Shown here: positions 1 through 50,677 of the stretch, one piece after another
Numbering within the stretch: the first letter of the stretch is position 1
Layout: each line of letters begins with the position of its first letter
Made by a program: the position numbers and the translations under genes
Source: Holophagales bacterium UBA5066
Lineage (GTDB): Bacteria > Acidobacteriota > Thermoanaerobaculia > UBA5066
Reading direction: 5' to 3'
DNA length: 50,677 nucleotides
Assembly (NCBI GenBank): GCA_002414905.1
Contig: DIAY01000022.1
Location: 1-50,677 of the forward strand
The notes under the pieces: generated by a model
Seen by the model: only the letters and a program-made list of their open reading frames with translations
Told to the model about the DNA's origin: nothing
Database searches by the model: none

Positions 1-32
1 CCCGGCCTCGCGAGCCCCCGGACCCGCCGGGG

Positions 33-1538
33 CTACCGGCTGATCCCGGAAAACGCCGCGACCTCTCCTCCGGATTTCGACGGATCCTGACTGCGCCCCG
101 CGAGGCCGAGGCAGTGAAGCCCCCCCTCGCCCGTGGGGAAGATCGGGACGGGCACGACGCGAATCCCCTCGGCCTGGTAGATCTTCGCCTGCTTTTCGAA
201 CGTCGGGTTCGGGCTCGTCGCCGCCCGGTCCATCTCCGCCCAGACCTCCCGGAACGCCCTCTGCACGCGCTCGAAGGCCACGTTCGTGGGCCGGCTCCGC
301 CACGCCTCGAGCTCGTCCGAGAGCGCGTCGAACCTCTTCTGGAGCTCGCGTTGCGGGTTTGGACCGTCGGGAAGCGCAAAGTGATAGGGGTACTTCCCGA
401 GCAGGACGACCTGCCCGCCGTCGGGCTCCAGGTACTTTCCGACGTTCACCGGGTTTCGGACCGGGTGATCCGCGAACGGAAGCCTCGCCACGCGGAAGCC
501 CCAGGCTCCGAGCTGGCGTGCCACGCGGTCGTAGATGCCCTGTGCGCGCTTCGCAATCTCGGCTGCAAGCGGCTCACGGGTAATGGCGTCGACGGGAGCA
601 CCCTCGAAAGTGGGAATGAACGCGACGGGCCCCTTCGAGCCGCGGGCGACGTTCACAATCATGTCGGAGTGAAAGAGCTCGTCGGAGACGAGGGAGGGGG
701 TTCGAAGCCCTTCCTCGTTCACGAAGAGGACGTCGACACCGAAGAACGCCTTCCGGAAGGCGCTCCGCGCCTCCTCGATTCGCACGGTCGGGACGGTGCG
801 GCCGATGACGCCCTCGCCGTACCGGTACTCGAGCCACCTGAGGACCCTGTGGTGTCCGGCGAGGAGACCGAGGTGGCCGCCGGGGAGACGCACGAGCTCG
901 ACGTCGCCCCCCTCGGAGTTCACGCCCGGCAGCGATTTCATCGCGAACTCTCGCGGAAATGCCTTCACCATCTGCTGCAGGGTCTCGCGGTAGTAGAGAT
1001 CCGCCTCGGCACCGATCCCGAGGACGAGACGCCCTTGCTCGTCGGTGCCGAGCGGCTCGGCGATGTCCTGCGGGAATGGGATCGCCTGGCCGACGACGAA
1101 GAAACGGATCCGCTCCGCGATCTCTGCCGGGGTCCAGCGGGCACGGACCTTGAGGTACTCGCGGAACTCGTCCCGCTCGTCCCCGAGCTCCCGGACGTGC
1201 AGACGCGGGTCAGGCACCGCCACGAAGAGGCGTGTCCACTTCGGGATCGCATCGACGATTCGCCCGTGCATCAACTCGAAGTTCAGCCAGTAGAGCTGCC
1301 GCCGGATCTGCGCGAGACGCTTGTCGCCGAGCGCCTCGAAGGACGAGCCCGGCGGAAGCATGAAGGGGCTCGCGAGGAGCGGGTCGAGACCGATGACGAC
1401 CCTCTTGTACGCACGCTCGGCCTCCGGAACGAGTTTCAGGCCCGGTGGAACCGACGGTGGCGCGGGCGCAGGCTCGGCCAGGGTCAGGCCGAAGGCGAGG
1501 AGGACCGATCCCGGGACGAGGAGGGAGACGGCACGCAT
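33..1538 (-). CDS. Secreted hypothetical protein, possibly a guanidino-group-modifying (agmatine deiminase / PAD-like) enzyme
   Basis: 501-aa ORF with ATG at 1538 and TAG at 33-35. Signal-like N-terminus MRAVSLLVPGSVLLAFGLTLA. The near-C-terminal GEGGLHCLG resembles the GG-x-H-C catalytic-cysteine motif of agmatine/peptidyl-arginine deiminases. The CDS call is solid (long GC3-rich frame); the fold assignment rests on motif memory only. Confidence 0.6.
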   Translation of the reverse strand: MRAVSLLVPGSVLLAFGLTLAEPAPAPPSVPPGLKLVPEAERAYKRVVIGLDPLLASPFMLPPGSSFEALGDKRLAQIRRQLYWLNFELMHGRIVDAIPKWTRLFVAVPDPRLHVRELGDERDEFREYLKVRARWTPAEIAERIRFFVVGQAIPFPQDIAEPLGTDEQGRLVLGIGAEADLYYRETLQQMVKAFPREFAMKSLPGVNSEGGDVELVRLPGGHLGLLAGHHRVLRWLEYRYGEGVIGRTVPTVRIEEARSAFRKAFFGVDVLFVNEEGLRTPSLVSDELFHSDMIVNVARGSKGPVAFIPTFEGAPVDAITREPLAAEIAKRAQGIYDRVARQLGAWGFRVARLPFADHPVRNPVNVGKYLEPDGGQVVLLGKYPYHFALPDGPNPQRELQKRFDALSDELEAWRSRPTNVAFERVQRAFREVWAEMDRAATSPNPTFEKQAKIYQAEGIRVVPVPIFPTGEGGLHCLGLAGRSQDPSKSGGEVAAFSGISR

Positions 1539-1565
1539 TGAGCGAAGTCTAGAGCCCTATCGGGC

Positions 1566-4500
1566 CTACGGCGCCAGGAGCCCCACCCCTTCCCTTACCG
1601 CCTTCTCCCGGAAGCCGGCCACGTCTTTCGCGAAAAAGGCGTCGAGATCGGCAAGATAGCTCGTCAGGCGCGCTTCGGCCTGGGCAAGCCTCTCGAGTTG
1701 CGTCGGACTGGGAGGCGCCCACGATGAGGCCACGTTTCCGGCGGCCGCCTGGAGATCCTGTGCCACGCGGTTGCGTGCGGGGATTCCCGCATTCTCAGGG
1801 GGGCTCCAGAGGAGGTTCTCCTTATCCGTCAGCACCCTCTTCAGCGCGGCTGCCTCCTTCGCGAAGGGCGTTTCGTTCGCCTTCCGGCGCTCGGCCGGAT
1901 CGCGCAGAGTCTCGCTTCTCCGCCGCAGCCTCTCCTCCACGGCCGCCACGTCGTCGCGCGTCCGGCGGATCCGGATCGCCGCCTCCGCCGCCTTCTCCTG
2001 CAACCCGCCCGCCCGCTCGATCGTCGCCCACCGCCTCACCCAGTCTGCCGGGGAGTTCTTCGACCGCGGGTCGGGAAGGACGCTCACCTGCGCGCGTGCC
2101 GTCGCGTCCCGGAACGCCAGCGTCACCGTGTAGTCCCCCGGAGGGACCTCGGGGCCGGCGGCCTGCCACTCCGGGAGGGGACCCGCATTGGGTGCACGCG
2201 GGAACCGCCGCCAGGCGTCGCGCCCGAGGTCCCACGCGACGCGGGTGACGCCCTGTCGCGCCGGCGCGTCGAAGACCCTCACGAGCGTCCCGGCCGCATC
2301 CGTCACGCGAATCGAAACCCGCGGCCGCGACGGGTCCGCTCCTTCCTCTCCGTCGCCACCACGAACACCCCTGTCCCGCCCCGGCGAGAGCGGCTCCTCC
2401 TCGCCTGCCGGAGGCAGGCCCGGCGCATTCAGAGAGAAAGTCAGAAGCGACCCGTACGGCCTGGATGTGCCCGCAAATTCGGCCGCGCCCGCTCCCGTCA
2501 CGCCGTCCTGGGCTGCCCGCCAGTACTGGCGCGCCGGGACCGGGGTGAAGAGGTGGAGAGGCGCGCCGAGCGTCTCCTCCGTCATCTCGCGAAAAGGCGT
2601 CAGGTCGTCAAGTATCCAGATCGCGCGGCCGTGCGTGGCGATGACGAGATCACCCTCCGTCGGGTGGATGGCCAGGTCCATCACCGACGCCGTCGGGATC
2701 GTCTTCTTCAGGTGCCGCCAGCCCGTCCCGCCGTCGAGCGAGACGAAGAGCCCCGTTTCCGTTCCCAGGAAGAGGAGTTCCTTCTTCACCGGATCCTGGA
2801 CGACGGCGAGCGCGTACCCCTTCACGGCGGGCGTCACGAGACTCTTCCACGTCCTGCCGTAGTCGTCCGTCCGGTAGACGTATGGCGCGAAATCGCCCCA
2901 GCGGTGGTTGTCGAGGACAGCGAACGCCGTGGCCGCGTCGTACCGCGACGGTTCGATCGCCGCCACGTGAGCGTTCTTCGGCGCGCCGGGTGGCAGCGCG
3001 TTCTCGACGGAGAGCCAGGTCCGGCCGCCGTCGCGGGTCACGTGGATCCGGCCGTCGTCCGATCCGGCCCAGATCGTCCCTTTCACCGCCGGGCTCGGCG
3101 CGATGGTGACGAGCGTCGTGTAGTTCTCGGCGGCCGTGACGTCGAGCGTCAGGCCGCCGCTCGCGCCCTGCTTCTGCCACGCCGGATTGTTCGTCGTCAG
3201 ATCCGGGCTCACCGTCTCCCACGTCTCGCCCCGGTCCCTGGAGCGGTGAACGTACTGGCTCCCGAGCCAGACGGTCGCCGGCCCGAACGGGTCGACCGCG
3301 AGCGCCGCGTTCCAGTTGAACCGCAGCTTCGTCCCCGCGGGCGCCTGGGGCCTGGCGTCACGGACCTCGCCCGTCCGGACGTCCCAGCGCATCAGGTTCC
3401 CTCCCTGGGAGAGGGAATAGCCACGCTCCGGGTCCTCGGGGTCGGGAAGGGTCTCGAACCCGTCCCCGCTGCCGACCCGCTTCCAGTGGTGCGCCTTCAC
3501 CCCGCCCCGCTGCCAGACCGACGACGGTCCCCGCCAGGAGTTGTTGTCCTGCAGGCCCCCGTAGACGTTGTACGGGATCTCGCCGTCGACGGCCACGTGG
3601 TAGTACTGCGCCAATGGCAGGGTCCCGACGAAGCGGAACGTGTCGCCCCGGTCGCGGCTCTCGTAGAGCCCGCCGTCGTTCCCGAGGAGCATCCGCCGCG
3701 GTTCCTTCGGGTCGATCCAGAGGGCGTGGTGATCCACATGGACGTGCTGGCGCCCCGTCCCGCGGACGTTCCCGAACGTCCGGCCGCCGTCCGTAGAGAC
3801 GCGCAGCTCGGTCGCGAGCGAGTAGACGCGGTTCGGCTGCTGGGGATCGACCCGGATATCTGCGTAATAGAAAGGACGCGGGTTGACCGAGGGGCCGTCG
3901 TTCACGACCTCGAAGCGGCGTCCGCCGTCTTCCGAGCGGAGGAGGACGTTTTTCTCCGCCTCGACGATGGCGTACACGACCTCCGGGTGTCGATCGCAGA
4001 AGGCGAGACCGATCCTGCCGAGCGTCCCCTTCGGAACCCCGTCCTTCTCGCCGAGCCTCGTCCAGCTCTCGCCTCCGTCCCACGTCACGTGGAGGCCCGA
4101 CCCGGGTCCTCCCGAGCGGAAGAAGTGCGGAGTCCGGCGGAAGTCCCACATCGCGGCCAGGAGGTGGTCGGGGTTGCCGGGATCGAGCGTCAGGTCGCCA
4201 CAGCCCGTCTTCTCGTCGACGTGGAGGACTTTCTTCCAGCTCTTCCCTCCGTCGTTCGTCCTGAAGACTCCTCGCTCCGCTCCGTCGCTCCAGGCGGGAC
4301 CGACCGCGCAGGCCCAGGCCGTCTGCGGGTCACGCGGGTGGAGGAGGATCCGGTGGATCCGCTCCGTCCTGGCGAGGCCGACGTTCGTCCACGTCTTCCC
4401 GCCATCGCGGGTCAGGTAGACGCCGTCGCCGTGAGAGATGCTGTTGCGCAAGTTCCCCTCGCCCGTGCCGACCCAGACGACATCGGGCGTCCTCGGATCG

Positions 4501-4784
4501 ACGGCCAGCGCGCCGATCGCGTGGACCGGCTGCTCGTCGAACACGGGCTCGAACGTGAGACCTCCGTTCGTCGACTTCCAGACGCCACCCGAGGCCGCGC
4601 CCACGAAGACGATCCGCGGGTCGCCCGCAAAGGCGTCGATGGCGGCGATCCGGCCGCTCATTCCCGCCGGCCCGATGCTCCGGGCCTTCAGGCCCTCGAA
4701 CCGGGAGGAATCGTCCGCCGTGATCGCGACGGACGTCGTGAGGAGGACTGCTGCGAGAGCCACGCGGACGAGACGACCGGCCAT
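1566..4784 (-). CDS. Secreted BNR/Asp-box repeat protein, sortilin/VPS10-like double beta-propeller
   Basis: 1072-aa ORF with signal-like N-terminus MAGRLVRVALAAVLLTTSVAITA. At least ten S/T-x-D-x-G-x-T/S-W/F Asp-box motifs are present (STNGGLTF, TRDGGKTW, TNDGGKSW, WDGGESW, SEDGGRRF, STDGGRTF, SRDRGDTF, SRDRGETW, TRDGGRTW, TDDYGRTW, SLDGGTGW). It ends 27 nt upstream of the next gene's start. Confidence 0.85.
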   Translation of the reverse strand: MAGRLVRVALAAVLLTTSVAITADDSSRFEGLKARSIGPAGMSGRIAAIDAFAGDPRIVFVGAASGGVWKSTNGGLTFEPVFDEQPVHAIGALAVDPRTPDVVWVGTGEGNLRNSISHGDGVYLTRDGGKTWTNVGLARTERIHRILLHPRDPQTAWACAVGPAWSDGAERGVFRTNDGGKSWKKVLHVDEKTGCGDLTLDPGNPDHLLAAMWDFRRTPHFFRSGGPGSGLHVTWDGGESWTRLGEKDGVPKGTLGRIGLAFCDRHPEVVYAIVEAEKNVLLRSEDGGRRFEVVNDGPSVNPRPFYYADIRVDPQQPNRVYSLATELRVSTDGGRTFGNVRGTGRQHVHVDHHALWIDPKEPRRMLLGNDGGLYESRDRGDTFRFVGTLPLAQYYHVAVDGEIPYNVYGGLQDNNSWRGPSSVWQRGGVKAHHWKRVGSGDGFETLPDPEDPERGYSLSQGGNLMRWDVRTGEVRDARPQAPAGTKLRFNWNAALAVDPFGPATVWLGSQYVHRSRDRGETWETVSPDLTTNNPAWQKQGASGGLTLDVTAAENYTTLVTIAPSPAVKGTIWAGSDDGRIHVTRDGGRTWLSVENALPPGAPKNAHVAAIEPSRYDAATAFAVLDNHRWGDFAPYVYRTDDYGRTWKSLVTPAVKGYALAVVQDPVKKELLFLGTETGLFVSLDGGTGWRHLKKTIPTASVMDLAIHPTEGDLVIATHGRAIWILDDLTPFREMTEETLGAPLHLFTPVPARQYWRAAQDGVTGAGAAEFAGTSRPYGSLLTFSLNAPGLPPAGEEEPLSPGRDRGVRGGDGEEGADPSRPRVSIRVTDAAGTLVRVFDAPARQGVTRVAWDLGRDAWRRFPRAPNAGPLPEWQAAGPEVPPGDYTVTLAFRDATARAQVSVLPDPRSKNSPADWVRRWATIERAGGLQEKAAEAAIRIRRTRDDVAAVEERLRRRSETLRDPAERRKANETPFAKEAAALKRVLTDKENLLWSPPENAGIPARNRVAQDLQAAAGNVASSWAPPSPTQLERLAQAEARLTSYLADLDAFFAKDVAGFREKAVREGVGLLAP

Positions 4785-4898
4785 GAAGCCTCCACGCCGG
4801 AAACCGGCGTGGAGACGTTAGCAGGACGGCGGGCTTCCGCCGTAGACGCCGGCGTCGGAGACGGGGACAATCCCGTCCTTGCGAGAGGAGTTCGGGGA

Positions 4899-5573
4899 TT
4901 GAGCGAGTCCGGTCGCGCCGCCTGGGACGAGCACTGGGATGCGATCCGGCCGGAGTCCTCGCTCTTCGGCAGGATCGCCTCGCTCGTCCGGGTCCAGGTC
5001 CTCAGCCGGGCCGTCGCGCACTACGCCTCGAAATACCTGGCCGGCGACGGTCCGCTCCTCGAGGCAGGTTCCGGTACGGGCCAGTCCTCGTCGCGAATCG
5101 GGGTCCCGGGTCGCCCGCGGATCGCGCTGGACTACTCCACGCGCGCTCTCCGCCAGGCGCGGTCCATCCGCCTGTTCGACGCGTTCCTGCAGGGCGACAT
5201 CACCCGCCTCCCGCTGCGGGACGCCTCGGTCGCCGGCCTCTGGAACCTCGGCGTCCTGGAGCACTTCGACGAGGCCGCCGGCGTTGGCATCCTCCGGGAG
5301 TTCCGGCGGGTCCTGGCGCCCGGGGGTCACGCCATCCTCTTCTGGCCCCCTGACTTCGGCTCCTCCCGCATGGTGCTGGCCCCGATCGAGGCGCTCCGGT
5401 CCTGGAGGCGGAAATCGCCGTTCCGATTCTTCCCGGACGAGGTGAACCGGCTCGCCTCCCGCGCGCACGCCCGCAGGCTCCTCGCGGCCGCGGGGCTCGA
5501 GGAGCGCCGGATCGACTTCTCGTTCCGCGACCTGTTCATCCACGTCGTCGTCGTGGCGAGGCGCCCCTCATGA
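4899..5573 (+). CDS. Class I SAM-dependent methyltransferase
   Basis: This is the C-terminal part of track ORF 2553..5573; the upstream part is antisense shadow of the BNR gene. Motif I LLEAGSGTGQ, then DITRLPLRDASV, VLEHF and LAPGGHAILFWP. The proposed start is TTG at 4899, preceded by AGGAG at 4885-4889. The start is uncertain; the stop overlaps the next ATG (ATGA at 5570-5573). Confidence 0.75.
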   Translation: MSESGRAAWDEHWDAIRPESSLFGRIASLVRVQVLSRAVAHYASKYLAGDGPLLEAGSGTGQSSSRIGVPGRPRIALDYSTRALRQARSIRLFDAFLQGDITRLPLRDASVAGLWNLGVLEHFDEAAGVGILREFRRVLAPGGHAILFWPPDFGSSRMVLAPIEALRSWRRKSPFRFFPDEVNRLASRAHARRLLAAAGLEERRIDFSFRDLFIHVVVVARRPS

Positions 5574-6286
5574 GGATCTCGGTCGTCATCGCCGCCCTGG
5601 ACGAGCGGCGGAATGTTGAGCCCCTCACCCGCCGCCTCGCATCCGTCCTCAAAGGGCTGACCGGAGACCAGTGGGAGATCGTCTACGTCGTGGAGGGGAC
5701 AGACGGAACGAGAGACGTCCTCGACGCGCTCGCAGAAGAGATTTCCGGGCTTCGCGTCCTCTACCAGCCCGTGCCGCAGGGCCTCGGGGCCGCGTTCCGG
5801 CGGGGCTTCGCCGCGGCGGCACCCGACGCCGACGTCCTCGTGACCATGGACGCCGACCTGAACCACCAGCCCGAAGAGCTCCCGCGCCTCCTCGAGGCTT
5901 TCCGGCGGCGCGGATGCGACATCCTCGTCGGCTCGCGCTTCGCTCCCGGCGGCACGGTGGACCGGATGCCGGCCTGGAAGACCGCCCTCAGCCGAAGCCT
6001 GAATCCGCTCATGAAGCTGGCCTTCCGGATGAACATCCGGGACCTCACGTCCGGCTACCGCATCTACGACGGGCCGGCTCTGCGAACGCTTTCCTTCTCC
6101 GCGAACAACTTCGCGTTCCTTCCCGAGCTCCTCTTCGAGGCCGCCGCCCGAGGCCTGCTCATCGAGGAGGAGCCGATCCGGTTCATGTACCGGGTCCATG
6201 GCCGCTCCAAGATGGGACTCTGGAAGACGAGCCGCAGCTATCTCGGGCTCTTCCTGCGCCGCGTCATGGGCTCGTGGAGCCGGTGA
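5570..6286 (+). CDS. GT2 family glycosyltransferase, polyprenol-phosphate mannose/glucose synthase-like
   Basis: 238 aa. N-terminal ISVVIAALDE, a DAD motif (VTMDADLNHQPEELP), GSRF, and short Dpm1/Ppm1-like size. Translationally coupled on both sides (ATGA at 5570, GTGA at 6283). Confidence 0.85.
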   Translation: MRISVVIAALDERRNVEPLTRRLASVLKGLTGDQWEIVYVVEGTDGTRDVLDALAEEISGLRVLYQPVPQGLGAAFRRGFAAAAPDADVLVTMDADLNHQPEELPRLLEAFRRRGCDILVGSRFAPGGTVDRMPAWKTALSRSLNPLMKLAFRMNIRDLTSGYRIYDGPALRTLSFSANNFAFLPELLFEAAARGLLIEEEPIRFMYRVHGRSKMGLWKTSRSYLGLFLRRVMGSWSR

Positions 6287-8100
6287 ACCCTTTGCGCCGG
6301 CCGGGGGTGACTCTCGCCGCAGCGGGCCTGGGGGTGTTCGTCACTCTCCAGCTCCTCGTGTTGCTGATCCGCGGCGACCGGCACGTCCTCTTCTGGTGGG
6401 ACGGCGCGCCCCGGGTTCTCGTCGTCCTGTCGTGGATCTGGGTCTTCGTCCGGGCTGCGACAGGAGGCCTCGCAGCGGCCTGGCTCGCCAGGGCTATCGA
6501 ACCAGTGCTCCCCGAAAGGCGCGCTTCGGAGCGGGCCGGGCTCGCCGTCGCGGGCGTCGTGCTCCTCAGCGTGGTCGGGGCGGCGCTGCGCTTCGTTGCA
6601 CCCGTGTCGATTCCGCCCGGGGTGTGGCTCGACGTCGTCCTGGAGGCAGAGCTCCTCCTTCGGACCCCGCTCGCCGTCCCCTGGCTGGGGGGCACTCCCC
6701 TCGGTATTCCTGGTGCCCACGAGATCGTCTCGCATCTTCTCCTGCGTTCCTACGAGGGCCTTCTCCTCATCTTTGGACGGGGAGACGTCGGTCTTCTCTC
6801 CCTGTCCGCCCTACCCGCGACCCTGACGATTCCTGCCGCCGGCTGGCTCGCGTACGAGGCGTTCGGCAGTCGCGCGTCGGTCCTCGCCGCGGCGTTCGTG
6901 GCCCTTTCGAGCCGTTCGTTGGCGCTCGCGCGATGGGGGTACACGCCCGCGACCCTGGTGCCCCTCGCCCTCGCAACCATGGCGGCGGCGCTCGCAGCGC
7001 GCCGGAGGGGAAGCCTCGTGCTGGCGGCCCTGTCCGGTGTCTTCGCCGGCCTGGCGATGCACACCCACTCCTCCGCGCTCATCGTGCCGGTCGCCCTTGC
7101 CCTCTGGAGCGCTGGCACCTGGCGTGAACCTCGAGCCCGTCGCCGGTGTGCCGTCGCCGCGGGAGCGGCGTTCCTGGCCGCGGCCCCGTGGCTCGTCGCC
7201 TTCGTCCACCACCCGGGACATGTCGGAGGACGCCTCCGCGACGTCCACGTGGGAAATCCCGTGCGCGACGTCGAGGCCCGGCAAAGCGGGATCGTCGCCA
7301 GGCTCCTGGGCAACTCGATCGACTACTCGGGTCTCTTCGTCTTCACGAAGGACCCGAATGGCCGGCACGGATTCCCGGAGCGCCCGGGCGCGCCCGCGGC
7401 GATTGGCCTGGCGACGCTCATCGGCATGGCTGCGCTGCTGCGGCGATCCGTGTGGGACGCAGGACCTCCCCGGGCTCTTCTCCTGCTCGCGGCCGGAAGC
7501 CTCGCGGCCGGCATCCTGTCGGACCCCGGTGGGGCGCCGAACACCGTACGGGCCTGCATCCTGCTGGCGGTCGGTCTCGTGATCGCAGCCTGGGTGGTGG
7601 AGGCCCTCGCCCGCCGGATCGCCCCTGCCGTCCGCGCGCGACCCGGGGTGCTCCTGGTCCTCGTCGGAACCGGCCTCTTCATCCACGAGACGGTGCCGTT
7701 CCTCACCGTATGGCCGGGCCACGGAACGGTGAAAATGGCGTTCTGCCCGGAGGAATCCGACGCCGGCCGACTGCTCCGAAGTCTCGGGCCCGCCCCGGTC
7801 CTCCTCGAGAGAGGCTCGGTCGCCGCCCCTCTCCTCCTCGAGACCCTCGCGGCCTCGCCGGACGCGCGCGTCCCGGTACCGGTCATCCCGACGACGACCG
7901 CCGGGCAGCTTCTCACCGGAGCTCCGCCGGGCTCTTCGTTCTGGCTCGTCGCGACTCTTCGGTTCCCCGAGCCCCTCGCCGCCGCGGGGTGGACCGTCTC
8001 GAGGCCCGTACAGGCCGGACCGGGCCGTGCACTGTATTTCTTCCGGGTGCGCCCGCCCGCCGCCGGCGAACGGCACGCGGACGCACCGACGGACCGGTGA
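6283..8100 (+). CDS. Polytopic membrane protein, putative GT-C fold (PMT/ArnT-like) glycosyltransferase
   Basis: In frame with track ORF 5671..8100. The real start is taken as GTG 6283, overlapping the GT2 stop (GTGA). About 605 aa with many hydrophobic segments followed by a soluble C-terminal domain. Its position directly after a polyprenol-P-sugar synthase suggests a GT-C transferase. No strong signature motif was recognised. Confidence 0.55.
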   Translation: MNPLRRPGVTLAAAGLGVFVTLQLLVLLIRGDRHVLFWWDGAPRVLVVLSWIWVFVRAATGGLAAAWLARAIEPVLPERRASERAGLAVAGVVLLSVVGAALRFVAPVSIPPGVWLDVVLEAELLLRTPLAVPWLGGTPLGIPGAHEIVSHLLLRSYEGLLLIFGRGDVGLLSLSALPATLTIPAAGWLAYEAFGSRASVLAAAFVALSSRSLALARWGYTPATLVPLALATMAAALAARRRGSLVLAALSGVFAGLAMHTHSSALIVPVALALWSAGTWREPRARRRCAVAAGAAFLAAAPWLVAFVHHPGHVGGRLRDVHVGNPVRDVEARQSGIVARLLGNSIDYSGLFVFTKDPNGRHGFPERPGAPAAIGLATLIGMAALLRRSVWDAGPPRALLLLAAGSLAAGILSDPGGAPNTVRACILLAVGLVIAAWVVEALARRIAPAVRARPGVLLVLVGTGLFIHETVPFLTVWPGHGTVKMAFCPEESDAGRLLRSLGPAPVLLERGSVAAPLLLETLAASPDARVPVPVIPTTTAGQLLTGAPPGSSFWLVATLRFPEPLAAAGWTVSRPVQAGPGRALYFFRVRPPAAGERHADAPTDR

Positions 8101-8125
8101 GCCCCCGTGCCGGCGGGCTCCGAGG

Positions 8126-8737
8126 CTAGCTCGAGACGGCGGTCCTGGCCCGGGTGACCGACTCGATGACGACCGGGGTCAGGGGGACGTTCTGCATCCC
8201 GCCCTTCGTCCCCGTCGGGACGGCCTTGATCTTCTCCACGACGTCCATCCCCTGAACGACCTTGCCGAAGACGCAGTAGCCGATCCCGTCGCGCGAAGAA
8301 TCGCGGTAGTCGAGGGAGACGTTGTCCTTCACGTTGACGAAGAACTGCCCCGTCGCGCTGTTCGGCTCGCCCGTGCGCGCCATGGCGACGGTGCCGACGA
8401 GGTTCTTCAGCTTGTTGCCCGCCTCGTTGGCGATCGGCGCGCGGGTCGCCTTCTTCGCCATCTCCTTGTCGAGGCCGCCTCCCTGGATCATGAAGCCGTC
8501 GATGACCCGGTGGAAGATCGTTCCGGCGTAGAAGCCCTCGTCGACGTACTGGAGGAAGTTCTTCACCGTCTCCGGCGCCTTGTCGGGGTAGAGCTCGATC
8601 GTGAAGCTTCCCTTCGACGTCTTCACGACGACCGACGGATTCGAGGTGGTCTGGGCCGAGGCGGCCATGGCCACCAGGAGCGGCAGGAGGAGGATTGCGC
8701 AGGTCAGCGTCTGCTTCATGATCGAAAGTTCTAGCAC
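8126..8737 (-). CDS. Periplasmic cyclophilin-type peptidyl-prolyl cis-trans isomerase
   Basis: 203 aa with a signal peptide ([22 protein letters not shown]). Cyclophilin core [14 protein letters not shown] ... GTVAMAR ... [13 protein letters not shown] at 8737 is preceded by AAGGGG; ATG at 8719 is an alternative start. Confidence 0.9.
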
Positions 8738-8746
8738 AGGTGCCCC

Positions 8747-11050
8747 TTACTTCTTCAGTCCCGTCAGGCCCGCCCAGCGACGGTCGACCCCGGGAGCCGG
8801 CGGCGCCGGGCGCGGCGCGGGCATGGGCGGGGACGTTCTCGGGCCGGCGGGGCGCGGCGCAGGAGGGGCGGCCGGCTCGCCGAGCCGCATCGTCAGAGAG
8901 ATCCTCTGCCTGGGAAGGTCGACCGTGAGGACCTTCACCTGCACCCGGTCACCGGGACTCACCACCTCACTCGGGTCCTTCACGAAGCGCGTCGAGGAGA
9001 GCTGCGAGATGTGGACGAGGCCGTCCTGGTGGACACCGACGTCGACGAACGCCCCGAAGTTCGTGACGTTCGTGACGATGCCGGGACAGACCATTCCTTC
9101 CTTCAGGTCGGAGACCTGGTTCACGCCATCGAGGAACGAGAACGGTACGAAGCCCTCTCGCGGGTCGCGGCCCGGCTTCTCGAGCTCCTTGACGACGTCG
9201 TCGAAGGTGAAGGCCCCGAGAGTTTCCTTCAGCCCTTTCGACCCCTTCACGAGGGCCACGCCCGGCCCGACGAGATCGGCCACCTTCTTCCCGAGCCCGG
9301 CGGCGAACGTTTCGAGGGCTTCGTACCTCTCGGGATGGACTCCGGTGTTGTCGAGCGGGTTCTCACCGCCCGCGATGCGCAGGAACCCCGCCGCCTGCTC
9401 GAACGTCTTCTTCGAGAAGCGCGGCACCTCCAGCAGCTCGGGCCGCGCCGAAAAGAGCCCCTTCGTCTCGCGCCGCGCCACGATCGCCTTGCCGAGCGCC
9501 GGCCCGATTCCCGAGACGTGGGCCAGCAGGTGCGGCGAGGCGGTGTTCAGGTTCACGCCGACCTGGTTCACGGCCGAGTCGACGACGATGTCGAGCTTCT
9601 TCTTCAGCGCGTGGGGCGACACGTCGTGCTGGTACTGCCCGACGCCGATCGACTTCGGGTCGACCTTCACGAGCTCGGCGAGAGGGTCCTGGAGCCGCCG
9701 CGCGATGGAGATTGCCCCACGGATCGTCAGGTCGAGGTCGGGGAACTCCTCGCGGGCCGTATCGCTCGCGCTGTAGATCGACGCTCCCGACTCGTTCACG
9801 AGAACGACCGGCACGTCGAGCCCCGCCTCTCGCAGCGCCTCGCGAACGAACGCCTCCGCCTCCCGCCCGCCCGTCCCGTTCCCCACCGCCACGCAGCGGA
9901 TCGCGGCCGTCCGGACACTCTCCACGAGCGTCCGCCGCGCCCGTTCGCGCGACTCGTCCCCTTGAAGGTGGATCACCGTCGAGGCGACGTACTTCCCCGA
10001 ACCGTCGACGACGGCCAGCTTGCAGCCGGTCCGAAGCCCCGGGTCGACGCCGAGGACCGCCTTCGGCCCGAACGGCGCGGCGAGGAGGACCTTGCGGACG
10101 TTCTCCGCGAAAACGTGGATCGCCGCCTCGTCGGCCACGTCCTTCAGCGCCTTGTGGACCTCGGCCTCGATCGAGAGGAGGACGTGCGCCTTCAGCGCGA
10201 AGCGGGCGGCCTTCTTCAGGAACGGCTGCGCGGGCGTGGCCGCCCCGGCGCCCGCCGCCCGCTCGAATTCGGCGAGGAGCCGCTCCTCGAAGCCGGGATG
10301 CTTCGGAGCGTCGCCGAGCGAGAGCGTCAGCTCCTTCTCCAGCCAGCCGCGGCGCATCGCGAGGTAACGGTGTGACGCCTCCGGCTTCAGGAGGGAGGCG
10401 ACCGAATCGCGGAACTCGAAGTACATCTCGTACTTGCTCGCGGCCTTTGGCTCCTCCCCCTTCCCCGAGGAAAGGCCGCCCCGCTCGAACGCCTCGCGGC
10501 GGACGTGCTGCCGCAGCTCCTCGGTCTCCGAGAGCCTTTCGACGAGGATCTCGACGGCCCCCTGCAGCACCGCGGGAACCTCGGCGAAACCGGCCTCCGG
10601 ATTGAGGAAAGCCCCGGCCTTCGCCTCGGGCGCTTCGGACACCGCGCCGCCCTGGCCGACGTCCCAGAGCCAGTCGGCGAGGGGCTGAAGTCCGGCCTCG
10701 CGGGCGATCACGGCCTTCGTCTTCCGCTTCTTCTTGTACGGCAGATAGAGGTCCTCGAGCGTCGCGAGGTCGAAGGTCGCGAGGAGACGCGCCTTCAGCT
10801 CAGGGGTCAGCTTCCCCTGCGCTTCGATCTCGCCGGTGACGAACGTCTGCCGCTTGACGACCTCGTCCCACGTCTCTTTCGCGTCGAGAATGGCGAGGAC
10901 TGCGACCTCGTCGAGCCCCCCCGTAGCCTCTTTTCGGTAGCGTGCGATGAAGGGGACGGTGGCCCCCTCGGCGCCGAGAGCGAGGACGGCGGCGGCGGAA
11001 CGGGGAGGGATGCCGGGGTGTTTCTCTTTGAACCAGGTTTCGAAGTTCAC
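8747..11050 (-). CDS. tex: Tex-like transcription accessory protein (YqgF/HhH/S1 domains)
   Basis: 767 aa. N-terminal TVPFIARYRKEATGGLDE signature, a central RuvC-like region (LGVDPGLRTGCKLAVVD), and a C-terminal S1 domain (GMVCPGIVTNVTNFGAFVDVGVHQDGLVHISQL) followed by a Pro-rich tail. Confidence 0.9.
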   Translation of the reverse strand: MNFETWFKEKHPGIPPRSAAAVLALGAEGATVPFIARYRKEATGGLDEVAVLAILDAKETWDEVVKRQTFVTGEIEAQGKLTPELKARLLATFDLATLEDLYLPYKKKRKTKAVIAREAGLQPLADWLWDVGQGGAVSEAPEAKAGAFLNPEAGFAEVPAVLQGAVEILVERLSETEELRQHVRREAFERGGLSSGKGEEPKAASKYEMYFEFRDSVASLLKPEASHRYLAMRRGWLEKELTLSLGDAPKHPGFEERLLAEFERAAGAGAATPAQPFLKKAARFALKAHVLLSIEAEVHKALKDVADEAAIHVFAENVRKVLLAAPFGPKAVLGVDPGLRTGCKLAVVDGSGKYVASTVIHLQGDESRERARRTLVESVRTAAIRCVAVGNGTGGREAEAFVREALREAGLDVPVVLVNESGASIYSASDTAREEFPDLDLTIRGAISIARRLQDPLAELVKVDPKSIGVGQYQHDVSPHALKKKLDIVVDSAVNQVGVNLNTASPHLLAHVSGIGPALGKAIVARRETKGLFSARPELLEVPRFSKKTFEQAAGFLRIAGGENPLDNTGVHPERYEALETFAAGLGKKVADLVGPGVALVKGSKGLKETLGAFTFDDVVKELEKPGRDPREGFVPFSFLDGVNQVSDLKEGMVCPGIVTNVTNFGAFVDVGVHQDGLVHISQLSSTRFVKDPSEVVSPGDRVQVKVLTVDLPRQRISLTMRLGEPAAPPAPRPAGPRTSPPMPAPRPAPPAPGVDRRWAGLTGLKK

Positions 11051-11141
11051 GCCGGATGATCGCAGAGCCCGGGGGAACCGGGGGAGCCGTCACGCGAGGT
11101 CTCGCCAGCGACGATCGACGTCGGCCTCTCTACCGCACGGG

Positions 11142-14100
11142 TCACGGGATCCGGGCGCCGGCCCGGACGATCTCGAGGATCCGCGCGCCATAGCGCTCCA
11201 TGCGCGAGGGGCCGATACCGCCGATGGCGGCGAGCTCGGACTCGGAACGAGGCTTTCGCGCCGCGATGTCGAGGAGCGTCAGGTCGGTCAGGACCCGGAA
11301 AGCCGGCTGGCGGTGCTTCTTCGCCTCCTCGAGGCGCCAGCGGCGGAGCGCGTCGACGAGCGCAGGGAGCGCTCCCGGCGCCTCGGGCCCGGCCTTCGGC
11401 TTCCCCTTGGCCCGGCTTCCCCGGTGAGCGGCCGCCGCCGCTGGCTTCGGAAGGGCGGACCTCTTCGGGAGAGCGGCCTTCCCGCGCTTCTTTCTCGCGG
11501 CGGTGGTCGGCGGAACGGCCACGCGAGCATCGATCGCCGCTCCGGGCCGGCTCCCTTCGCCCGTGAGGAAGACGCGGCGGAAGCGGATGATCCGCCCGTC
11601 CTTCTCGAACTCGTCGTCCTCGATCCGTGCGAGGGTCGCGCGCACGAGGCCGCCGAGGAGCTCTTCGAACTCCCTGCGGTCCACGGCCGGAAACTGCCTC
11701 GCGACCTCCGTGTGAAGTTGCCCCGTCGTCTGGCCGTCCCGTGAGCGGAGGAGCTCGAGGGCACGCCGGAGCGCGGCCTCCTCCATCGGGCTCGTCCGGC
11801 GTGTCTTCGTGGCGATTCCTTTGCCGGGAGCGCAGACGTCGCACTGTCCGCAAGGGGCGCCGTCGTCCTCCTCGTCGCCGAAATGCCTCACCAGCTGAAG
11901 CATCCGGCAGATCGGTCCGTCGGCGAAGCGGCGCATCAGGACGAGCTGCGTCTTGCGATGCTCGCGCTGCTCTTCGTAGGCCCGCTGCCAGCCCTCCTTC
12001 CCGCGCGACACGTCGCCCTCGGGAGTGACGACGGCGCCGCCGAACGTCCAGAGCTTCTCGAGCGCCTTCTGGAAAACGTCCGGGTCGAGCGAGACTGCGG
12101 CCTGGAGGCCCTCCGTCGGGATCGGGTCATCCTTCAGGACGCGAAACAGCTCCTCGACGACGGACGTTTCGGGGTAGTCGCGCCCGAGGAAGAACTCGTG
12201 CGTTCGGATGTCGCCGTACGACTGCAGGAGAACGGCCCGCGCCGGGAGACCGTCCCGTCCCGCACGGCCGATTTCCTGGTAGTACCCCTCCACGCTCCCC
12301 GGCAGTCCCGTGTGGATCACCGTCCTCACGTTTGCCTTGTCGATCCCCATCCCGAACGCGATCGTCGCGACGATGACGTCCGCCCGCCCCTCGAGAAACC
12401 GGGCCTGCACGTCGTCGCGGTCCCTCGCGGTCATGCCCGCGTGGTAGGCCACCGCGCGCAGGTCGCGCTTCAGCTCCCCCGCCAGCGACGTCGCCTCCTT
12501 CCGCGTCGGCGTGTAGACGATGGCGGGACGCCGGGCCTCGTCGGCGAGGATCGCCTTCACCAGCTCGCCCCGCCGGCTGGGCGGCACCTCGGCCACCTCC
12601 ACCGCGAGGTTCGTGCGGCGGAATCCGTGGATGAAGCGTCCTGCGTTCACGAGCCCGAGCTGGGCGCGGACGTCGTCCTGCACCCGCGGCGTCGCCGTCG
12701 CCGTCAGGGCGATGACGGGCGCCGGGCGCAGGAGCGGGAGCCTCGACCCGAGGAGCCGGTAGTCCGGCCTGAAATCGTGCCCCCAGTGCGAGATGCAGTG
12801 GGCCTCGTCGACGGCGACGAGGGCCGGGGTTCTCTTCGCGAGCATCTCCGGGAAGCCCGGTACCGACAGCCGCTCGGGGGCGATGAAGAGGAAGTCGAGC
12901 CTGCCCGCGAGGTAGTCGAGGCAGACCTGACGTGACGCCGACCGGTCGCGCCCCGAGTGGATCCGCTCGGCCGAGAGTCCGAGCGCCTGCATCTTCGCCA
13001 CCTGGTCTTCCATGAGCGCGATGAGGGGCGAGACGACGAGCGTCGTCCCTGCACGGGCAAGACCCGGCAGCTGGTAGCAGAGCGACTTGCCTGCCCCCGT
13101 CGGCATGACGAGCAGGGCGTCGCGCCCCTCGACGACGGCCCGGCAGACCGCCTCCTGAAAGGGGCGAAACGCGTCGTGTCCGAAGACCCCCTTCAGCAGC
13201 TCACCGAGCCGGTCCGCGGGTACCGGCACCCGCGCCGCCCGCATCGGCCGCACCCCGCCGGCACCCGCCGAAGCGGAAAGAGGCCTGGCACCGGCTGCCG
13301 TGGCGGCTCCCGTGCCAGACGAGCGATCGCCACCTACGGCGCCTGTGGCGCCAGGCGTGCGACGACCTGCGTTGCCAGGCGTGCGATCGGCGGCCACGGT
13401 GTCCGCGGCTCCATTGCCAGCGGCTCCAGTGCCAGGCGTGCAATCGTGTATTACGTCCGTAATACACGATTGCACGCCTGGCACCAGGACGGGGGTGTCA
13501 ACTGCTCCATGAGCGCGTGTGGTGCTCCGGAAGGCTTCGCCCACGACCTCCCTCACGTATTCCTCGATCCCGTTCATGAAGGTCTCGAGGCGTCCGTCGC
13601 CCTTCTGCAGGCGGGCGAGCCCGGCTTCCCATCGCCCCGTCAGAGCCGGGCTCTTCACCGAGTCGGGGACGAGAGCGATGAGGCGGATTCCCTTGTCGGT
13701 CGCCGAGAAGGCCTTCCCGTTCCGCTCCGCGTAGCCGCGCGTCAGGAGCGTCTCGAGAATCTCCGCTCTCGTGGCAGGAGTCCCGAGACCGTTCTCCTTC
13801 ATCGCGTCGGCGAGCTCCTTCTCGTCGAGCGTCCGTCCCGCGGTCTCCATTGCGGTCAGAAGCGTCGCGTCGGTGAAGCGCTTCGGAGGACGCGTCTTCC
13901 TTTCGACGGCCGCCACGCCGGCCACCGTCTTCCGCTGCCCCCGGGCAAGCCCCGGCGGCAGCTCGGCCTCCTCGCGCTCGTCGTCCTTCTTCCGTGAGAC
14001 CGGCTCGGGCTCCACTGCCTTCCACCCGGCCGCGACGACCATCGTCCCGCTCGAGCGGAAGCGGTCGACGACGCCGGCGGAGCGGATCGGTCCGGGCGTG

Positions 14101-15431
14101 CGCTCCTCCGGCACTCCCTCGGGCGCTGCAGTGCCCGTTCCGCGCCGGACCGCCGTCACGACCGCCGTCGTCGCGGCCACGTGCTCGTCGTGCCAGGCCG
14201 CGAGGAGCCGCCGAACCACGAGTTCGTAGAGCGCCCGTTCCTCCCGGTCGAGATCCCGCGGTGCGGTGGGCGTCGGGATGATGGCGTGGTGATCGCTCAC
14301 CTTCGCGTCATCCACGAAGCGTCCGCCAAGCGGCGTCTCGCCGGTCCCCGTCGCGAAGAACTTTCCCCACTCCGGCCCGAGGGCTTGCACCACTCTCGGC
14401 AGCGTCGCAGCCACGTCACGCGAGAGGTGACGGCTGTCGGTCCGCGGATAGGTGATTGCCTTCCTGCCCTCGTAGAGGCGCTGCGCCACCTCGAGCGTTT
14501 TCTTCGCGCTCCATCCGAGGAGCCGGTTCGCGTGGCGCTGGAGCTCGGTCAGGTCGAACAGGAGCGGAGGCGGAAGCCGTCGCGTCTTCGACTCGACCGA
14601 CTCGACCGCCGCCTCGCCCGAGGTCACGCGCGCGACGATCGCGGCGGCGGCCGCGCCATCCACCGGAAGACGCTTCCCGCCGTCTTCCTTCTTCGCCGGG
14701 TCGAACCACGTCCCGCCGTATCGCCCCGTCTCTCCCGTAAACGTCGCGATGACCTCGAGGTACTCCTCGGGGACGAAGTCGCGGATCGCCAGCTCCCGCT
14801 CGACGAGCATCGCGAGCGTCGGCGTCTGGACGCGCCCCACCGAGAGCTTCTCGTCCGTGGCGAGCGTGAAGGCGCGGGAGAAGTTCATTCCGACGAGCCA
14901 GTCGGCCCGGCTCCTCCCGCGTGCCGCGTCGGCGAGCCGGTCGTAGTCCTTCGCCGGCCTGAGGCGCGCCAGGCCGTCGCGGATCGCCTCGGGCGTCAGC
15001 GACGAGATCCAGAGCCGCTTCACCGGCTTCGTGCAGCCGGCCGCCTCGTAGAGCTGCCGGAAGATCAGCTCACCCTCCCGCCCCGCGTCCGTCGCGCAGA
15101 CGACATCCGTCACCCGCGGGTCGGCGAGCACCTTCCGTACCGCCTCGAATTGCTCCTTCACGCGTTCCTGGACGACGAGGGGCCACACCTGCGGCAGGAT
15201 CGGCAGCTGGTCGCGCCGCCAGCTCTGCCACTCCGGGCGCATCTGCCCCGGCTCGGCCAGCGCGACGAGGTGCCCGATGGCCCAGGTCACGACGTGCCCC
15301 GGTCCGCTCAGGCAGCCCGTTCCCCTCCGGGTCGCTCCGAGCACCGCCGCGATGTCGCGCGCGACGGAAGGCTTCTCGGCGACGACAGCGACGAAGGCGG
15401 GCTCAGGCATGCGCGATGCAGTATCCGACAC
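11142..15431 (-). CDS. Fusion protein: DNA topoisomerase III (type IA) N-terminal module plus RecQ-family helicase with HRDC C-terminal module
   Basis: Single uninterrupted 1429-codon frame. Topo III motifs: AEKPSVARDIA, TWAIGHL, DAGREGE, GRVQTPTL, active-site ITYPRTDSRHL, HHAIIPT. RecQ motifs: FRPFQ, PTGAGKSLCYQLP, DEAHCISHWGHDFRPDY, ALTATAT, FGMGIDK, QEIGRAGRDG, and the Cys cluster CRM..CGQCDVC. The C-terminal segment is HRDC-like (FRVLTDLTLLDIAARKP...IGGIGPSRMERYG). An in-frame internal ATG at 13244 precedes the RecQ module. Confidence 0.85.
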   Translation of the reverse strand: MSDTASRMPEPAFVAVVAEKPSVARDIAAVLGATRRGTGCLSGPGHVVTWAIGHLVALAEPGQMRPEWQSWRRDQLPILPQVWPLVVQERVKEQFEAVRKVLADPRVTDVVCATDAGREGELIFRQLYEAAGCTKPVKRLWISSLTPEAIRDGLARLRPAKDYDRLADAARGRSRADWLVGMNFSRAFTLATDEKLSVGRVQTPTLAMLVERELAIRDFVPEEYLEVIATFTGETGRYGGTWFDPAKKEDGGKRLPVDGAAAAAIVARVTSGEAAVESVESKTRRLPPPLLFDLTELQRHANRLLGWSAKKTLEVAQRLYEGRKAITYPRTDSRHLSRDVAATLPRVVQALGPEWGKFFATGTGETPLGGRFVDDAKVSDHHAIIPTPTAPRDLDREERALYELVVRRLLAAWHDEHVAATTAVVTAVRRGTGTAAPEGVPEERTPGPIRSAGVVDRFRSSGTMVVAAGWKAVEPEPVSRKKDDEREEAELPPGLARGQRKTVAGVAAVERKTRPPKRFTDATLLTAMETAGRTLDEKELADAMKENGLGTPATRAEILETLLTRGYAERNGKAFSATDKGIRLIALVPDSVKSPALTGRWEAGLARLQKGDGRLETFMNGIEEYVREVVGEAFRSTTRAHGAVDTPVLVPGVQSCITDVIHDCTPGTGAAGNGAADTVAADRTPGNAGRRTPGATGAVGGDRSSGTGAATAAGARPLSASAGAGGVRPMRAARVPVPADRLGELLKGVFGHDAFRPFQEAVCRAVVEGRDALLVMPTGAGKSLCYQLPGLARAGTTLVVSPLIALMEDQVAKMQALGLSAERIHSGRDRSASRQVCLDYLAGRLDFLFIAPERLSVPGFPEMLAKRTPALVAVDEAHCISHWGHDFRPDYRLLGSRLPLLRPAPVIALTATATPRVQDDVRAQLGLVNAGRFIHGFRRTNLAVEVAEVPPSRRGELVKAILADEARRPAIVYTPTRKEATSLAGELKRDLRAVAYHAGMTARDRDDVQARFLEGRADVIVATIAFGMGIDKANVRTVIHTGLPGSVEGYYQEIGRAGRDGLPARAVLLQSYGDIRTHEFFLGRDYPETSVVEELFRVLKDDPIPTEGLQAAVSLDPDVFQKALEKLWTFGGAVVTPEGDVSRGKEGWQRAYEEQREHRKTQLVLMRRFADGPICRMLQLVRHFGDEEDDGAPCGQCDVCAPGKGIATKTRRTSPMEEAALRRALELLRSRDGQTTGQLHTEVARQFPAVDRREFEELLGGLVRATLARIEDDEFEKDGRIIRFRRVFLTGEGSRPGAAIDARVAVPPTTAARKKRGKAALPKRSALPKPAAAAAHRGSRAKGKPKAGPEAPGALPALVDALRRWRLEEAKKHRQPAFRVLTDLTLLDIAARKPRSESELAAIGGIGPSRMERYGARILEIVRAGARIP
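13312..13484. repeat. REP/MITE-like palindromic repeat inside the TopoIII-RecQ linker
   Basis: Perfect 26-bp inverted repeat GTGCCAGGCGTGCAATCGTGTATTAC (13429-13454) / GTAATACACGATTGCACGCCTGGCAC (13459-13484) with a 4-nt loop. It is preceded by four degenerate direct half-sites (GTGCCAGACGAGCG, GCGCCAGGCGTGCGA, TTGCCAGGCGTGCGA, TTGCCAGCGGCTCC). The same family occurs at 15467-15577. Confidence 0.85.
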
Positions 15432-15466
15432 GCGCGGCAGGAAGAGTCACGGGGCAGGCGGAGAGA

Positions 15467-15604
15467 GGAGCCGTGCCGGACGAGCCGTGCCAGGCGTGCA
15501 ACCGTGTATTGCGGAGGAGCCGTGCCAAGCGTGCAACCGTGTATTGTGTTCAACAATACACGGTTGCACGCCTGGCACGATCTTCAGATGGCACGATCTT
15601 CAGA
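15467..15604. repeat. Second copy of the same palindromic repeat family, plus a 16-bp tandem duplication
   Basis: Two direct units GCCGTGCCA(G/A)GCGTGCAACCGTGTATTG (15484-15511 and 15519-15546), then an inverted unit CAATACACGGTTGCACGCCTGGCAC (15553-15577). This forms an approximately 25-bp hairpin. It is followed by TGGCACGATCTTCAGA twice (15573-15588 and 15589-15604); the second copy contains the trpB2-like stop codon. Confidence 0.85.
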
Positions 15605-16967
15605 CCTTCACGTCCGGCAGGTGCTTCATCGCCTCTTCCACCGCGTGGTCGGGGTATTCGAAATCCTCGAGGAGGCCGTGGTGGTAGCTCTGGTAGGCGG
15701 TCATGTCGAAGTGACCGTGGCCGGAGAGGTTGAAGGCGATGACCTTCTTCTCACCCGTCTCGCGGCACTTCAGCGCCTCGTCTATCGCGGCGCGGATGGC
15801 GTGAGCCGACTCGGGCGCCGGGATGATCCCCTCGGCCTTCGAGAACGTCACGGCCGCTTCGAACGTCTCCATCTGGCGCGCCGTCCTCGCTTCGATGTGG
15901 CCGCTCGCCACGAGCGCGCTCACCGTGGGGGCCATCCCGTGATAGCGCAGCCCGCCCGCATGGATTCCCGGCGGCATGAACGTGTGCCCGAGCGTGTACA
16001 TCTTCACGATCGGCGCCATCGCGGCCGTGTCGCCGTAGTCGAACGTGTAGCGCCCCTTCGTCAGCGTGGGGCACGAGGCCGGCTCCACAGCCACGACGCG
16101 GGTCGTCTTCCCCTCGGTCAGGTTGCGGTGAATGAACGGAAACGTGAAGCCCGCGAAGTTCGACCCGCCCCCCGCACAGGCGATGACGACGTCGGGGTAC
16201 TCGCCCGCCATCTCCATCTGCTCGAGCGCCTCGAGGCCGATGACCGTCTGGTGCATCATCACGTGCCCCAGGACCGAGCCGAGGCTGTACTTCTTCTTCC
16301 CGCCGCTCGTGGCGGCTGTCTCCACCGCCTCGGAGATGGCGACGCCGAGAGAGCCGGGCGAGTTTTCGTCCTGCTCGAGCATCTGCCTTCCGAAACGCGT
16401 CCTCTCGGACGGGCTCGCGAAGACGTTGGCGCCGTAGTTCTCCATGATGATCCGGCGGTACGGCTTCTGGTGGTAGGAGACGCGCACCATGAAGACCTCG
16501 AGGTCGAGGTCGAAGAAGCTGCACGCCATCGCCAGCGCCGTGCCCCACTGCCCCGCGCCCGTCTCGGTCGTCAGCGCCTTCGTTCCGGCCTCCTTGTTGT
16601 AGAAGGCCTGCGGCACGGCGGTGTTGGCCTTGTGCGAGCCGACGGGGCTGACGCTCTCGTTCTTGAAGTAGATGTGCGCGGGCGTGTCGAGCGCCTTCTC
16701 CAGCCGCAACGCCCGGATCATCGGCGTCGGGCGCCAGAGTCGATAGATCTCCCGGACGGGCTCGGGCACCTCGACCCAGCGCTCCGGTGTGACCTCCTGC
16801 ATCACGATGTTCATCGGGAAGAGGACGGAGAGAAAGTCCGGCGTGACCGGTTCCATCGTTACCGGATGAAGGACTGGAGCCGGCGGCGACGGCAGGTCGG
16901 CGTTCACGTTGTACCAGGCCTTCGGAATCCGGGACTCGTCGAGCAGGAACCGGCTGCGGTCGGACAT
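15600..16967 (-). CDS. TrpB-like PLP-dependent enzyme (tryptophan synthase beta, TrpB2 type)
   Basis: Start set to ATG 16967 (MSDRSRFLLDESRIPKAWYN), preceded by GGAGGAG. The track ORF extends to 17270, but that extension is Ser/Pro/Arg junk. Motifs: PLP-lysine region SVSPVGSHKANTA, TETGAGQWGTALA, GGGSNFAG. The N-terminal extension and approximately 455-aa size fit the TrpB2 subfamily. Confidence 0.9.
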   Translation of the reverse strand: MSDRSRFLLDESRIPKAWYNVNADLPSPPAPVLHPVTMEPVTPDFLSVLFPMNIVMQEVTPERWVEVPEPVREIYRLWRPTPMIRALRLEKALDTPAHIYFKNESVSPVGSHKANTAVPQAFYNKEAGTKALTTETGAGQWGTALAMACSFFDLDLEVFMVRVSYHQKPYRRIIMENYGANVFASPSERTRFGRQMLEQDENSPGSLGVAISEAVETAATSGGKKKYSLGSVLGHVMMHQTVIGLEALEQMEMAGEYPDVVIACAGGGSNFAGFTFPFIHRNLTEGKTTRVVAVEPASCPTLTKGRYTFDYGDTAAMAPIVKMYTLGHTFMPPGIHAGGLRYHGMAPTVSALVASGHIEARTARQMETFEAAVTFSKAEGIIPAPESAHAIRAAIDEALKCRETGEKKVIAFNLSGHGHFDMTAYQSYHHGLLEDFEYPDHAVEEAMKHLPDVKV

Positions 16968-17118
16968 CGTCTCCTCCAGACGGCGGATTCTGCGCCTGCG
17001 GCAGACGCCGCGCTCCTCCTTCGCCGCGAAGGGATCGTTCAGGAACGCACGGGTCAGCGGGACGGCAGCCCCTGCTCGTCGAGCCCCCGGGGCGGGCCCG
17101 GGGTCCTCCTGCCGCGCC

Positions 17119-17550
17119 TCAGGTGGGCAGGTGGAGGTCGAGGATCTCGGGCGGGACGAGAGCCCCGATGAGCGGCGCAAAGAGTCCGATGAGGAACAAG
17201 ACGAGACCGGCGCCGGCGGCGGCGGCGAGGCCGAGCAAGGTCGGGATCCTCGCGAGGCGGACCCGTTCATAGTTGTTCACGCGGGCGACGATGCTCTCGG
17301 CGACGACGGGCACATCCGTCGTCTTCTGCTTGAGGACGAGCCTGCCCTCCTCCGCCGCTTTCAGGATCGGCTCGTTCGCGACGAAGACCTCGACGCGGTC
17401 GGAGACGGCGGCGAGGGTGGGTGAGACAGCCGTGGCCGTCCAGTTGGCGTCAGACGGCTGCTCCCAAAGCTGCAGCCCGCCGTAGCAGGCGCCGCCGCAG
17501 AGGAGCAGCCCGACGAGGATGGCAAACGAGCGAAAGTGATTACGTTTCAC
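17119..17550 (-). CDS. Small hypothetical membrane protein (N- and C-terminal TM segments)
   Basis: Start set to GTG 17550, preceded by GGGAGG with a 6-nt spacer. 143 aa: VKRNHFRSFAILVGLLLCGGACYGG ... a soluble stretch of about 90 aa ... IPTLLGLAAAAGAGLVLFLIGLFAPLIGALV. No recognisable family. Confidence 0.55.
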   Translation of the reverse strand: MKRNHFRSFAILVGLLLCGGACYGGLQLWEQPSDANWTATAVSPTLAAVSDRVEVFVANEPILKAAEEGRLVLKQKTTDVPVVAESIVARVNNYERVRLARIPTLLGLAAAAGAGLVLFLIGLFAPLIGALVPPEILDLHLPT

Positions 17551-17690
17551 GATGCACCTCCCGAGGTGTCCGGCTTGGCCGGTGGGAGAGGCCTGCTCGC
17601 CCGGGAGCCGAGGGAAGCCGGAGAGACCATCGGCGACCGTGGCAAGCAAGGCTACCGGAGAAGGTGTCCGCGGCTCCGGTGGCGACTTCG

Positions 17691-17718
17691 ATTATAGGCC
17701 TTCCCGGACTCCTCAGAA
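17691..17718 (-). promoter_or_regulatory. Candidate sigma70-type promoter (TTCTGA-16 nt-TATAAT)
   Basis: A perfect TATAAT on the minus strand (17696..17691) in an otherwise approximately 70% GC intergenic region, with a weak -35 overlapping the upstream stop codon. It would give a 5' leader of about 135 nt containing a 7-bp hairpin (ACCGGAG/CTCCGGT). Purely sequence-based. Confidence 0.25.
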
Positions 17719-18465
17719 CCTTATCGCCACGCCCCCGACCGCGTACGCGAACCAGGCGAAGCTGTAGACCTCGTCGTTGTCGGCTCCGCCTTCGAGGGTG
17801 CGCGCGCCGACGAAGAGATCCACGCCTGGGGACACTTTCGCCTCGAGGCGGAGGGCGACGTCTTCCGCGCGCCCCTGACTCGCCGCAGCGGCGTCGACGT
17901 CGAGGTCGAGCGCGAGGGTATCGGTCATCTGCCAGCGGACGCCGCCATAGAGAAGCGGCACGACACCGACGTTCGCCTTGGTGTTCGAGAGGCCCGAGCC
18001 GTTCAGCTCGATCTTCGCGTCGCGGATCTTCGCGGTGAGCCCGGCGCGAAACGCGACGGGACCGGAGCTCTTGAACCGGTAGACCCAGGAAAGACGGTAG
18101 GAGTTGAAAACGTAGATCACGTCGAGGGGCTCGCCCGCGGGAAAGACGGTGCCGTTGAAGTCGACGTCCGTGTCGGGAGTGAGGGACGCCGTGGTCCTCA
18201 GGGGCGCGGCGAGAAGGCGGAGCGACGTGCGCCGGGAAACCTCGGCCCAGAGCGTTCCGCGAAAGGCGGCGAAAGGGCCCTGCGTGGCGTCGTCCAGGAA
18301 AAGGCGTGTGCCGGCGTCGCCCGGGACGGCGAAGTCGTTGCGGAGCTGCCAGGCGGCGCCCCCCTCGAGCTCGAGGCGAAACCGGTCTTCGGCCGCGGCG
18401 GGACGAGCAGCGACGGCGACGGCGAGAAGGAGTGCGGAGGCGACGGAAGCGAGGGCTCGGTTCAC
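17713..18465 (-). CDS. Outer-membrane beta-barrel protein (hypothetical)
   Basis: 250 aa with signal peptide MNRALASVASALLLAVAVAARPAAA. Alternating hydrophobic/polar beta-strand pattern throughout, and a C-terminal aromatic residue (...AVGGVAIRF) typical of BAM substrates. Confidence 0.7.
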   Translation of the reverse strand: MNRALASVASALLLAVAVAARPAAAEDRFRLELEGGAAWQLRNDFAVPGDAGTRLFLDDATQGPFAAFRGTLWAEVSRRTSLRLLAAPLRTTASLTPDTDVDFNGTVFPAGEPLDVIYVFNSYRLSWVYRFKSSGPVAFRAGLTAKIRDAKIELNGSGLSNTKANVGVVPLLYGGVRWQMTDTLALDLDVDAAAASQGRAEDVALRLEAKVSPGVDLFVGARTLEGGADNDEVYSFAWFAYAVGGVAIRF

Positions 18466-18537
18466 GCCATCCGTTCCGCCGAACGCCCGGTTTCGGATTC
18501 CAGCCCGGGGCCGGCGCCCTCTCCGTCGTCCAGGGCC

Positions 18538-19092
18538 TTACGGCAGCGGCACGTCCTTCAGCTCGAAGCGGTAGCGGCGGAGGTACCGCGGGTTGCTGGC
18601 GGCGGCCGCAGGGTCGCCCCCTGGCACGTAGAGCTCGATCTCGCCCGAGACCTCGCGGAGGGAGACCGCCTTGCGCGCGGCGAGCTTCAGCGGGACCGGG
18701 AGGACGACCGGGCCTTCGGAGCCTTCGCCCTTCAACGGCTCGAGTGCCGCCACGCCGGCGTTCTCGAGGACGAGGTTCGTGCCGAGGTCGTCGACAGCGG
18801 TACGGACGAGGACGCGCGCCGAATCGATCTCGCTCCTCTTCGCGCCGACGAGCTCGATGTCGATCTCGCAGAGCGGCGTGCCCACCGGACCGCGCCTCCG
18901 CTCCTCGCGGACCCGGACGAACTCCATCTTCAGCGGCGGCACGGGGACCGGCGTGGGCTCGGGCGTGGGGGCGACAGTGGGCGTCGGGCGGGGCGCTACG
19001 AGCGCGCGGGCTTTCTCCGGGAGGCCGCAGCCTCCCGAGGCCGTGAAAGCGGCGGCGAGCAGGAGGGCGAGGGAGGCCGGTTTTCGCCTCAC
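18538..19092 (-). CDS. Hypothetical lipoprotein, paralogue of the upstream gene
   Basis: Start set to GTG 19092, overlapping the upstream stop (GTGA). Lipobox LLAAAFTASGG-C, then a Pro/Thr-rich linker (PRPTPTVAPTPEPTPVPVPP). The C-terminus YRFELKDVPLP matches the upstream protein's VPFEMKGVPLP. The longer track ORF (to 19548) is Arg/Gly junk. Confidence 0.65.
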   Translation of the reverse strand: MRRKPASLALLLAAAFTASGGCGLPEKARALVAPRPTPTVAPTPEPTPVPVPPLKMEFVRVREERRRGPVGTPLCEIDIELVGAKRSEIDSARVLVRTAVDDLGTNLVLENAGVAALEPLKGEGSEGPVVLPVPLKLAARKAVSLREVSGEIELYVPGGDPAAAASNPRYLRRYRFELKDVPLP

Positions 19093-19571
19093 GGAAGCGG
19101 AACGCCTTTCATCTCGAACGGGACTGAGACGGTCGACTTCTTCGTCGGGGATTTGCGCGACGGGTCGCGCTTCGGGAGCCAGAGCTCGACGGTGCCCGCG
19201 ACCGTCACCGTCGCGGCGCTCCGGGCCGGGCTCGCGAGGTGGATCCAGAGGCCCTCGGCCGTCCCGTCCTCTGCCCAGGGGGGCAGCTCGGGCTCTTCGG
19301 GGAGGAGCGATCGCCCGGTGTCGTCCTCGGCCGCGGTCACACGGATCCGGAAGGCCTTCGCCTCCTCGAGCCCTTCGCCCTCGAGCTTCGGCATCAGCGT
19401 CAGACGGCCAGCCGCCTCGTTCGACGCCTCGCGGGAGCGGGATTCGGTGACCGAGTCGACGACGATGCGAAACGTCGCCTCTGCGGCGAGGGGCGCGGCG
19501 ACAGTGGCGAGGGCGAGGGCGAGCAGAACTCCCGCCGCGACCGGACATTTCCTGGCTCCTGGAGCGTTCAT
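19089..19571 (-). CDS. Hypothetical secreted protein, paralogue of the downstream lipoprotein
   Basis: Start set to ATG 19571 (MNAPGARKCPVAAGVLLALALATVAAPLAAEA). 160 aa. It shares three blocks with its neighbour: FRIRVTAAEDDTGRSLL vs RVLVRTAVDDLGTNLV, AGTVELWLPKRDP vs SGEIELYVPGGDP, and FEMKGVPLP vs FELKDVPLP. Confidence 0.65.
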   Translation of the reverse strand: MNAPGARKCPVAAGVLLALALATVAAPLAAEATFRIVVDSVTESRSREASNEAAGRLTLMPKLEGEGLEEAKAFRIRVTAAEDDTGRSLLPEEPELPPWAEDGTAEGLWIHLASPARSAATVTVAGTVELWLPKRDPSRKSPTKKSTVSVPFEMKGVPLP

Positions 19572-19658
19572 GGCCACCTCGTCGTGCGTTTTGCCGAAGT
19601 CTACGCCGGGGACGCTGCGGCGCTTCAGGCGAAGCGGTGCAAACTTCGACGCAGCCCG

Positions 19659-20450
19659 ATGCCCTTCGCCGACCGCGGAACCCACCGCCTCTCGTACGAG
19701 ACGCTCGGGCGCGAGGACGCGCCGCCGCTGCTGCTCGTCATGGGGATGAGCTTCTCGGCCCGGGCTTGGGGGCCCATGCCCGAGCGGCTGGCACGGGAGT
19801 TTCGCGTCGTCGTTTTCGACAATCGCGGCGCCGGAGAGTCGACCGCGCCGCTTTCCCTTTTCGGGATGGACGACCTGGCCGACGACGCCGCGGCGGTGCT
19901 CGAGGCGGCCGGGGTCGGACCCGCGTTCGTCTTCGGAATCTCGATGGGCGGGATGATCGCGCTCGAGCTCGCGCTCCGGCACCCGGAGCGGGTGAGGGCG
20001 CTCGCGCTCGGCGCGACGTTCGCGGGATGGCGAAGCAGCCGGAAGCCGTCAGTGGCGGTCCTGGCCGAGCTCGTCGCCGGGGGCGCTCTCTCGCGGCTCG
20101 GGCTGCACCGGCTCATCGGGAGGGCGCTCGTCTCGCCACACCTAGGGGGAGACGACCTCGAGCGGTTCGGCTCGTGGATCGAGAGCGCGGATCGCGTGAG
20201 CCCGCGTGTCCTCTCGCAGCAGGTCGCCGCCGTGACGACCTGGGACGCCTTCGCGAGGCTCGGCGAGATCCGCGTGCCGACGCTCGTCCTGACGGGCGAC
20301 GCGGACCGGCTCGTCCCTGTGGAGAACTCGCGGGAGATGGCGGCGGCGATCCACGGCGCGCGCCTCGTCCTCCTCCCCGGCGCGGGACACTGCTTTCCCC
20401 TCGAGAGCTTCGAAGAGACGGCGCGCGAGCTGACGGCGTTCTTTCGGTAG
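19659..20450 (+). CDS. Alpha/beta-fold hydrolase
   Basis: Start ATG 19659 (MPFADRGTHRLSYETLG). Motifs: PPLLLVMGMS oxyanion region, DNRGAGES, nucleophile elbow GISMGG, and C-terminal GAGHCFPLE. Confidence 0.85.
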   Translation: MPFADRGTHRLSYETLGREDAPPLLLVMGMSFSARAWGPMPERLAREFRVVVFDNRGAGESTAPLSLFGMDDLADDAAAVLEAAGVGPAFVFGISMGGMIALELALRHPERVRALALGATFAGWRSSRKPSVAVLAELVAGGALSRLGLHRLIGRALVSPHLGGDDLERFGSWIESADRVSPRVLSQQVAAVTTWDAFARLGEIRVPTLVLTGDADRLVPVENSREMAAAIHGARLVLLPGAGHCFPLESFEETARELTAFFR

Positions 20451-20506
20451 GCCGCCTCTCACATCCCCTGATTGCGGCCCGCTGCGTCCCCGCGCAGACT
20501 CGCTCG

Positions 20507-20965
20507 ATGGACGAGGTTGCAATCGAGATCGGCGAGGCGACGACCGACGACTGCGAGTGGTGCGCGCGGCTCATGGCCACGAGCGAGCCGTGGATGACGC
20601 TCCGGCGCGGCTACGACGTCCTCCTCCCCGCGGTGCTCGACCCCGAGTACGTCGTCCTCGTCGCGCGCCGTGCGGGGACGCCTTGCGGGTTCATCCGAAT
20701 CCACCCGCGCGGCGTGGCCGGTTCGCCCTACGTCGCGAGCGTCGCGGTGGCCGAGTCCGAACGCGGACAGGGCGTGGGAAAGGCGCTCCTCGACGCGACG
20801 GCGGCACGCTACCCGAATGCGCGGTACGTCTTTCTCTGCGTGTCGTCCTTCAACGTGCGCGCTCGCGCGCTCTACGAAAGGCACGGGTACCGCCTCATCG
20901 GCGAGCTGCCCGACTACGTCGTGGACGGCTATTCCGAGCTGCTGATGGGGAAGAGGCTCGCATGA
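20507..20965 (+). CDS. GNAT family N-acetyltransferase
   Basis: Start ATG 20507. 152 aa with the acetyl-CoA binding motif VAESERGQGVGKALL and C-terminal ALYERHGYRLIGE. The stop overlaps the next ATG (ATGA at 20962-20965). Confidence 0.85.
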   Translation: MDEVAIEIGEATTDDCEWCARLMATSEPWMTLRRGYDVLLPAVLDPEYVVLVARRAGTPCGFIRIHPRGVAGSPYVASVAVAESERGQGVGKALLDATAARYPNARYVFLCVSSFNVRARALYERHGYRLIGELPDYVVDGYSELLMGKRLA

Positions 20966-21228
20966 AGCCCTGGTCTCTCGTCGGCCTCCTCGCTGCCACC
21001 GCAACCGCCAGCTACCTCGCCCGCGTGAATGTCTCCGTGGCGGGTGTGCTGAGGCGGAATGAGCTCGCCCTCGACCCGATCCAGATGGGGCGCGTCTTCA
21101 GCGCCTTCCTCCTCGGCTGCGCTGGCGGTCGTCGGCGGTCTCCTCTGGCTCGGCATCTCGCCGCGGCCGGAGGCGGCCTGACCCGGCCGACCACGGAAAG
21201 CGGAACTGACCCCGTAGGCGGACCGTAG
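20962..21228 (+). pseudogene. Remnant of an MFS (ACS-like) transporter gene with a large internal deletion
   Basis: The first approximately 52 codons read like an MFS N-terminus (LVGLLAATATASYLARVNVSVAGVL..LDPIQMGRVFSAFLLG). The frame then degenerates (CAGGRRRSPLARH...). In the +1 frame from 21116 the text reads AALAVVGGLLWLGISPRPEAA-stop (stop at 21179-21181), which looks like the last TM and tail of a transporter. About 350 codons of a normal MFS protein are missing. Confidence 0.5.
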
Positions 21229-21330
21229 GCGGACCCCGTGGGCACCTGCTCCTGCTCTGGTAGCATTCCGCGGCGCGCGGCGCGGCCGCGCGGTTCTTTG
21301 AGCAACTGGCAGCCCTGCGCTTCGGGCTGC

Positions 21331-21436
21331 CGGCATGAAGAGAGGCGGAGAGAGCACCGGCTCGACGACCCGCCCGCCAGACCGTAGTCCCTACGGTGGC
21401 AATGCCGGCCCGATCTCCCGATCGGGGGCCATGCGC
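21331..21436 (+). promoter_or_regulatory. SAM-I (S-box) riboswitch candidate upstream of metK
   Basis: GGCAUG-AAGAGAGGCGGAGAGAGCACCGGCUCGACGACCCGCC-CGCCAGACC-GUAG-UCC-CUAC-GGUGGCAAUGCCGGC-CCGAUC-UCCC-GAUCGG-GGGCCAUGC. The AAGAGAGGC start, the GACGA kink-turn position, the GGUG.CAAU.CC.GC junction and the P1-P4 helices line up with my memory of the B. subtilis yitJ S-box. It lies 40 nt upstream of the metK ATG. Confidence 0.65.
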
Positions 21437-21475
21437 GATCGAAGCGTGTACTTTTTCAGGCGAAAGGACGCTGCA

Positions 21476-22606
21476 ATGAGCACCGAGAGCCTCGACTTCC
21501 TTCTGACCTCTGAATCCGTGACCGAGGGGCACCCCGACAAGGTGTGCGACCTCATCGCCGACGCGGTCCTCGACGCGAACATCGGACCCGACCCGAACGC
21601 CCGGGTCGCCTGCGAGGTGCTCTGCAAGGGAGGGCGGGTCGTCCTGGCCGGCGAGATCACCTCGAAGGCCGGCCTCAAGAAGGCCTCATACGAGGAGATC
21701 GTGCGCGAGGTGATCGACGGCGTCGGCTACGTCGACCCCGCCGAGCCGTTCCACGCGACAGGCGTGAAGATCCTGAACTTCCTGAGCCGGCAGTCGAAGG
21801 AAATCGGCGGCGCCGTGACGAAGGCGACCGACGCGAAGAAGAAGGACCAGGGCGCCGGAGATCAGGGAATCATGTTCGGATACGCGACCGACGAGACGCC
21901 CGAGCTCCTGCCGCTCCCGATCGTCCTCGCCCATCGGCTCACGCGCGGCCTCGCCGAGGCTCGCCGCGCGGGCGAGGTCGCGTGGCTGCGCCCCGACGGC
22001 AAGTCGCAGGTGACCGTCGCCTACGAGGGAGGCCGCCCCGCCCACGTGGAGACCGTCCTCATCTCGACCCAGCACAGGGCGGATGTGACGCGCGAGGAGA
22101 TCGCCGAGTGGTTCAGGGCCAATCTCGCGCCGAAGGCTCTCGGCGGCTGGATGCGCGACGGGATTCGCTTCGTCGCGAACCCCTCCGGGTCATTCATCCT
22201 CGGCGGCCCGTCGGCCGACGCGGGTGTGACGGGCCGGAAGATCATCGTCGACAGCTACGGCGGCGCGGCCCGGCACGGCGGCGGCGCCTGGAGCGGGAAG
22301 GACCCCTCGAAGGTCGACCGGAGCGGCGCCTACTTCTGCCGCTGGGCCGCACGGCAGGTGGTGAAGCAGGGCATCGCGCGGCGTGCCGAGATCCAGGTCT
22401 CCTACGCCATCGGGGAAGCGAAGCCGATGTCGGTGGCGGTGGAGACCTTCGGCACCGGCGACGCGAAGGCCGCCGTGGCGCTCATCTCGTCGTTCGACTT
22501 CCGCCCCGCGGCGATCTGCGAGCAGCTGAACCTCCGGCGCCCCATCTACCGCTCGACGACGAACTACGGCCACTTCGGCAAGCCCGGTCTCCCCTGGGAG
22601 GAATAG
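21476..22606 (+). CDS. metK: S-adenosylmethionine synthetase
   Basis: Start ATG 21476 (MSTESLDFLLTSESVTEGHPDKVCDLIADAVLDA), preceded by AAGGA. Motifs: GAGDQGIMFGYA, DGKSQVT, GGPSADAGVTGRKIIVDSYGG, GGAWSGKDPSKVDRS. Confidence 0.95.
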   Translation: MSTESLDFLLTSESVTEGHPDKVCDLIADAVLDANIGPDPNARVACEVLCKGGRVVLAGEITSKAGLKKASYEEIVREVIDGVGYVDPAEPFHATGVKILNFLSRQSKEIGGAVTKATDAKKKDQGAGDQGIMFGYATDETPELLPLPIVLAHRLTRGLAEARRAGEVAWLRPDGKSQVTVAYEGGRPAHVETVLISTQHRADVTREEIAEWFRANLAPKALGGWMRDGIRFVANPSGSFILGGPSADAGVTGRKIIVDSYGGAARHGGGAWSGKDPSKVDRSGAYFCRWAARQVVKQGIARRAEIQVSYAIGEAKPMSVAVETFGTGDAKAAVALISSFDFRPAAICEQLNLRRPIYRSTTNYGHFGKPGLPWEE

Positions 22607-22824
22607 GAGCCGGGGAGCCAGGAGGAAGGGCCCGGGAGACCGGGAGACTGTGCAGGCCATCTCACCGTGCCTCACGAATCGCGGGCGGGAGGGGTGTCCC
22701 ACGGCGCCTCCTCCGCTCCCGCGACCCGCATCGGTCCCGCGCGTGCTCGGACGGCGCTCGCGAGACACCCTTCCCGCCCGCTCAAAGCCCTCGTTGGGCA
22801 AAGTCCAGGGACAAGTCCAGAAGC

Positions 22825-22931
22825 GGGGTCAGGTCTTGATTTTCTACTTTAACACTCAGAGCAGAGGAGCACTGATGGCGCTGCTGCGTCGCTATTCCTG
22901 CACTCAGAGTGCGGAACGCAGACCAGACCCC
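22825..22931 (+). repeat. Small hairpin element, copy A (MITE-like or structured ncRNA)
   Basis: The 5' arm GGGGTCAGGTCT (22825-22836) pairs with the 3' arm AGACCAGACCCC (22920-22931) at 11 of 12 positions. The first 24 nt GGGGTCAGGTCTTGATTTTCTACT and the 12-nt 3' arm recur in inverted orientation at 44237-44301. The interior is the most AT-rich stretch of the window. Confidence 0.6.
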
Positions 22932-22965
22932 CGCCTGCGATCGCAGACGCTCGCCGGCCGTGGGT

Positions 22966-23154
22966 GGGGCGGTGCGTCTCGCGAGCCGCCCCCGAGCACC
23001 GCCGGGGACCCGCTCGAGATCGCGAGGAGCGGGCGGGGACCAGGCCCGCGCGCTGTTTGAGCGAAGCGAGTTCGCGCGGGGCCCCCGCCCGGCCGCAGCG
23101 AACTCGGAAGCGGGTCGGCGGAGCGCAGCAGGCGGCCGTGAGACGCACCGCCCC
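22966..23154. repeat. Nested long-range palindrome in the metK/thioesterase spacer
   Basis: Perfect 15-bp inverted repeat GGGGCGGTGCGTCTC (22966-22980) / GAGACGCACCGCCCC (23140-23154). It encloses an imperfect hairpin of about 60 nt (23030-23091: CGGGCGGGG..GCCCGCGCG / CGCGCGGGGC.CCCCGCCCG) and a competing pair CGAGTTCGC (23067-23075) / GCGAACTCG (23098-23106). Confidence 0.6.
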
Positions 23155-23196
23155 GCACGCGGCCCCCGAGGAATCGACGAGAAGATGAAGCTGGTC

Positions 23197-23236
23197 TCTC
23201 CCCGTCTCCCCGTCTCCCCGTCTCCCCGTCTCTCCG
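23197..23236. repeat. Octanucleotide microsatellite (TCTCCCCG)x4 plus one degenerate unit
   Basis: Four perfect tandem TCTCCCCG units (23197-23228) followed by TCTCTCCG. The array lies 14 nt beyond the stop codon of the thioesterase gene. Confidence 0.9.
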
Positions 23237-23249
23237 GGACTCTCCTGGG

Positions 23250-23648
23250 CTACCCCTTCCTCGCCGGGTCGAGGAAGAGGTTGACGGCCGTGGCGCGGGC
23301 GACGATCTCGCCTCCGCTCTCGCGGGTGAGGGTCGCTTCGACGTAGGCCTGGCTGCGCCCGTGCTTCACGACGATGGCCTCGCAGAGGAGCGGCTCGCCG
23401 GGTCTGGCGGTGCGCAGGTACGAGACGTTCAGGCTGACGGTCGTGAACCCGCGACCTTCCGATATGGAGAAGATCGCGGGGCCCATCGTGTCGTCGAAGA
23501 ACGCCGCGAGGATCCCGCCCTGGACCGCGCCGAGCGGATTCGTCATCTCTTCCGTCGGACGGAAGCGGCAGCGGACTCTGCCCGAGACCTGCTCGAGCAG
23601 CTCGGCGTTGAGATACTCGTAGGTCGGCGGCGGGATCCTGGGCGTCAC
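23250..23648 (-). CDS. PaaI-family hotdog-fold thioesterase
   Basis: 132 aa. The NPLGAVQGGILAAFFDDTMG motif and overall size are typical of PaaI/YbgC-like thioesterases. Confidence 0.85.
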   Translation of the reverse strand: MTPRIPPPTYEYLNAELLEQVSGRVRCRFRPTEEMTNPLGAVQGGILAAFFDDTMGPAIFSISEGRGFTTVSLNVSYLRTARPGEPLLCEAIVVKHGRSQAYVEATLTRESGGEIVARATAVNLFLDPARKG

Positions 23649-23652
23649 GTTC

Positions 23653-25455
23653 CTACCAGCCCTTCGGTACGCCCTTCGTCTGCTGGTCGAGCCACTTCTG
23701 GAGCGGCGCGAAGTAGTCGAGGATGGCGGTAGCGTCCATCTCGCGCTGACCGGTGACCGCCTCGAGGGCGTCGGGCCACGGCTTGCTCTGCCCCATCTCG
23801 AGCATCCTGATCAGCCTCGCACCCGCTTCCTTGTTGCCGTAGATCGAGCAGGTGTGGATCGGCGTCGTGCAGCCGGCCGTCTTCGCGAGGGCCCTGTGCA
23901 TCTGGAACTGGAGAACGCCGGCGAGGAAGTAGCGCGAGTAGGGAGTGCCCGACGCGATGTGGTATTTGGCCGCCGGGTCGAAATCGGCTTCCGTCCGGGC
24001 CATCGGCGGCGCGACACCCTGGTACTTCAGCTTCAGGTCCCACCATGCCTGGTTCCAGCGGGCCTCGGGGACCTCGCCCGAGAAGGCCTGCCAGCGCCAC
24101 TTGTCGATGAGGAGCCCGAAGGGGAGGAACGCGATCTTCTCGAGCGCCATGTTCAGGAGGTAGCCGACGTCCTTTCCGGGCGGCGGCGTCTTCGGGAGAA
24201 GCTCGAGCTTCACGAGGTACTCCGGCGTGAGCGAGAGGGCGACCGTGTCGCCGATCGCCTCGTGGAAGCCGTCGTTGGCACTGTCGCGGAAGAGGACGGG
24301 CTGGCGGTTGTAGGCCCGCTGGTAGAAGTTGTGCCCGAGCTCGTGGTGGACGGTGGCGAAGTCCTCCGCGTTGATGTCGATGCACATCTTCAGCCGCAGG
24401 TCGTCGACCCAGTCGATGCACCAGGCGCTCGCGTGGCAGACGACCTCGCGGTCGCGCGGGCGCGTGAAGAGGGAGCGCTCCCAGAACGTCTTCGGGAGCG
24501 GGTCGAACCCGAGCGAGGTGAAGAAACCCTCGCCGTAGCGAACCATCTGCCGCGCGTCGGTCTTCTTCTCCACGAGAATCTTCGTCAGGTCGTAGCCCGG
24601 GTCGGCGTCCTTCGGGGCGAGGAGCGGGTAGATGTTCCCCCACTGCTGGGCCCACATGTTTCCGAGAAGGTGCGCCGGGATCGGACCCTTCTCGGGAACG
24701 ACGTCCTGGCCGTAGGTCTCGCGCAGGCGCATCCGGACGTAGGCGTGGAGCGAAACGTAGAGAGGTTTCACCTGTTCCCAGAGACGGTCGAGCTCCTTCG
24801 CATAGGCGTCGGGGGGCATGTCGTACTTCGACCGCCACATGGCACCCATGTCGGCGAAGCCGAGCTCTTTCGCTCCCGCATTTCCGAGCTCGACGTAGCG
24901 GGCGTAGTCCTTCCGGAGCGGCGGGGCGATCGAATGCCAGCCGGCCCAGAGCGCGGCGAGCTCCTTCGGATCGCGGCTCGTCGCCATCCGGCGCGAGATC
25001 TCCTCGAGGTCGAGCGCCTCCCCGCCGGGACCCGTCCACTTGCCCCGCCCGTAAGCCGCCTCCATGCCGGCAGCGATGCGGGCGAGCTCCTCGCTCTTCT
25101 TCGGATCGGCGGGGGCAGCGAGCGTCAGCGAGAGCTTGAGGAGAGCGAGCTTGCGGGCGACGTCGCCGTCGAGGGCGAGGCCGTCGAAGCGGGTCGCCTC
25201 CTTGGCGAGGCCGGCGGCCAGCTCCATCCGGCGCTGACTCGCCTCGGCGGCGATCAGCTCGGTGTCCCCGGTGATGAAGTTCGACGCGACCCAGTTCGCC
25301 CGCTCCGCGGCGATCGAGGCCCCGAGGAGCTTCTCTTCCGCCTTCTCGACGAAGGTCTTCGCTTCGGCGGCGGTCGGGGCCTCGGCGCGCGAGGTCATCG
25401 GGGCGAACCCGACGGCGAGGGCGAGGAGGGAAAGGAGGAAGCGGGTTTTCTGCAT
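23653..25455 (-). CDS. Peptidase M2 family peptidyl-dipeptidase (angiotensin-converting-enzyme homologue), secreted
   Basis: Zinc motif HHELGHNFY with the downstream third ligand in FHEAIGDTVALS, as in ACE, plus CHASAWC and FLPFGLLIDKWRW blocks. Signal peptide MQKTRFLLSLLALAVGFAPMTSRA. Start taken as ATG 25455 (GGAGTG upstream); ATG 25482 is an alternative. Confidence 0.85.
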   Translation of the reverse strand: MQKTRFLLSLLALAVGFAPMTSRAEAPTAAEAKTFVEKAEEKLLGASIAAERANWVASNFITGDTELIAAEASQRRMELAAGLAKEATRFDGLALDGDVARKLALLKLSLTLAAPADPKKSEELARIAAGMEAAYGRGKWTGPGGEALDLEEISRRMATSRDPKELAALWAGWHSIAPPLRKDYARYVELGNAGAKELGFADMGAMWRSKYDMPPDAYAKELDRLWEQVKPLYVSLHAYVRMRLRETYGQDVVPEKGPIPAHLLGNMWAQQWGNIYPLLAPKDADPGYDLTKILVEKKTDARQMVRYGEGFFTSLGFDPLPKTFWERSLFTRPRDREVVCHASAWCIDWVDDLRLKMCIDINAEDFATVHHELGHNFYQRAYNRQPVLFRDSANDGFHEAIGDTVALSLTPEYLVKLELLPKTPPPGKDVGYLLNMALEKIAFLPFGLLIDKWRWQAFSGEVPEARWNQAWWDLKLKYQGVAPPMARTEADFDPAAKYHIASGTPYSRYFLAGVLQFQMHRALAKTAGCTTPIHTCSIYGNKEAGARLIRMLEMGQSKPWPDALEAVTGQREMDATAILDYFAPLQKWLDQQTKGVPKGW

Positions 25456-25541
25456 GAAGAGGTCACTCCGGCCGGGAATCATCCCACGCGCCTGGCCTCC
25501 TGCTAACGTTCCGGGGACTCTTCCCCTGGGGAGGCCTGCCG

Positions 25542-27458
25542 ATGCGTCTTCGTGCGTCCGTCCCGATCGCCGTTCTCGCGCTTCTCGCGCTGCAGGCCCC
25601 GGCGGGAGAGCCTCCGGCTCCCCTCGCGGCTTTCATCCGCGAGACCTACACGAAGTACGAGCAGCTCGTCCCGATGCGGGACGGGACGCGCCTCTTTACC
25701 GCCGTCTTCGTCCCGAAGGACGCGGGGCCCGCGAAGCTCTACCCGATCCTGATGATCCGGACGCCCTATTCCGTCGGGCACTACGGGGTCGACGCCTACC
25801 CCGATTCGCTCGGCCCGTCCGAGTCCGCGGCGCGGGAAAAGTTCATCTTCGCGCTCCAGGACGTCCGCGGCCGGAACCTCTCGGAGGGGACGTTCGTCGA
25901 CGTACGCCCGTTCGCCCCGAAGAAGGGGCCGAAGGAGTTCGACGAGTCGAGCGACGCCTTCGACACGGTCGACTGGCTCGTGAGGAATGTGGCCCACAAC
26001 AACGGCAAGGTCGGCGCCTGGGGGATCTCCTACCCCGGCTTCTACGCGGCGATGGCCGCCATCGACGCGCACCCCGCGCTCGTCGCCGTCTCGCCGCAGG
26101 CGCCGATCGCCGACTGGTTCGCGGGCGACGACTTCCACCACAACGGCGCGCTCTTCGTGGCGTCCGCCTTCAACTTCTACTCCTCGTTCGGCAAGCCCCG
26201 GCCGGAGCCGACGACGAAGAGGCCCGCGGGGTTCGACCACGGGACCCGGGATGGCTACCGCTTCTTCCTCGACGCGGGCCCCCTGAAGAACCTCGGGACG
26301 CACATGAAGGACGTCCTCTTCTGGAACGATCTGATGGCGCACGAAACGTACGACGAGTTCTGGAAGGTGCGGAACACGCGGCCGCACCTGAAGGGGATCC
26401 GTCCGGCGATGCTGACGGTCGGGGGCTGGTATGACGCCGAGGACCTCTTCGGCAGCCTCGAGACCTACAAGGCGATCGAGCGGCAGAACCCGGGCGCCAG
26501 CAACCGCCTCGTCATGGGCCCGTGGTGGCACGGAGGCTGGGCCCGGAGCGAGGGGGAGACCCACGGGCATGTCTCTTTCGGCCAGAAGACTTCCCTCCGC
26601 TACCGGGAGGAGATCGAGCTCCCGTTCTTCCGCCACTACCTGAAGGGGGCCGAAGATCCGAATCTCCCCGAGGCGACGGTCTTCGAGACCGGGCGAAACC
26701 GCTGGCGCGCCTTCGACGCCTGGCCGCCGAAGGGAACCAGGCCGGTGCCCTACATCCTGGGTGCGGAAGGGCGGCTCTCGACCGACGCCCCGACGGCCGG
26801 AAGCACGGCCGTCGCCGAGTGGGTGAGCGACCCGGCGAAGCCGGTGCCGTACCTCGAGCCGATCGACATCGGCATGAACGCCGACTACATGACGGCCGAC
26901 CAGCGCTTCGCCGCGCGGCGGCCGGACGTCGCCGTCTGGCAGACGCCTCCGCTCGAGGGAGATCTCACCGTGGCCGGCCCGATCTGGGTCCACCTCTCGG
27001 TCTCGACGACGGGGACGGACGCCGACTGGGTCGTGAAGCTGATCGACGTGTGGCCCGACGACGTCCCGGTGGAGGCCTGGGAGTGGACTCCTCGAAACAC
27101 GTGGGACGCGAAACCGACCCGCTCCAAGCTGGGAGGAAACCAGCAGCTCGTGAGGGGCGAGCCGTTCCGCGGCCGGTTCCGCAGGAGCTTCGAGGCGCCC
27201 GAGCCGTTCACGCCGGGGAAGGTGGAGCCGATCGCCTTCACGATGCCCGACATCCTCCACACGTTCCGGCGAGGACACCGGGTCATGGTCCAGGTGCAGA
27301 GCAGCTGGTTCCCGCTCGTCGACCGAAACCCCCAGACGTTCGTGAAGATCAACGAGGCGAAGGAGAGCGACTTCCACCCGGCCACGCAGCGCATCCACCA
27401 GGGGACCGCGTCTCCTTCGCGCGTCGTCCTGCCGATCCTCCCGGACGAGCGGCCGTAG
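25542..27458 (+). CDS. CocE/NonD family (S15, X-Pro dipeptidyl-peptidase-like) hydrolase, secreted
   Basis: 638 aa with signal peptide MRLRASVPIAVLALLALQAPA. Motifs: RTPY, nucleophile GISYPGFY, and a C-terminal jelly-roll block (FRRGHRVMVQVQSSWFPLVDRNPQ). GGGGAGG SD upstream. Confidence 0.85.
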   Translation: MRLRASVPIAVLALLALQAPAGEPPAPLAAFIRETYTKYEQLVPMRDGTRLFTAVFVPKDAGPAKLYPILMIRTPYSVGHYGVDAYPDSLGPSESAAREKFIFALQDVRGRNLSEGTFVDVRPFAPKKGPKEFDESSDAFDTVDWLVRNVAHNNGKVGAWGISYPGFYAAMAAIDAHPALVAVSPQAPIADWFAGDDFHHNGALFVASAFNFYSSFGKPRPEPTTKRPAGFDHGTRDGYRFFLDAGPLKNLGTHMKDVLFWNDLMAHETYDEFWKVRNTRPHLKGIRPAMLTVGGWYDAEDLFGSLETYKAIERQNPGASNRLVMGPWWHGGWARSEGETHGHVSFGQKTSLRYREEIELPFFRHYLKGAEDPNLPEATVFETGRNRWRAFDAWPPKGTRPVPYILGAEGRLSTDAPTAGSTAVAEWVSDPAKPVPYLEPIDIGMNADYMTADQRFAARRPDVAVWQTPPLEGDLTVAGPIWVHLSVSTTGTDADWVVKLIDVWPDDVPVEAWEWTPRNTWDAKPTRSKLGGNQQLVRGEPFRGRFRRSFEAPEPFTPGKVEPIAFTMPDILHTFRRGHRVMVQVQSSWFPLVDRNPQTFVKINEAKESDFHPATQRIHQGTASPSRVVLPILPDERP

Positions 27459-27468
27459 GACGCCGAAC

Positions 27469-29181
27469 GTGAGGCTCACGCCCCGGACCGAGGCGGCCCT
27501 CGTCGTCCTCGCAGCGCTCGTCGCCGGCCTGCCGCTCCTGGCGGGCCGGGTCCTCGGCGGGCACGACGTGGCGACGTACCTGATGTACGCGCCGGAGGTC
27601 GCCGGCCTTTTGCGTGAAGGGACGTTCCTGCCGGCCTGGGCCGCGGACCTGAACGCGGGATTCGGAGGCCCGGGCCTCCTCTTCTACCCGCCGCTCGTGA
27701 ACCTCCCTCACGCGCTCCTCCTCCTTGCGGGGATCCCGCCCGCCGTCGGGACGGGGCTCTTCGCCGTGGTGGTCCTGGCCGCTTCAGGTCTCGCCGTCCT
27801 CGCCTGGATGCGCTCGTGGGGCCTCGCGGAAAGCGCCCTTGCCGCGGCGCTGGTCTACGTCGTCTCGCCCTACCGGCTCGTCGACCTCTACGAGCGAACC
27901 GCGCTCTCCGAGCACCTCGCCTTCCTCTTCCCGCCCCTCGTCCTCGCCGCCCTCGCCGCCTCCCGGCCCGCCTCTCCCCTTCGCCGCACGGCCCTCGTCG
28001 CCCTCGCGGTCGCAGGGCTCCTGCTGTCGAACCTCCCCGCCGCCGTCCTCATGGGTGCCGCGCTCGCTGCCGTCGTCCTTCACCCGTCCGCCGGGAAGGG
28101 ACGCCGGGCCGTCGCGATCCGGGGCGCCTTCCTCGGCGCCGGCCTCGCCGCCTTCGCGCTCGTCCCGGCGGCCCTCTCCGGCCGCTGGTGCGTGACCGAG
28201 CTCTTCTACTCGGGCGGTTCCCGCTACTTCCGCCCCTCGCAGCACGTCCTCTTCGGCCCGGCTGAGCTGAACCCCGAATTCGGACAGCGGGTCTCCTGGG
28301 CTGTCGTCGCGCTCGCGGCGCTCCTCGCGGTCGCGTACGTCACCGGCCGGTTCCGGGGCCCCTCCGACGCGCGCCGGGGACTCTGGGGCGCCGTAGCTCT
28401 CGTGGCGTTCCTCGCGCTCCTGCCGCCCGCCGGCCGCGCCTGGGACGTCCTGCCGATTTTCTCGAAGCTCCAGTTCCCGTGGCGGCTGGCGACCGTCCTG
28501 ACGCTCGCGCTGCCGCCTCTGGTGGCGCTCTTGCCGAAGCGTACGGCGTTCGCAGTCGCCGCGGTGGCGGTGATGATGTCGGTGCCGTGGTACGGACGGT
28601 TCACCGCGTCGATCCAGACCGTCCCCGCTGAGGCTCCCGCCGCGGCAGCGTCCGGCACCGCTTTCCCGGACCCGCAGGCCGTATACGACGCCGCGGGTTT
28701 CTCGTCCCATCCCTGGGCGCGCAACCCCGCGCTGCTCGACGTCTGGTTCGTCCCGCGCACGGTGCCCCCTGCGTTCTGGCACGAGCTGGTCGGGGGTGGC
28801 GCACCCTCGTCCGCTCCGTCCCTGCGCAACGCGCCCGTGGCCTCCCGAACGGGTCCGGTACAGTGGGAGGTCACGAGCTGGAAGCGGCTTTCGAAGGGAG
28901 CGACGGTCGAGGGCCCGGGCGGCGCTCTCCTGATTCGCCAGCTCTACTTTCCGGGTTTCCGGGTCACCGTCGACGGTGAGGAGCGAACGACCCGTCCCGA
29001 CCCGCCCACAGGCCTCCTGTCTGTCCAGGTCCCCGCAGGTCGACACGACGTCTCGTGGAGCTGGGCGCCCTTCGGACCTCTTCCCGCCGCCAGAGCCGTC
29101 TCGGCCGTCTCCGCCGCGGCCGTCCTCGTCCTCCTCGTCCTTCCAGCGTTCCGCAGGTGGCGGCCGGCTCCGGGACGCTGA
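27469..29181 (+). CDS. Large polytopic membrane protein, PTPS-related/YfhO-like putative GT-C glycosyltransferase
   Basis: GTG start, 570 aa. The N-terminal GHDVATYLMYAPEVAGLLREGTFLPAWAADLNAGFGGPGLLFYPPL pattern recalls the membrane '6-pyruvoyl-tetrahydropterin synthase-related' family. About 10 or more TM segments, then a soluble C-terminal domain and a final TM. Confidence 0.6.
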   Translation: MRLTPRTEAALVVLAALVAGLPLLAGRVLGGHDVATYLMYAPEVAGLLREGTFLPAWAADLNAGFGGPGLLFYPPLVNLPHALLLLAGIPPAVGTGLFAVVVLAASGLAVLAWMRSWGLAESALAAALVYVVSPYRLVDLYERTALSEHLAFLFPPLVLAALAASRPASPLRRTALVALAVAGLLLSNLPAAVLMGAALAAVVLHPSAGKGRRAVAIRGAFLGAGLAAFALVPAALSGRWCVTELFYSGGSRYFRPSQHVLFGPAELNPEFGQRVSWAVVALAALLAVAYVTGRFRGPSDARRGLWGAVALVAFLALLPPAGRAWDVLPIFSKLQFPWRLATVLTLALPPLVALLPKRTAFAVAAVAVMMSVPWYGRFTASIQTVPAEAPAAAASGTAFPDPQAVYDAAGFSSHPWARNPALLDVWFVPRTVPPAFWHELVGGGAPSSAPSLRNAPVASRTGPVQWEVTSWKRLSKGATVEGPGGALLIRQLYFPGFRVTVDGEERTTRPDPPTGLLSVQVPAGRHDVSWSWAPFGPLPAARAVSAVSAAAVLVLLVLPAFRRWRPAPGR

Positions 29182-29191
29182 GGCCGCCGGG

Positions 29192-30988
29192 TCAGCCCGG
29201 CAGCTCCCAGATGGTGATCGAGCCGCCGACGAACGCGATCCGGCGCCCTCGCGCCTTCAGCGTCCGGACCAGCTCTTCCACCTGCCGGGCTGCCGCCTCG
29301 CCTTCGATCCCCTTCGTGAACGGGTAGCCGAGGGTCTCCATCACGTGCGACACGGCGTATCGCCCCGGGCCAAACGGCTTGTCCGGGTCGAGCAGCCGGC
29401 ACGAACGCGAGTAATAGTTCGTCGCCACGCCACCGTACGCCACGATGGTCGTCGTCCCTTCCCAGCCGCGAGTCTCGAGGAATCGGTGCAGGCGGAGAAG
29501 GTCCTGACCCCAGTCGACGTTCGAGTCGGAGAACCAGTGCCGCCCTCCGTCCGGTCCCCCCGCGAGGAAGTTGAAGTAGGCGATCGGCGAGGTCCGCGAT
29601 CGAGCGAGCGAGAGGCCCGACGACGCCACGAGGAGGAGGACGAGCACGCCGAAGAGGCGCGGGCGGGCCGAGAACGCGCGGCCGGCAACCACGGCGGCGG
29701 CAAACACGAGCAACGCCCAGACCGGGAGGAGGTGGCGCGCTCCGATGTTGAATGCCGAGCGAACCGACAGGAGGAAGTAGGCGGCGGAGACGAGAAGGGG
29801 AACGAGGACGGCGAGCAGCGTGCGGCCCGCCGGCCCCTCGCCCCCTCGCCGCGGCCACAGCCGCCGGACGCCGGCGACCAGCGCGAAAGCCAGAAGCGCG
29901 AGGAACGCAGGTGTCGACTTGAGGAGGAAGGCGGCCGGGAAGTAGAGCGGGAAGGCGCGTTCGGAGAGCTCCCCACGGAACCAGTTCGCCCCGCGCCCCC
30001 GTTCGCTGAGGAGGGCGACGCCCTTCAGGCCGGCGAGGTACTGACCGACGGGCGGAGAGAGACGCACGAGCCGGACGTAGTCCTCCATCTCGTCCGGTCG
30101 CGCCTGGCGGCCGCCCAGGTACGCCCGGACGGACGCCTCAATGGATTCCTGTGGCATCCGGCGGAGCGTGAACGCGTAAACGCCGTACACGACGGTCGCG
30201 GCGACCGCGAGCGCCGCCAGCGCACCGACGAGCCGGTCGCGCGTGACGCCCCTCGCGGGCCGGTGGGTCTCTGAGCGGGCTCCGGGCAAGAGGAGCGGAA
30301 GGAACGGCGCCACGAGAACGAGCGGCACGAGAAGGACCGTCGAGAACTTCGTGACGAGTGCCAGCCCGAGCGCAAGACCGAGCAGGAGCCAGCGGTCGAG
30401 GGAGACGCCTCCGGCCGCGCGAAGCGCCAGGAGCGTCACGGCGAGGAAGGCGAGTGCCGCACCGACGTCGGTGTGAACGTAGGCCGCATGGGCGACGAAG
30501 CCCGGGTCCAGGGTCACGAGGCCTGCGGCCAGAAGGCCGGCCGCGGGGCCGGCAACCTTTCTCACGCCGAGGAAGAGCACGACGGCGAGCGCCGCGAGGA
30601 TCCACGGGAAAGGCCGGCGGCCGGCCGACACGATCACGTCCGCGGGAGCGGCGTTCCCGTACAGCCACTTCAGGTACCCGTTAAAAGGGGTCGACGTGCA
30701 CGGAAGGATCCGGCACGGGGTGAGCAGCCCGAGCGGCCGGAGTGCGAGGGCGCCCGCGAGCTTCAGAAGGGGCGGGTGCTCGGGGTTCAGCCAACCCGAG
30801 CCGTCCTCCAGCGCTTCCACGCCCGAAAAGAGGTGGATCCCCTCGTCGAAGGTTGGAGAGTCGTCCCTCTGGTGCCACCGGACGGCAGCCATCGAGACCG
30901 CCAGAAGGCCAACGAGGAGCAGACCCTCGACCGCCAGTTTCGCGGCGCTGCCACGACCCCGGCCGGACGGGGTCAGGGAGGCGTCCAC
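29192..30988 (-). CDS. GT39/ArnT-like polyprenol-phosphate-dependent glycosyltransferase
   Basis: Start set to GTG 30988, which overlaps the upstream gene by 16 nt; the track ORF extends to 31786 in a shadow frame. The first loop, FDEGIHLFSGVEAL...NPEHPPLLKLAGALAL, is typical of PMT/ArnT-type GT-C enzymes. Many TM segments are followed by a soluble C-terminal domain. Confidence 0.75.
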   Translation of the reverse strand: MDASLTPSGRGRGSAAKLAVEGLLLVGLLAVSMAAVRWHQRDDSPTFDEGIHLFSGVEALEDGSGWLNPEHPPLLKLAGALALRPLGLLTPCRILPCTSTPFNGYLKWLYGNAAPADVIVSAGRRPFPWILAALAVVLFLGVRKVAGPAAGLLAAGLVTLDPGFVAHAAYVHTDVGAALAFLAVTLLALRAAGGVSLDRWLLLGLALGLALVTKFSTVLLVPLVLVAPFLPLLLPGARSETHRPARGVTRDRLVGALAALAVAATVVYGVYAFTLRRMPQESIEASVRAYLGGRQARPDEMEDYVRLVRLSPPVGQYLAGLKGVALLSERGRGANWFRGELSERAFPLYFPAAFLLKSTPAFLALLAFALVAGVRRLWPRRGGEGPAGRTLLAVLVPLLVSAAYFLLSVRSAFNIGARHLLPVWALLVFAAAVVAGRAFSARPRLFGVLVLLLVASSGLSLARSRTSPIAYFNFLAGGPDGGRHWFSDSNVDWGQDLLRLHRFLETRGWEGTTTIVAYGGVATNYYSRSCRLLDPDKPFGPGRYAVSHVMETLGYPFTKGIEGEAAARQVEELVRTLKARGRRIAFVGGSITIWELPG

Positions 30989-32085
30989 TCGCCGAGGAGG
31001 CCGAGCTGGGCGAGGGCCAGCTTCCAGTAGGCCGGCATGACGCCATTGAGCGGAATGGCACCCCAGCAGTAGACGAACCCCATCACCACGGGGATGGCGA
31101 AGAGCCACTTGGCCTCGCGCGTCTCCCAGATGTCGTGGAAGCCGACGACGAGCGCGAAGGGGGCCATGACGAGCCAGTAGCGCGGCCACTCCTCGGTGGA
31201 GATGTTGATGTGGAGGAGGAACTGGAGCACCGAGTAGACGAAGACCGTCTCGAACTTCCGGATGCGCGAGATCCCGATGCCGTAGACGAAGGCGAGGAGG
31301 ATGAAGTACTCGACCTGGTGGTAAAGGCCCAGCTCGAAGAGGTGGGGCATGAAGCCGAACGGGCGGAAGGAGCCCGCCTTGTCTCCATGTCCCGCCAGGT
31401 ACTGGAAGAAGTTCCCGGTCTGGCTCCAGCAGAAAAGGAAGTAGCCGGAGAGGGCGGCCGGCGGCAGGAGGAGCCAGGGGAGGGACCGCCACTGGCGGCG
31501 CTGGAGAAGGATCAGGCCGAAGGCGACCGCGACGAGGATGCCCGGAATCCTCGTGATCGTCGCGAGCGTCGCCAGGAGAGACGCCCAACCGACCTTGTTC
31601 CTCTCGAACAGCAGGATCGCCGCGAGCGTGAAGAGAAGGTACGGGGCCTCCGTCGAGCCCGTGCTCCGGAAGTAGAGCCAGCGCGGCGGGAAGAAGAGGA
31701 AGACGGACGCCAGGAAGAGGGGTTGCGGCAGGAGCCAGGTGTCCCTGCAGAGCCGGAAAAAGAGGATCGCCGCGCCGGCGCTGCACAGCATCGAAACGAG
31801 GAGCATCGAGTGCTGATAGCCGACGAAGGAGAAGAGGCGGATCAGCGCCGGGTACCCGGGGAGATGTACGAGGTAGTAGGACTTGACGTAGACGTAGCCG
31901 AGGAGCGCGTAGCCGTCCGGGATGTCGTAGCCGGTCTTCGCTATCGTCAGGTAGTTCGGGCCGTCCCAGGCCCGGTAGACGGTCCCCATCCCGTTCCAGA
32001 ACGGCAGATAGACGAGGAGCGAGCCCCCCACGGTCAGAAGGACGAGGAGGATCTCGGCGCGGTAGCGCTGGAGGAGAGCCTTCAT
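30973..32085 (-). CDS. Polytopic membrane mannosyltransferase-like protein (PIG-V/GT-C-like)
   Basis: 370 aa with about 9-10 TM segments. The early loop YRAWDGPNYLTIAKTGYD resembles the WD..-YL.IA..GY motif of PIG-V-type mannosyltransferase family proteins. Confidence 0.6.
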   Translation of the reverse strand: MKALLQRYRAEILLVLLTVGGSLLVYLPFWNGMGTVYRAWDGPNYLTIAKTGYDIPDGYALLGYVYVKSYYLVHLPGYPALIRLFSFVGYQHSMLLVSMLCSAGAAILFFRLCRDTWLLPQPLFLASVFLFFPPRWLYFRSTGSTEAPYLLFTLAAILLFERNKVGWASLLATLATITRIPGILVAVAFGLILLQRRQWRSLPWLLLPPAALSGYFLFCWSQTGNFFQYLAGHGDKAGSFRPFGFMPHLFELGLYHQVEYFILLAFVYGIGISRIRKFETVFVYSVLQFLLHINISTEEWPRYWLVMAPFALVVGFHDIWETREAKWLFAIPVVMGFVYCWGAIPLNGVMPAYWKLALAQLGLLGEWTPP

Positions 32086-32169
32086 GCGGGTCGTACCGGA
32101 GATTCTAGGCGCTCACCGTGGGGCCGGCCTTCGTGTACTCCAACCCGGACCCCCACCAGGTTCCTGCAC

Positions 32170-34089
32170 TCACACGTCCAGCGAGTCCGCCTCGCGCGCC
32201 CGCTCGGTGATGAACCTGTAGCGGGCGCTCGGGTCCTTGCCCATCAGATCGGCGAAGGTCCGCTCGGCATCGAGGACATCGGGAACGGTGACTTTCAGCG
32301 CGCGCCGGCGGCGCGGGTCGAGAGTCGTCGCCTTCAGCTGCTCGGGCATCATCTCGCCGAGGCCTTTGAAACGCATGACGTCGGGCTTCACGTTCTTCGG
32401 GAGCTTCGCGAAAATTGCGTCGCGCTCGTGCTCGTCGAGCGCCCAGTAGGTCTCCTTCCCGGCGTCGATCCGGTAGAGGGGAGGCTGGGCGAGATAGACG
32501 TGCCCTTCGAGGACGAGCTTCGGCAGGTGCCTCCAGAAGAAGGTCAGGAGGAGCGTCGAGATGTGGTGGCCGTCGGCGTCGGCGTCCATCAGGAGGAAGA
32601 CCTTGCCGTAGCGGAGCTTGCCGATGTCGAAGTCGGCCCCGCTGCCGCAGCCCAGAGCCGAGACGATGTCGGTCAGCTCCTTGTTCCCCGCCACCTTCGC
32701 CGAGTTCGCCTGCTCGGCGTTCAGGACCTTGCCGCGGAGCGGCAGGATCGCCTGGGTATGCCGGTCGCGCCCCTGCTTGGCCGAGCCTCCCGCCGAGTCC
32801 CCTTCGACGATGAAGAGCTCCGACTCGGCCGGGTCGGTCGAGGCGCAGTCGGCGAGCTTCCCGGGCAGGTTCAGGCGGTGGGAGATGGCCGTCTTGCGCG
32901 TGACCTGCTGCGCGGCGGCTCGCGAGGCCTCGCGCGCCCGCGTCGAAAGGACGATCCGCGAGGCGATCTGCTCGGCGACGGAGGGGTTCTCGTTGAGCCA
33001 GTTCTCGAGCGCGGGGCGCACCGCGCCGTCGACCTGAGAGGCGACCTCGGGGTTGTTGAGCCGCTCCTTCGTCTGCCCCTGGAACTGGGGCTCGAGGACG
33101 TAGACGGAGAGGAGCGCCACCAACCCCTCCCGGATGTCCTCCGCCGTGGGGGTGACACCTTTCGGGAGAAGCGCGTGTGTGGCGAGGTGGTTCCTCACGG
33201 CCTTGGCGAGGCCCGTCTTCAGGCCGTTCTCGTGCGTCCCGCCCGAGGAGGTCGGTATCCCGTTGACCCAGGAGCGGAGGTGTTCGTCGGTCGACTCGGT
33301 CCACTGGAGGGAGAGCTCCAGACGCGGGTCGGCGTCGCGGACGGTCGAAAAGCCGTTGACGTGGATGGGTGCCTTTCCCCGTTCCGCGACGACCTTCAGG
33401 AGGTAGTCGGCGAGGCCGCCGTCATGGGCGAACTCGTCGCGAACGACAGGCTTCTTCGTTTCGTCGATGAAAACGACGCGCAGGCCGCGGTGGAGGTAGG
33501 TCTTCGCTTCGAGCCGGTCGCGGATCTCGCCGGCATCGAACGAGAGCTTCCCGAAAATCTCGGCGTCGGGCCGGAAACGGACGGTCGTCCCGCTGCCGCG
33601 GACCTTCTCGGTCGAGACCTTCGTCAGCTTCGAGGTCGCCTTCCCCTGCCCGTACGTCTGCCGCCACTCGTTTCCGTCGCGGCGGACGTGGACCGTCATC
33701 TCCGACGAGAGCCCGCAGACGACCGACGACCCGACACCGTGGAGACCGCCCGAGTGGACGTAGTTGCCCTGCTCGAACTTGCCGCCGGCGTGGAGCGTCG
33801 TCAGGATCAGCTCCAGCGCGGGCTTCTTGTACTTCGGGTGGATGTCGACCGGGATTCCGCGGCCGTTGTCCGAGATTTCGACCTCGCGCCCGTCCGGAAA
33901 AAGGCGGACCTCAATGCGCGTCGCGTAGCCGTTGATCACCTCGTCGACGGCGTTATCGACGATCTCCCAGACGAGGTGGTGAAGCCCCCGCGAATCGACC
34001 CCGCCGATATACATGCCGGGGCGCTTTCGAACCGGTTCGAGCCCCTCGAGGACGGTGATGTCGGCGGCGGTGTAGTTGGTGGAGGCCAT
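32170..34089 (-). CDS. Type IIA topoisomerase subunit B (GyrB/ParE family)
   Basis: 639 aa. Motifs: [90 protein letters not shown]. No A-subunit gene is in the window, so GyrB cannot be told from ParE here. Confidence 0.9.
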
Positions 34090-34101
34090 CGCGAGCCGTC
34101 A

Positions 34102-34130
34102 AAAGTACGCAGGAGGGGGAGTGCCGTCAA
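34102..34130 (-). promoter_or_regulatory. Candidate promoter TTGACG-17 nt-TACTTT upstream of the GyrB/ParE gene
   Basis: On the minus strand, TTGACG (34130..34125), a 17-nt spacer, then TACTTT (34107..34102). TTGACGGC is repeated at 34102..34095. The implied transcript would be nearly leaderless (ATG at 34089). Sequence pattern only. Confidence 0.25.
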
Positions 34131-34237
34131 GCGGTGGTGGCAGAAGGGACATTCTCCGGCGCGTCGGAGACCCGTTGCCGGACGCCTCGCGGCGCCCCTC
34201 AGACGTGGCTCGTCGCGGCGGCCTGTAACCTCCGCCA

Positions 34238-35248
34238 GTGACCGGCGCCGCCGAAATCCTCGTCCGCCTCTTCGCGCTCTATCGCGACGTCCTCGAGAGG
34301 ACCGGGGCCACGGCGCGGCTCGCGGCGCTTCACGTCCCGATCGCGACCCACGCGCGCCCCCTCGCCGCCCTCCTCGTCGCGGCCACGGCCGTCCTCCTCC
34401 TCTACGCCGCGCTCGCTTCGGGTCGCGACACGCGCGTCCGGTCGTTCCGTACCGCGACTTTTCTCGCCGCCCTCACTCTCCCGCTCGCGGCGCTCCGGCT
34501 CCTCCCCGGGCCGGGAGGGCCGGCCCTCGGCGGGGCCTCGCTCGTCCTCGTCGTCCTCGCGTCGGTGGCGCACCGCGCCATCTCCTCCCTCCGGTCCGAG
34601 GGAACTGCCTCGCGCCTCCTCTCGCGCGTTCGCCTTCTCCTCGAGGCCGTCGGCCTGTCCCTCTCCGGCTTCGCGCTCGCGCTCCTCCTCTCGGACCATG
34701 TCCTCCCCGCGCGCCTCGCCTTCTGGTCTCTTTTTCTCCTCCGCCTCTCCATCGCCGACCTGATCGACCCCTCGCGCCTCGCCGCGGGGACGGGCCTGAC
34801 CCGCTCGGCGGCCCGGGACGTGAAGTCGGCAATGGGGAGGGGCGGGCACTCCGCCCGGCCCGCCCGGCGGCTGCGTCGGGCCCTGGCCGGAAGCGCGAAA
34901 GTGGCGCTCCTGGCCCTCTGGCTCGCCCTCCCCCTCGCTGCCGCGCTCGCCCGGGGCGAGGTTGCGGCGGGCGTGTGGCCGGCCGAAGCCCTGCACCTGC
35001 GCTGGTATCCCCCCGCTGCCCTCGCGCTCACGGCGCTCCTCCTCCTTGGCCAGGCTGTTCGTGCGCTCGGCGAGCGCCGCCTTCTCGAGGCCGCGCGCGG
35101 TGCGGCGGTCGGCCTCGGCACGGCGGCGTGGCTCTTCCTCGTCTTCCGCAACCCGGCGTTCGAGGCGCAACGCCACGCCCTGCCGGGCCTCGTCCTGGCC
35201 GAGACGGTCGCGGGATTCCTGTTCGGGGCCGCCGCGCGCGGGCGCTGA
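34238..35248 (+). CDS. Hypothetical multi-pass membrane protein
   Basis: 336 aa with a GTG start. This frame is strongly GC3-biased and encodes repeated hydrophobic Leu/Ala segments separated by Arg-rich loops. The competing minus-strand ORFs encode Arg/Glu/Gly junk. No family recognised. Confidence 0.55.
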   Translation: MTGAAEILVRLFALYRDVLERTGATARLAALHVPIATHARPLAALLVAATAVLLLYAALASGRDTRVRSFRTATFLAALTLPLAALRLLPGPGGPALGGASLVLVVLASVAHRAISSLRSEGTASRLLSRVRLLLEAVGLSLSGFALALLLSDHVLPARLAFWSLFLLRLSIADLIDPSRLAAGTGLTRSAARDVKSAMGRGGHSARPARRLRRALAGSAKVALLALWLALPLAAALARGEVAAGVWPAEALHLRWYPPAALALTALLLLGQAVRALGERRLLEAARGAAVGLGTAAWLFLVFRNPAFEAQRHALPGLVLAETVAGFLFGAAARGR

Positions 35249-35369
35249 CGAAGGGGGAGTCTCTTCGGCCGCCGTGGTCTCCCGCCCGAGATCGACGAAG
35301 GCTCGGCCGCCCTCGCGCGTGACGTCGTCCACAGGCTCGCCGCGACGCACCCCTGACCGGTCGGTGCGG

Positions 35370-35792
35370 TCAGTCCTTCGCGAGCGCCGCGGTCACGGCT
35401 GCGGCCATCCTCTCGCCCACCGCCGTCTCGAGGCGTCCGGCCGGCCAGTCGATCCCCAGTCCACGCGCGTCGTCGGGCCTGGGGATGACGTGGAAGTGAA
35501 CGTGCGGCACCGCCTGGTGGGCAGCGGCGCCGTTGTTCTGGAGGACGTTGTAGTCGCGCGTCCCGGTCGCGGCCATCACCGCACGCGCGATTCGCGGAAG
35601 GACTCGTCCGATGGCCGCTGCCGACTCCTCGGACAGGGCGTCGAGCGTGATCGCGGGCTCCTTCGGGACGACGAGCGTGTGCCCGGGTGAAAGCGGCGCG
35701 ATATCGAGGAAGGCGAAGACCTTCTCGTCCTCGTAGACCTTGTGGCTCGGGATCTCGCCCCGGATGATCCGCGTGAAGATCGTCTCGCTCAC
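35370..35792 (-). CDS. HIT-family (HinT-like) nucleotide hydrolase
   Basis: 140 aa. N-terminal IFTRIIRGEIPS and the histidine triad HVHFHVIP. The GTG start overlaps the kinase stop (GTGA). Confidence 0.9.
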   Translation of the reverse strand: MSETIFTRIIRGEIPSHKVYEDEKVFAFLDIAPLSPGHTLVVPKEPAITLDALSEESAAAIGRVLPRIARAVMAATGTRDYNVLQNNGAAAHQAVPHVHFHVIPRPDDARGLGIDWPAGRLETAVGERMAAAVTAALAKD

Positions 35793-38575
35793 GGCTTGCC
35801 TCCGGCTTTTCCCTGACCTTCTTTCGACGGGGCCATCTCGACGAGCCAGATGTTGCCGGTCGTCTCGGCGAGCTCGTAGTAGATGGCATCGCCGGCCGGC
35901 GACCAGGAGGGGTAGCGGACGTAGGTGTTGAGGCGTCGGTTCGCCGTCACGGTGTGCTCTTTCCTGCCGTCACGGGAGACCCAGCCGATGTTCCAGACGC
36001 CGTCGTGAAGGCCCGCGAAGGCGATCTTCGACCCGTCCGGCGAGAAGGAATAGGGCCAGTTCTGCCCCGGCCCGCGGGTCAGCTGGACCGGCGATCCTCC
36101 GCTCGCGGGAACCGTGAAGACGTGGACCTCCCCGTTGCGCGTGGCCTCGAAGGCGAGCGTCGTGCCGTCGGGAGACCAGCACGGGAACGCGGCGAGCTCG
36201 CGGTCGAACGTAACCTGCCTCGGCGTCCCCGCCGGGAGCTCGGCCACGAAGACGTTCAGCGTCGTTCCTCCCCGGTTCGAGTGGAAGGCGACCTTCGTGC
36301 CGTCCGGTGAGATGCGCATCGCGTCCTGTCCCGGACCGAAGTCGGCGACCACGTCCTCGCGCCCCGTTGCCAGGTCGAGCGCGAAGAATGCGCGGTGGCC
36401 GCGACGCTGCGACATGAACCCGATCCGGCGGTCGCCGCCGAACCAGTGGGAGTAGTCGTCGTCGGAGGGATCGGTCGTCCGCTGGACGGGGTTTCCACCA
36501 TCGGCGTCGACGATCCAGATGTCCTGGTTCGCGCCGGGCCGCCACCGGCTCAGCGCGAGCTTCTTCCCGTCGTTCGAGACGGCCGGACGCGAGTTGCGTC
36601 CGGTCTCGCGCGTAATCGCCGATTCCGGGCCGCTGGCGTCGCCGCGCCCGTCGACCGGCACCCTCCAGATGTTGCTCGCCATCGTGAGGCCGGCGTAGGC
36701 GAGTCTGGTGCCGTCGCGCGAGACCGCGAGCTGCTTGACCCAGCCGAGCCCCGCGACGGCGAGCGTCGCGATCTCCTCCGGGGCGCCCTGGGCCTTTCCG
36801 GTGGCCGTGGAGATCCTCCGTCGGTAGATCCCCACGCTCCAGCTTTCGGACAAGCACGGGAAAAGGATGGCCCCGCCGTCGGGGTCCCAGACGGGGTCGT
36901 AGCACTGCCCGTTCCCTTCGCTCACCTTCGCGGCGTCCCCGCCACCCACGTCGACGGTCCAGATCTCCGAAGCGGTCCTGTTGTAGCTCGCGAAAGCGAT
37001 CCGCTTACCGTCCGGAGACCAGGCCGCCGCGCCGTGACCGCCGCTCGGGCGCCCGACCTGCGTCAGCGCGCGCGGCGGCGAGCCGTCGAGAGGGGCGATC
37101 CAGAGGACGGAAGGGGGGAGCGCGCCGAGCGAGTTCGCCGCGAAGTCGACTACTGGCCCTGACTCGAAGACGAGGGCCTTGCCGTCGGGCGAGAACGAGG
37201 GACGCGACCCGAACGTCGTCAGCTGGCGCGGCACGCCGCCCAGGGCCGGCACGAGCCAGACGCCACCAACGCTCTTCACGTGGTAGGCGATCGTCTCGCC
37301 GTCGGGCGACCAGGCCGGTGTGAGGTTCTGCCGGCCGTCCGTGGTGAGCTGGATCTCGCGGCTGCCCGGGGCCAGCGGCTTGCGGTAGATCTCGAACCGG
37401 CCCGAGCGGTCGGACGAATAGGCCACGGCCCGGCCGTCCGGGGAGAAGGCGGGAAAGACGTCGAGACCGGTTGACGAGGTCAGCTGAACCGGGCGCAGCG
37501 GCGGGCCCCCCGTGGCTCTTTTCCCTTCCGGGTGCCGTCCTTGCCAGAGAAACACCGCGCCGAAGACGGCCGCGAGCAGGCCTGCCGCCACGGCGAAGAG
37601 CGCGAGCCTTCGACGGCTCCCGGGAACCGGCACCACGGACGGGGGCGCCGATACCGTGGGGACCCGTGCGGACGAGGAGCGCGGGAGCTCGGGGTCACCG
37701 GGCTCCCAGCCCCCGTTGGCCAGCGCCGCCTCGATCTCGGCGGCCATCTCGCGCATCGTGCCGAAGCGCTGCTCCGGATCCTTCGCGAGCGCCCGGTCCA
37801 CGACGTCGGCGAAACCCTTGACGACACCACTTCCGAAGCCGGGAATCGGTGGGTGCCCGAGGTGGAGGATGCCGTACATGACGTCCACCGGCGTCTCCCC
37901 CTCGAAGGGGAGCTTTCCGGCGAGGAGCTCGTAGAAGACGATACCGAGGGAGAAGATGTCGCTGCGCGCGTCGACCTTCTTGCCGCTCGCCTGCTCGGGA
38001 GACATGTACTGCGCCGTTCCGACGACGAGACCGTCGGTCGTGAGCGCAGGCTGGCTTCGCTGCCCGTCCTGGGGAAAGCCCTGGACCTTGGCGAGGCCGA
38101 AGTCGAGAACGCGGATTCTCCCGTCCCGACCGACCATCAGGTTCGACGGCTTGATGTCGCGGTGGAGTATCCCCGCCCCGTGCGCGGCGACGAGCCCCTC
38201 GGCGGCCTGGGCGGTCCACCGCGCCGCCCTCGGCGCGGCGATCGGGCCGGAGAGGAGAAGGTCCTCGAGCGTTTCCCCTTCCACGAACTCCTGGACGAGG
38301 TAGGGGATTCCCTCGTGCTCGCCGACGTCGAAGACCTGAACGAGGTTCGGGTGAGAGAGAGAGGCCATGATCCGCCCCTCGTTCTCGAACCGCGCGCGGC
38401 GGTCGGGGGTGCCGACGAGGTCTCCCGGCAGGGTCTTCAGCGCCACGATCCGGCCGAGCGAAGTGTCCTCCGCACGGTAGACCGCTCCCATCGCTCCGCT
38501 TCCGACGGAGGAGAGGATCCGGTACCGGCCAACGAGAGTACCGGGCCTGAGCGGACGTGAAGATTCCGAGTTCAT
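35789..38575 (-). CDS. Ser/Thr protein kinase with one TM segment and C-terminal TolB-like (PD40) beta-propeller repeats
   Basis: Kinase motifs GSGAMGAVY, VALK, HRDIKPSNLMV, DFGLAK and SPEQ, then TM LALFAVAAGLLAAVFGAVFLW. These are followed by repeated P.WSPDG...AF/AY units characteristic of TolB/PD40 propellers. Start taken as ATG 38575; upstream in-frame starts at 38617 and 38665 are possible. Confidence 0.85.
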   Translation of the reverse strand: MNSESSRPLRPGTLVGRYRILSSVGSGAMGAVYRAEDTSLGRIVALKTLPGDLVGTPDRRARFENEGRIMASLSHPNLVQVFDVGEHEGIPYLVQEFVEGETLEDLLLSGPIAAPRAARWTAQAAEGLVAAHGAGILHRDIKPSNLMVGRDGRIRVLDFGLAKVQGFPQDGQRSQPALTTDGLVVGTAQYMSPEQASGKKVDARSDIFSLGIVFYELLAGKLPFEGETPVDVMYGILHLGHPPIPGFGSGVVKGFADVVDRALAKDPEQRFGTMREMAAEIEAALANGGWEPGDPELPRSSSARVPTVSAPPSVVPVPGSRRRLALFAVAAGLLAAVFGAVFLWQGRHPEGKRATGGPPLRPVQLTSSTGLDVFPAFSPDGRAVAYSSDRSGRFEIYRKPLAPGSREIQLTTDGRQNLTPAWSPDGETIAYHVKSVGGVWLVPALGGVPRQLTTFGSRPSFSPDGKALVFESGPVVDFAANSLGALPPSVLWIAPLDGSPPRALTQVGRPSGGHGAAAWSPDGKRIAFASYNRTASEIWTVDVGGGDAAKVSEGNGQCYDPVWDPDGGAILFPCLSESWSVGIYRRRISTATGKAQGAPEEIATLAVAGLGWVKQLAVSRDGTRLAYAGLTMASNIWRVPVDGRGDASGPESAITRETGRNSRPAVSNDGKKLALSRWRPGANQDIWIVDADGGNPVQRTTDPSDDDYSHWFGGDRRIGFMSQRRGHRAFFALDLATGREDVVADFGPGQDAMRISPDGTKVAFHSNRGGTTLNVFVAELPAGTPRQVTFDRELAAFPCWSPDGTTLAFEATRNGEVHVFTVPASGGSPVQLTRGPGQNWPYSFSPDGSKIAFAGLHDGVWNIGWVSRDGRKEHTVTANRRLNTYVRYPSWSPAGDAIYYELAETTGNIWLVEMAPSKEGQGKAGGKP

Positions 38576-38692
38576 CGGCTGTTCGACATGCTCCCGAGGG
38601 CCCTCGCCAGGGCACATTTCCGAGTCTTCGCAGGATCTTACTCTGGCGTTCCTGGCCAGGAGCACGGCCTATACTCGCGAGCCGAAACGCAG

Positions 38693-39817
<1,125 letters not shown>

Positions 39818-39871
39818 GCGCGTTCGGAGGGGCCTCATCGCCAGCTCCCCCCGGAGCCGGGTCGGCGCGGG

Positions 39872-40660
39872 TCAGCTGCGGCAGCGATCGAGGAAGGCGC
39901 GCAGCTTCGGGAGGAACTCCCCGGGGTGCTCGAGCGGTGCCAGGTGGGCTCCCGGCAGCGTCAGCAGCTCGACCCAGGGCGCGTTCGCCGCGGCTTCCAC
40001 CATCTGCTCGGAGGCGGACGGTGGCGTCAGCTCGTCCTCGTCGCCCACCGCGGCCAGGAACGGAACGGACAGCGTCCCGAGAACGTCGAAGTGGTCGACC
40101 CTCAAGGCCATCCCCCGCTGCTCCGCAGCGGCCGTGACCGGCGGGGTGGCGAGGAACATCGTCCGGACGAGCTGCTCGAGCGCGCCGCCGCGAGACGCGG
40201 GGACGAGGAACTGCGGGAGCATCTTCGCCAGGAGCGGCTCCATGCCGTCCTTTTCGATCGCCGCCGCCGAGTCGGCGCGACGCTCCTTGCCGGCCTCGTC
40301 GTCGGCACTCGCGCGCGAATCGCAGAGGACGAGGCCCCTCAGCCGCGCCCGAAGGCCGGGTCCGAGGCGCGAGAGGAGCTCGAGCGCGACGTAGCCTCCC
40401 ATCGAGAGCCCCATCACGACGAACGGTTCGTCGCCCGGCAGCTCCTCGAGGACGTCCTTCGCGAGAAGGGACATCGCGTGAACGGGCTCGGCCGTACGGC
40501 CCGGCACGCCACGTCCGCGGAAGTTCGGCGCCGTCACGGCAACGCCATCTCCCAGCTGGCCGGTCGCCGCTGCCGCCTTCACGAGGCCCCACATCCGGCC
40601 GTCGAGGGGAAAGGCGTGGAGTGCGAGGAGACGGAGGGACGACGACGTCTCTGAGGTCAT
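39872..40660 (-). CDS. Alpha/beta-fold hydrolase
   Basis: Start ATG 40660 (MTSETSSSLRLLALHAFPLDGRMW). Nucleophile elbow GLSMGG and C-terminal PGAHLAPLEHP. The track ORF N-terminal extension was rejected. Confidence 0.8.
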   Translation of the reverse strand: MTSETSSSLRLLALHAFPLDGRMWGLVKAAAATGQLGDGVAVTAPNFRGRGVPGRTAEPVHAMSLLAKDVLEELPGDEPFVVMGLSMGGYVALELLSRLGPGLRARLRGLVLCDSRASADDEAGKERRADSAAAIEKDGMEPLLAKMLPQFLVPASRGGALEQLVRTMFLATPPVTAAAEQRGMALRVDHFDVLGTLSVPFLAAVGDEDELTPPSASEQMVEAAANAPWVELLTLPGAHLAPLEHPGEFLPKLRAFLDRCRS

Positions 40661-40737
40661 GCCGCGAGAATAGCCCGGCGCGTTCCCGCCAGCCTCTCGC
40701 CCGGAAACGACGCTTCGGAGAGCCGGGCTCCCCGAGC

Positions 40738-42390
40738 TCACTCTCCCGGCTGGGGGAGCCTGTAGACGAGCCCCTTGTCGCTCCCTTCGGAGTGGCTGTC
40801 GCGCAGGGAGAGCCTCTTCAGCTCGGACCGTACGGCGAGCCACTCGCCGAACTCCTTCTGCTCGGTGACGACCCAGCCGTCCGGGTTCTTTCCGAGCCAC
40901 GCGAGGAGGGCCTCAGGCGTCTTCACCCAGTCGACGCCGCGGTCGAGGACGATGAGCGGGTAGCACCGGAACCGGCGGCTCGCGTAGGCCAGAGGCTCGC
41001 CGCTCGAGACGTGCGGACGCAGCCTCTCGTAGAGCGGCCGGGCGGTCTTGCGCGCGTTCAGGGCGGGCAGGCCCTTCGCCCCGAGCGCCGCCTCCGCGAG
41101 CCAGAGCCCGCCGGCGAGGGCGAACGCCGCCCCCGCGATCGCGCGCGGACGCCGGGCAAGGACGACGAGCGCCGCGACCCCACCGAGACCGAGGGGTACG
41201 GCGATCCACGGGATGAGCCCCGCATCGGCAGGGGCCTTCTTCGCCACGACCGGATAGAGAGCGGCAGCCGCCAGGACCAGAACGGCCGCGAGGAACGCGA
41301 GGACTCCCCTCGTAGCCTGTCGCGCCCGTCGCGCCCCGTCGTCCTCCGCCTCGCTCAGGCGCGCTACGAAGAGCGCGAGGACCGCAGCCACGAACGGGTA
41401 GAGGAAGAGAAGGTACTTCCCCTGCTTCGAGCGCGAGATCGAGAGGAGGACGAAAGCAGCGCCGACGGCCCGGAGCACGGAGGCGAGGCGCGGGCTCGAG
41501 GCGATCTCTCCCCGCTTCCAGAGGAAGACGATCGCCACGAGGGCCGGCAGGGTCCAGGGAAAAAAATCGACCCAGACCTTCTCGACGGCGTAGTACCAGA
41601 AGGGTTGGATGTGGTCCCACGCCGCCGCGAACCTCACGAGGTTGTGCCGGATGAGGAGCTCGTAGGCGTAGTCCCACCCGAAGCGGCGGATCGCAAGGAC
41701 GTACCAGGGCGCGGCGACGACCGCCACGACGATCGCCGCGCGCACCGGAAAGAGGGCTCGCACCGGCCGGAACGACCGCGTCGCGACGACCGAGACTCCG
41801 GCCACGACGACCGATATCGCGAGCGCGAGCGGCCCCTTCGTCAGGACGGCGAGGGCGAGGAGGACGTGCCCGCCGAGCGCCAGCCAGGGCCGTGGCTCGT
41901 CTTCGTTCTCGAGCCGGAGCTGGACGAGGAGAGCCCCGGCGAGGAGTCCCGAGAAGAGGGCGTCCATCTGGAGGAACTGCGCCTGCCAGAAGGTGATCGG
42001 CGCGACCGCGATCGCTGCTCCGGCCAGCCATCGTTGGCGGGTGGCTCCGAGCCAGGCGGCGGTCCGGACGCCGACAAGGACGAGGAGCACCGCCCCGAGG
42101 AGCGAAGGGACCCGGCTTCCGAATGGCGTGAGGCTGCCCCCGGTGAACAGGGTCGTGGCGGCGACCGCCCAGTAGGTCAGGATCGGCTTCTCGGGGAAGG
42201 GGATGCCGTTCTGGTAGGGCACGACGAGGTCGCCACGTTGCAGCATCTCGCGCGTGTGCTGGGCGTAGTCGGGCTCGTCGGGCCGCCAGTAATCGCGTCC
42301 CCACGCGGCGATCGCCGCGGGCAGCAGGGCTGCTGCAACGAAGAGCGCCAGGAGGACGAACAGCACAGGCTTTCGGCCAGGCAGGGTCAT
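40738..42390 (-). CDS. ArnT/PMT_2-like (GT83/GT39) polyprenol-phosphate-dependent glycosyltransferase
   Basis: 550 aa. The N-terminal loop DEPDYAQHTREMLQRGDLVVPYQNGIPFPEKPILTYW is the classic ArnT-family motif. About 11-13 TM segments and a short soluble C-terminus. Confidence 0.85.
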   Translation of the reverse strand: MTLPGRKPVLFVLLALFVAAALLPAAIAAWGRDYWRPDEPDYAQHTREMLQRGDLVVPYQNGIPFPEKPILTYWAVAATTLFTGGSLTPFGSRVPSLLGAVLLVLVGVRTAAWLGATRQRWLAGAAIAVAPITFWQAQFLQMDALFSGLLAGALLVQLRLENEDEPRPWLALGGHVLLALAVLTKGPLALAISVVVAGVSVVATRSFRPVRALFPVRAAIVVAVVAAPWYVLAIRRFGWDYAYELLIRHNLVRFAAAWDHIQPFWYYAVEKVWVDFFPWTLPALVAIVFLWKRGEIASSPRLASVLRAVGAAFVLLSISRSKQGKYLLFLYPFVAAVLALFVARLSEAEDDGARRARQATRGVLAFLAAVLVLAAAALYPVVAKKAPADAGLIPWIAVPLGLGGVAALVVLARRPRAIAGAAFALAGGLWLAEAALGAKGLPALNARKTARPLYERLRPHVSSGEPLAYASRRFRCYPLIVLDRGVDWVKTPEALLAWLGKNPDGWVVTEQKEFGEWLAVRSELKRLSLRDSHSEGSDKGLVYRLPQPGE

Positions 42391-42600
42391 TGCGGTGCCT
42401 CTATGGTGGCCCGGGACCGTTGTCGCTCGGCGACGTGGTTGGGGGCGTCGGCCGCGCGCCCCCCTGTGCCCGGAAAAGTCTGGTTAAGGCGCCGCGATTC
42501 TGACGCTTAGCCCTCCGTCTGGCAACGGAATCGGCGGACCGTCGCCATCCTGCTCCGCGGAACCCGGGCATGGATTCGCCTGACCCCTCCGCAGCCGACG

Positions 42601-42625
42601 AAAAAAGGCCGCCCGAAGGCGGCCT
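42601..42625 (-). terminator. Rho-independent terminator downstream of the tRNA pair
   Basis: The minus strand reads AGGCCGCC-TTCG-GGCGGCCT followed by TTTTTT, immediately after tRNA-Arg. Confidence 0.8.
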
Positions 42626-42636
42626 GATCTCGTGGG

Positions 42637-42714
42637 TGGTGCGCCCGCCGCGATTCGAACGCGGGACCTTTAGATCCGGAGTCTAACGCTCTATCCGGGC
42701 TGAGCTACGGGCGC
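42637..42714 (-). tRNA. tRNA-Arg (anticodon CCG), CCA encoded
   Basis: The reverse complement folds as a cloverleaf: GCGCCCG-TA-GCTC-AGCCCGGAT-AGAGC-G-TTAGA-CTCCGGA-TCTAA-AGGTC-CCGCG-TTCGAAT-CGCGG-CGGGCGC-A-CCA. The anticodon loop is CU-CCG-GA. Confidence 0.9.
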
Positions 42715-42736
42715 GTATTCGAAAGAGCGGTGAAAT

Positions 42737-42813
42737 TGGGGTGAGAGACGGGGATCGAACCCGCGACCACCGGAACCACAATCCGGCGCTCTACCGACTG
42801 AGCTACTCTCACC
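42737..42813 (-). tRNA. tRNA-His (anticodon GTG) with encoded G-1 and CCA
   Basis: Reverse complement: G(-1)-GTGAGAG-TA-GCTC-AGTCGGTA-GAGC-G-CCGGA-TTGTGGT-TCCGG-TGGTC-GCGGG-TTCGATC-CCCGT-CTCTCAC-C-CCA. The extra 5' G opposite discriminator C is the tRNA-His hallmark. Confidence 0.9.
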
Positions 42814-42871
42814 GCGCTCATTCGGACGGCGGAGAATATCAGAAACGCCGCGTCCCGCCAGCCCCGCCGGG

Positions 42872-44203
42872 GTGGCATCCTTCCGCACCATGACATCTGC
42901 CGACGGCACGACACCGGCTGCGGCTCCCTCCGAGGGCGCACTTTCGAACCGGATCCTCCTCGGGCTCCTTCTGGGCGCGATCTGCGGCATCGGCGCGAAC
43001 CTCTTCCTCGTACCTCGCGTCCCCGAAGTCGTCGAGGCCGCGAATCACTGGGTCTTCGTGCCGGTCGGACAGATCTTCCTCCGGATGCTCTTCATGGTCG
43101 TCATCCCGCTCGTCTTCAGCTCTCTCGCCCTCGGCGTTGCGAGCCTCGGGGACCTGAAGCGGCTCGGCCGGGTGGGTGGCCGGACGATGGGCTACTTCCT
43201 CTCCGTGACGGCTTTCTCCGTCGCGATCGGGCTCGTCCTGGTCAACGTCCTGCGGCCCGGCGAGGGGCTCCCGGCCGATACCCGGGACAAGCTCCTGGAG
43301 ACCTACCGCGGCGAGGCGGCCTCGAAGATGGAATCGGCAGGGAAAGCGGAGTTCGGCCCGTCGCTCCTCGTCAACATCGTGCCGCGCAACCCCGTGGAAG
43401 CCGCGGCGAAGGGCGACATGCTCCCGGTCATCTTTTTCGCCCTGCTCTTCGGCATTGGCGTCACGAAGCTCGCACCCGAGAAAAGCGGCCTCTGGATGAA
43501 GCTCCTCGAAGGACTCGCCGACGTCACTGTCGTCATCATCGGGATGGCGCTGAAGATCGCGCCGTTCGGCGTCTTCGGGCTGATCTTCTCGGTCACGTCC
43601 CGCTTCGGCTTCGACATCCTGCGGCAGCTCCTCCTGTTCGTCGGCACCGTCCTGCTCGGCCTGGCGCTACTCATCCTCGTCGTCTACCCGGCCCTCCTCC
43701 GCTTCCGGGCCGGGGTCTCGCCCTGGGCCTTCCTGAAGAAGATGCGGCCCGTGATGATCACGGCGTTCTCGACGAGCTCCTCGGCCGCCACGCTCCCGAC
43801 GACAATCGAGGTCTCCGAGCGCGATCTCGGCGTCCCCCCGCAGATCGCCGGCTTCGTCCTCCCGCTCGGAGCCACGCTGAACATGAACGGGACGGCGCTG
43901 TTCGAGGGGATCGCCTGCGTGTTCCTCGCGCAGGTCTTCGGGGTCCACCTCAACCTCGGCCAGCAGCTCTTCGTCATTCTCCTCGCGGTCCTCACCGCCA
44001 TCGGCACCGCGGGCGTTCCGGGCGGCTCCATCCCTCTTCTCGTCCTCGTCCTCACCTCTGTCGGCGTCCCCGCCGAGGGGATCGCCGTCATCATCGGCGT
44101 CGACCGCCTTCTCGACATGGCCCGCACCGTCCCGAACGTCATCGGCGACGCCTCCTGCGCCGTCTACGTCGCAAAGAAGGAAGGCTTTACCCTGAAGATC
44201 TAG
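42872..44203 (+). CDS. Dicarboxylate/amino acid:cation symporter (DAACS family, GltP/DctA-like)
   Basis: 443 aa. Characteristic blocks PLVFSSL, ITAFSTSSSAATLPTT, PLGATLNMNGTALFEG and AGVPGGS...DRLLDMARTVPNVIGD. GTG 42872 or ATG 42890 could be the start. Confidence 0.9.
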   Translation: MASFRTMTSADGTTPAAAPSEGALSNRILLGLLLGAICGIGANLFLVPRVPEVVEAANHWVFVPVGQIFLRMLFMVVIPLVFSSLALGVASLGDLKRLGRVGGRTMGYFLSVTAFSVAIGLVLVNVLRPGEGLPADTRDKLLETYRGEAASKMESAGKAEFGPSLLVNIVPRNPVEAAAKGDMLPVIFFALLFGIGVTKLAPEKSGLWMKLLEGLADVTVVIIGMALKIAPFGVFGLIFSVTSRFGFDILRQLLLFVGTVLLGLALLILVVYPALLRFRAGVSPWAFLKKMRPVMITAFSTSSSAATLPTTIEVSERDLGVPPQIAGFVLPLGATLNMNGTALFEGIACVFLAQVFGVHLNLGQQLFVILLAVLTAIGTAGVPGGSIPLLVLVLTSVGVPAEGIAVIIGVDRLLDMARTVPNVIGDASCAVYVAKKEGFTLKI

Positions 44204-44236
44204 ATTCGGGGTCTCGCGGGTCTCGGGGTCGGTCTC

Positions 44237-44301
44237 GGGGTCTGGTCTACGCTCTACACTCTACGGTTCTGTCGCAGAGTAGAAAATCAAGACCTGACCC
44301 C
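44237..44301 (-). repeat. Small hairpin element, copy B (short version), overlapping the gmhA stop
   Basis: The minus strand reads GGGGTCAGGTCTTGATTTTCTACT...AGACCAGACCCC, with the same 24-mer and 12-mer as copy A. The arms pair at 11 of 12 positions. It sits in the 83-nt convergent gap between the DAACS gene and gmhA and supplies the last five gmhA codons (GVRS-stop). Degenerate extra arm copies (GGGGTCGGTCT, CGGGGTCTCGCGGGTCT) lie at 44207-44236. Confidence 0.6.
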
Positions 44302-44847
44302 AGCCTCGGCCGCTTGGCAGAGGAGGTGGAGGACGGCGAGGGTGACTTCCTGGACGTGGGCGGTCTCGGCGGAGGGGACGACGAGGCCGTGGTCCCACCT
44401 CGCGGCCTCGGCAGTGCCGCGAGAGCCGGTGACGAGGATCGTGACCAGCCCCCGGGCGCGCGCGGTCTCGAGCGCCTTCACGACGTTCGGGCTCGTGCCG
44501 GAGGTGGAGAGGCCGAGGGCGACGTCACCGGCGCGGCCGAGCGCCTCGACCTGCCGGGCGAAGACGTATTCAAAAGAGAAATCGTTCGCGCAGGCGGTGA
44601 GGATCGCGCCGTCGCACGTGAGGGCGATCGACGGGAGGCCCGCCCGGTCGTCCTTGTAGCGGACGACGAGCTCTGCGGCGAAGTGCTGCGCCTGGGTGGC
44701 GCTCCCGCCGTTGCCGAAGGCGAGGACCTTGTGTCCCTCGCGGACGGCGAGCGCCATCGCGGAGCACGCCGCCTCGAGGGACGGCGTCATCGCGTCGCGC
44801 GCGGCGAGGGCGACGGCCGCGAGAGCCGAGAGGTGAGCGTCGATCAC
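44287..44847 (-). CDS. gmhA: D-sedoheptulose 7-phosphate isomerase (SIS domain)
   Basis: 186 aa. Motifs: FGNGGSATQAQHFAAEL, GLSTSGTSPNV, and the overall GmhA length. The GTG start overlaps the hldE stop (GTGA). Confidence 0.9.
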   Translation of the reverse strand: MIDAHLSALAAVALAARDAMTPSLEAACSAMALAVREGHKVLAFGNGGSATQAQHFAAELVVRYKDDRAGLPSIALTCDGAILTACANDFSFEYVFARQVEALGRAGDVALGLSTSGTSPNVVKALETARARGLVTILVTGSRGTAEAARWDHGLVVPSAETAHVQEVTLAVLHLLCQAAEAGVRS

Positions 44848-46298
44848 GCGGTCTCCTTCATCTTCGTCACCATCGAAGTGGTGGAGCGCCCGGGGAGGAG
44901 CGGGACGAGCGTGACCTCTCCGCCGTAGGACCGGACGAAGGCCGCGCCGACGACGCTTTCCTCGGTGTAGTCGCCTCCCTTGACGAGGACCTGGGGCCGG
45001 ATCTGGGCGATGAGCGTCTCCGGCGTGTCCTCCTCGAAGAGGACGACGAAGTCGACGGCGTCGAGGCCGCCGAGGACCTGCGCCCGGTCCGTCTCGGAGA
45101 GGATCGGCCGCTCAGGCCCCTTGAGGCGCTTCACGGATGCGTCGCTGTTGAGGCCGACGACGAGGACGTCGCCGAGCCGCTTCGCCGCACCGAGGAGCGT
45201 GATGTGGCCCGGGTGGAGGAGGTCGAAGCAGCCGTTCGTGAAGACGACGCGCCGGTGGGCGCGCCGGAGCATCTGCGCGACGGCCGCGACGTGCCCGCGC
45301 CCGAGCAGCTTCTCGGCAGGGGAGGAGGTGAGGCCGTCGAGGAGGTCGGCCCAGCGGACGGAGGCGGTCCCCGCCCGGCCGACGACGACGCCGGCGGCAC
45401 GGTTGGCGACCCTGGCCGCGTCGGCGAGCGGGAGCCCGGCACCGAGGGCGACGCCGAGCGTCGCCAGGACGGTGTCCCCCGCACCGGTGACGTCGAAGAC
45501 TTCGCGTGCGCGGGCCGCGATCTCCAGCGGCGCGCCCCCTTTCGGCAGGAGGAGCATCCCCTCCTCCGAGAGCTTGACGAGAATCGCGTCGAGGTCGAGA
45601 TCGTCCCTGAGGCGCGAGGCGAGCCGCGCCACCGTCCCGAGGTCGCGGGCGCTCTCGCCCGTCACCGTCTCGAGCTCTCTGCGGTTCGGGGTGATGCAGG
45701 TGGCCCCGCGGTAGCGGGAATAGTCCTTCCCCTTCGGGTCGACGAGCGCCGGAACACCCCGGCGCCTCGCCTCGGCAAGGAGGGTGTCCATGACGCGCGG
45801 TGTGAGGGTCCCCTTCGAGTAGTCGGAGAGGAGGAGGACGTCGGCCGTCTCGAGCGCCGCGAGCCCCGCGGAGACCAGCTCTTCCTCGGCCGCGGCCGAG
45901 AGGCCGGCCGGGAGCTCCTGGTCGACGCGGAGGAGCTGGCGGCCGTCGGCGACCATCCGGCGCTTGACGGGAGTCGTCCGGAGCGGGTCGACGACGACGT
46001 GCTGCTCGCCGCCCGTGAGACTGCCCAGGTGGCGCGCGATCCAGGTGCCCTCTTCCTCGGGACCCACGGCGCCGAGCGCCACCGTCCGCGCACCGAGCGC
46101 GGCGAGGTTCTCGACGACGTTCCCGGCGCCTCCCGCGCGGCGCGACATCGACGACAGCGCCAGGAGCGGCACCGGCGCCTCGGGCGCGACGCGGGAAACG
46201 TCCCCGAGCCAGGTCTCGTCGAGCATCAGATCGCCCACGACGACCGCCCTCACGCTCGGCGCGGCGGCGGCGAGGGCCGCGAGCTCGCGCGGGGTCAT
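44844..46298 (-). CDS. hldE: Bifunctional D-beta-D-heptose 7-phosphate kinase / heptose 1-phosphate adenylyltransferase
   Basis: 484 aa. N-terminal ribokinase-like half (DVTGAGDT) and C-terminal cytidylyltransferase half (FTNGCFDLLHPGHITLL ... VKGGDY). Confidence 0.9.
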   Translation of the reverse strand: MTPRELAALAAAAPSVRAVVVGDLMLDETWLGDVSRVAPEAPVPLLALSSMSRRAGGAGNVVENLAALGARTVALGAVGPEEEGTWIARHLGSLTGGEQHVVVDPLRTTPVKRRMVADGRQLLRVDQELPAGLSAAAEEELVSAGLAALETADVLLLSDYSKGTLTPRVMDTLLAEARRRGVPALVDPKGKDYSRYRGATCITPNRRELETVTGESARDLGTVARLASRLRDDLDLDAILVKLSEEGMLLLPKGGAPLEIAARAREVFDVTGAGDTVLATLGVALGAGLPLADAARVANRAAGVVVGRAGTASVRWADLLDGLTSSPAEKLLGRGHVAAVAQMLRRAHRRVVFTNGCFDLLHPGHITLLGAAKRLGDVLVVGLNSDASVKRLKGPERPILSETDRAQVLGGLDAVDFVVLFEEDTPETLIAQIRPQVLVKGGDYTEESVVGAAFVRSYGGEVTLVPLLPGRSTTSMVTKMKETA

Positions 46299-46384
46299 CG
46301 TTCGCTCCTCGAGGAGGGGGTCCGGGGGAACCCCGCCCGGCGGGTTCCCCCGGGACAGCGCGCCGCGAGCTCGCGCGGGGTCAT
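46276..46384. repeat. Perfect 23-bp direct repeat duplicating the hldE start, bounding an 86-bp insert with a hairpin
   Basis: GCCGCGAGCTCGCGCGGGGTCAT occurs at 46276-46298 and again at 46362-46384. A 10-bp perfect stem CGGGGGAACC / GGTTCCCCCG lies at 46323-46332 / 46343-46352. On the minus strand the insert forms a 29-codon ORF (MTPRELAARCPGGTRRAGFPRTPSSRSER). Its ATG overlaps the upstream stop (ATGA) and its stop overlaps the hldE ATG (ATGA). Confidence 0.85.
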
Positions 46385-47328
46385 GGCCGATCCTCCAGCC
46401 CCAGGACGAGCGCCTGCGCCAGGAGCGGCAGGAGGATCTCGTGGTGGCCGGTGATCGCGTACGAGGCGCCGCCCGAGAGGACAGGACGCTTCAGGACGTT
46501 CTCGTGCGGCCGGTAGTGCCGGATCATGTCGAGGTCCACGGTCGTGAAGTTCCTCACGTCGTGCCCGAGGTTGCGCGCCATCGAGAGGGCTTTCAGGAAG
46601 ACCTCCGGCATGATGACCGCGGAACCGGCGTTGATCCAGACCCCTCCGCCGCCGAGCTCTCCGATGACGCGCCGGATCGTCGTGAAGTCGCGGACCGACA
46701 TCTCTCCGACGAGAGCGCCGTCCATCCCCGGGTGCTGCACGAGCGTGTCGGTCCCGAGCGCGACGTGGACGGTGAGGGGGATGTCCGCCTTCGCCGCCGC
46801 GGCGAACAGGGAGAGGCCCCGGTACGGGAGGCGTCCGTGCAGGATCGCCTCGCCGAGGGCGCGGCCGTAGCCAACGTCCTTCTTCCGTCCGGCGCGAAGC
46901 GCGCGGAAGATCCCCTCGCCCGTCTCCCGGCTCATCCCGAACTCGCCCGTCTCGAGGACGGCGCCGACGTCCTCGGAGGTCTTCCCGTGGAACGCGACCT
47001 CGAAGTCGTGAATGCCGCTGGCCCCGTTCGTCGCGAGGGCCGTCACGAACCCGCGCTCGACGAGGTCGATGAGGACCGGTCCGAGCCCCGTCTTCAGGAC
47101 GTGGGCTCCGAAAGCGAGGACGACGGGCTTCCCTTTCCGCCGGGCCGCGTGAATCGCGGCGGCGACCTTCCGGAGCGACTCGGCGGCGAGAATCTTCGGC
47201 AGGCCGTTCCAGAAGTCGGCGAAGGTGCCGCTCGTGGCGGGCTTCGCCGCGAAATCGTCCGTTTTCACCTTGAACGACCGTGTCGCGATCGGGTACGTCG
47301 TCACGATCTCTCGCGGGCGCCTCGTCAT
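46381..47328 (-). CDS. Deoxyhypusine-synthase-like (DHS-like NAD-binding fold) family protein, function unknown
   Basis: Start ATG 47328, preceded by GGAGGAGAGGGA and overlapping the gmhB stop (ATGA). 315 aa. The blocks KPVVLAFGAHVLKTGLGPVLIDLVERGFVTALATNGASGIHDFE and GGGGVWINAGSAVIMPEVF resemble the layout of deoxyhypusine synthase family proteins. The assignment is tentative. Confidence 0.6.
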   Translation of the reverse strand: MTRRPREIVTTYPIATRSFKVKTDDFAAKPATSGTFADFWNGLPKILAAESLRKVAAAIHAARRKGKPVVLAFGAHVLKTGLGPVLIDLVERGFVTALATNGASGIHDFEVAFHGKTSEDVGAVLETGEFGMSRETGEGIFRALRAGRKKDVGYGRALGEAILHGRLPYRGLSLFAAAAKADIPLTVHVALGTDTLVQHPGMDGALVGEMSVRDFTTIRRVIGELGGGGVWINAGSAVIMPEVFLKALSMARNLGHDVRNFTTVDLDMIRHYRPHENVLKRPVLSGGASYAITGHHEILLPLLAQALVLGLEDRP

Positions 47329-47921
47329 CGTTCCCTCTCCTCCGCCGCCGCCCTCAGCCTCCGGAGGCCATCGGCGAGCCCCCCGGCGAGGATCACCGCC
47401 CCGCCGCCCTTCTGCCGGACCGCCGCACGCTGCTCGCGCCCATGCCCCGAGAGGAGATGGACGGCGAGGGCGCCGAGCGCGAGGCCCGCGCCGACGTCGT
47501 CCCACTTGTCCCCGACGACGGCGGACCGTGCGGCCGAGAGGGAGTGGCGGCGGAGCGCACGCCGGTGAAGGAGGGTCCCCGGCTTGCGACAGCGGCAGGC
47601 GATCGCGTATTCCCTCACCTTCCCTTGCGGGTGGTGCGGGCAGACGAGCCAGCCGGCGAGCGGGACGCCTCGGGCGGCCAGCCGCCGTTCCACCTCGGCG
47701 TTCACCGCGTTCACCTCATCCCAGCGCGTCAGTCCCCGGGCGATACCCGACTGGTTCGTCACGACGAAGAGCTTCGTCCCCTCCGCCACGAAGCGCGCCA
47801 GGAGCGCCGGAGCGCCCGGCGCGAGGCGGACCCCCTTCGGGTCGGCGAGGAAGCCCCGCTCGGCGATGAGCGTCCCGTCGCGATCGAGGAAAAGGGCGTC
47901 GAGAAGCGGGCGGCGCCTCAC
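47325..47921 (-). CDS. gmhB: D-glycero-D-manno-heptose 1,7-bisphosphate 7-phosphatase (HAD-IIIA)
   Basis: 198 aa. Motifs: FLDRDGTL, VTNQSGIARG, zinc-site-like CPHHP...C.CRKP, and VGDKWDD. Confidence 0.85.
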   Translation of the reverse strand: MRRRPLLDALFLDRDGTLIAERGFLADPKGVRLAPGAPALLARFVAEGTKLFVVTNQSGIARGLTRWDEVNAVNAEVERRLAARGVPLAGWLVCPHHPQGKVREYAIACRCRKPGTLLHRRALRRHSLSAARSAVVGDKWDDVGAGLALGALAVHLLSGHGREQRAAVRQKGGGAVILAGGLADGLRRLRAAAEERER

Positions 47922-48442
47922 CTGGCGCCGACGGCCTTCCGGATCGCCTCCGTGAACGCGGCCTCGGTCTGGAGGCCCGGGAGGCGGGTCGAGATCGTCC
48001 CGTCGCGCCCGTAGATCAGCGTGTACGGCAGGGAGCCGTCCCAGGTCGGGTCGACGGTGTCGATGAAGTCCTGCGGATCGCGCGCTTTCGCGAGCCAGGA
48101 GACGAACGGGACCTTCTGCGCCTCGAGGAACTTCGGCACCTGGTTAGGACCCGTCTTCTGCGAGTCGAGAGAGACGAGGACGACGGCGAGGTCCTTCGAG
48201 GGGAACTTCTTCGCGGCCGCGACGAGGTGAGGCATCTCCTCGCGGCAGGGCTCGCACCAGGTCGCCCAGAAGTTGACGAGAAGAACACGTCCCTTCCGCC
48301 CCGCCACGATCCGGCTCTTGTAGTCCCCTGGTTTCAGGTGCTTCACGGGTTCCGCGGCCGCGGAAGCCCCCTGAAGGACGAGAGCCGCAAGGAAGGAGAT
48401 GGCCGCTCTCCTCGCGCGCGCGGAGGCCGGGAAGAAGCCCAC
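47918..48442 (-). CDS. TlpA/ResA-like periplasmic thiol:disulfide oxidoreductase
   Basis: 174 aa with a signal/anchor (AAISFLAALVLQGASAAA). Thioredoxin motif NFWATWCEPCREEMP. Confidence 0.85.
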   Translation of the reverse strand: MGFFPASARARRAAISFLAALVLQGASAAAEPVKHLKPGDYKSRIVAGRKGRVLLVNFWATWCEPCREEMPHLVAAAKKFPSKDLAVVLVSLDSQKTGPNQVPKFLEAQKVPFVSWLAKARDPQDFIDTVDPTWDGSLPYTLIYGRDGTISTRLPGLQTEAAFTEAIRKAVGAR

Positions 48443-48443
48443 C

Positions 48444-49058
48444 TCAGACGCGCTTGATCGAGCAGCCGAAGGCCTTCGTCTCGGCTGCGGGGACCGGCTT
48501 GCCCGCGAGGATCGCCTCGAGGGCGTTCCGGAGGTCTGGCGACTTCACGTTCTGAGGGTCCTCGTGCGTCTCGTCGATCCGTCCACGGTAGAGAAGCGTT
48601 CCTTTCGGATCGAGGACGTAGATCTCGGGCGTCTTCTGCGCGCCGTAGAGGTCGGCCACCTTGTTCCCTTCGTCCTTCAGGACCGGGAAGGCGAATCCGT
48701 GCTTCTTCGCGTCTTCGGCAACCTCGGCCGCGGGTTCGGTCTTGTTGCTGTTGATCGTCACGAAGGCCACGCCCTTGCCGGCGTATTCCTTTCCCATCGA
48801 CGCGACGCGCCCCTTGTAGCCGATGGCGTAGGGGCACTTGGTCGCGTCGAAGACGACGACCACGGCCTTGCTCCTGGCGAGGAGGTCCTTCAGGGCGACG
48901 GGCTCCCCTCCGGCGGCGGGAGGAAGGGTGAAGTCGGGGGCCGGAGCGCCGATCTTCGGCGCCTCGGGCTTCTGTGCACGCGCGGGGAGCGCGACGGCGA
49001 GCGTCGCTGCGGCGGCGAGGGCGCCGAGGACGCCGAGGGTGAGGCGGGGAACCTTCAT
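48444..49058 (-). CDS. Secreted thioredoxin-fold (redoxin/AhpC-TSA-like) protein
   Basis: 204 aa with signal peptide MKVPRLTLGVLGALAAAATLAVALPARA. Redoxin-like APDFTLP...VVVFDATKCPY pattern and a C-terminal GCSIK. The ATG overlaps the purL stop (ATGA). Confidence 0.75.
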   Translation of the reverse strand: MKVPRLTLGVLGALAAAATLAVALPARAQKPEAPKIGAPAPDFTLPPAAGGEPVALKDLLARSKAVVVVFDATKCPYAIGYKGRVASMGKEYAGKGVAFVTINSNKTEPAAEVAEDAKKHGFAFPVLKDEGNKVADLYGAQKTPEIYVLDPKGTLLYRGRIDETHEDPQNVKSPDLRNALEAILAGKPVPAAETKAFGCSIKRV

Positions 49059-50677
49059 GCGGTCATCTCCATCATTCTCTCGAAGGCCTCCTCGGAGGCC
49101 TGCTTCAGCGTGGAAACGGAAACGTCGAGGACGACATTCCCGCTCACGCTCACCCTGAGGACGTCTTTCCTCACGCGTCCGAGGAAGGCCGTCGGCACCC
49201 CGTGTCGCCGGGCCGCCTCGAGAACGGTCTTCTCGTTCCCCGGCGGGAAGGAGACGACGACGCGTGGCGTGGACTGGGAGAAGAGGTAGACGGTCGGAAG
49301 GAGCGCCGTCTCGACGTTCAGGTCAGCCCCGAGCCCGTTCGGGATCGCCGCCTCGGCGAGCGCGACGCCAAGACCGCCGCCTTCGATGTCGTGCGCCGAG
49401 GAGAGGACCCCGTCGGCCGCCAGATCGCACAGGAGGTCGACGAGGGAGCGGACACCGAGGAGATCCAGCCGGGGACAGGGCCCCTCGTCGCGGCCGAGGA
49501 CGGTGGCGAGATACTCGCTGCACCCCAGCTCGTCGCGGGTCTCGCCGAAGAGGGCGACGACGTCGTTCTCGGCGGCGAAGGCGTGCGGCACCGCACGGGC
49601 GACGTCCTCGAGGAGGCCCACCATCCCGACGGTCGGCGTCGGCAGGATCGACTCGCCGTCGGTCTCGTTGTAGAGCGAGACGTTCCCGGAGACGACGGGC
49701 GTCTCGAGGGCGCGGCACGCGAGCGAAAGTCCTTTCACCGCGGCCGCGAGCTGGCCCAGGATCTCGGGCCGTTCGGGGTTGCCGAAGTTCAGGCAGTCGG
49801 TGATGGCGAGCGGCCGTGCGCCCGTGCAGGCGACGTTCAGCGCCGCCTCGGCCACGGCGTGCGCAGCCCCGCGCATCGGGTCGGCCGCGCAGTAGCGCGG
49901 GTTGACGTCGGCCGTCAGCGCGAGTCCCTTCTTCGTCCCCTTCACGCGCAGGACCGCCGCGTCCCCCGGCGGGCCGATCACCGTGTTCGTCCTCACGCTC
50001 CGGTCATACTGGCGCCAGATCCAGGCCTTGCTGCAGAGGTTCGGCGAAGCGAGGAGGACGAGCAGGGCCGTCTTCTCGTCGGGCGCGCCGTAGAGGTCGA
50101 CCGCTCCCTCGATCGGCGCGAGCGGCTCGGCGAGTGTCCACGGTCGGCGGTAGACCGGCGCCTCGTCGACGAGCGGTGCGACGGGAAGGTCGGCCACGAC
50201 CTCTCCGTGCCAGTGAAGGACCATCCGCGGCTCGCCCGTCACCTCGCCGATCTCGGCGACGTCGAGGCCCCACTTCTCGAAGACCTCGATGACCTCGCGC
50301 TCGCGCCCCTTCTTCGTGACGAGGAGCATCCGCTCCTGCGACTCGGAGAGCATCAGTTCGTAGGGCGACATGCCGGCCTCGCGCATCGGGACCCGGTCGA
50401 GGTCGAGGCGCATCCCGACGTCGCCCCGCGCACACATCTCGAACGAGGACGACGTGAGGCCCGCGGCTCCCATGTCCTGGATGGCGACGACGGCGTCTCC
50501 CTCGAGGACCTCCAGGACCGCCTCGAGGAGGAGCTTTTCGGCGAACGGGTCGCCGACCTGGACCGTCGGGCGCCGCTTCGCCTTCTCGTCGTCGAAGACG
50601 TCGGACGCCATCGACGCGCCGTGGATTCCGTCGCGCCCCGTCTTCGAGCCGGCGTAGAGGACCGGGTTGCCGACCCC
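49055..50677 (-). CDS. purL: Phosphoribosylformylglycinamidine synthase subunit PurL, 5' end outside the window
   Basis: The frame stays open to the window edge. The text GVGNPVLYAGSKTGRDGIHGASMASDVFD...VQVGDPFAEK...IQDMGAAGLTSS is the PurL (FGAM synthase II) signature. The N-terminal approximately 200 aa are missing. Confidence 0.9.
   Translation of the reverse strand, partial: GVGNPVLYAGSKTGRDGIHGASMASDVFDDEKAKRRPTVQVGDPFAEKLLLEAVLEVLEGDAVVAIQDMGAAGLTSSSFEMCARGDVGMRLDLDRVPMREAGMSPYELMLSESQERMLLVTKKGREREVIEVFEKWGLDVAEIGEVTGEPRMVLHWHGEVVADLPVAPLVDEAPVYRRPWTLAEPLAPIEGAVDLYGAPDEKTALLVLLASPNLCSKAWIWRQYDRSVRTNTVIGPPGDAAVLRVKGTKKGLALTADVNPRYCAADPMRGAAHAVAEAALNVACTGARPLAITDCLNFGNPERPEILGQLAAAVKGLSLACRALETPVVSGNVSLYNETDGESILPTPTVGMVGLLEDVARAVPHAFAAENDVVALFGETRDELGCSEYLATVLGRDEGPCPRLDLLGVRSLVDLLCDLAADGVLSSAHDIEGGGLGVALAEAAIPNGLGADLNVETALLPTVYLFSQSTPRVVVSFPPGNEKTVLEAARRHGVPTAFLGRVRKDVLRVSVSGNVVLDVSVSTLKQASEEAFERMMEMTA

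Follow-up and report, generated by a model that had tools for sequence, protein, structure and literature searches.

The window, a 50,677-nucleotide stretch of contig DIAY01000022.1 from Holophagales bacterium UBA5066, a bacterium of the soil/sludge type, carries an open reading frame (ORF) in which Pfam and NCBIfam domain scans agree on a complete topoisomerase III (Topo III) module followed by a complete RecQ helicase in one polypeptide. The ORF runs from a GTG start at 15431 to 11142, with 1429 codons and zero internal stops (Table 1). A preliminary description of this DNA had proposed this two-module polypeptide, and every motif that it quoted was located in the translation. The extent and the 1429 residues that it gave for the ORF were also confirmed, but the gene lies on the minus strand and its start needs revision. 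The probable true start is the ATG at 15410 (Met8), yielding 1422 aa instead of the 1429 aa read from GTG 15431; we prefer it because the database gene call P0001 (1422 aa) and the N termini of the homologues agree.

The neighbors of the fusion gene in the window encode Tex, a cyclophilin, a PLP enzyme, and a glycosyltransferase, and Tex, PPIase, and other housekeeping genes remain in synteny with the fusion gene across Holophagales-type metagenome-assembled genomes (MAGs). No Rmi1-type OB-fold was detected in the polypeptide with Pfam or among the scanned neighbors.

Table 1. Features of the Topo III-RecQ locus (positions in the window)
Feature	Position	Residues	Strand	Basis or remark
Whole Topo III-RecQ ORF	11142..15431		minus	one frame, stop codon 11142-11144
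Toprim	15000..15389	15-144	minus	PF01751
Topoisom_bac type IA core	13575..14945	163-619	minus	PF01131, E = 8.5e-107
Inter-module linker, P/G/A/S/R-rich	13212..13541	631-740	minus	unalignable, predicted disordered
Perfect palindrome in linker coding sequence	13429..13484		unstranded	27-nt arms, 2-nt loop, translated ..VPGVQSCITDVIHDCTPGT..
Degenerate partial repeat copies, TGCCAGGCGTGCGATCG-like, tiling the remaining linker	13310..13389		unstranded	repeat families D2, D3, D10; I8, I12
RecQ helicase core (DEAD + Helicase_C)	12249..13166	756-918 (DEAD), 958-1061 (Helicase_C)	minus	PF00270, PF00271
RecQ_Zn_bind subdomain	11832..11984	1150-1200	minus	PF16124
RQC winged helix	11565..11789	about 1215-1289	minus	structural model; Pfam silent
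Second linker, disordered and basic, winged helix to HRDC	11382..11507	about 1309-1350	minus	pLDDT below 50
HRDC	11166..11363	1357-1422	minus	PF00570, 72 bits
5' intergenic repeat cluster	15477..15604		unstranded	D1, D15, I3, I4

The N-terminal module contains the Topo III motifs AEKPS (residues 18-22), TDAGREGE (114-121), GRVQTPTL (199-206), ITYPRTDSR (326-334), and DHHAIIPT (380-387). The catalytic tyrosine, Tyr328 (nt 14448-14450), lies within (I/L)(S/T)YPRTDSR in 130 of 130 sequences compared. Among the same homologues the TDAGREGE cluster is invariant, and Toprim Glu19 is present in 128, the remaining 2 being gapped. The NCBIfam models for DNA topoisomerase 3 were passed (PRK07726, 650 against a cut-off of 597; TIGR01056 topB, 564 against 516), and those for Topo I and reverse gyrase were not reached (topA_bact, 198 against 456; rgy TIGR01054, 96 against 472). 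The nearest solved structures are of E. coli Topo III (1D6M/1I7D; E about 4e-85). The match to PRK07726 and the TDAGREGE motif identify the topoisomerase half as a predicted Topo III of the Bacillus type. A standalone Firmicutes Topo III (L033) has the same TDAGREGE motif and carries Zn-ribbon repeats at its C terminus. No C-terminal Zn-ribbon or basic tail is present in the Topo III of the fusion; RecQ sits where standalone relatives such as L033 have their Zn-ribbon C-terminal domains. We also considered whether "DAG" in place of DxD marks an inactive Toprim and rejected this reading because L033 has the same motif; as the example of L033 indicates, members of the Topo III subfamily normally have Gly at this second "DxD" position.

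In the C-terminal module, the RecQ motifs PTGAGKS (residues 777-783, with the Walker A Lys782), VDEAHC (874-879, with DEAH at 875-878), and motif VI (Arg1056/1059) are followed by the zinc-binding cysteines Cys 1175/1194/1197/1200. The Walker A lysine, the DEAH residues, the motif VI arginines, and the four cysteines are invariant across the 130 sequences. This half passed the RecQ family model TIGR00614 (387 against a cut-off of 220) and missed the cut-offs of the E. coli-type RecQ equivalogs (TIGR01389, 474 against 640; PRK11057, 371 against 1015), placing it by profile in the RecQ family but outside the curated E. coli RecQ equivalogs. It matches D. radiodurans and E. coli RecQ at E about 1e-87, its best solved relatives are the bacterial RecQ cores 4Q47, 1OYW, and 4TMU, and Foldseek aligned the RecQ model over about 600 columns to 4TMU and 1OYW, each a complete RecQ catalytic core. 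In the AF2 model, the winged helix, which has no Pfam match, appears at pLDDT 81, and the HRDC domain is a five-helix bundle. Sequence and model together indicate that the RecQ half keeps all accessory domains of an autonomous helicase, although HRDC is missing from about 10 distant fused representatives. An extra stretch of about 60 aa ahead of or in the zinc subdomain is typical of the subfamily. We rejected it as a fusion-specific adaptation because the same spacing occurs in most of the comparison proteins that show no topoisomerase motif, some of which may be miscalled fragments.

The preliminary description had suggested searching related genomes for the same architecture, and there one open frame recurred in numerous assemblies that were made independently and span several lineages. 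Both modules are present in at least 120 90%-identity clusters (54-86% identity, about 99% coverage, same domains) and in 65 of the top 150 50%-identity representatives, down to 38% identity; clusters and representatives together account for at least 185 distinct database sequences with the fusion. The order Topo then RecQ holds in all 65 two-module representatives. The carriers belong to three bacterial lineages, namely Acidobacteriota, Myxococcota, and one Zetaproteobacteria MAG, and intact fusion ORFs occur in MAGs of Holophagales, Thermoanaerobaculia, Bryobacterales/Solibacteraceae, and Myxococcota. The two modules have diverged together (r = 0.89 for pairwise identities), with equal mean rates. 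We show here, at the level of sequence comparison, a fusion that is real, ancient, and inherited as a unit, with purifying selection on both active sites.

Relatives with two genes throughout, the arrangement against which the preliminary description had weighed its proposal, were not what we found, and the two half-length relatives examined proved to be artefacts. L158 is a gene-calling error, in which the frame is open across both modules and the RecQ part was called alone, and L159 is truncated by a contig end. We likewise rejected L022, from one Acidobacteriota MAG, as an unfused adjacent topB-recQ pair; because the adjoining upstream ORF of 1100 aa shows no Pfam domain, L022 is taken to be a standalone RecQ paralogue, and it has no HRDC. 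The carrier MAGs come from metagenomes such as activated sludge, and none is assigned to a thermophile lineage.

The two modules are joined by a linker of 21-166 aa among the homologues (median 79), for which alignment was impossible. Its length changes by whole codons, with no stops in the homologue set, suggesting that it varies freely in length and sequence provided that the frame stays open. In a two-module AF2 model covering less than the full 1429 aa, the linker reached pLDDT 26-41 and the pTM was 0.51, compared with 0.73 for the RecQ half alone. Because the linker is hypervariable, unalignable, and predicted to be disordered, and because the pTM is only 0.51, two tethered enzymes are favored over docking of the kind seen in reverse gyrase, the case against docking being drawn from the pTM together with the linker pLDDT. 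At 21-30 aa, the shortest linkers may hold the modules in a tighter geometry than the term "loose tether" would suggest.

Part of the linker coding sequence is a perfect palindrome (Table 1) whose folding energy is -58.6 kcal/mol (z = -9.4). By its sequence it is a hairpin-forming copy of a dispersed REP-like repeat, of which a metagenome scan returned at least 120 stretches, with several copies per contig; complete palindromes number 56 in 724 kb. Further copies occur in 6 related loci and in the 5' intergenic region of the window, which separates the fusion gene from the PLP-enzyme gene upstream of it. This 5' cluster comprises two direct copies and one inverted REP-like copy, giving hairpins with 26-27-nt arms, and a tandem 16-mer, TGGCACGATCTTCAGA x2. 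Most repeat copies have no long spanning ORF and a few do, ORF calls being noisy at 70% GC. The in-frame palindrome is shared by this gene and about 11 relatives at one orthologous site (about 12 genomes), and its arms stay complementary among the carriers through compensatory changes. It is missing in the close relatives L015, L017, and L004 and in more distant clades. That the linker accommodates the in-frame insertion of a REP-like palindrome was counted in favor of a tether.

Readings of the repeat as a sigma-54 promoter or an intrinsic terminator were rejected. The TGGCAC/TTGC elements of a sigma-54 promoter are, by eye, in the wrong order, and a scan for promoters and intrinsic terminators returned no such site at the hairpins. 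Rfam assigned no family to either hairpin (linker or 5' intergenic); its only hits in the window were two tRNAs, located elsewhere.

From bacteria to humans, Topo III works in partnership with RecQ-family helicases, and the biochemistry of RecQ/Topo III/SSB in E. coli and of Sgs1/BLM-Top3 is established. To our knowledge, a stable RecQ-Topo III complex has proved difficult to establish in bacteria. The partnership is covered in the reviews PMC2647321 and PMC8191776 and in the reverse-gyrase study PMC7245102, and PMC8191776 still calls the coupling of RecQ-family helicases and Topo III elusive.

Compared with the E. coli pair acting with SSB, the fusion has the same two enzyme families, all catalytic motifs, and the Zn, winged-helix, and HRDC domains, and the chemistry expected by analogy would be alike, the helicase making single-stranded DNA through which the type IA enzyme passes strands. 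It differs from E. coli, where RecQ and Topo III are separate, in being one polypeptide; in addition, its Topo III is of the Bacillus type without a Zn-ribbon or basic tail, and its RecQ has about 60 additional zinc-subdomain residues. The fusion resembles the eukaryotic dissolvasome (Sgs1/BLM-Top3/TOP3A-Rmi1/RMI1-2) in that a RecQ-family helicase is physically joined to Topo III, and alignments of BLM structures with the RecQ half span about 725 columns, HRDC included. However, the coupling is covalent here, whereas the eukaryotic one runs through the helicase N terminus and Rmi1. Moreover, the topoisomerase is N-terminal to the helicase, and the fusion has no detected OB-fold or Rmi1-like module. 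Reverse gyrase, too, unites a type IA topoisomerase with an SF2 helicase-like module on a single chain, but its helicase is N-terminal, is of a non-RecQ type that has neither RQC nor HRDC, and is held rigidly in place by a latch, whereas the linker of the fusion is long, disordered, and hypervariable and the score against TIGR01054 is far below the cut-off. Domain scans bore out the statement in the preliminary description that the order is opposite to that of reverse gyrase and that the helicase is a true RecQ.

The reading that we regard as likely, by analogy with these systems, is that a catalytically complete Bacillus-type Topo III is flexibly tethered at its C terminus to a catalytically complete RecQ and that the two act jointly in the decatenation or dissolution of late intermediates. 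RecQ would spend ATP unwinding or branch-migrating duplex DNA at converging forks, gapped precatenanes, or double Holliday junctions, and the single-stranded DNA so generated would feed strand passage by the tethered type IA enzyme. The fusion protein would in this way decatenate or dissolve late replication and recombination intermediates. The tether would give 1:1 stoichiometry and a high local concentration, replacing a protein-protein interface, without rigid allosteric coupling of the reverse gyrase kind. From the functional analogy, we infer that the protein may act as a "single-chain dissolvasome."

An integrated ATP-driven topology machine, that is, a mesophilic, domain-swapped counterpart of reverse gyrase with allosteric coupling and a new net activity, is an unlikely alternative to the tethered pair. 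Such an activity could be directional supercoiling or obligate ATP-gated strand passage, for example. The antiquity of the fusion and its strict order are compatible with such a machine, as are the linkers of only 21-30 aa, and a helicase-type IA fusion with emergent activity has a precedent in reverse gyrase (PMC7245102). Against it stand the hypervariable, disordered linker and the pTM of 0.51, a domain order opposite to that of reverse gyrase with an rgy score of 96 against 472, and a RecQ with the full accessory-domain set of an autonomous helicase. There is also no fusion-specific insertion, as the zinc-subdomain extra is found in proteins showing no topoisomerase motif. We are similarly doubtful of a more elaborate version, in which a coupled, order-inverted reverse gyrase-like machine would carry out processive ATP-gated decatenation or dissolution, or directional supercoiling, while the linker hairpin of the Holophagales-type clade would tune the amount of full-length protein.

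It is rather improbable that the gene yields two proteins, whether RecQ is started internally at Met730, proteases cut the linker, or the 27-bp mRNA hairpin causes processing or stalls ribosomes. The preliminary description had noted an in-frame ATG at 13244 with GGGGTG upstream as a possible start for separate RecQ expression. The codon exists, but its proposed use is unsupported because Met730 is not conserved: it is unique to the sequence studied (1/130), and just 16 of the 130 have a methionine at all within the final 30 residues of the linker. The disordered linker is open to proteases, and proteolysis there could yield two separate proteins. The mRNA of the palindrome-bearing clade does contain the strong linker hairpin; because close relatives and distant clades lack it, it is no general mechanism. 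In addition, the open frame has been persistently selected through very variable linkers, which argues that read-through matters.

A role as a mobile-element or anti-phage defence component, rather than in housekeeping genome maintenance, seems very improbable. It could draw on a weak NCBIfam match to DpdF and on AbiEii-, GmrSD-, and HEPN-type genes within about 8 kb at the Thermoanaerobaculia locus L156. However, the DpdF score (207 bits) is far under the cut-off of 550, the neighbors in the window and the synteny kept across Holophagales-type MAGs are of the housekeeping kind, and the divergence of the two modules tracks across lineages.

We give practically no credence to an assembly or sequencing artefact merging adjacent topB and recQ genes by a lost stop or indel in the GC-rich, repeat-bearing linker: the perfect 56-nt palindrome and the degenerate repeats could trouble assemblers, some clusters have half-length members, and frames are broken at the related loci L024, L026, and L035, but the uninterrupted fusion is conserved across many independent assemblies, projects, and lineages, the linkers differ by whole, stop-free codons, the half-length members checked are explained by gene calling and a contig end, and the broken frames are probably indel errors, L026 and L035 lying on "tig" contigs (taken as long-read assemblies) and L024 being a Microflora Danica MAG.

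Databases label the fusion entries either as "DNA topoisomerase 3" or as "RecQ family helicase," so that at least 185 entries labeled with one activity alone are predicted to be bifunctional. The preliminary description knew of no characterized Topo III-RecQ fusion, and our literature search likewise found no published description, although subscription journals lay largely outside the search and such absence is no proof. A recent paper, PMC7245102, says that hyperthermophiles have "uniquely" fused helicase and topoisomerase units, in the form of reverse gyrase; this is contradicted by a Topo III-RecQ polypeptide that occurs naturally and is widespread. The fusion would also serve as "Rosetta-stone" evidence that the bacterial RecQ-Topo III partnership is direct and stoichiometric, and for cryo-EM and single-molecule studies it may provide a dissolvasome that is a single chain and free of Rmi1.

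The linker palindrome has a parallel in intragenic MITE/REP insertions, among them the Rickettsia palindromic elements (RPEs), dispersed palindromes that are inserted in frame and translated where the fold tolerates them (PMC10969869). Like these, it is a dispersed palindromic repeat, in frame and translated at a fold-tolerated site. It differs in its size of about 56-60 nt (about 150 bp for an RPE), in forming a perfect hairpin, in its Acidobacteriota host, and in its location at one orthologous site within a disordered linker in about 12 genomes, where compensatory changes keep the arms paired. The element would represent a clean non-Rickettsia example of selfish palindromic DNA inside the disordered linker of a protein.

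The reading frame at 11142–15431 lies on the minus strand and, in a window of ~70% GC, runs from a GTG start through 1429 codons with no internal stop. The preliminary description had proposed a complete Topo III followed by a complete RecQ in this single frame, and every motif that it quoted was found on translation. Pfam profiles run on the 1429-residue product supported both assignments, matching Toprim and Topoisom_bac in the N-terminal half and the remaining four domains of the table in the C-terminal half. The N-terminal half also scored above the NCBIfam cut-offs for DNA topoisomerase 3 (PRK07726, 650 versus 597; TIGR01056, 564 versus 516), and the C-terminal half above that of the RecQ-family model TIGR00614 (387 versus 220) while remaining under the E. 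coli-type RecQ equivalog cut-offs. The protein was far under the NCBIfam cut-off for reverse gyrase (96 versus 472). The real start is probably the ATG at 15410 (Met8), giving 1422 residues, because the database gene call uses that codon and the N termini of homologs match it; residue numbers here count from the GTG.

Domains of the fusion protein (residues) and palindromic elements (window positions)
Feature	Position	Description
Toprim	residues 15–144	Pfam
Topoisom_bac	residues 163–619	Pfam, E = 8.5e-107
DEAD	residues 756–918	Pfam
Helicase_C	residues 958–1061	Pfam
RecQ_Zn_bind	residues 1150–1200	Pfam
HRDC	residues 1357–1422	Pfam
Perfect palindrome in linker coding DNA	13429–13484	27-nt arms, 2-nt loop
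5' intergenic copies of the element	15477–15579	between PLP-enzyme gene and fusion gene

In an alignment of 130 sequences, the TDAGREGE cluster, GRVQTPTL, the catalytic Tyr328, and DHHA were invariant, as were the Walker A Lys782, DEAH, the motif VI arginines, and the four zinc cysteines; the Toprim Glu19 was present in 128 sequences and gapped in the other two. At the level of sequence, this shows that both active sites are under purifying selection. L033, a standalone Topo III from Firmicutes, carries TDAGREGE as well, indicating that Gly is the ordinary residue at the second "DxD" position in this subfamily of Topo III. Its C terminus consists of Zn-ribbon repeats, showing that the fused RecQ occupies the usual place of the C-terminal DNA-binding domain of the topoisomerase. 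Across 8,385 pairs of sequences, the identity of one module tracked that of the other (r = 0.89) and the means were close (0.73 for Topo and 0.71 for RecQ), which fits inheritance as one unit.

The best solved relatives by sequence were the bacterial RecQ cores 4Q47, 1OYW, and 4TMU and E. coli Topo III (1D6M and others); no PDB chain covering both halves was found by sequence. An AF2 model of residues 735–1429 was confident (pLDDT 81, pTM 0.73). It contained both RecA lobes and an enlarged Zn subdomain, followed by a winged helix of three helices and a β-hairpin that had escaped Pfam and, beyond a disordered basic linker, by an HRDC of five helices. Foldseek aligned this model over ~600 columns to whole RecQ catalytic cores and over ~725 columns to BLM. 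In the Zn subdomain (residues ~1065–1200, window 11832–12240), ~120 residues separate motif VI from the first zinc cysteine, compared with ~67 in the standalone RecQ of locus L022, and the extra ~60 residues were modeled as a small helical/β-hairpin unit. We rejected this segment as a fusion-specific feature, as the same spacing was found in most recovered RecQ-type representatives without a recognized topoisomerase motif, a group that may include miscalled fragments of fused genes. Judged by this spacing, the segment characterizes this RecQ subfamily rather than the fusion.

By analogy with E. coli RecQ/Topo III and Sgs1/BLM-Top3 (PMC2647321, PMC8191776, PMC7245102), RecQ would unwind or branch-migrate DNA, and the tethered type IA gate would receive the single strands thus supplied, so that the protein would decatenate or dissolve late replication and recombination intermediates. 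In this scheme, 1:1 stoichiometry and a high local concentration would come from the tether. We consider such RecQ-fed decatenation or dissolution by two enzymes tethered in a single chain to be the likely function. A truly coupled "machine" seems unlikely. In an AF2 model of residues 8–1207, both modules were well folded, the linker had a pLDDT of 26–41, and the overall pTM was only 0.51; the model shows a free, disordered tether and predicts no confident fixed arrangement of the two modules. The fusion belongs with the known partnerships of helicases and type IA topoisomerases and is not mechanistically shocking, and it allows RecQ-Topo III coupling to be tested directly with a single polypeptide. 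A 2020 reverse-gyrase study described hyperthermophiles as having "uniquely" fused helicase and type IA topoisomerase units (PMC7245102). No natural Topo III-RecQ fusion was described in the full-text literature searched, which included that study as well as the main phylogenomic review and a single-molecule review of type IA enzymes and left most subscription journals outside its coverage; an earlier published mention may exist.

The linker spans residues 631–740 in the window protein and 21–166 residues in homologs (median 79); it is rich in Pro, Gly, Ala, Ser, and Arg, and linkers are not alignable. It had been suggested that an internal ATG at 13244 could allow separate RecQ expression. 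This codon, Met730, is present in the window gene but occurs in only 1 of the 130 sequences, with a nearby Met in just 16; separate initiation of RecQ is thus not characteristic of the family, and a two-product gene is, on this evidence, quite improbable.

The palindrome in the linker coding DNA is translated in frame as VPGVQSCITDVIHDCTPGT and is adjoined by degenerate partial copies. Its predicted RNA fold has an energy of −58.6 kcal/mol (z = −9.4), and its consensus half-site is GTGCCAGGCGTG(A/C)AA(C/T)CGTGTATT. A 24-mer of the element occurs three times (15487–15578) in the 190 nt of intergenic DNA immediately 5' of the fusion gene and has no copies elsewhere in the window, where zero are expected by chance. 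Abutting this upstream cluster, the 16-mer TGGCACGATCTTCAGA stands twice in exact tandem (15573–15604). Perfect or near-perfect orthologous palindromes lie in the same place and frame in related loci L001, L002, L003, L005, L006, L008, L009, L013, L018, L020, and L134, and ~12 genomes carry an in-frame palindrome at this site. Over 11 copies, 97.7% of cells were paired, 9 of 28 pairs showed compensatory double changes, almost all from Watson-Crick to Watson-Crick, and the observed score was reached in none of 500 shuffles. Such changes in the aligned copies maintain the complementarity of the arms.

Further copies were found in the flanks of related loci, and a metagenome scan recovered at least 120 stretches, several per contig; of 56 complete palindromes in 724 kb, long ORFs span few. 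Linker and intergenic copies have genome-specific variants in common, such as GGGGTCAGG in both locations of L020. The palindrome is thus a dispersed repeat. It is also dispensable, because the close relatives L015, L017, and L004 have no copy and that of L008 is decaying. The nearest analogy is the Rickettsia palindromic elements, found in frame within genes (PMC10969869), and we read the element as a REP/REPIN-like passenger tolerated in the disordered tether. The open frame maintained across these insertions adds to the evidence of selection for read-through into RecQ. The hairpin may have a regulatory role, albeit not a general one. Long linkers of 163 and 148 residues were seen in two Thermoanaerobaculia-type loci, L156 (8001–12431, protein P0034) and L157 (8001–12425, P0119). 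Both hold other, shorter palindromes with 12-bp arms (CCCTCTCCCCCG/CGGGGGAGAGGG-like) encoding "SPGxGE"-type motifs, and a seed copy closely follows the fusion gene in L157, a weak hint that insertions of various repeat families may generally feed linker length variation.

The neighbors of the fusion gene in the window are housekeeping genes (Tex, cyclophilin, PLP enzyme, and glycosyltransferase), the synteny is conserved in Holophagales-type MAGs, and the window holds no second Topo or RecQ paralog. A role in defense or in a mobile element is very improbable. AbiEii-, GmrSD-, and HEPN-type defense-like genes lie within ~8 kb of the fusion gene in L156, one Thermoanaerobaculia contig (3139–3965 and 17754–20431), an arrangement seen neither in the window nor in its close relatives. 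Elsewhere in the window, ARAGORN called a tRNA-Ala(cgc) at 3332–3416 (+), within the span of a BNR/sortilin-repeat ORF (1566–4784, −); this is probably a false positive, because Rfam at its gathering threshold reports only tRNA-Arg and tRNA-His (42637–42812). The AT skew in 2-kb steps, otherwise flat, reached −0.28 at 6001–8000, +0.28 at 30001–32000, and −0.27 at 34001–36000.

Searching 5.8 billion clustered proteins gave at least 120 cluster representatives that share all six Pfam domains (1304–1503 residues, 54–86% identity, coverage mostly ~99%), several on contigs of 2–9 Mb; the sources, where named, were MAGs of Thermoanaerobaculia, Holophagales, or Acidobacteriota. When 1.84 billion representatives at 50% identity were scanned exhaustively with HMMER, 65 of the 150 best matches had both modules, always in the order Topo then RecQ; ~35 were full length, the least similar at 38% identity, roughly ten had no HRDC, and one came from a Zetaproteobacteria MAG. 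Scanning one genome per species placed the gene in MAGs of Holophagales, Thermoanaerobaculia, Bryobacterales/Solibacteraceae/Paludibaculum, and Myxococcota. The architecture thus recurs in Acidobacteriota and Myxococcota MAGs and in one Zetaproteobacteria MAG, and these comparisons show a conserved single-chain Topo III-RecQ. The preliminary description had allowed that close relatives might uniformly carry two genes; instead, 11 of 14 loci checked from that scan have one uninterrupted frame. We interpret the three broken frames as putative indel errors; they occur in L024, a MAG from Microflora Danica, and in L026 and L035, for which "tig" contig names suggest long-read assemblies. The fusion is not an artifact, an explanation that can be dismissed.

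Two half-length members of the 90% clusters were examined as split genes and neither was: in L158 (3304–7545) both modules share one open frame of which only the RecQ part was called, and in L159 the gene runs off the contig end. L022 (9971–11581, an Acidobacteriota MAG) was likewise ruled out as a split version; it encodes a standalone 536-residue RecQ without HRDC, with no topoisomerase upstream and 71% identity to the fused module (best segment), and could be a paralog or a fission product. Fusion proteins appear in public databases under single-function names; where the 120 or more representatives are named, the label is "RecQ family helicase" in some cases and "DNA topoisomerase 3" in others. 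Splitting or truncation of the gene is common in public gene calls (L158 and the clusters of P0079, P0105, P0084, and P0015), and architecture censuses built on such calls therefore undercount the fusion.

Follow-up and report, generated by a model that had tools for sequence, protein, structure and literature searches.

A REPIN-like palindrome in frame within the inter-domain linker of a TopoIII-RecQ fusion gene of Holophagales

The window analyzed here, a stretch of 50,677 nucleotides from Holophagales bacterium UBA5066, carries a single open reading frame in which the domains of a DNA topoisomerase III are followed by those of a RecQ helicase. One polypeptide thus contains six Pfam domains in the order Toprim, Topoisom_bac, DEAD, Helicase_C, RecQ_Zn_bind and HRDC, with strong matches in both parts (Topoisom_bac, E 8.5e-107; NCBIfam 'DNA topoisomerase 3', 650 bits; NCBIfam recQ_fam, 387 bits). 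A literature search returned no relevant account of a bacterial TopoIII-RecQ fusion, although such a protein may nonetheless have been described. The features of the locus are as follows.

11142-15431, reverse strand: TopoIII-RecQ fusion ORF, 1429 aa with the first GTG as start codon; database protein P0001 begins MPEPAF at the ATG at 15410 and has 1422 aa
13575-15389, reverse strand: topoisomerase III part (Pfam: Toprim, aa 15-144; Topoisom_bac, aa 163-619)
11166-13166, reverse strand: RecQ part (Pfam: DEAD, aa 756-918; Helicase_C; RecQ_Zn_bind; HRDC, to aa 1422)
13257-13511, reverse strand: inter-domain linker, aa 641-725, predicted to lack structure; both its length and its sequence are hypervariable between orthologues
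13429-13484, no strand assigned: 56-nt REPIN-like perfect palindrome (arms 13429-13455 and 13458-13484, 2-nt centre)
13312-13329, about 13346-13360, and 13372-13389, forward strand: three degenerate copies, each covering the outer 13-18 nt of the arm
13405-13431: fourth, weaker degenerate half-site of the same family
15465-15604, no strand assigned: intergenic cluster of the same repeat family, with the stop of a PALP-enzyme gene (15600) on one side and the fusion gene's start on the other
15486-15511 and 15521-15547: direct arm copies within the cluster
15553-15579: inverted arm copy within the cluster
15465-15491: partial head copies within the cluster
15573-15604: 16-nt tandem duplication of the arm end plus flank

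The two 27-nt arms of the palindrome are 100% complementary, and the element lies in frame within the fusion ORF, where it reads VPGVQSCITDVIHDCTPGT and accounts for 19 residues (650-668). This is the feature that the earlier note had described as a perfect 26-bp inverted repeat, and the four degenerate half-sites that it reported beside the palindrome were recovered as well, three of them at 1-2 mismatches to GTGCCAGGCGTGC. Those three resemble the right arm on the coding strand, giving the peptides DRSSGT (13312), RRTPGA (13346) and DRTPGN (13372). Across the window there are nine GTGCCAGGCGTGC-type matches where 2.7 are expected, a number reached in none of 100 shuffles. Such half-sites are probably the decayed remains of local duplications that took in the end of an arm and its flank, a by-product that recurs in this family. 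The same family also occupies the noncoding gap upstream, as had been proposed, with two direct copies and one inverted copy of the arm; a 24-mer of this family has five matches in the window against 0.00 expected. RNA folding predicts one 29-bp stem for the linker hairpin (z -5.4 for a 221-nt region) and one long stem for the upstream cluster (z -6.8), and a search of Rfam with the upstream hairpin returned only sub-threshold microRNA-precursor matches, a generic long-stem similarity that assigns it to no family. REP copies or their relics are present at the 5′ end of the fusion gene in several orthologues as well as in the window.

The segment that holds the palindrome has the character of a disordered tether. 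In an AlphaFold2 model of aa 501-900, fragment residues 141-225, corresponding to the linker (aa 641-725), have pLDDT below 50 and no secondary structure, and the hairpin-encoded residues fall inside this stretch, in the gap between Topoisom_bac, whose match ends at aa 619, and DEAD, which begins at aa 756. Among hairpin-carrying orthologues, 76-138 aa separate the conserved motifs on either side, and the flanks of the hairpin are unalignable. The model suggests that the linker may tolerate almost any peptide rich in Gly, Ala, Thr or Pro. Its base composition is equally distinctive. The switch in codon third positions that had been read from the codons (cca caa att gta ata gat cct act gga aat, which read correctly from the sequence) is borne out in sliding windows, in which GC3 drops from ~0.9 to about 0.55-0.65 across the linker: values of 0.57-0.63 in windows covering residues 631-720 contrast with 0.8-1.0 elsewhere in the gene, while GC2 across the linker windows rises as high as 0.8-0.9. 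The hairpin codons alone have a GC3 of 0.53 in the window and about 0.5-0.58 across orthologous hairpins. Two functions considered for this segment were rejected: a metal-binding role for the Cys and His residues of the encoded peptide, which are not conserved (VKPCI..IHGF variants), and an internal RecQ start after the hairpin, at a Met near aa 729 that orthologues lack.

The palindrome belongs to a dispersed family. A 21-mer motif of this family is present at 35 loci, nearly all of them in Holophagales MAGs and a few in other MAGs, and the usual copy is a hairpin of 56-57 nt (57 nt in most dispersed copies) with the form GGTGCCAGGCGTGCAAYCGTGTATTGT-N5-inverted copy. Four Holophagales MAGs each have ~5-10 exact-match loci; as the scan took only exact matches in species-representative MAGs, these numbers are lower bounds. 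In several cases the copy sits immediately 3′ of a stop codon, and most sites look intergenic by a GC3-based check, a rough guide that misses the linker copy of the window itself, whose 60 flanking codons are also low in GC3. The same classifier flags three further loci: one with a poly-G run beside the copy (L011), one without a convincing ORF (L023), and the flank of a transposase gene (L027). These counts support the view that the linker segment derives from a REP/REPIN-type palindrome that is intergenic-looking at most of its sites, as the earlier note had anticipated.

The arms of this family are also associated with a transposase. Three MAGs have an ORF of 315-321 aa with a Y1_Tnp domain (PF01797, E about 1e-15 to 1e-16) that is flanked by inverted arms: at L028 the arms stand at 6547 (forward) and 7542 (reverse) around the ORF (E 2e-15), at L033 at 2307 (forward) and 3351 (reverse) (E 4e-16), and at L027 a third gene, ~90% identical to that of L028, has an arm at its start, with its far side lying beyond the stretch that was read. 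The protein, ~315 aa with an extra C-terminal DnaA_C-like helix-turn-helix, is RAYT-like but scores 72.9 bits (E 2.4e-20) against the RAYT equivalog NF047646, below its 80-bit cut-off. The window itself contains no transposase gene. At the arm ends GTAG and CGTC tags are absent, the outer ends reading (C/G)GTGCCAGG or GGGGTCAGG, and no consistent direct repeat that would represent a target-site duplication flanks the hairpins; a duplication of arm end plus flank does recur, for example at 15573-15604 of the window. The 56-bp palindrome is most probably a non-autonomous REPIN-like element, in which both terminal inverted repeats (~26 nt each) of a transposase unit of the IS200-like Y1 (RAYT-like) type are brought together around a short spacer.

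The earlier note had gone further, proposing that such a REP/MITE-like element bridged two adjacent genes (here topB and recQ), the stop codon being lost or replaced, and, in becoming the linker, created the fusion. Linker DNA derived from a REP element, with a composition like that of noncoding sequence, is what this proposal predicts, and that part of the earlier reading stands. The proposed origin does not fare as well. All 120 best homologues among the matches listed, down to 54% identity, are TopoIII-RecQ fusions of 1300-1500 aa. The sister lineages P0017-P0028, read as protein, are fused and lack this palindrome, L036 also lacks it, and among 16 linkers of more distant fusions, likewise read as DNA, 15 have no palindrome with arms of at least 10 nt. 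Comparison with orthologues had been suggested as a means of finding the lost stop codon, but the element-free orthologue P0012 (locus L123) contains no stop, is still fused, and has a linker GC3 of 0.90. Moreover, no relative was seen in which separate topB and recQ genes flank this element. Because all listed homologues are fused and the sister lineages are without the palindrome, the element must have entered the linker of a gene that was already fused and did not create the fusion; a bridging origin is contradicted for this element. An older element, now decayed, might conceivably have bridged the two genes at first, and another lineage (P0015/16) carries a different palindrome in its linker, but we consider the bridging scheme highly improbable; this element does not explain the origin of the TopoIII-RecQ fusion. 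Metagenome matches to a 400-aa linker segment are mostly distant fusions or lone RecQ genes, the only one resembling the close clade (L046) being cut by a contig end.

Within the close clade, the hairpin is found in 15 of the 16 closest orthologues, as judged from their peptides and placed on a simple neighbour-joining protein tree. On this tree its presence is monophyletic with one nested loss, that of P0012, which lies inside the hairpin clade and has an intact gene. In all nine orthologues read as DNA, the hairpin spans exactly 56 nt and shares one reading frame, a conservation that makes translation of the segment probable. The same comparison bears on a collapsed repeat or mis-assembly, which had been named as a possible cause of the in-frame continuity. 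Although the sources are metagenome assemblies, palindromes can confuse assemblers, and L011 has its poly-G run beside a copy, the same in-frame architecture recurs in assemblies from different projects; an artefact has negligible probability, and as the cause of the continuity it is excluded by the same hairpin in nine independent assemblies.

What is conserved in these orthologues is the nucleic acid, not the peptide: the length of 56 nt, the frame, and the complementarity of the arms, which is kept through paired changes. Pairing is preserved in 96.7% of cells across the orthologues, and in 9 of the 27 pairs both partners have changed. The covariation of 0.288 compares with 0.111 in shuffles, none of 500 of which reach 0.288, and with no more than 0.076 for slid partners. 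Identity averaged over pairs of sequences is 0.81 in the hairpin, 0.64 at fourfold-degenerate sites and 0.38 in the 24-nt flanks; the hairpin changes at a slower rate than the fourfold sites. The arm changes alter the encoded peptide, for instance from QS..DC to KP..GF.

A pattern of this kind might be expected of a DNA or RNA structure that serves the host, whether as a translation pause, as a determinant of mRNA stability or processing, or as a site for RecQ/TopoIII, and that is maintained by host selection. Such a function would fit the persistence of the hairpin in 15 of 16 lineages while the linker around it changes fast, as well as arms kept perfect by compensatory substitutions that alter the peptide, a long stem that is very stable in RNA, and the REP copies or relics at the 5′ end of the gene. 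However, an orthologous intergenic copy of the element, located downstream of a DJ-1/PfpI gene (a gene absent from the window), is equally conserved and has kept matched arms, with variant pairs. Because this copy behaves in the same way, conservation seems to characterize the element family as a whole, and no gene-specific role is needed. P0012 has lost the hairpin and kept its gene, neither an intrinsic (U-tract) terminator nor a sigma-70 promoter was found, no Rfam family was matched, and orthologues have no conserved internal RecQ start. We therefore regard a host function of the hairpin as unlikely. Quite unlikely, too, is its more specific form, in which the hairpin would be a host-selected structure rather than a passive passenger and would set the output of the fusion gene through a ribosome pause or through cleavage or stabilization of the mRNA between the parts for the two enzymes, or else would, together with the 5′ REP copies, be sensed or processed by the gene's own hairpin-resolving enzyme; if true, a mobile palindrome would have been domesticated to regulate the gene that contains it.

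A different account of the same distribution is that the linker is an insertion hot spot at which lineages gained the hairpin independently or by re-insertion. The different palindromic family in the same linker of P0015/16 and the GC-rich palindromes in a Thermoanaerobaculia-type fusion linker would fit this account, as would arm variants that are patchy on the protein tree (GCAATCG versus GAAATCG, the C/A variant) and partly shared with other copies of the same genome. Against it, the nine linker copies are all exactly 56 nt and in one frame whereas most dispersed copies are 57 nt, the linker copy of L116 reads GAAACCG where the remaining copies seen in its genome read GCAATCG, and presence is monophyletic with a single nested loss. 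Repeated gain is accordingly a very unlikely explanation. Strict descent in situ is nevertheless not proven, because the patchy C/A variant needs repeated compensatory change or conversion by other copies of the element. As to the GC-rich palindromes, whether they form a dispersed family was examined at L125, where no 13-mer of the linker recurs in its 24-kb locus.

The reading we favor, at a probability of roughly 0.7, is that a REPIN-like element inserted once into the tether of an already fused gene and that its conservation is a family property. One copy would have entered the disordered linker in an ancestor of this Holophagales clade, would have been read through in frame because the tether tolerates almost any Gly/Ala/Thr/Pro-rich peptide, and would have been inherited vertically. 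Its arms would be kept by whatever maintains family hairpins generally, either selection as a transposase substrate or templated correction from arm to arm or copy to copy. The element family, its association with a transposase, the in-frame position, the prior existence of the fusion and the covariation of the arms are established by the data above; the single ancestral insertion, the mode of maintenance and the lack of a host function are those parts of this reading that we infer.

On this single-insertion reading, the locus offers a clean, datable case of a transposase-associated palindrome in a coding gene that is inherited across a clade, with the hairpin DNA or RNA rather than the encoded peptide as the target of selection or templated correction. 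It suggests that disordered inter-domain tethers can safely harbour repeats that are called 'extragenic', and cautions annotators that a repeat-like stretch of low GC3 in a long ORF does not necessarily point to fused genes, a shifted reading frame or misassembly.

Translated palindromic repeats are already known in kind, from the RPEs of Rickettsia and from REPs within replication and repair genes. RPEs are palindromic mobile repeats found between genes and in frame within the genes of functional proteins (PMC10969869, PMC3733652). Like them, the linker hairpin adds a peptide segment to a gene whose protein would still be functional: it introduces no stop or frameshift, both flanking parts are conserved, and homologues without the insert exist. 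RPEs, in contrast, are ~100-150 bp, occur in many genes per genome in AT-rich reduced genomes, and have no dedicated transposase (CGTC-type, PMC3733652), whereas the present case involves a single 56-nt hairpin in a single gene of a free-living lineage of 70% GC, with an associated Y1 transposase gene. Closer in setting are the GTAG/CGTC REP units and dimers that encode 20-30 residues inside ORFs (Di Nocera et al., 2013, PMC3733652), many of them in replication and repair genes, among which are those for UvrD/Rep helicase, Pol I and RecBCD (PMC3733652). The present gene is likewise a DNA-repair gene with a REP dimer, here encoding 19 residues, and RecQ/TopoIII, which are absent from the accessible portions of the text and supplements of that study, would add to the excess it noted. 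The differences are that the arms are 26-27 nt rather than stems of 5-13 bp, that GTAG/CGTC tags are lacking, and that clade-wide retention with covariation is not part of the intragenic-REP account in those portions.

In its architecture the element most resembles the REPIN-RAYT systems of Pseudomonas and E. coli, in which inverted doublets form a long hairpin and the repeats flank a Y1 gene (Bertels and Rainey, 2011, PMC3116915). REPINs are inherited vertically and persist for long periods (bioRxiv 10.1101/2021.07.10.451892; PMC3116915), and compensatory changes across their hairpins are common (PMC3116915). The Holophagales element shares the inverted doublet dispersed outside genes and the same arms flanking a Y1 transposase gene, and differs in its Acidobacteriota host, in the low number of exact copies detected per MAG (~5-10), in the one copy that is probably translated, and in a transposase with a DnaA_C-like helix-turn-helix that falls below the RAYT cut-off. 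In TIRYT, finally, Y1 transposase genes lie within long terminal inverted repeats rather than GTAG REPs, the repeat families are moderately abundant, and a sharply delimited group of such genes is reported from Acidobacteria (PMC3733652). The Holophagales Y1 genes, flanked by long terminal inverted repeats, resemble TIRYT in a comparison made by description.

The TopoIII-RecQ fusion gene lies in DNA with a G+C content of about 70%, and its two halves carry the NCBIfam names 'DNA topoisomerase 3' and 'RecQ family helicase'. The gene, its neighbours and the partial arm copies in the linker between the halves are as follows.

11142..15431, minus strand: fusion gene, single ORF call, 1429 aa
aa 15-619, minus strand: Toprim and Topoisom_bac domain matches (N-terminal part)
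aa 756-1422, minus strand: DEAD, Helicase_C, RecQ_Zn_bind and HRDC domain matches (C-terminal part)
8747-11050: Tex-like gene, downstream of the fusion gene
15600-17270: PALP-enzyme gene, upstream of the fusion gene
13312, 13348 and 13372: degenerate, shorter copies of the outer end of the arm
13405-13431: fourth, even weaker arm copy

The linker contains a perfect palindrome whose two 27-nt arms (13429-13455 and 13458-13484; 26 bp in the first description) are fully complementary around a 2-nt centre. It is in-frame and reads VPGVQSCITDVIHDCTPGT (residues 650-668); the 56-nt segment is presumably translated, as judged solely from conservation of its frame. The window has five matches to the 24-mer GTGCCAGGCGTGCAAYCGTGTATT where 0.00 are expected; two form the linker hairpin and three lie at 15487-15579, bearing out the upstream cluster of the same family reported in the earlier note. 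The degenerate half-sites it described were likewise recovered, the outer-arm-end motif having nine matches in the window against 2.7 expected, a number reached by no shuffle. Every A/T-ending codon that had been listed is present, and GC3, calculated in residue windows along the gene, falls to 0.57-0.63 over residues 631-720 versus 0.8-1.0 outside, where GC2 is lower. Outside the hairpin, the linker still has a low GC3 of 0.67, which is attributable to the half-sites at 13312-13431.

Across the element family, an arm end together with its neighbouring flank has been duplicated locally, again and again. The window has a perfect 16-nt tandem duplication at 15573-15604 (two units of TGGCACGATCTTCAGA, each comprising the final 6-7 nt of the arm and 9-10 nt of flank). 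A 35-nt duplication occupies 15477-15546, several intergenic copies and the copies in L019, L023 and L030-L032 show similar duplications, and orthologous linker peptides are doubled (IHGFTPGTESG twice in P0002, VPHGS twice in P0006, SVPGA/SVPGV in P0013). Such duplications may be the footprint of element cutting or copying, and the half-sites at 13312-13431, three or four in number, are most readily explained as earlier instances that have since decayed. In several orthologues the fusion gene has a single degenerate arm, AATACACCATTCGAGACCTGACCCC, at its 5′ end or within its annotated N-terminal extension (L015 at ~100-170; L119 and L120 at ~2410-2470). This arm reads EIHDSGPDP or similar and parallels the upstream cluster at 15465-15604 in the window.

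The motif is not limited to the two sites in the window: an exact-match scan using one genome per species, which underestimates copy numbers, placed its 21-nt core at 35 loci. These belong almost exclusively to Holophagales (Acidobacteriota) MAGs, four of which have ~5-10 loci each. The near-universal form is a hairpin (GGTGCCAGGCGTGCAAYCGTGTATTGT, ~5 nt, and the inverted copy), several copies are directly preceded by a stop codon, a loosely conserved tail (..YCGGGG) is frequent 3′ of the arms, and the arms do not carry the GTAG tag of classic REPs. By a rough GC3-based check, most dispersed copies look intergenic. The convincing genic copies are TopoIII-RecQ linkers of other MAGs (L015 and L021, of which L021 coincides with L116), and we infer that the L005 copy likewise lies in such a linker. 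Exact hairpin copies on contigs binned as Fibrobacteria (L014), Gammaproteobacteria (L025) and Thermoanaerobaculia (L031) could reflect mis-binning or transfer. A long poly-G run adjoining the copy at ~3360-3455 of a long-read MAG contig (L011, JADJVF010000001.1) probably stems from faulty assembly or base calling at the hairpin.

At two loci, arms ~1 kb apart enclose an ORF of 315-321 aa, and a third copy of this ORF has an arm at its start.

L028 6562-7509: transposase ORF between arms
L033 2408-3373: transposase ORF between arms
L027 76-1041: transposase ORF with an arm at its start

Each of these ORFs has HVH and YIHRNP motifs. The two copies scanned match Pfam Y1_Tnp (E = 2e-15 for L028, 4e-16 for L033) and have a DnaA_C-like C-terminal helix-turn-helix; L028 scores 72.9 bits on the NCBIfam REP-associated tyrosine transposase model, just below the 80-bit cut-off. 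With its IS200-like Y1 domain and DnaA-C-like DNA-binding region, the protein spans ~315 aa, compared with 146 positions in that model. No transposase gene of this type occurs within the window. Inverted repeats around a Y1 transposase gene are diagnostic for REPIN/RAYT systems (PMC3116915), and a 'TIR/TIRYT' variant is on record from Acidobacteria (PMC3733652); the element and its transposase constitute one or the other arrangement.

The earlier note had proposed that the element created the fusion by bridging two adjacent genes. This origin is contradicted by the homologues, since the fusion is ubiquitous among those listed and the element is restricted to the closest clade. All 120 best homologues listed (identity down to 54%), from Holophagales, Thermoanaerobaculia and other Acidobacteriota, are 1300-1500 aa long with both domain sets. 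Among the 38 that were read, the hairpin peptide is confined to P0001-P0014 (74-86% identical) and the L015 orthologue. In a neighbour-joining tree, a simple distance method, built without the linker, this clade is monophyletic and 15 of its 16 members have the hairpin; the exception, P0012, is nested within it and thus most likely lost the hairpin. Alignment with relatives bore out the expected absence of the element, which is missing from the sister lineages P0017-P0020 and from the P0012 locus (L123), but not the expected stop codon: the L123 linker has none, nor any palindrome, and its GC3 is 0.90. Sixteen linkers from more distant fusions were also read as DNA, and in 15 of them palindromes with arms ≥10 nt are absent. 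An AlphaFold2 model of aa 501-900, from a 35-homologue alignment, predicts no secondary structure in aa 641-725, where pLDDT is <50, and confidently folded regions on both sides. The element inserted into a tether that was already present; it did not join two genes.

Other linkers carry other palindromes. That of P0015, from a sister lineage (L124 2164-2469; also P0016), belongs to a different family, GGGGTCAGGTCCCAATTTCCCACTATAGC paired with GCCAAAGTAGAAAACGAAGACCTGACCCC, laid out as three tandem left arms, two right arms and then another complete copy, and has only the GGGGTCAGG end in common with the L120 variant. GC-rich palindromes occur in fusions ~54-57% identical, such as P0079 (L125 11977-12215; e.g., CCCTCCTCTCCCGG..CCGGGAGAGGAGGG, 14-nt arms); a second copy was not found in the 24-kb L125 locus. 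Peptides such as PLSRP..SLTGRGGEG and GPGGEGPGGG recur in P0029, P0030, P0039, P0057 and P0066 and have the look of a further repeat family in translated form.

Nine orthologous loci were compared as DNA; like all the comparative data, they derive from metagenome assemblies. Each has the linker palindrome, its arms matching perfectly over 18-29 nt, and in each the element measures exactly 56 nt between outer ends in the same frame; dispersed copies are mostly 57 nt. The arms vary by lineage (GCAATCG, GAAACCG, GGCATGAACCCG or GAAATCG; TCAGG versus CCAGG; several apical variants), and every change is matched in the opposite arm. Paired cells make up 96.7% of the alignment by pair count, 9 of 27 pairs show two-sided change, and the covariation score is 0.288 versus 0.111 when shuffled (reached by 0 of 500) and at most 0.076 with slid partners, controls that are not to be taken as probabilities. 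As the peptide is altered by such two-sided changes (Q-S..D-C to K-P..G-F), it is the nucleic acid that is constrained. Averaged over sequence pairs, identity reaches 0.81 within the hairpin, compared with 0.64 for fourfold-degenerate positions in the neighbouring domains and 0.38 for the 24 nt surrounding the hairpin; in every lineage GC3 is 0.47-0.58 in the hairpin versus 0.88-0.99 in the domains.

Such conservation is probably not peculiar to the fusion gene. An intergenic copy 3′ of a DJ-1/PfpI gene occupies an orthologous site in L116, L119, L120 and L121 (decayed in L122), with matched arms and lineage-specific variant pairs. The tree shows a patchy distribution of the C/A arm variant, which other copies of the same genome share in part; this suggests occasional conversion between copies. 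Templated repair from arm to arm is a known route of mutation in quasi-palindromes. Compensatory change has been described as common in REPINs (PMC3116915), whose populations reportedly are inherited vertically and persist very long (bioRxiv 10.1101/2021.07.10.451892). The favoured interpretation of the linker hairpin is a tolerated, vertically inherited passenger, maintained by family-wide forces. Host selection for a role of the hairpin is possible though unlikely. Its RNA stem is very stable, so that a pause or processing site is conceivable. Searches revealed neither a U-tract terminator nor a promoter, no conserved internal start for RecQ in the orthologues, and no Rfam family match beyond sub-threshold generic hairpin hits.

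At most orthologous loci fetched (L116, L117, L119-L123), the DJ-1/PfpI gene follows the fusion gene, and in L116, L120, L121 and L122 (decayed there) it is succeeded in turn by the hairpin element and the Tex gene. In the window, only 91 nt (11051-11141) separate the fusion stop from the Tex start; this gap lacks the element, and no DJ-1 homologue occurs anywhere in the window, unlike at most orthologous loci, which points to a deletion here.

Our literature search found no description of a bacterial TopoIII-RecQ fusion, and neither RecQ nor topoisomerase is mentioned in PMC3733652 or its supplements examined. In-frame palindromic repeats within genes are themselves already known: they are established for the Rickettsia RPEs (see the summary in PMC10969869) and also for GTAG/CGTC REPs, many of which lie in replication and repair genes (PMC3733652). 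The TopoIII-RecQ linker copy shares this feature with both, and its added interest is that a whole clade has kept a perfect palindrome within a coding sequence.
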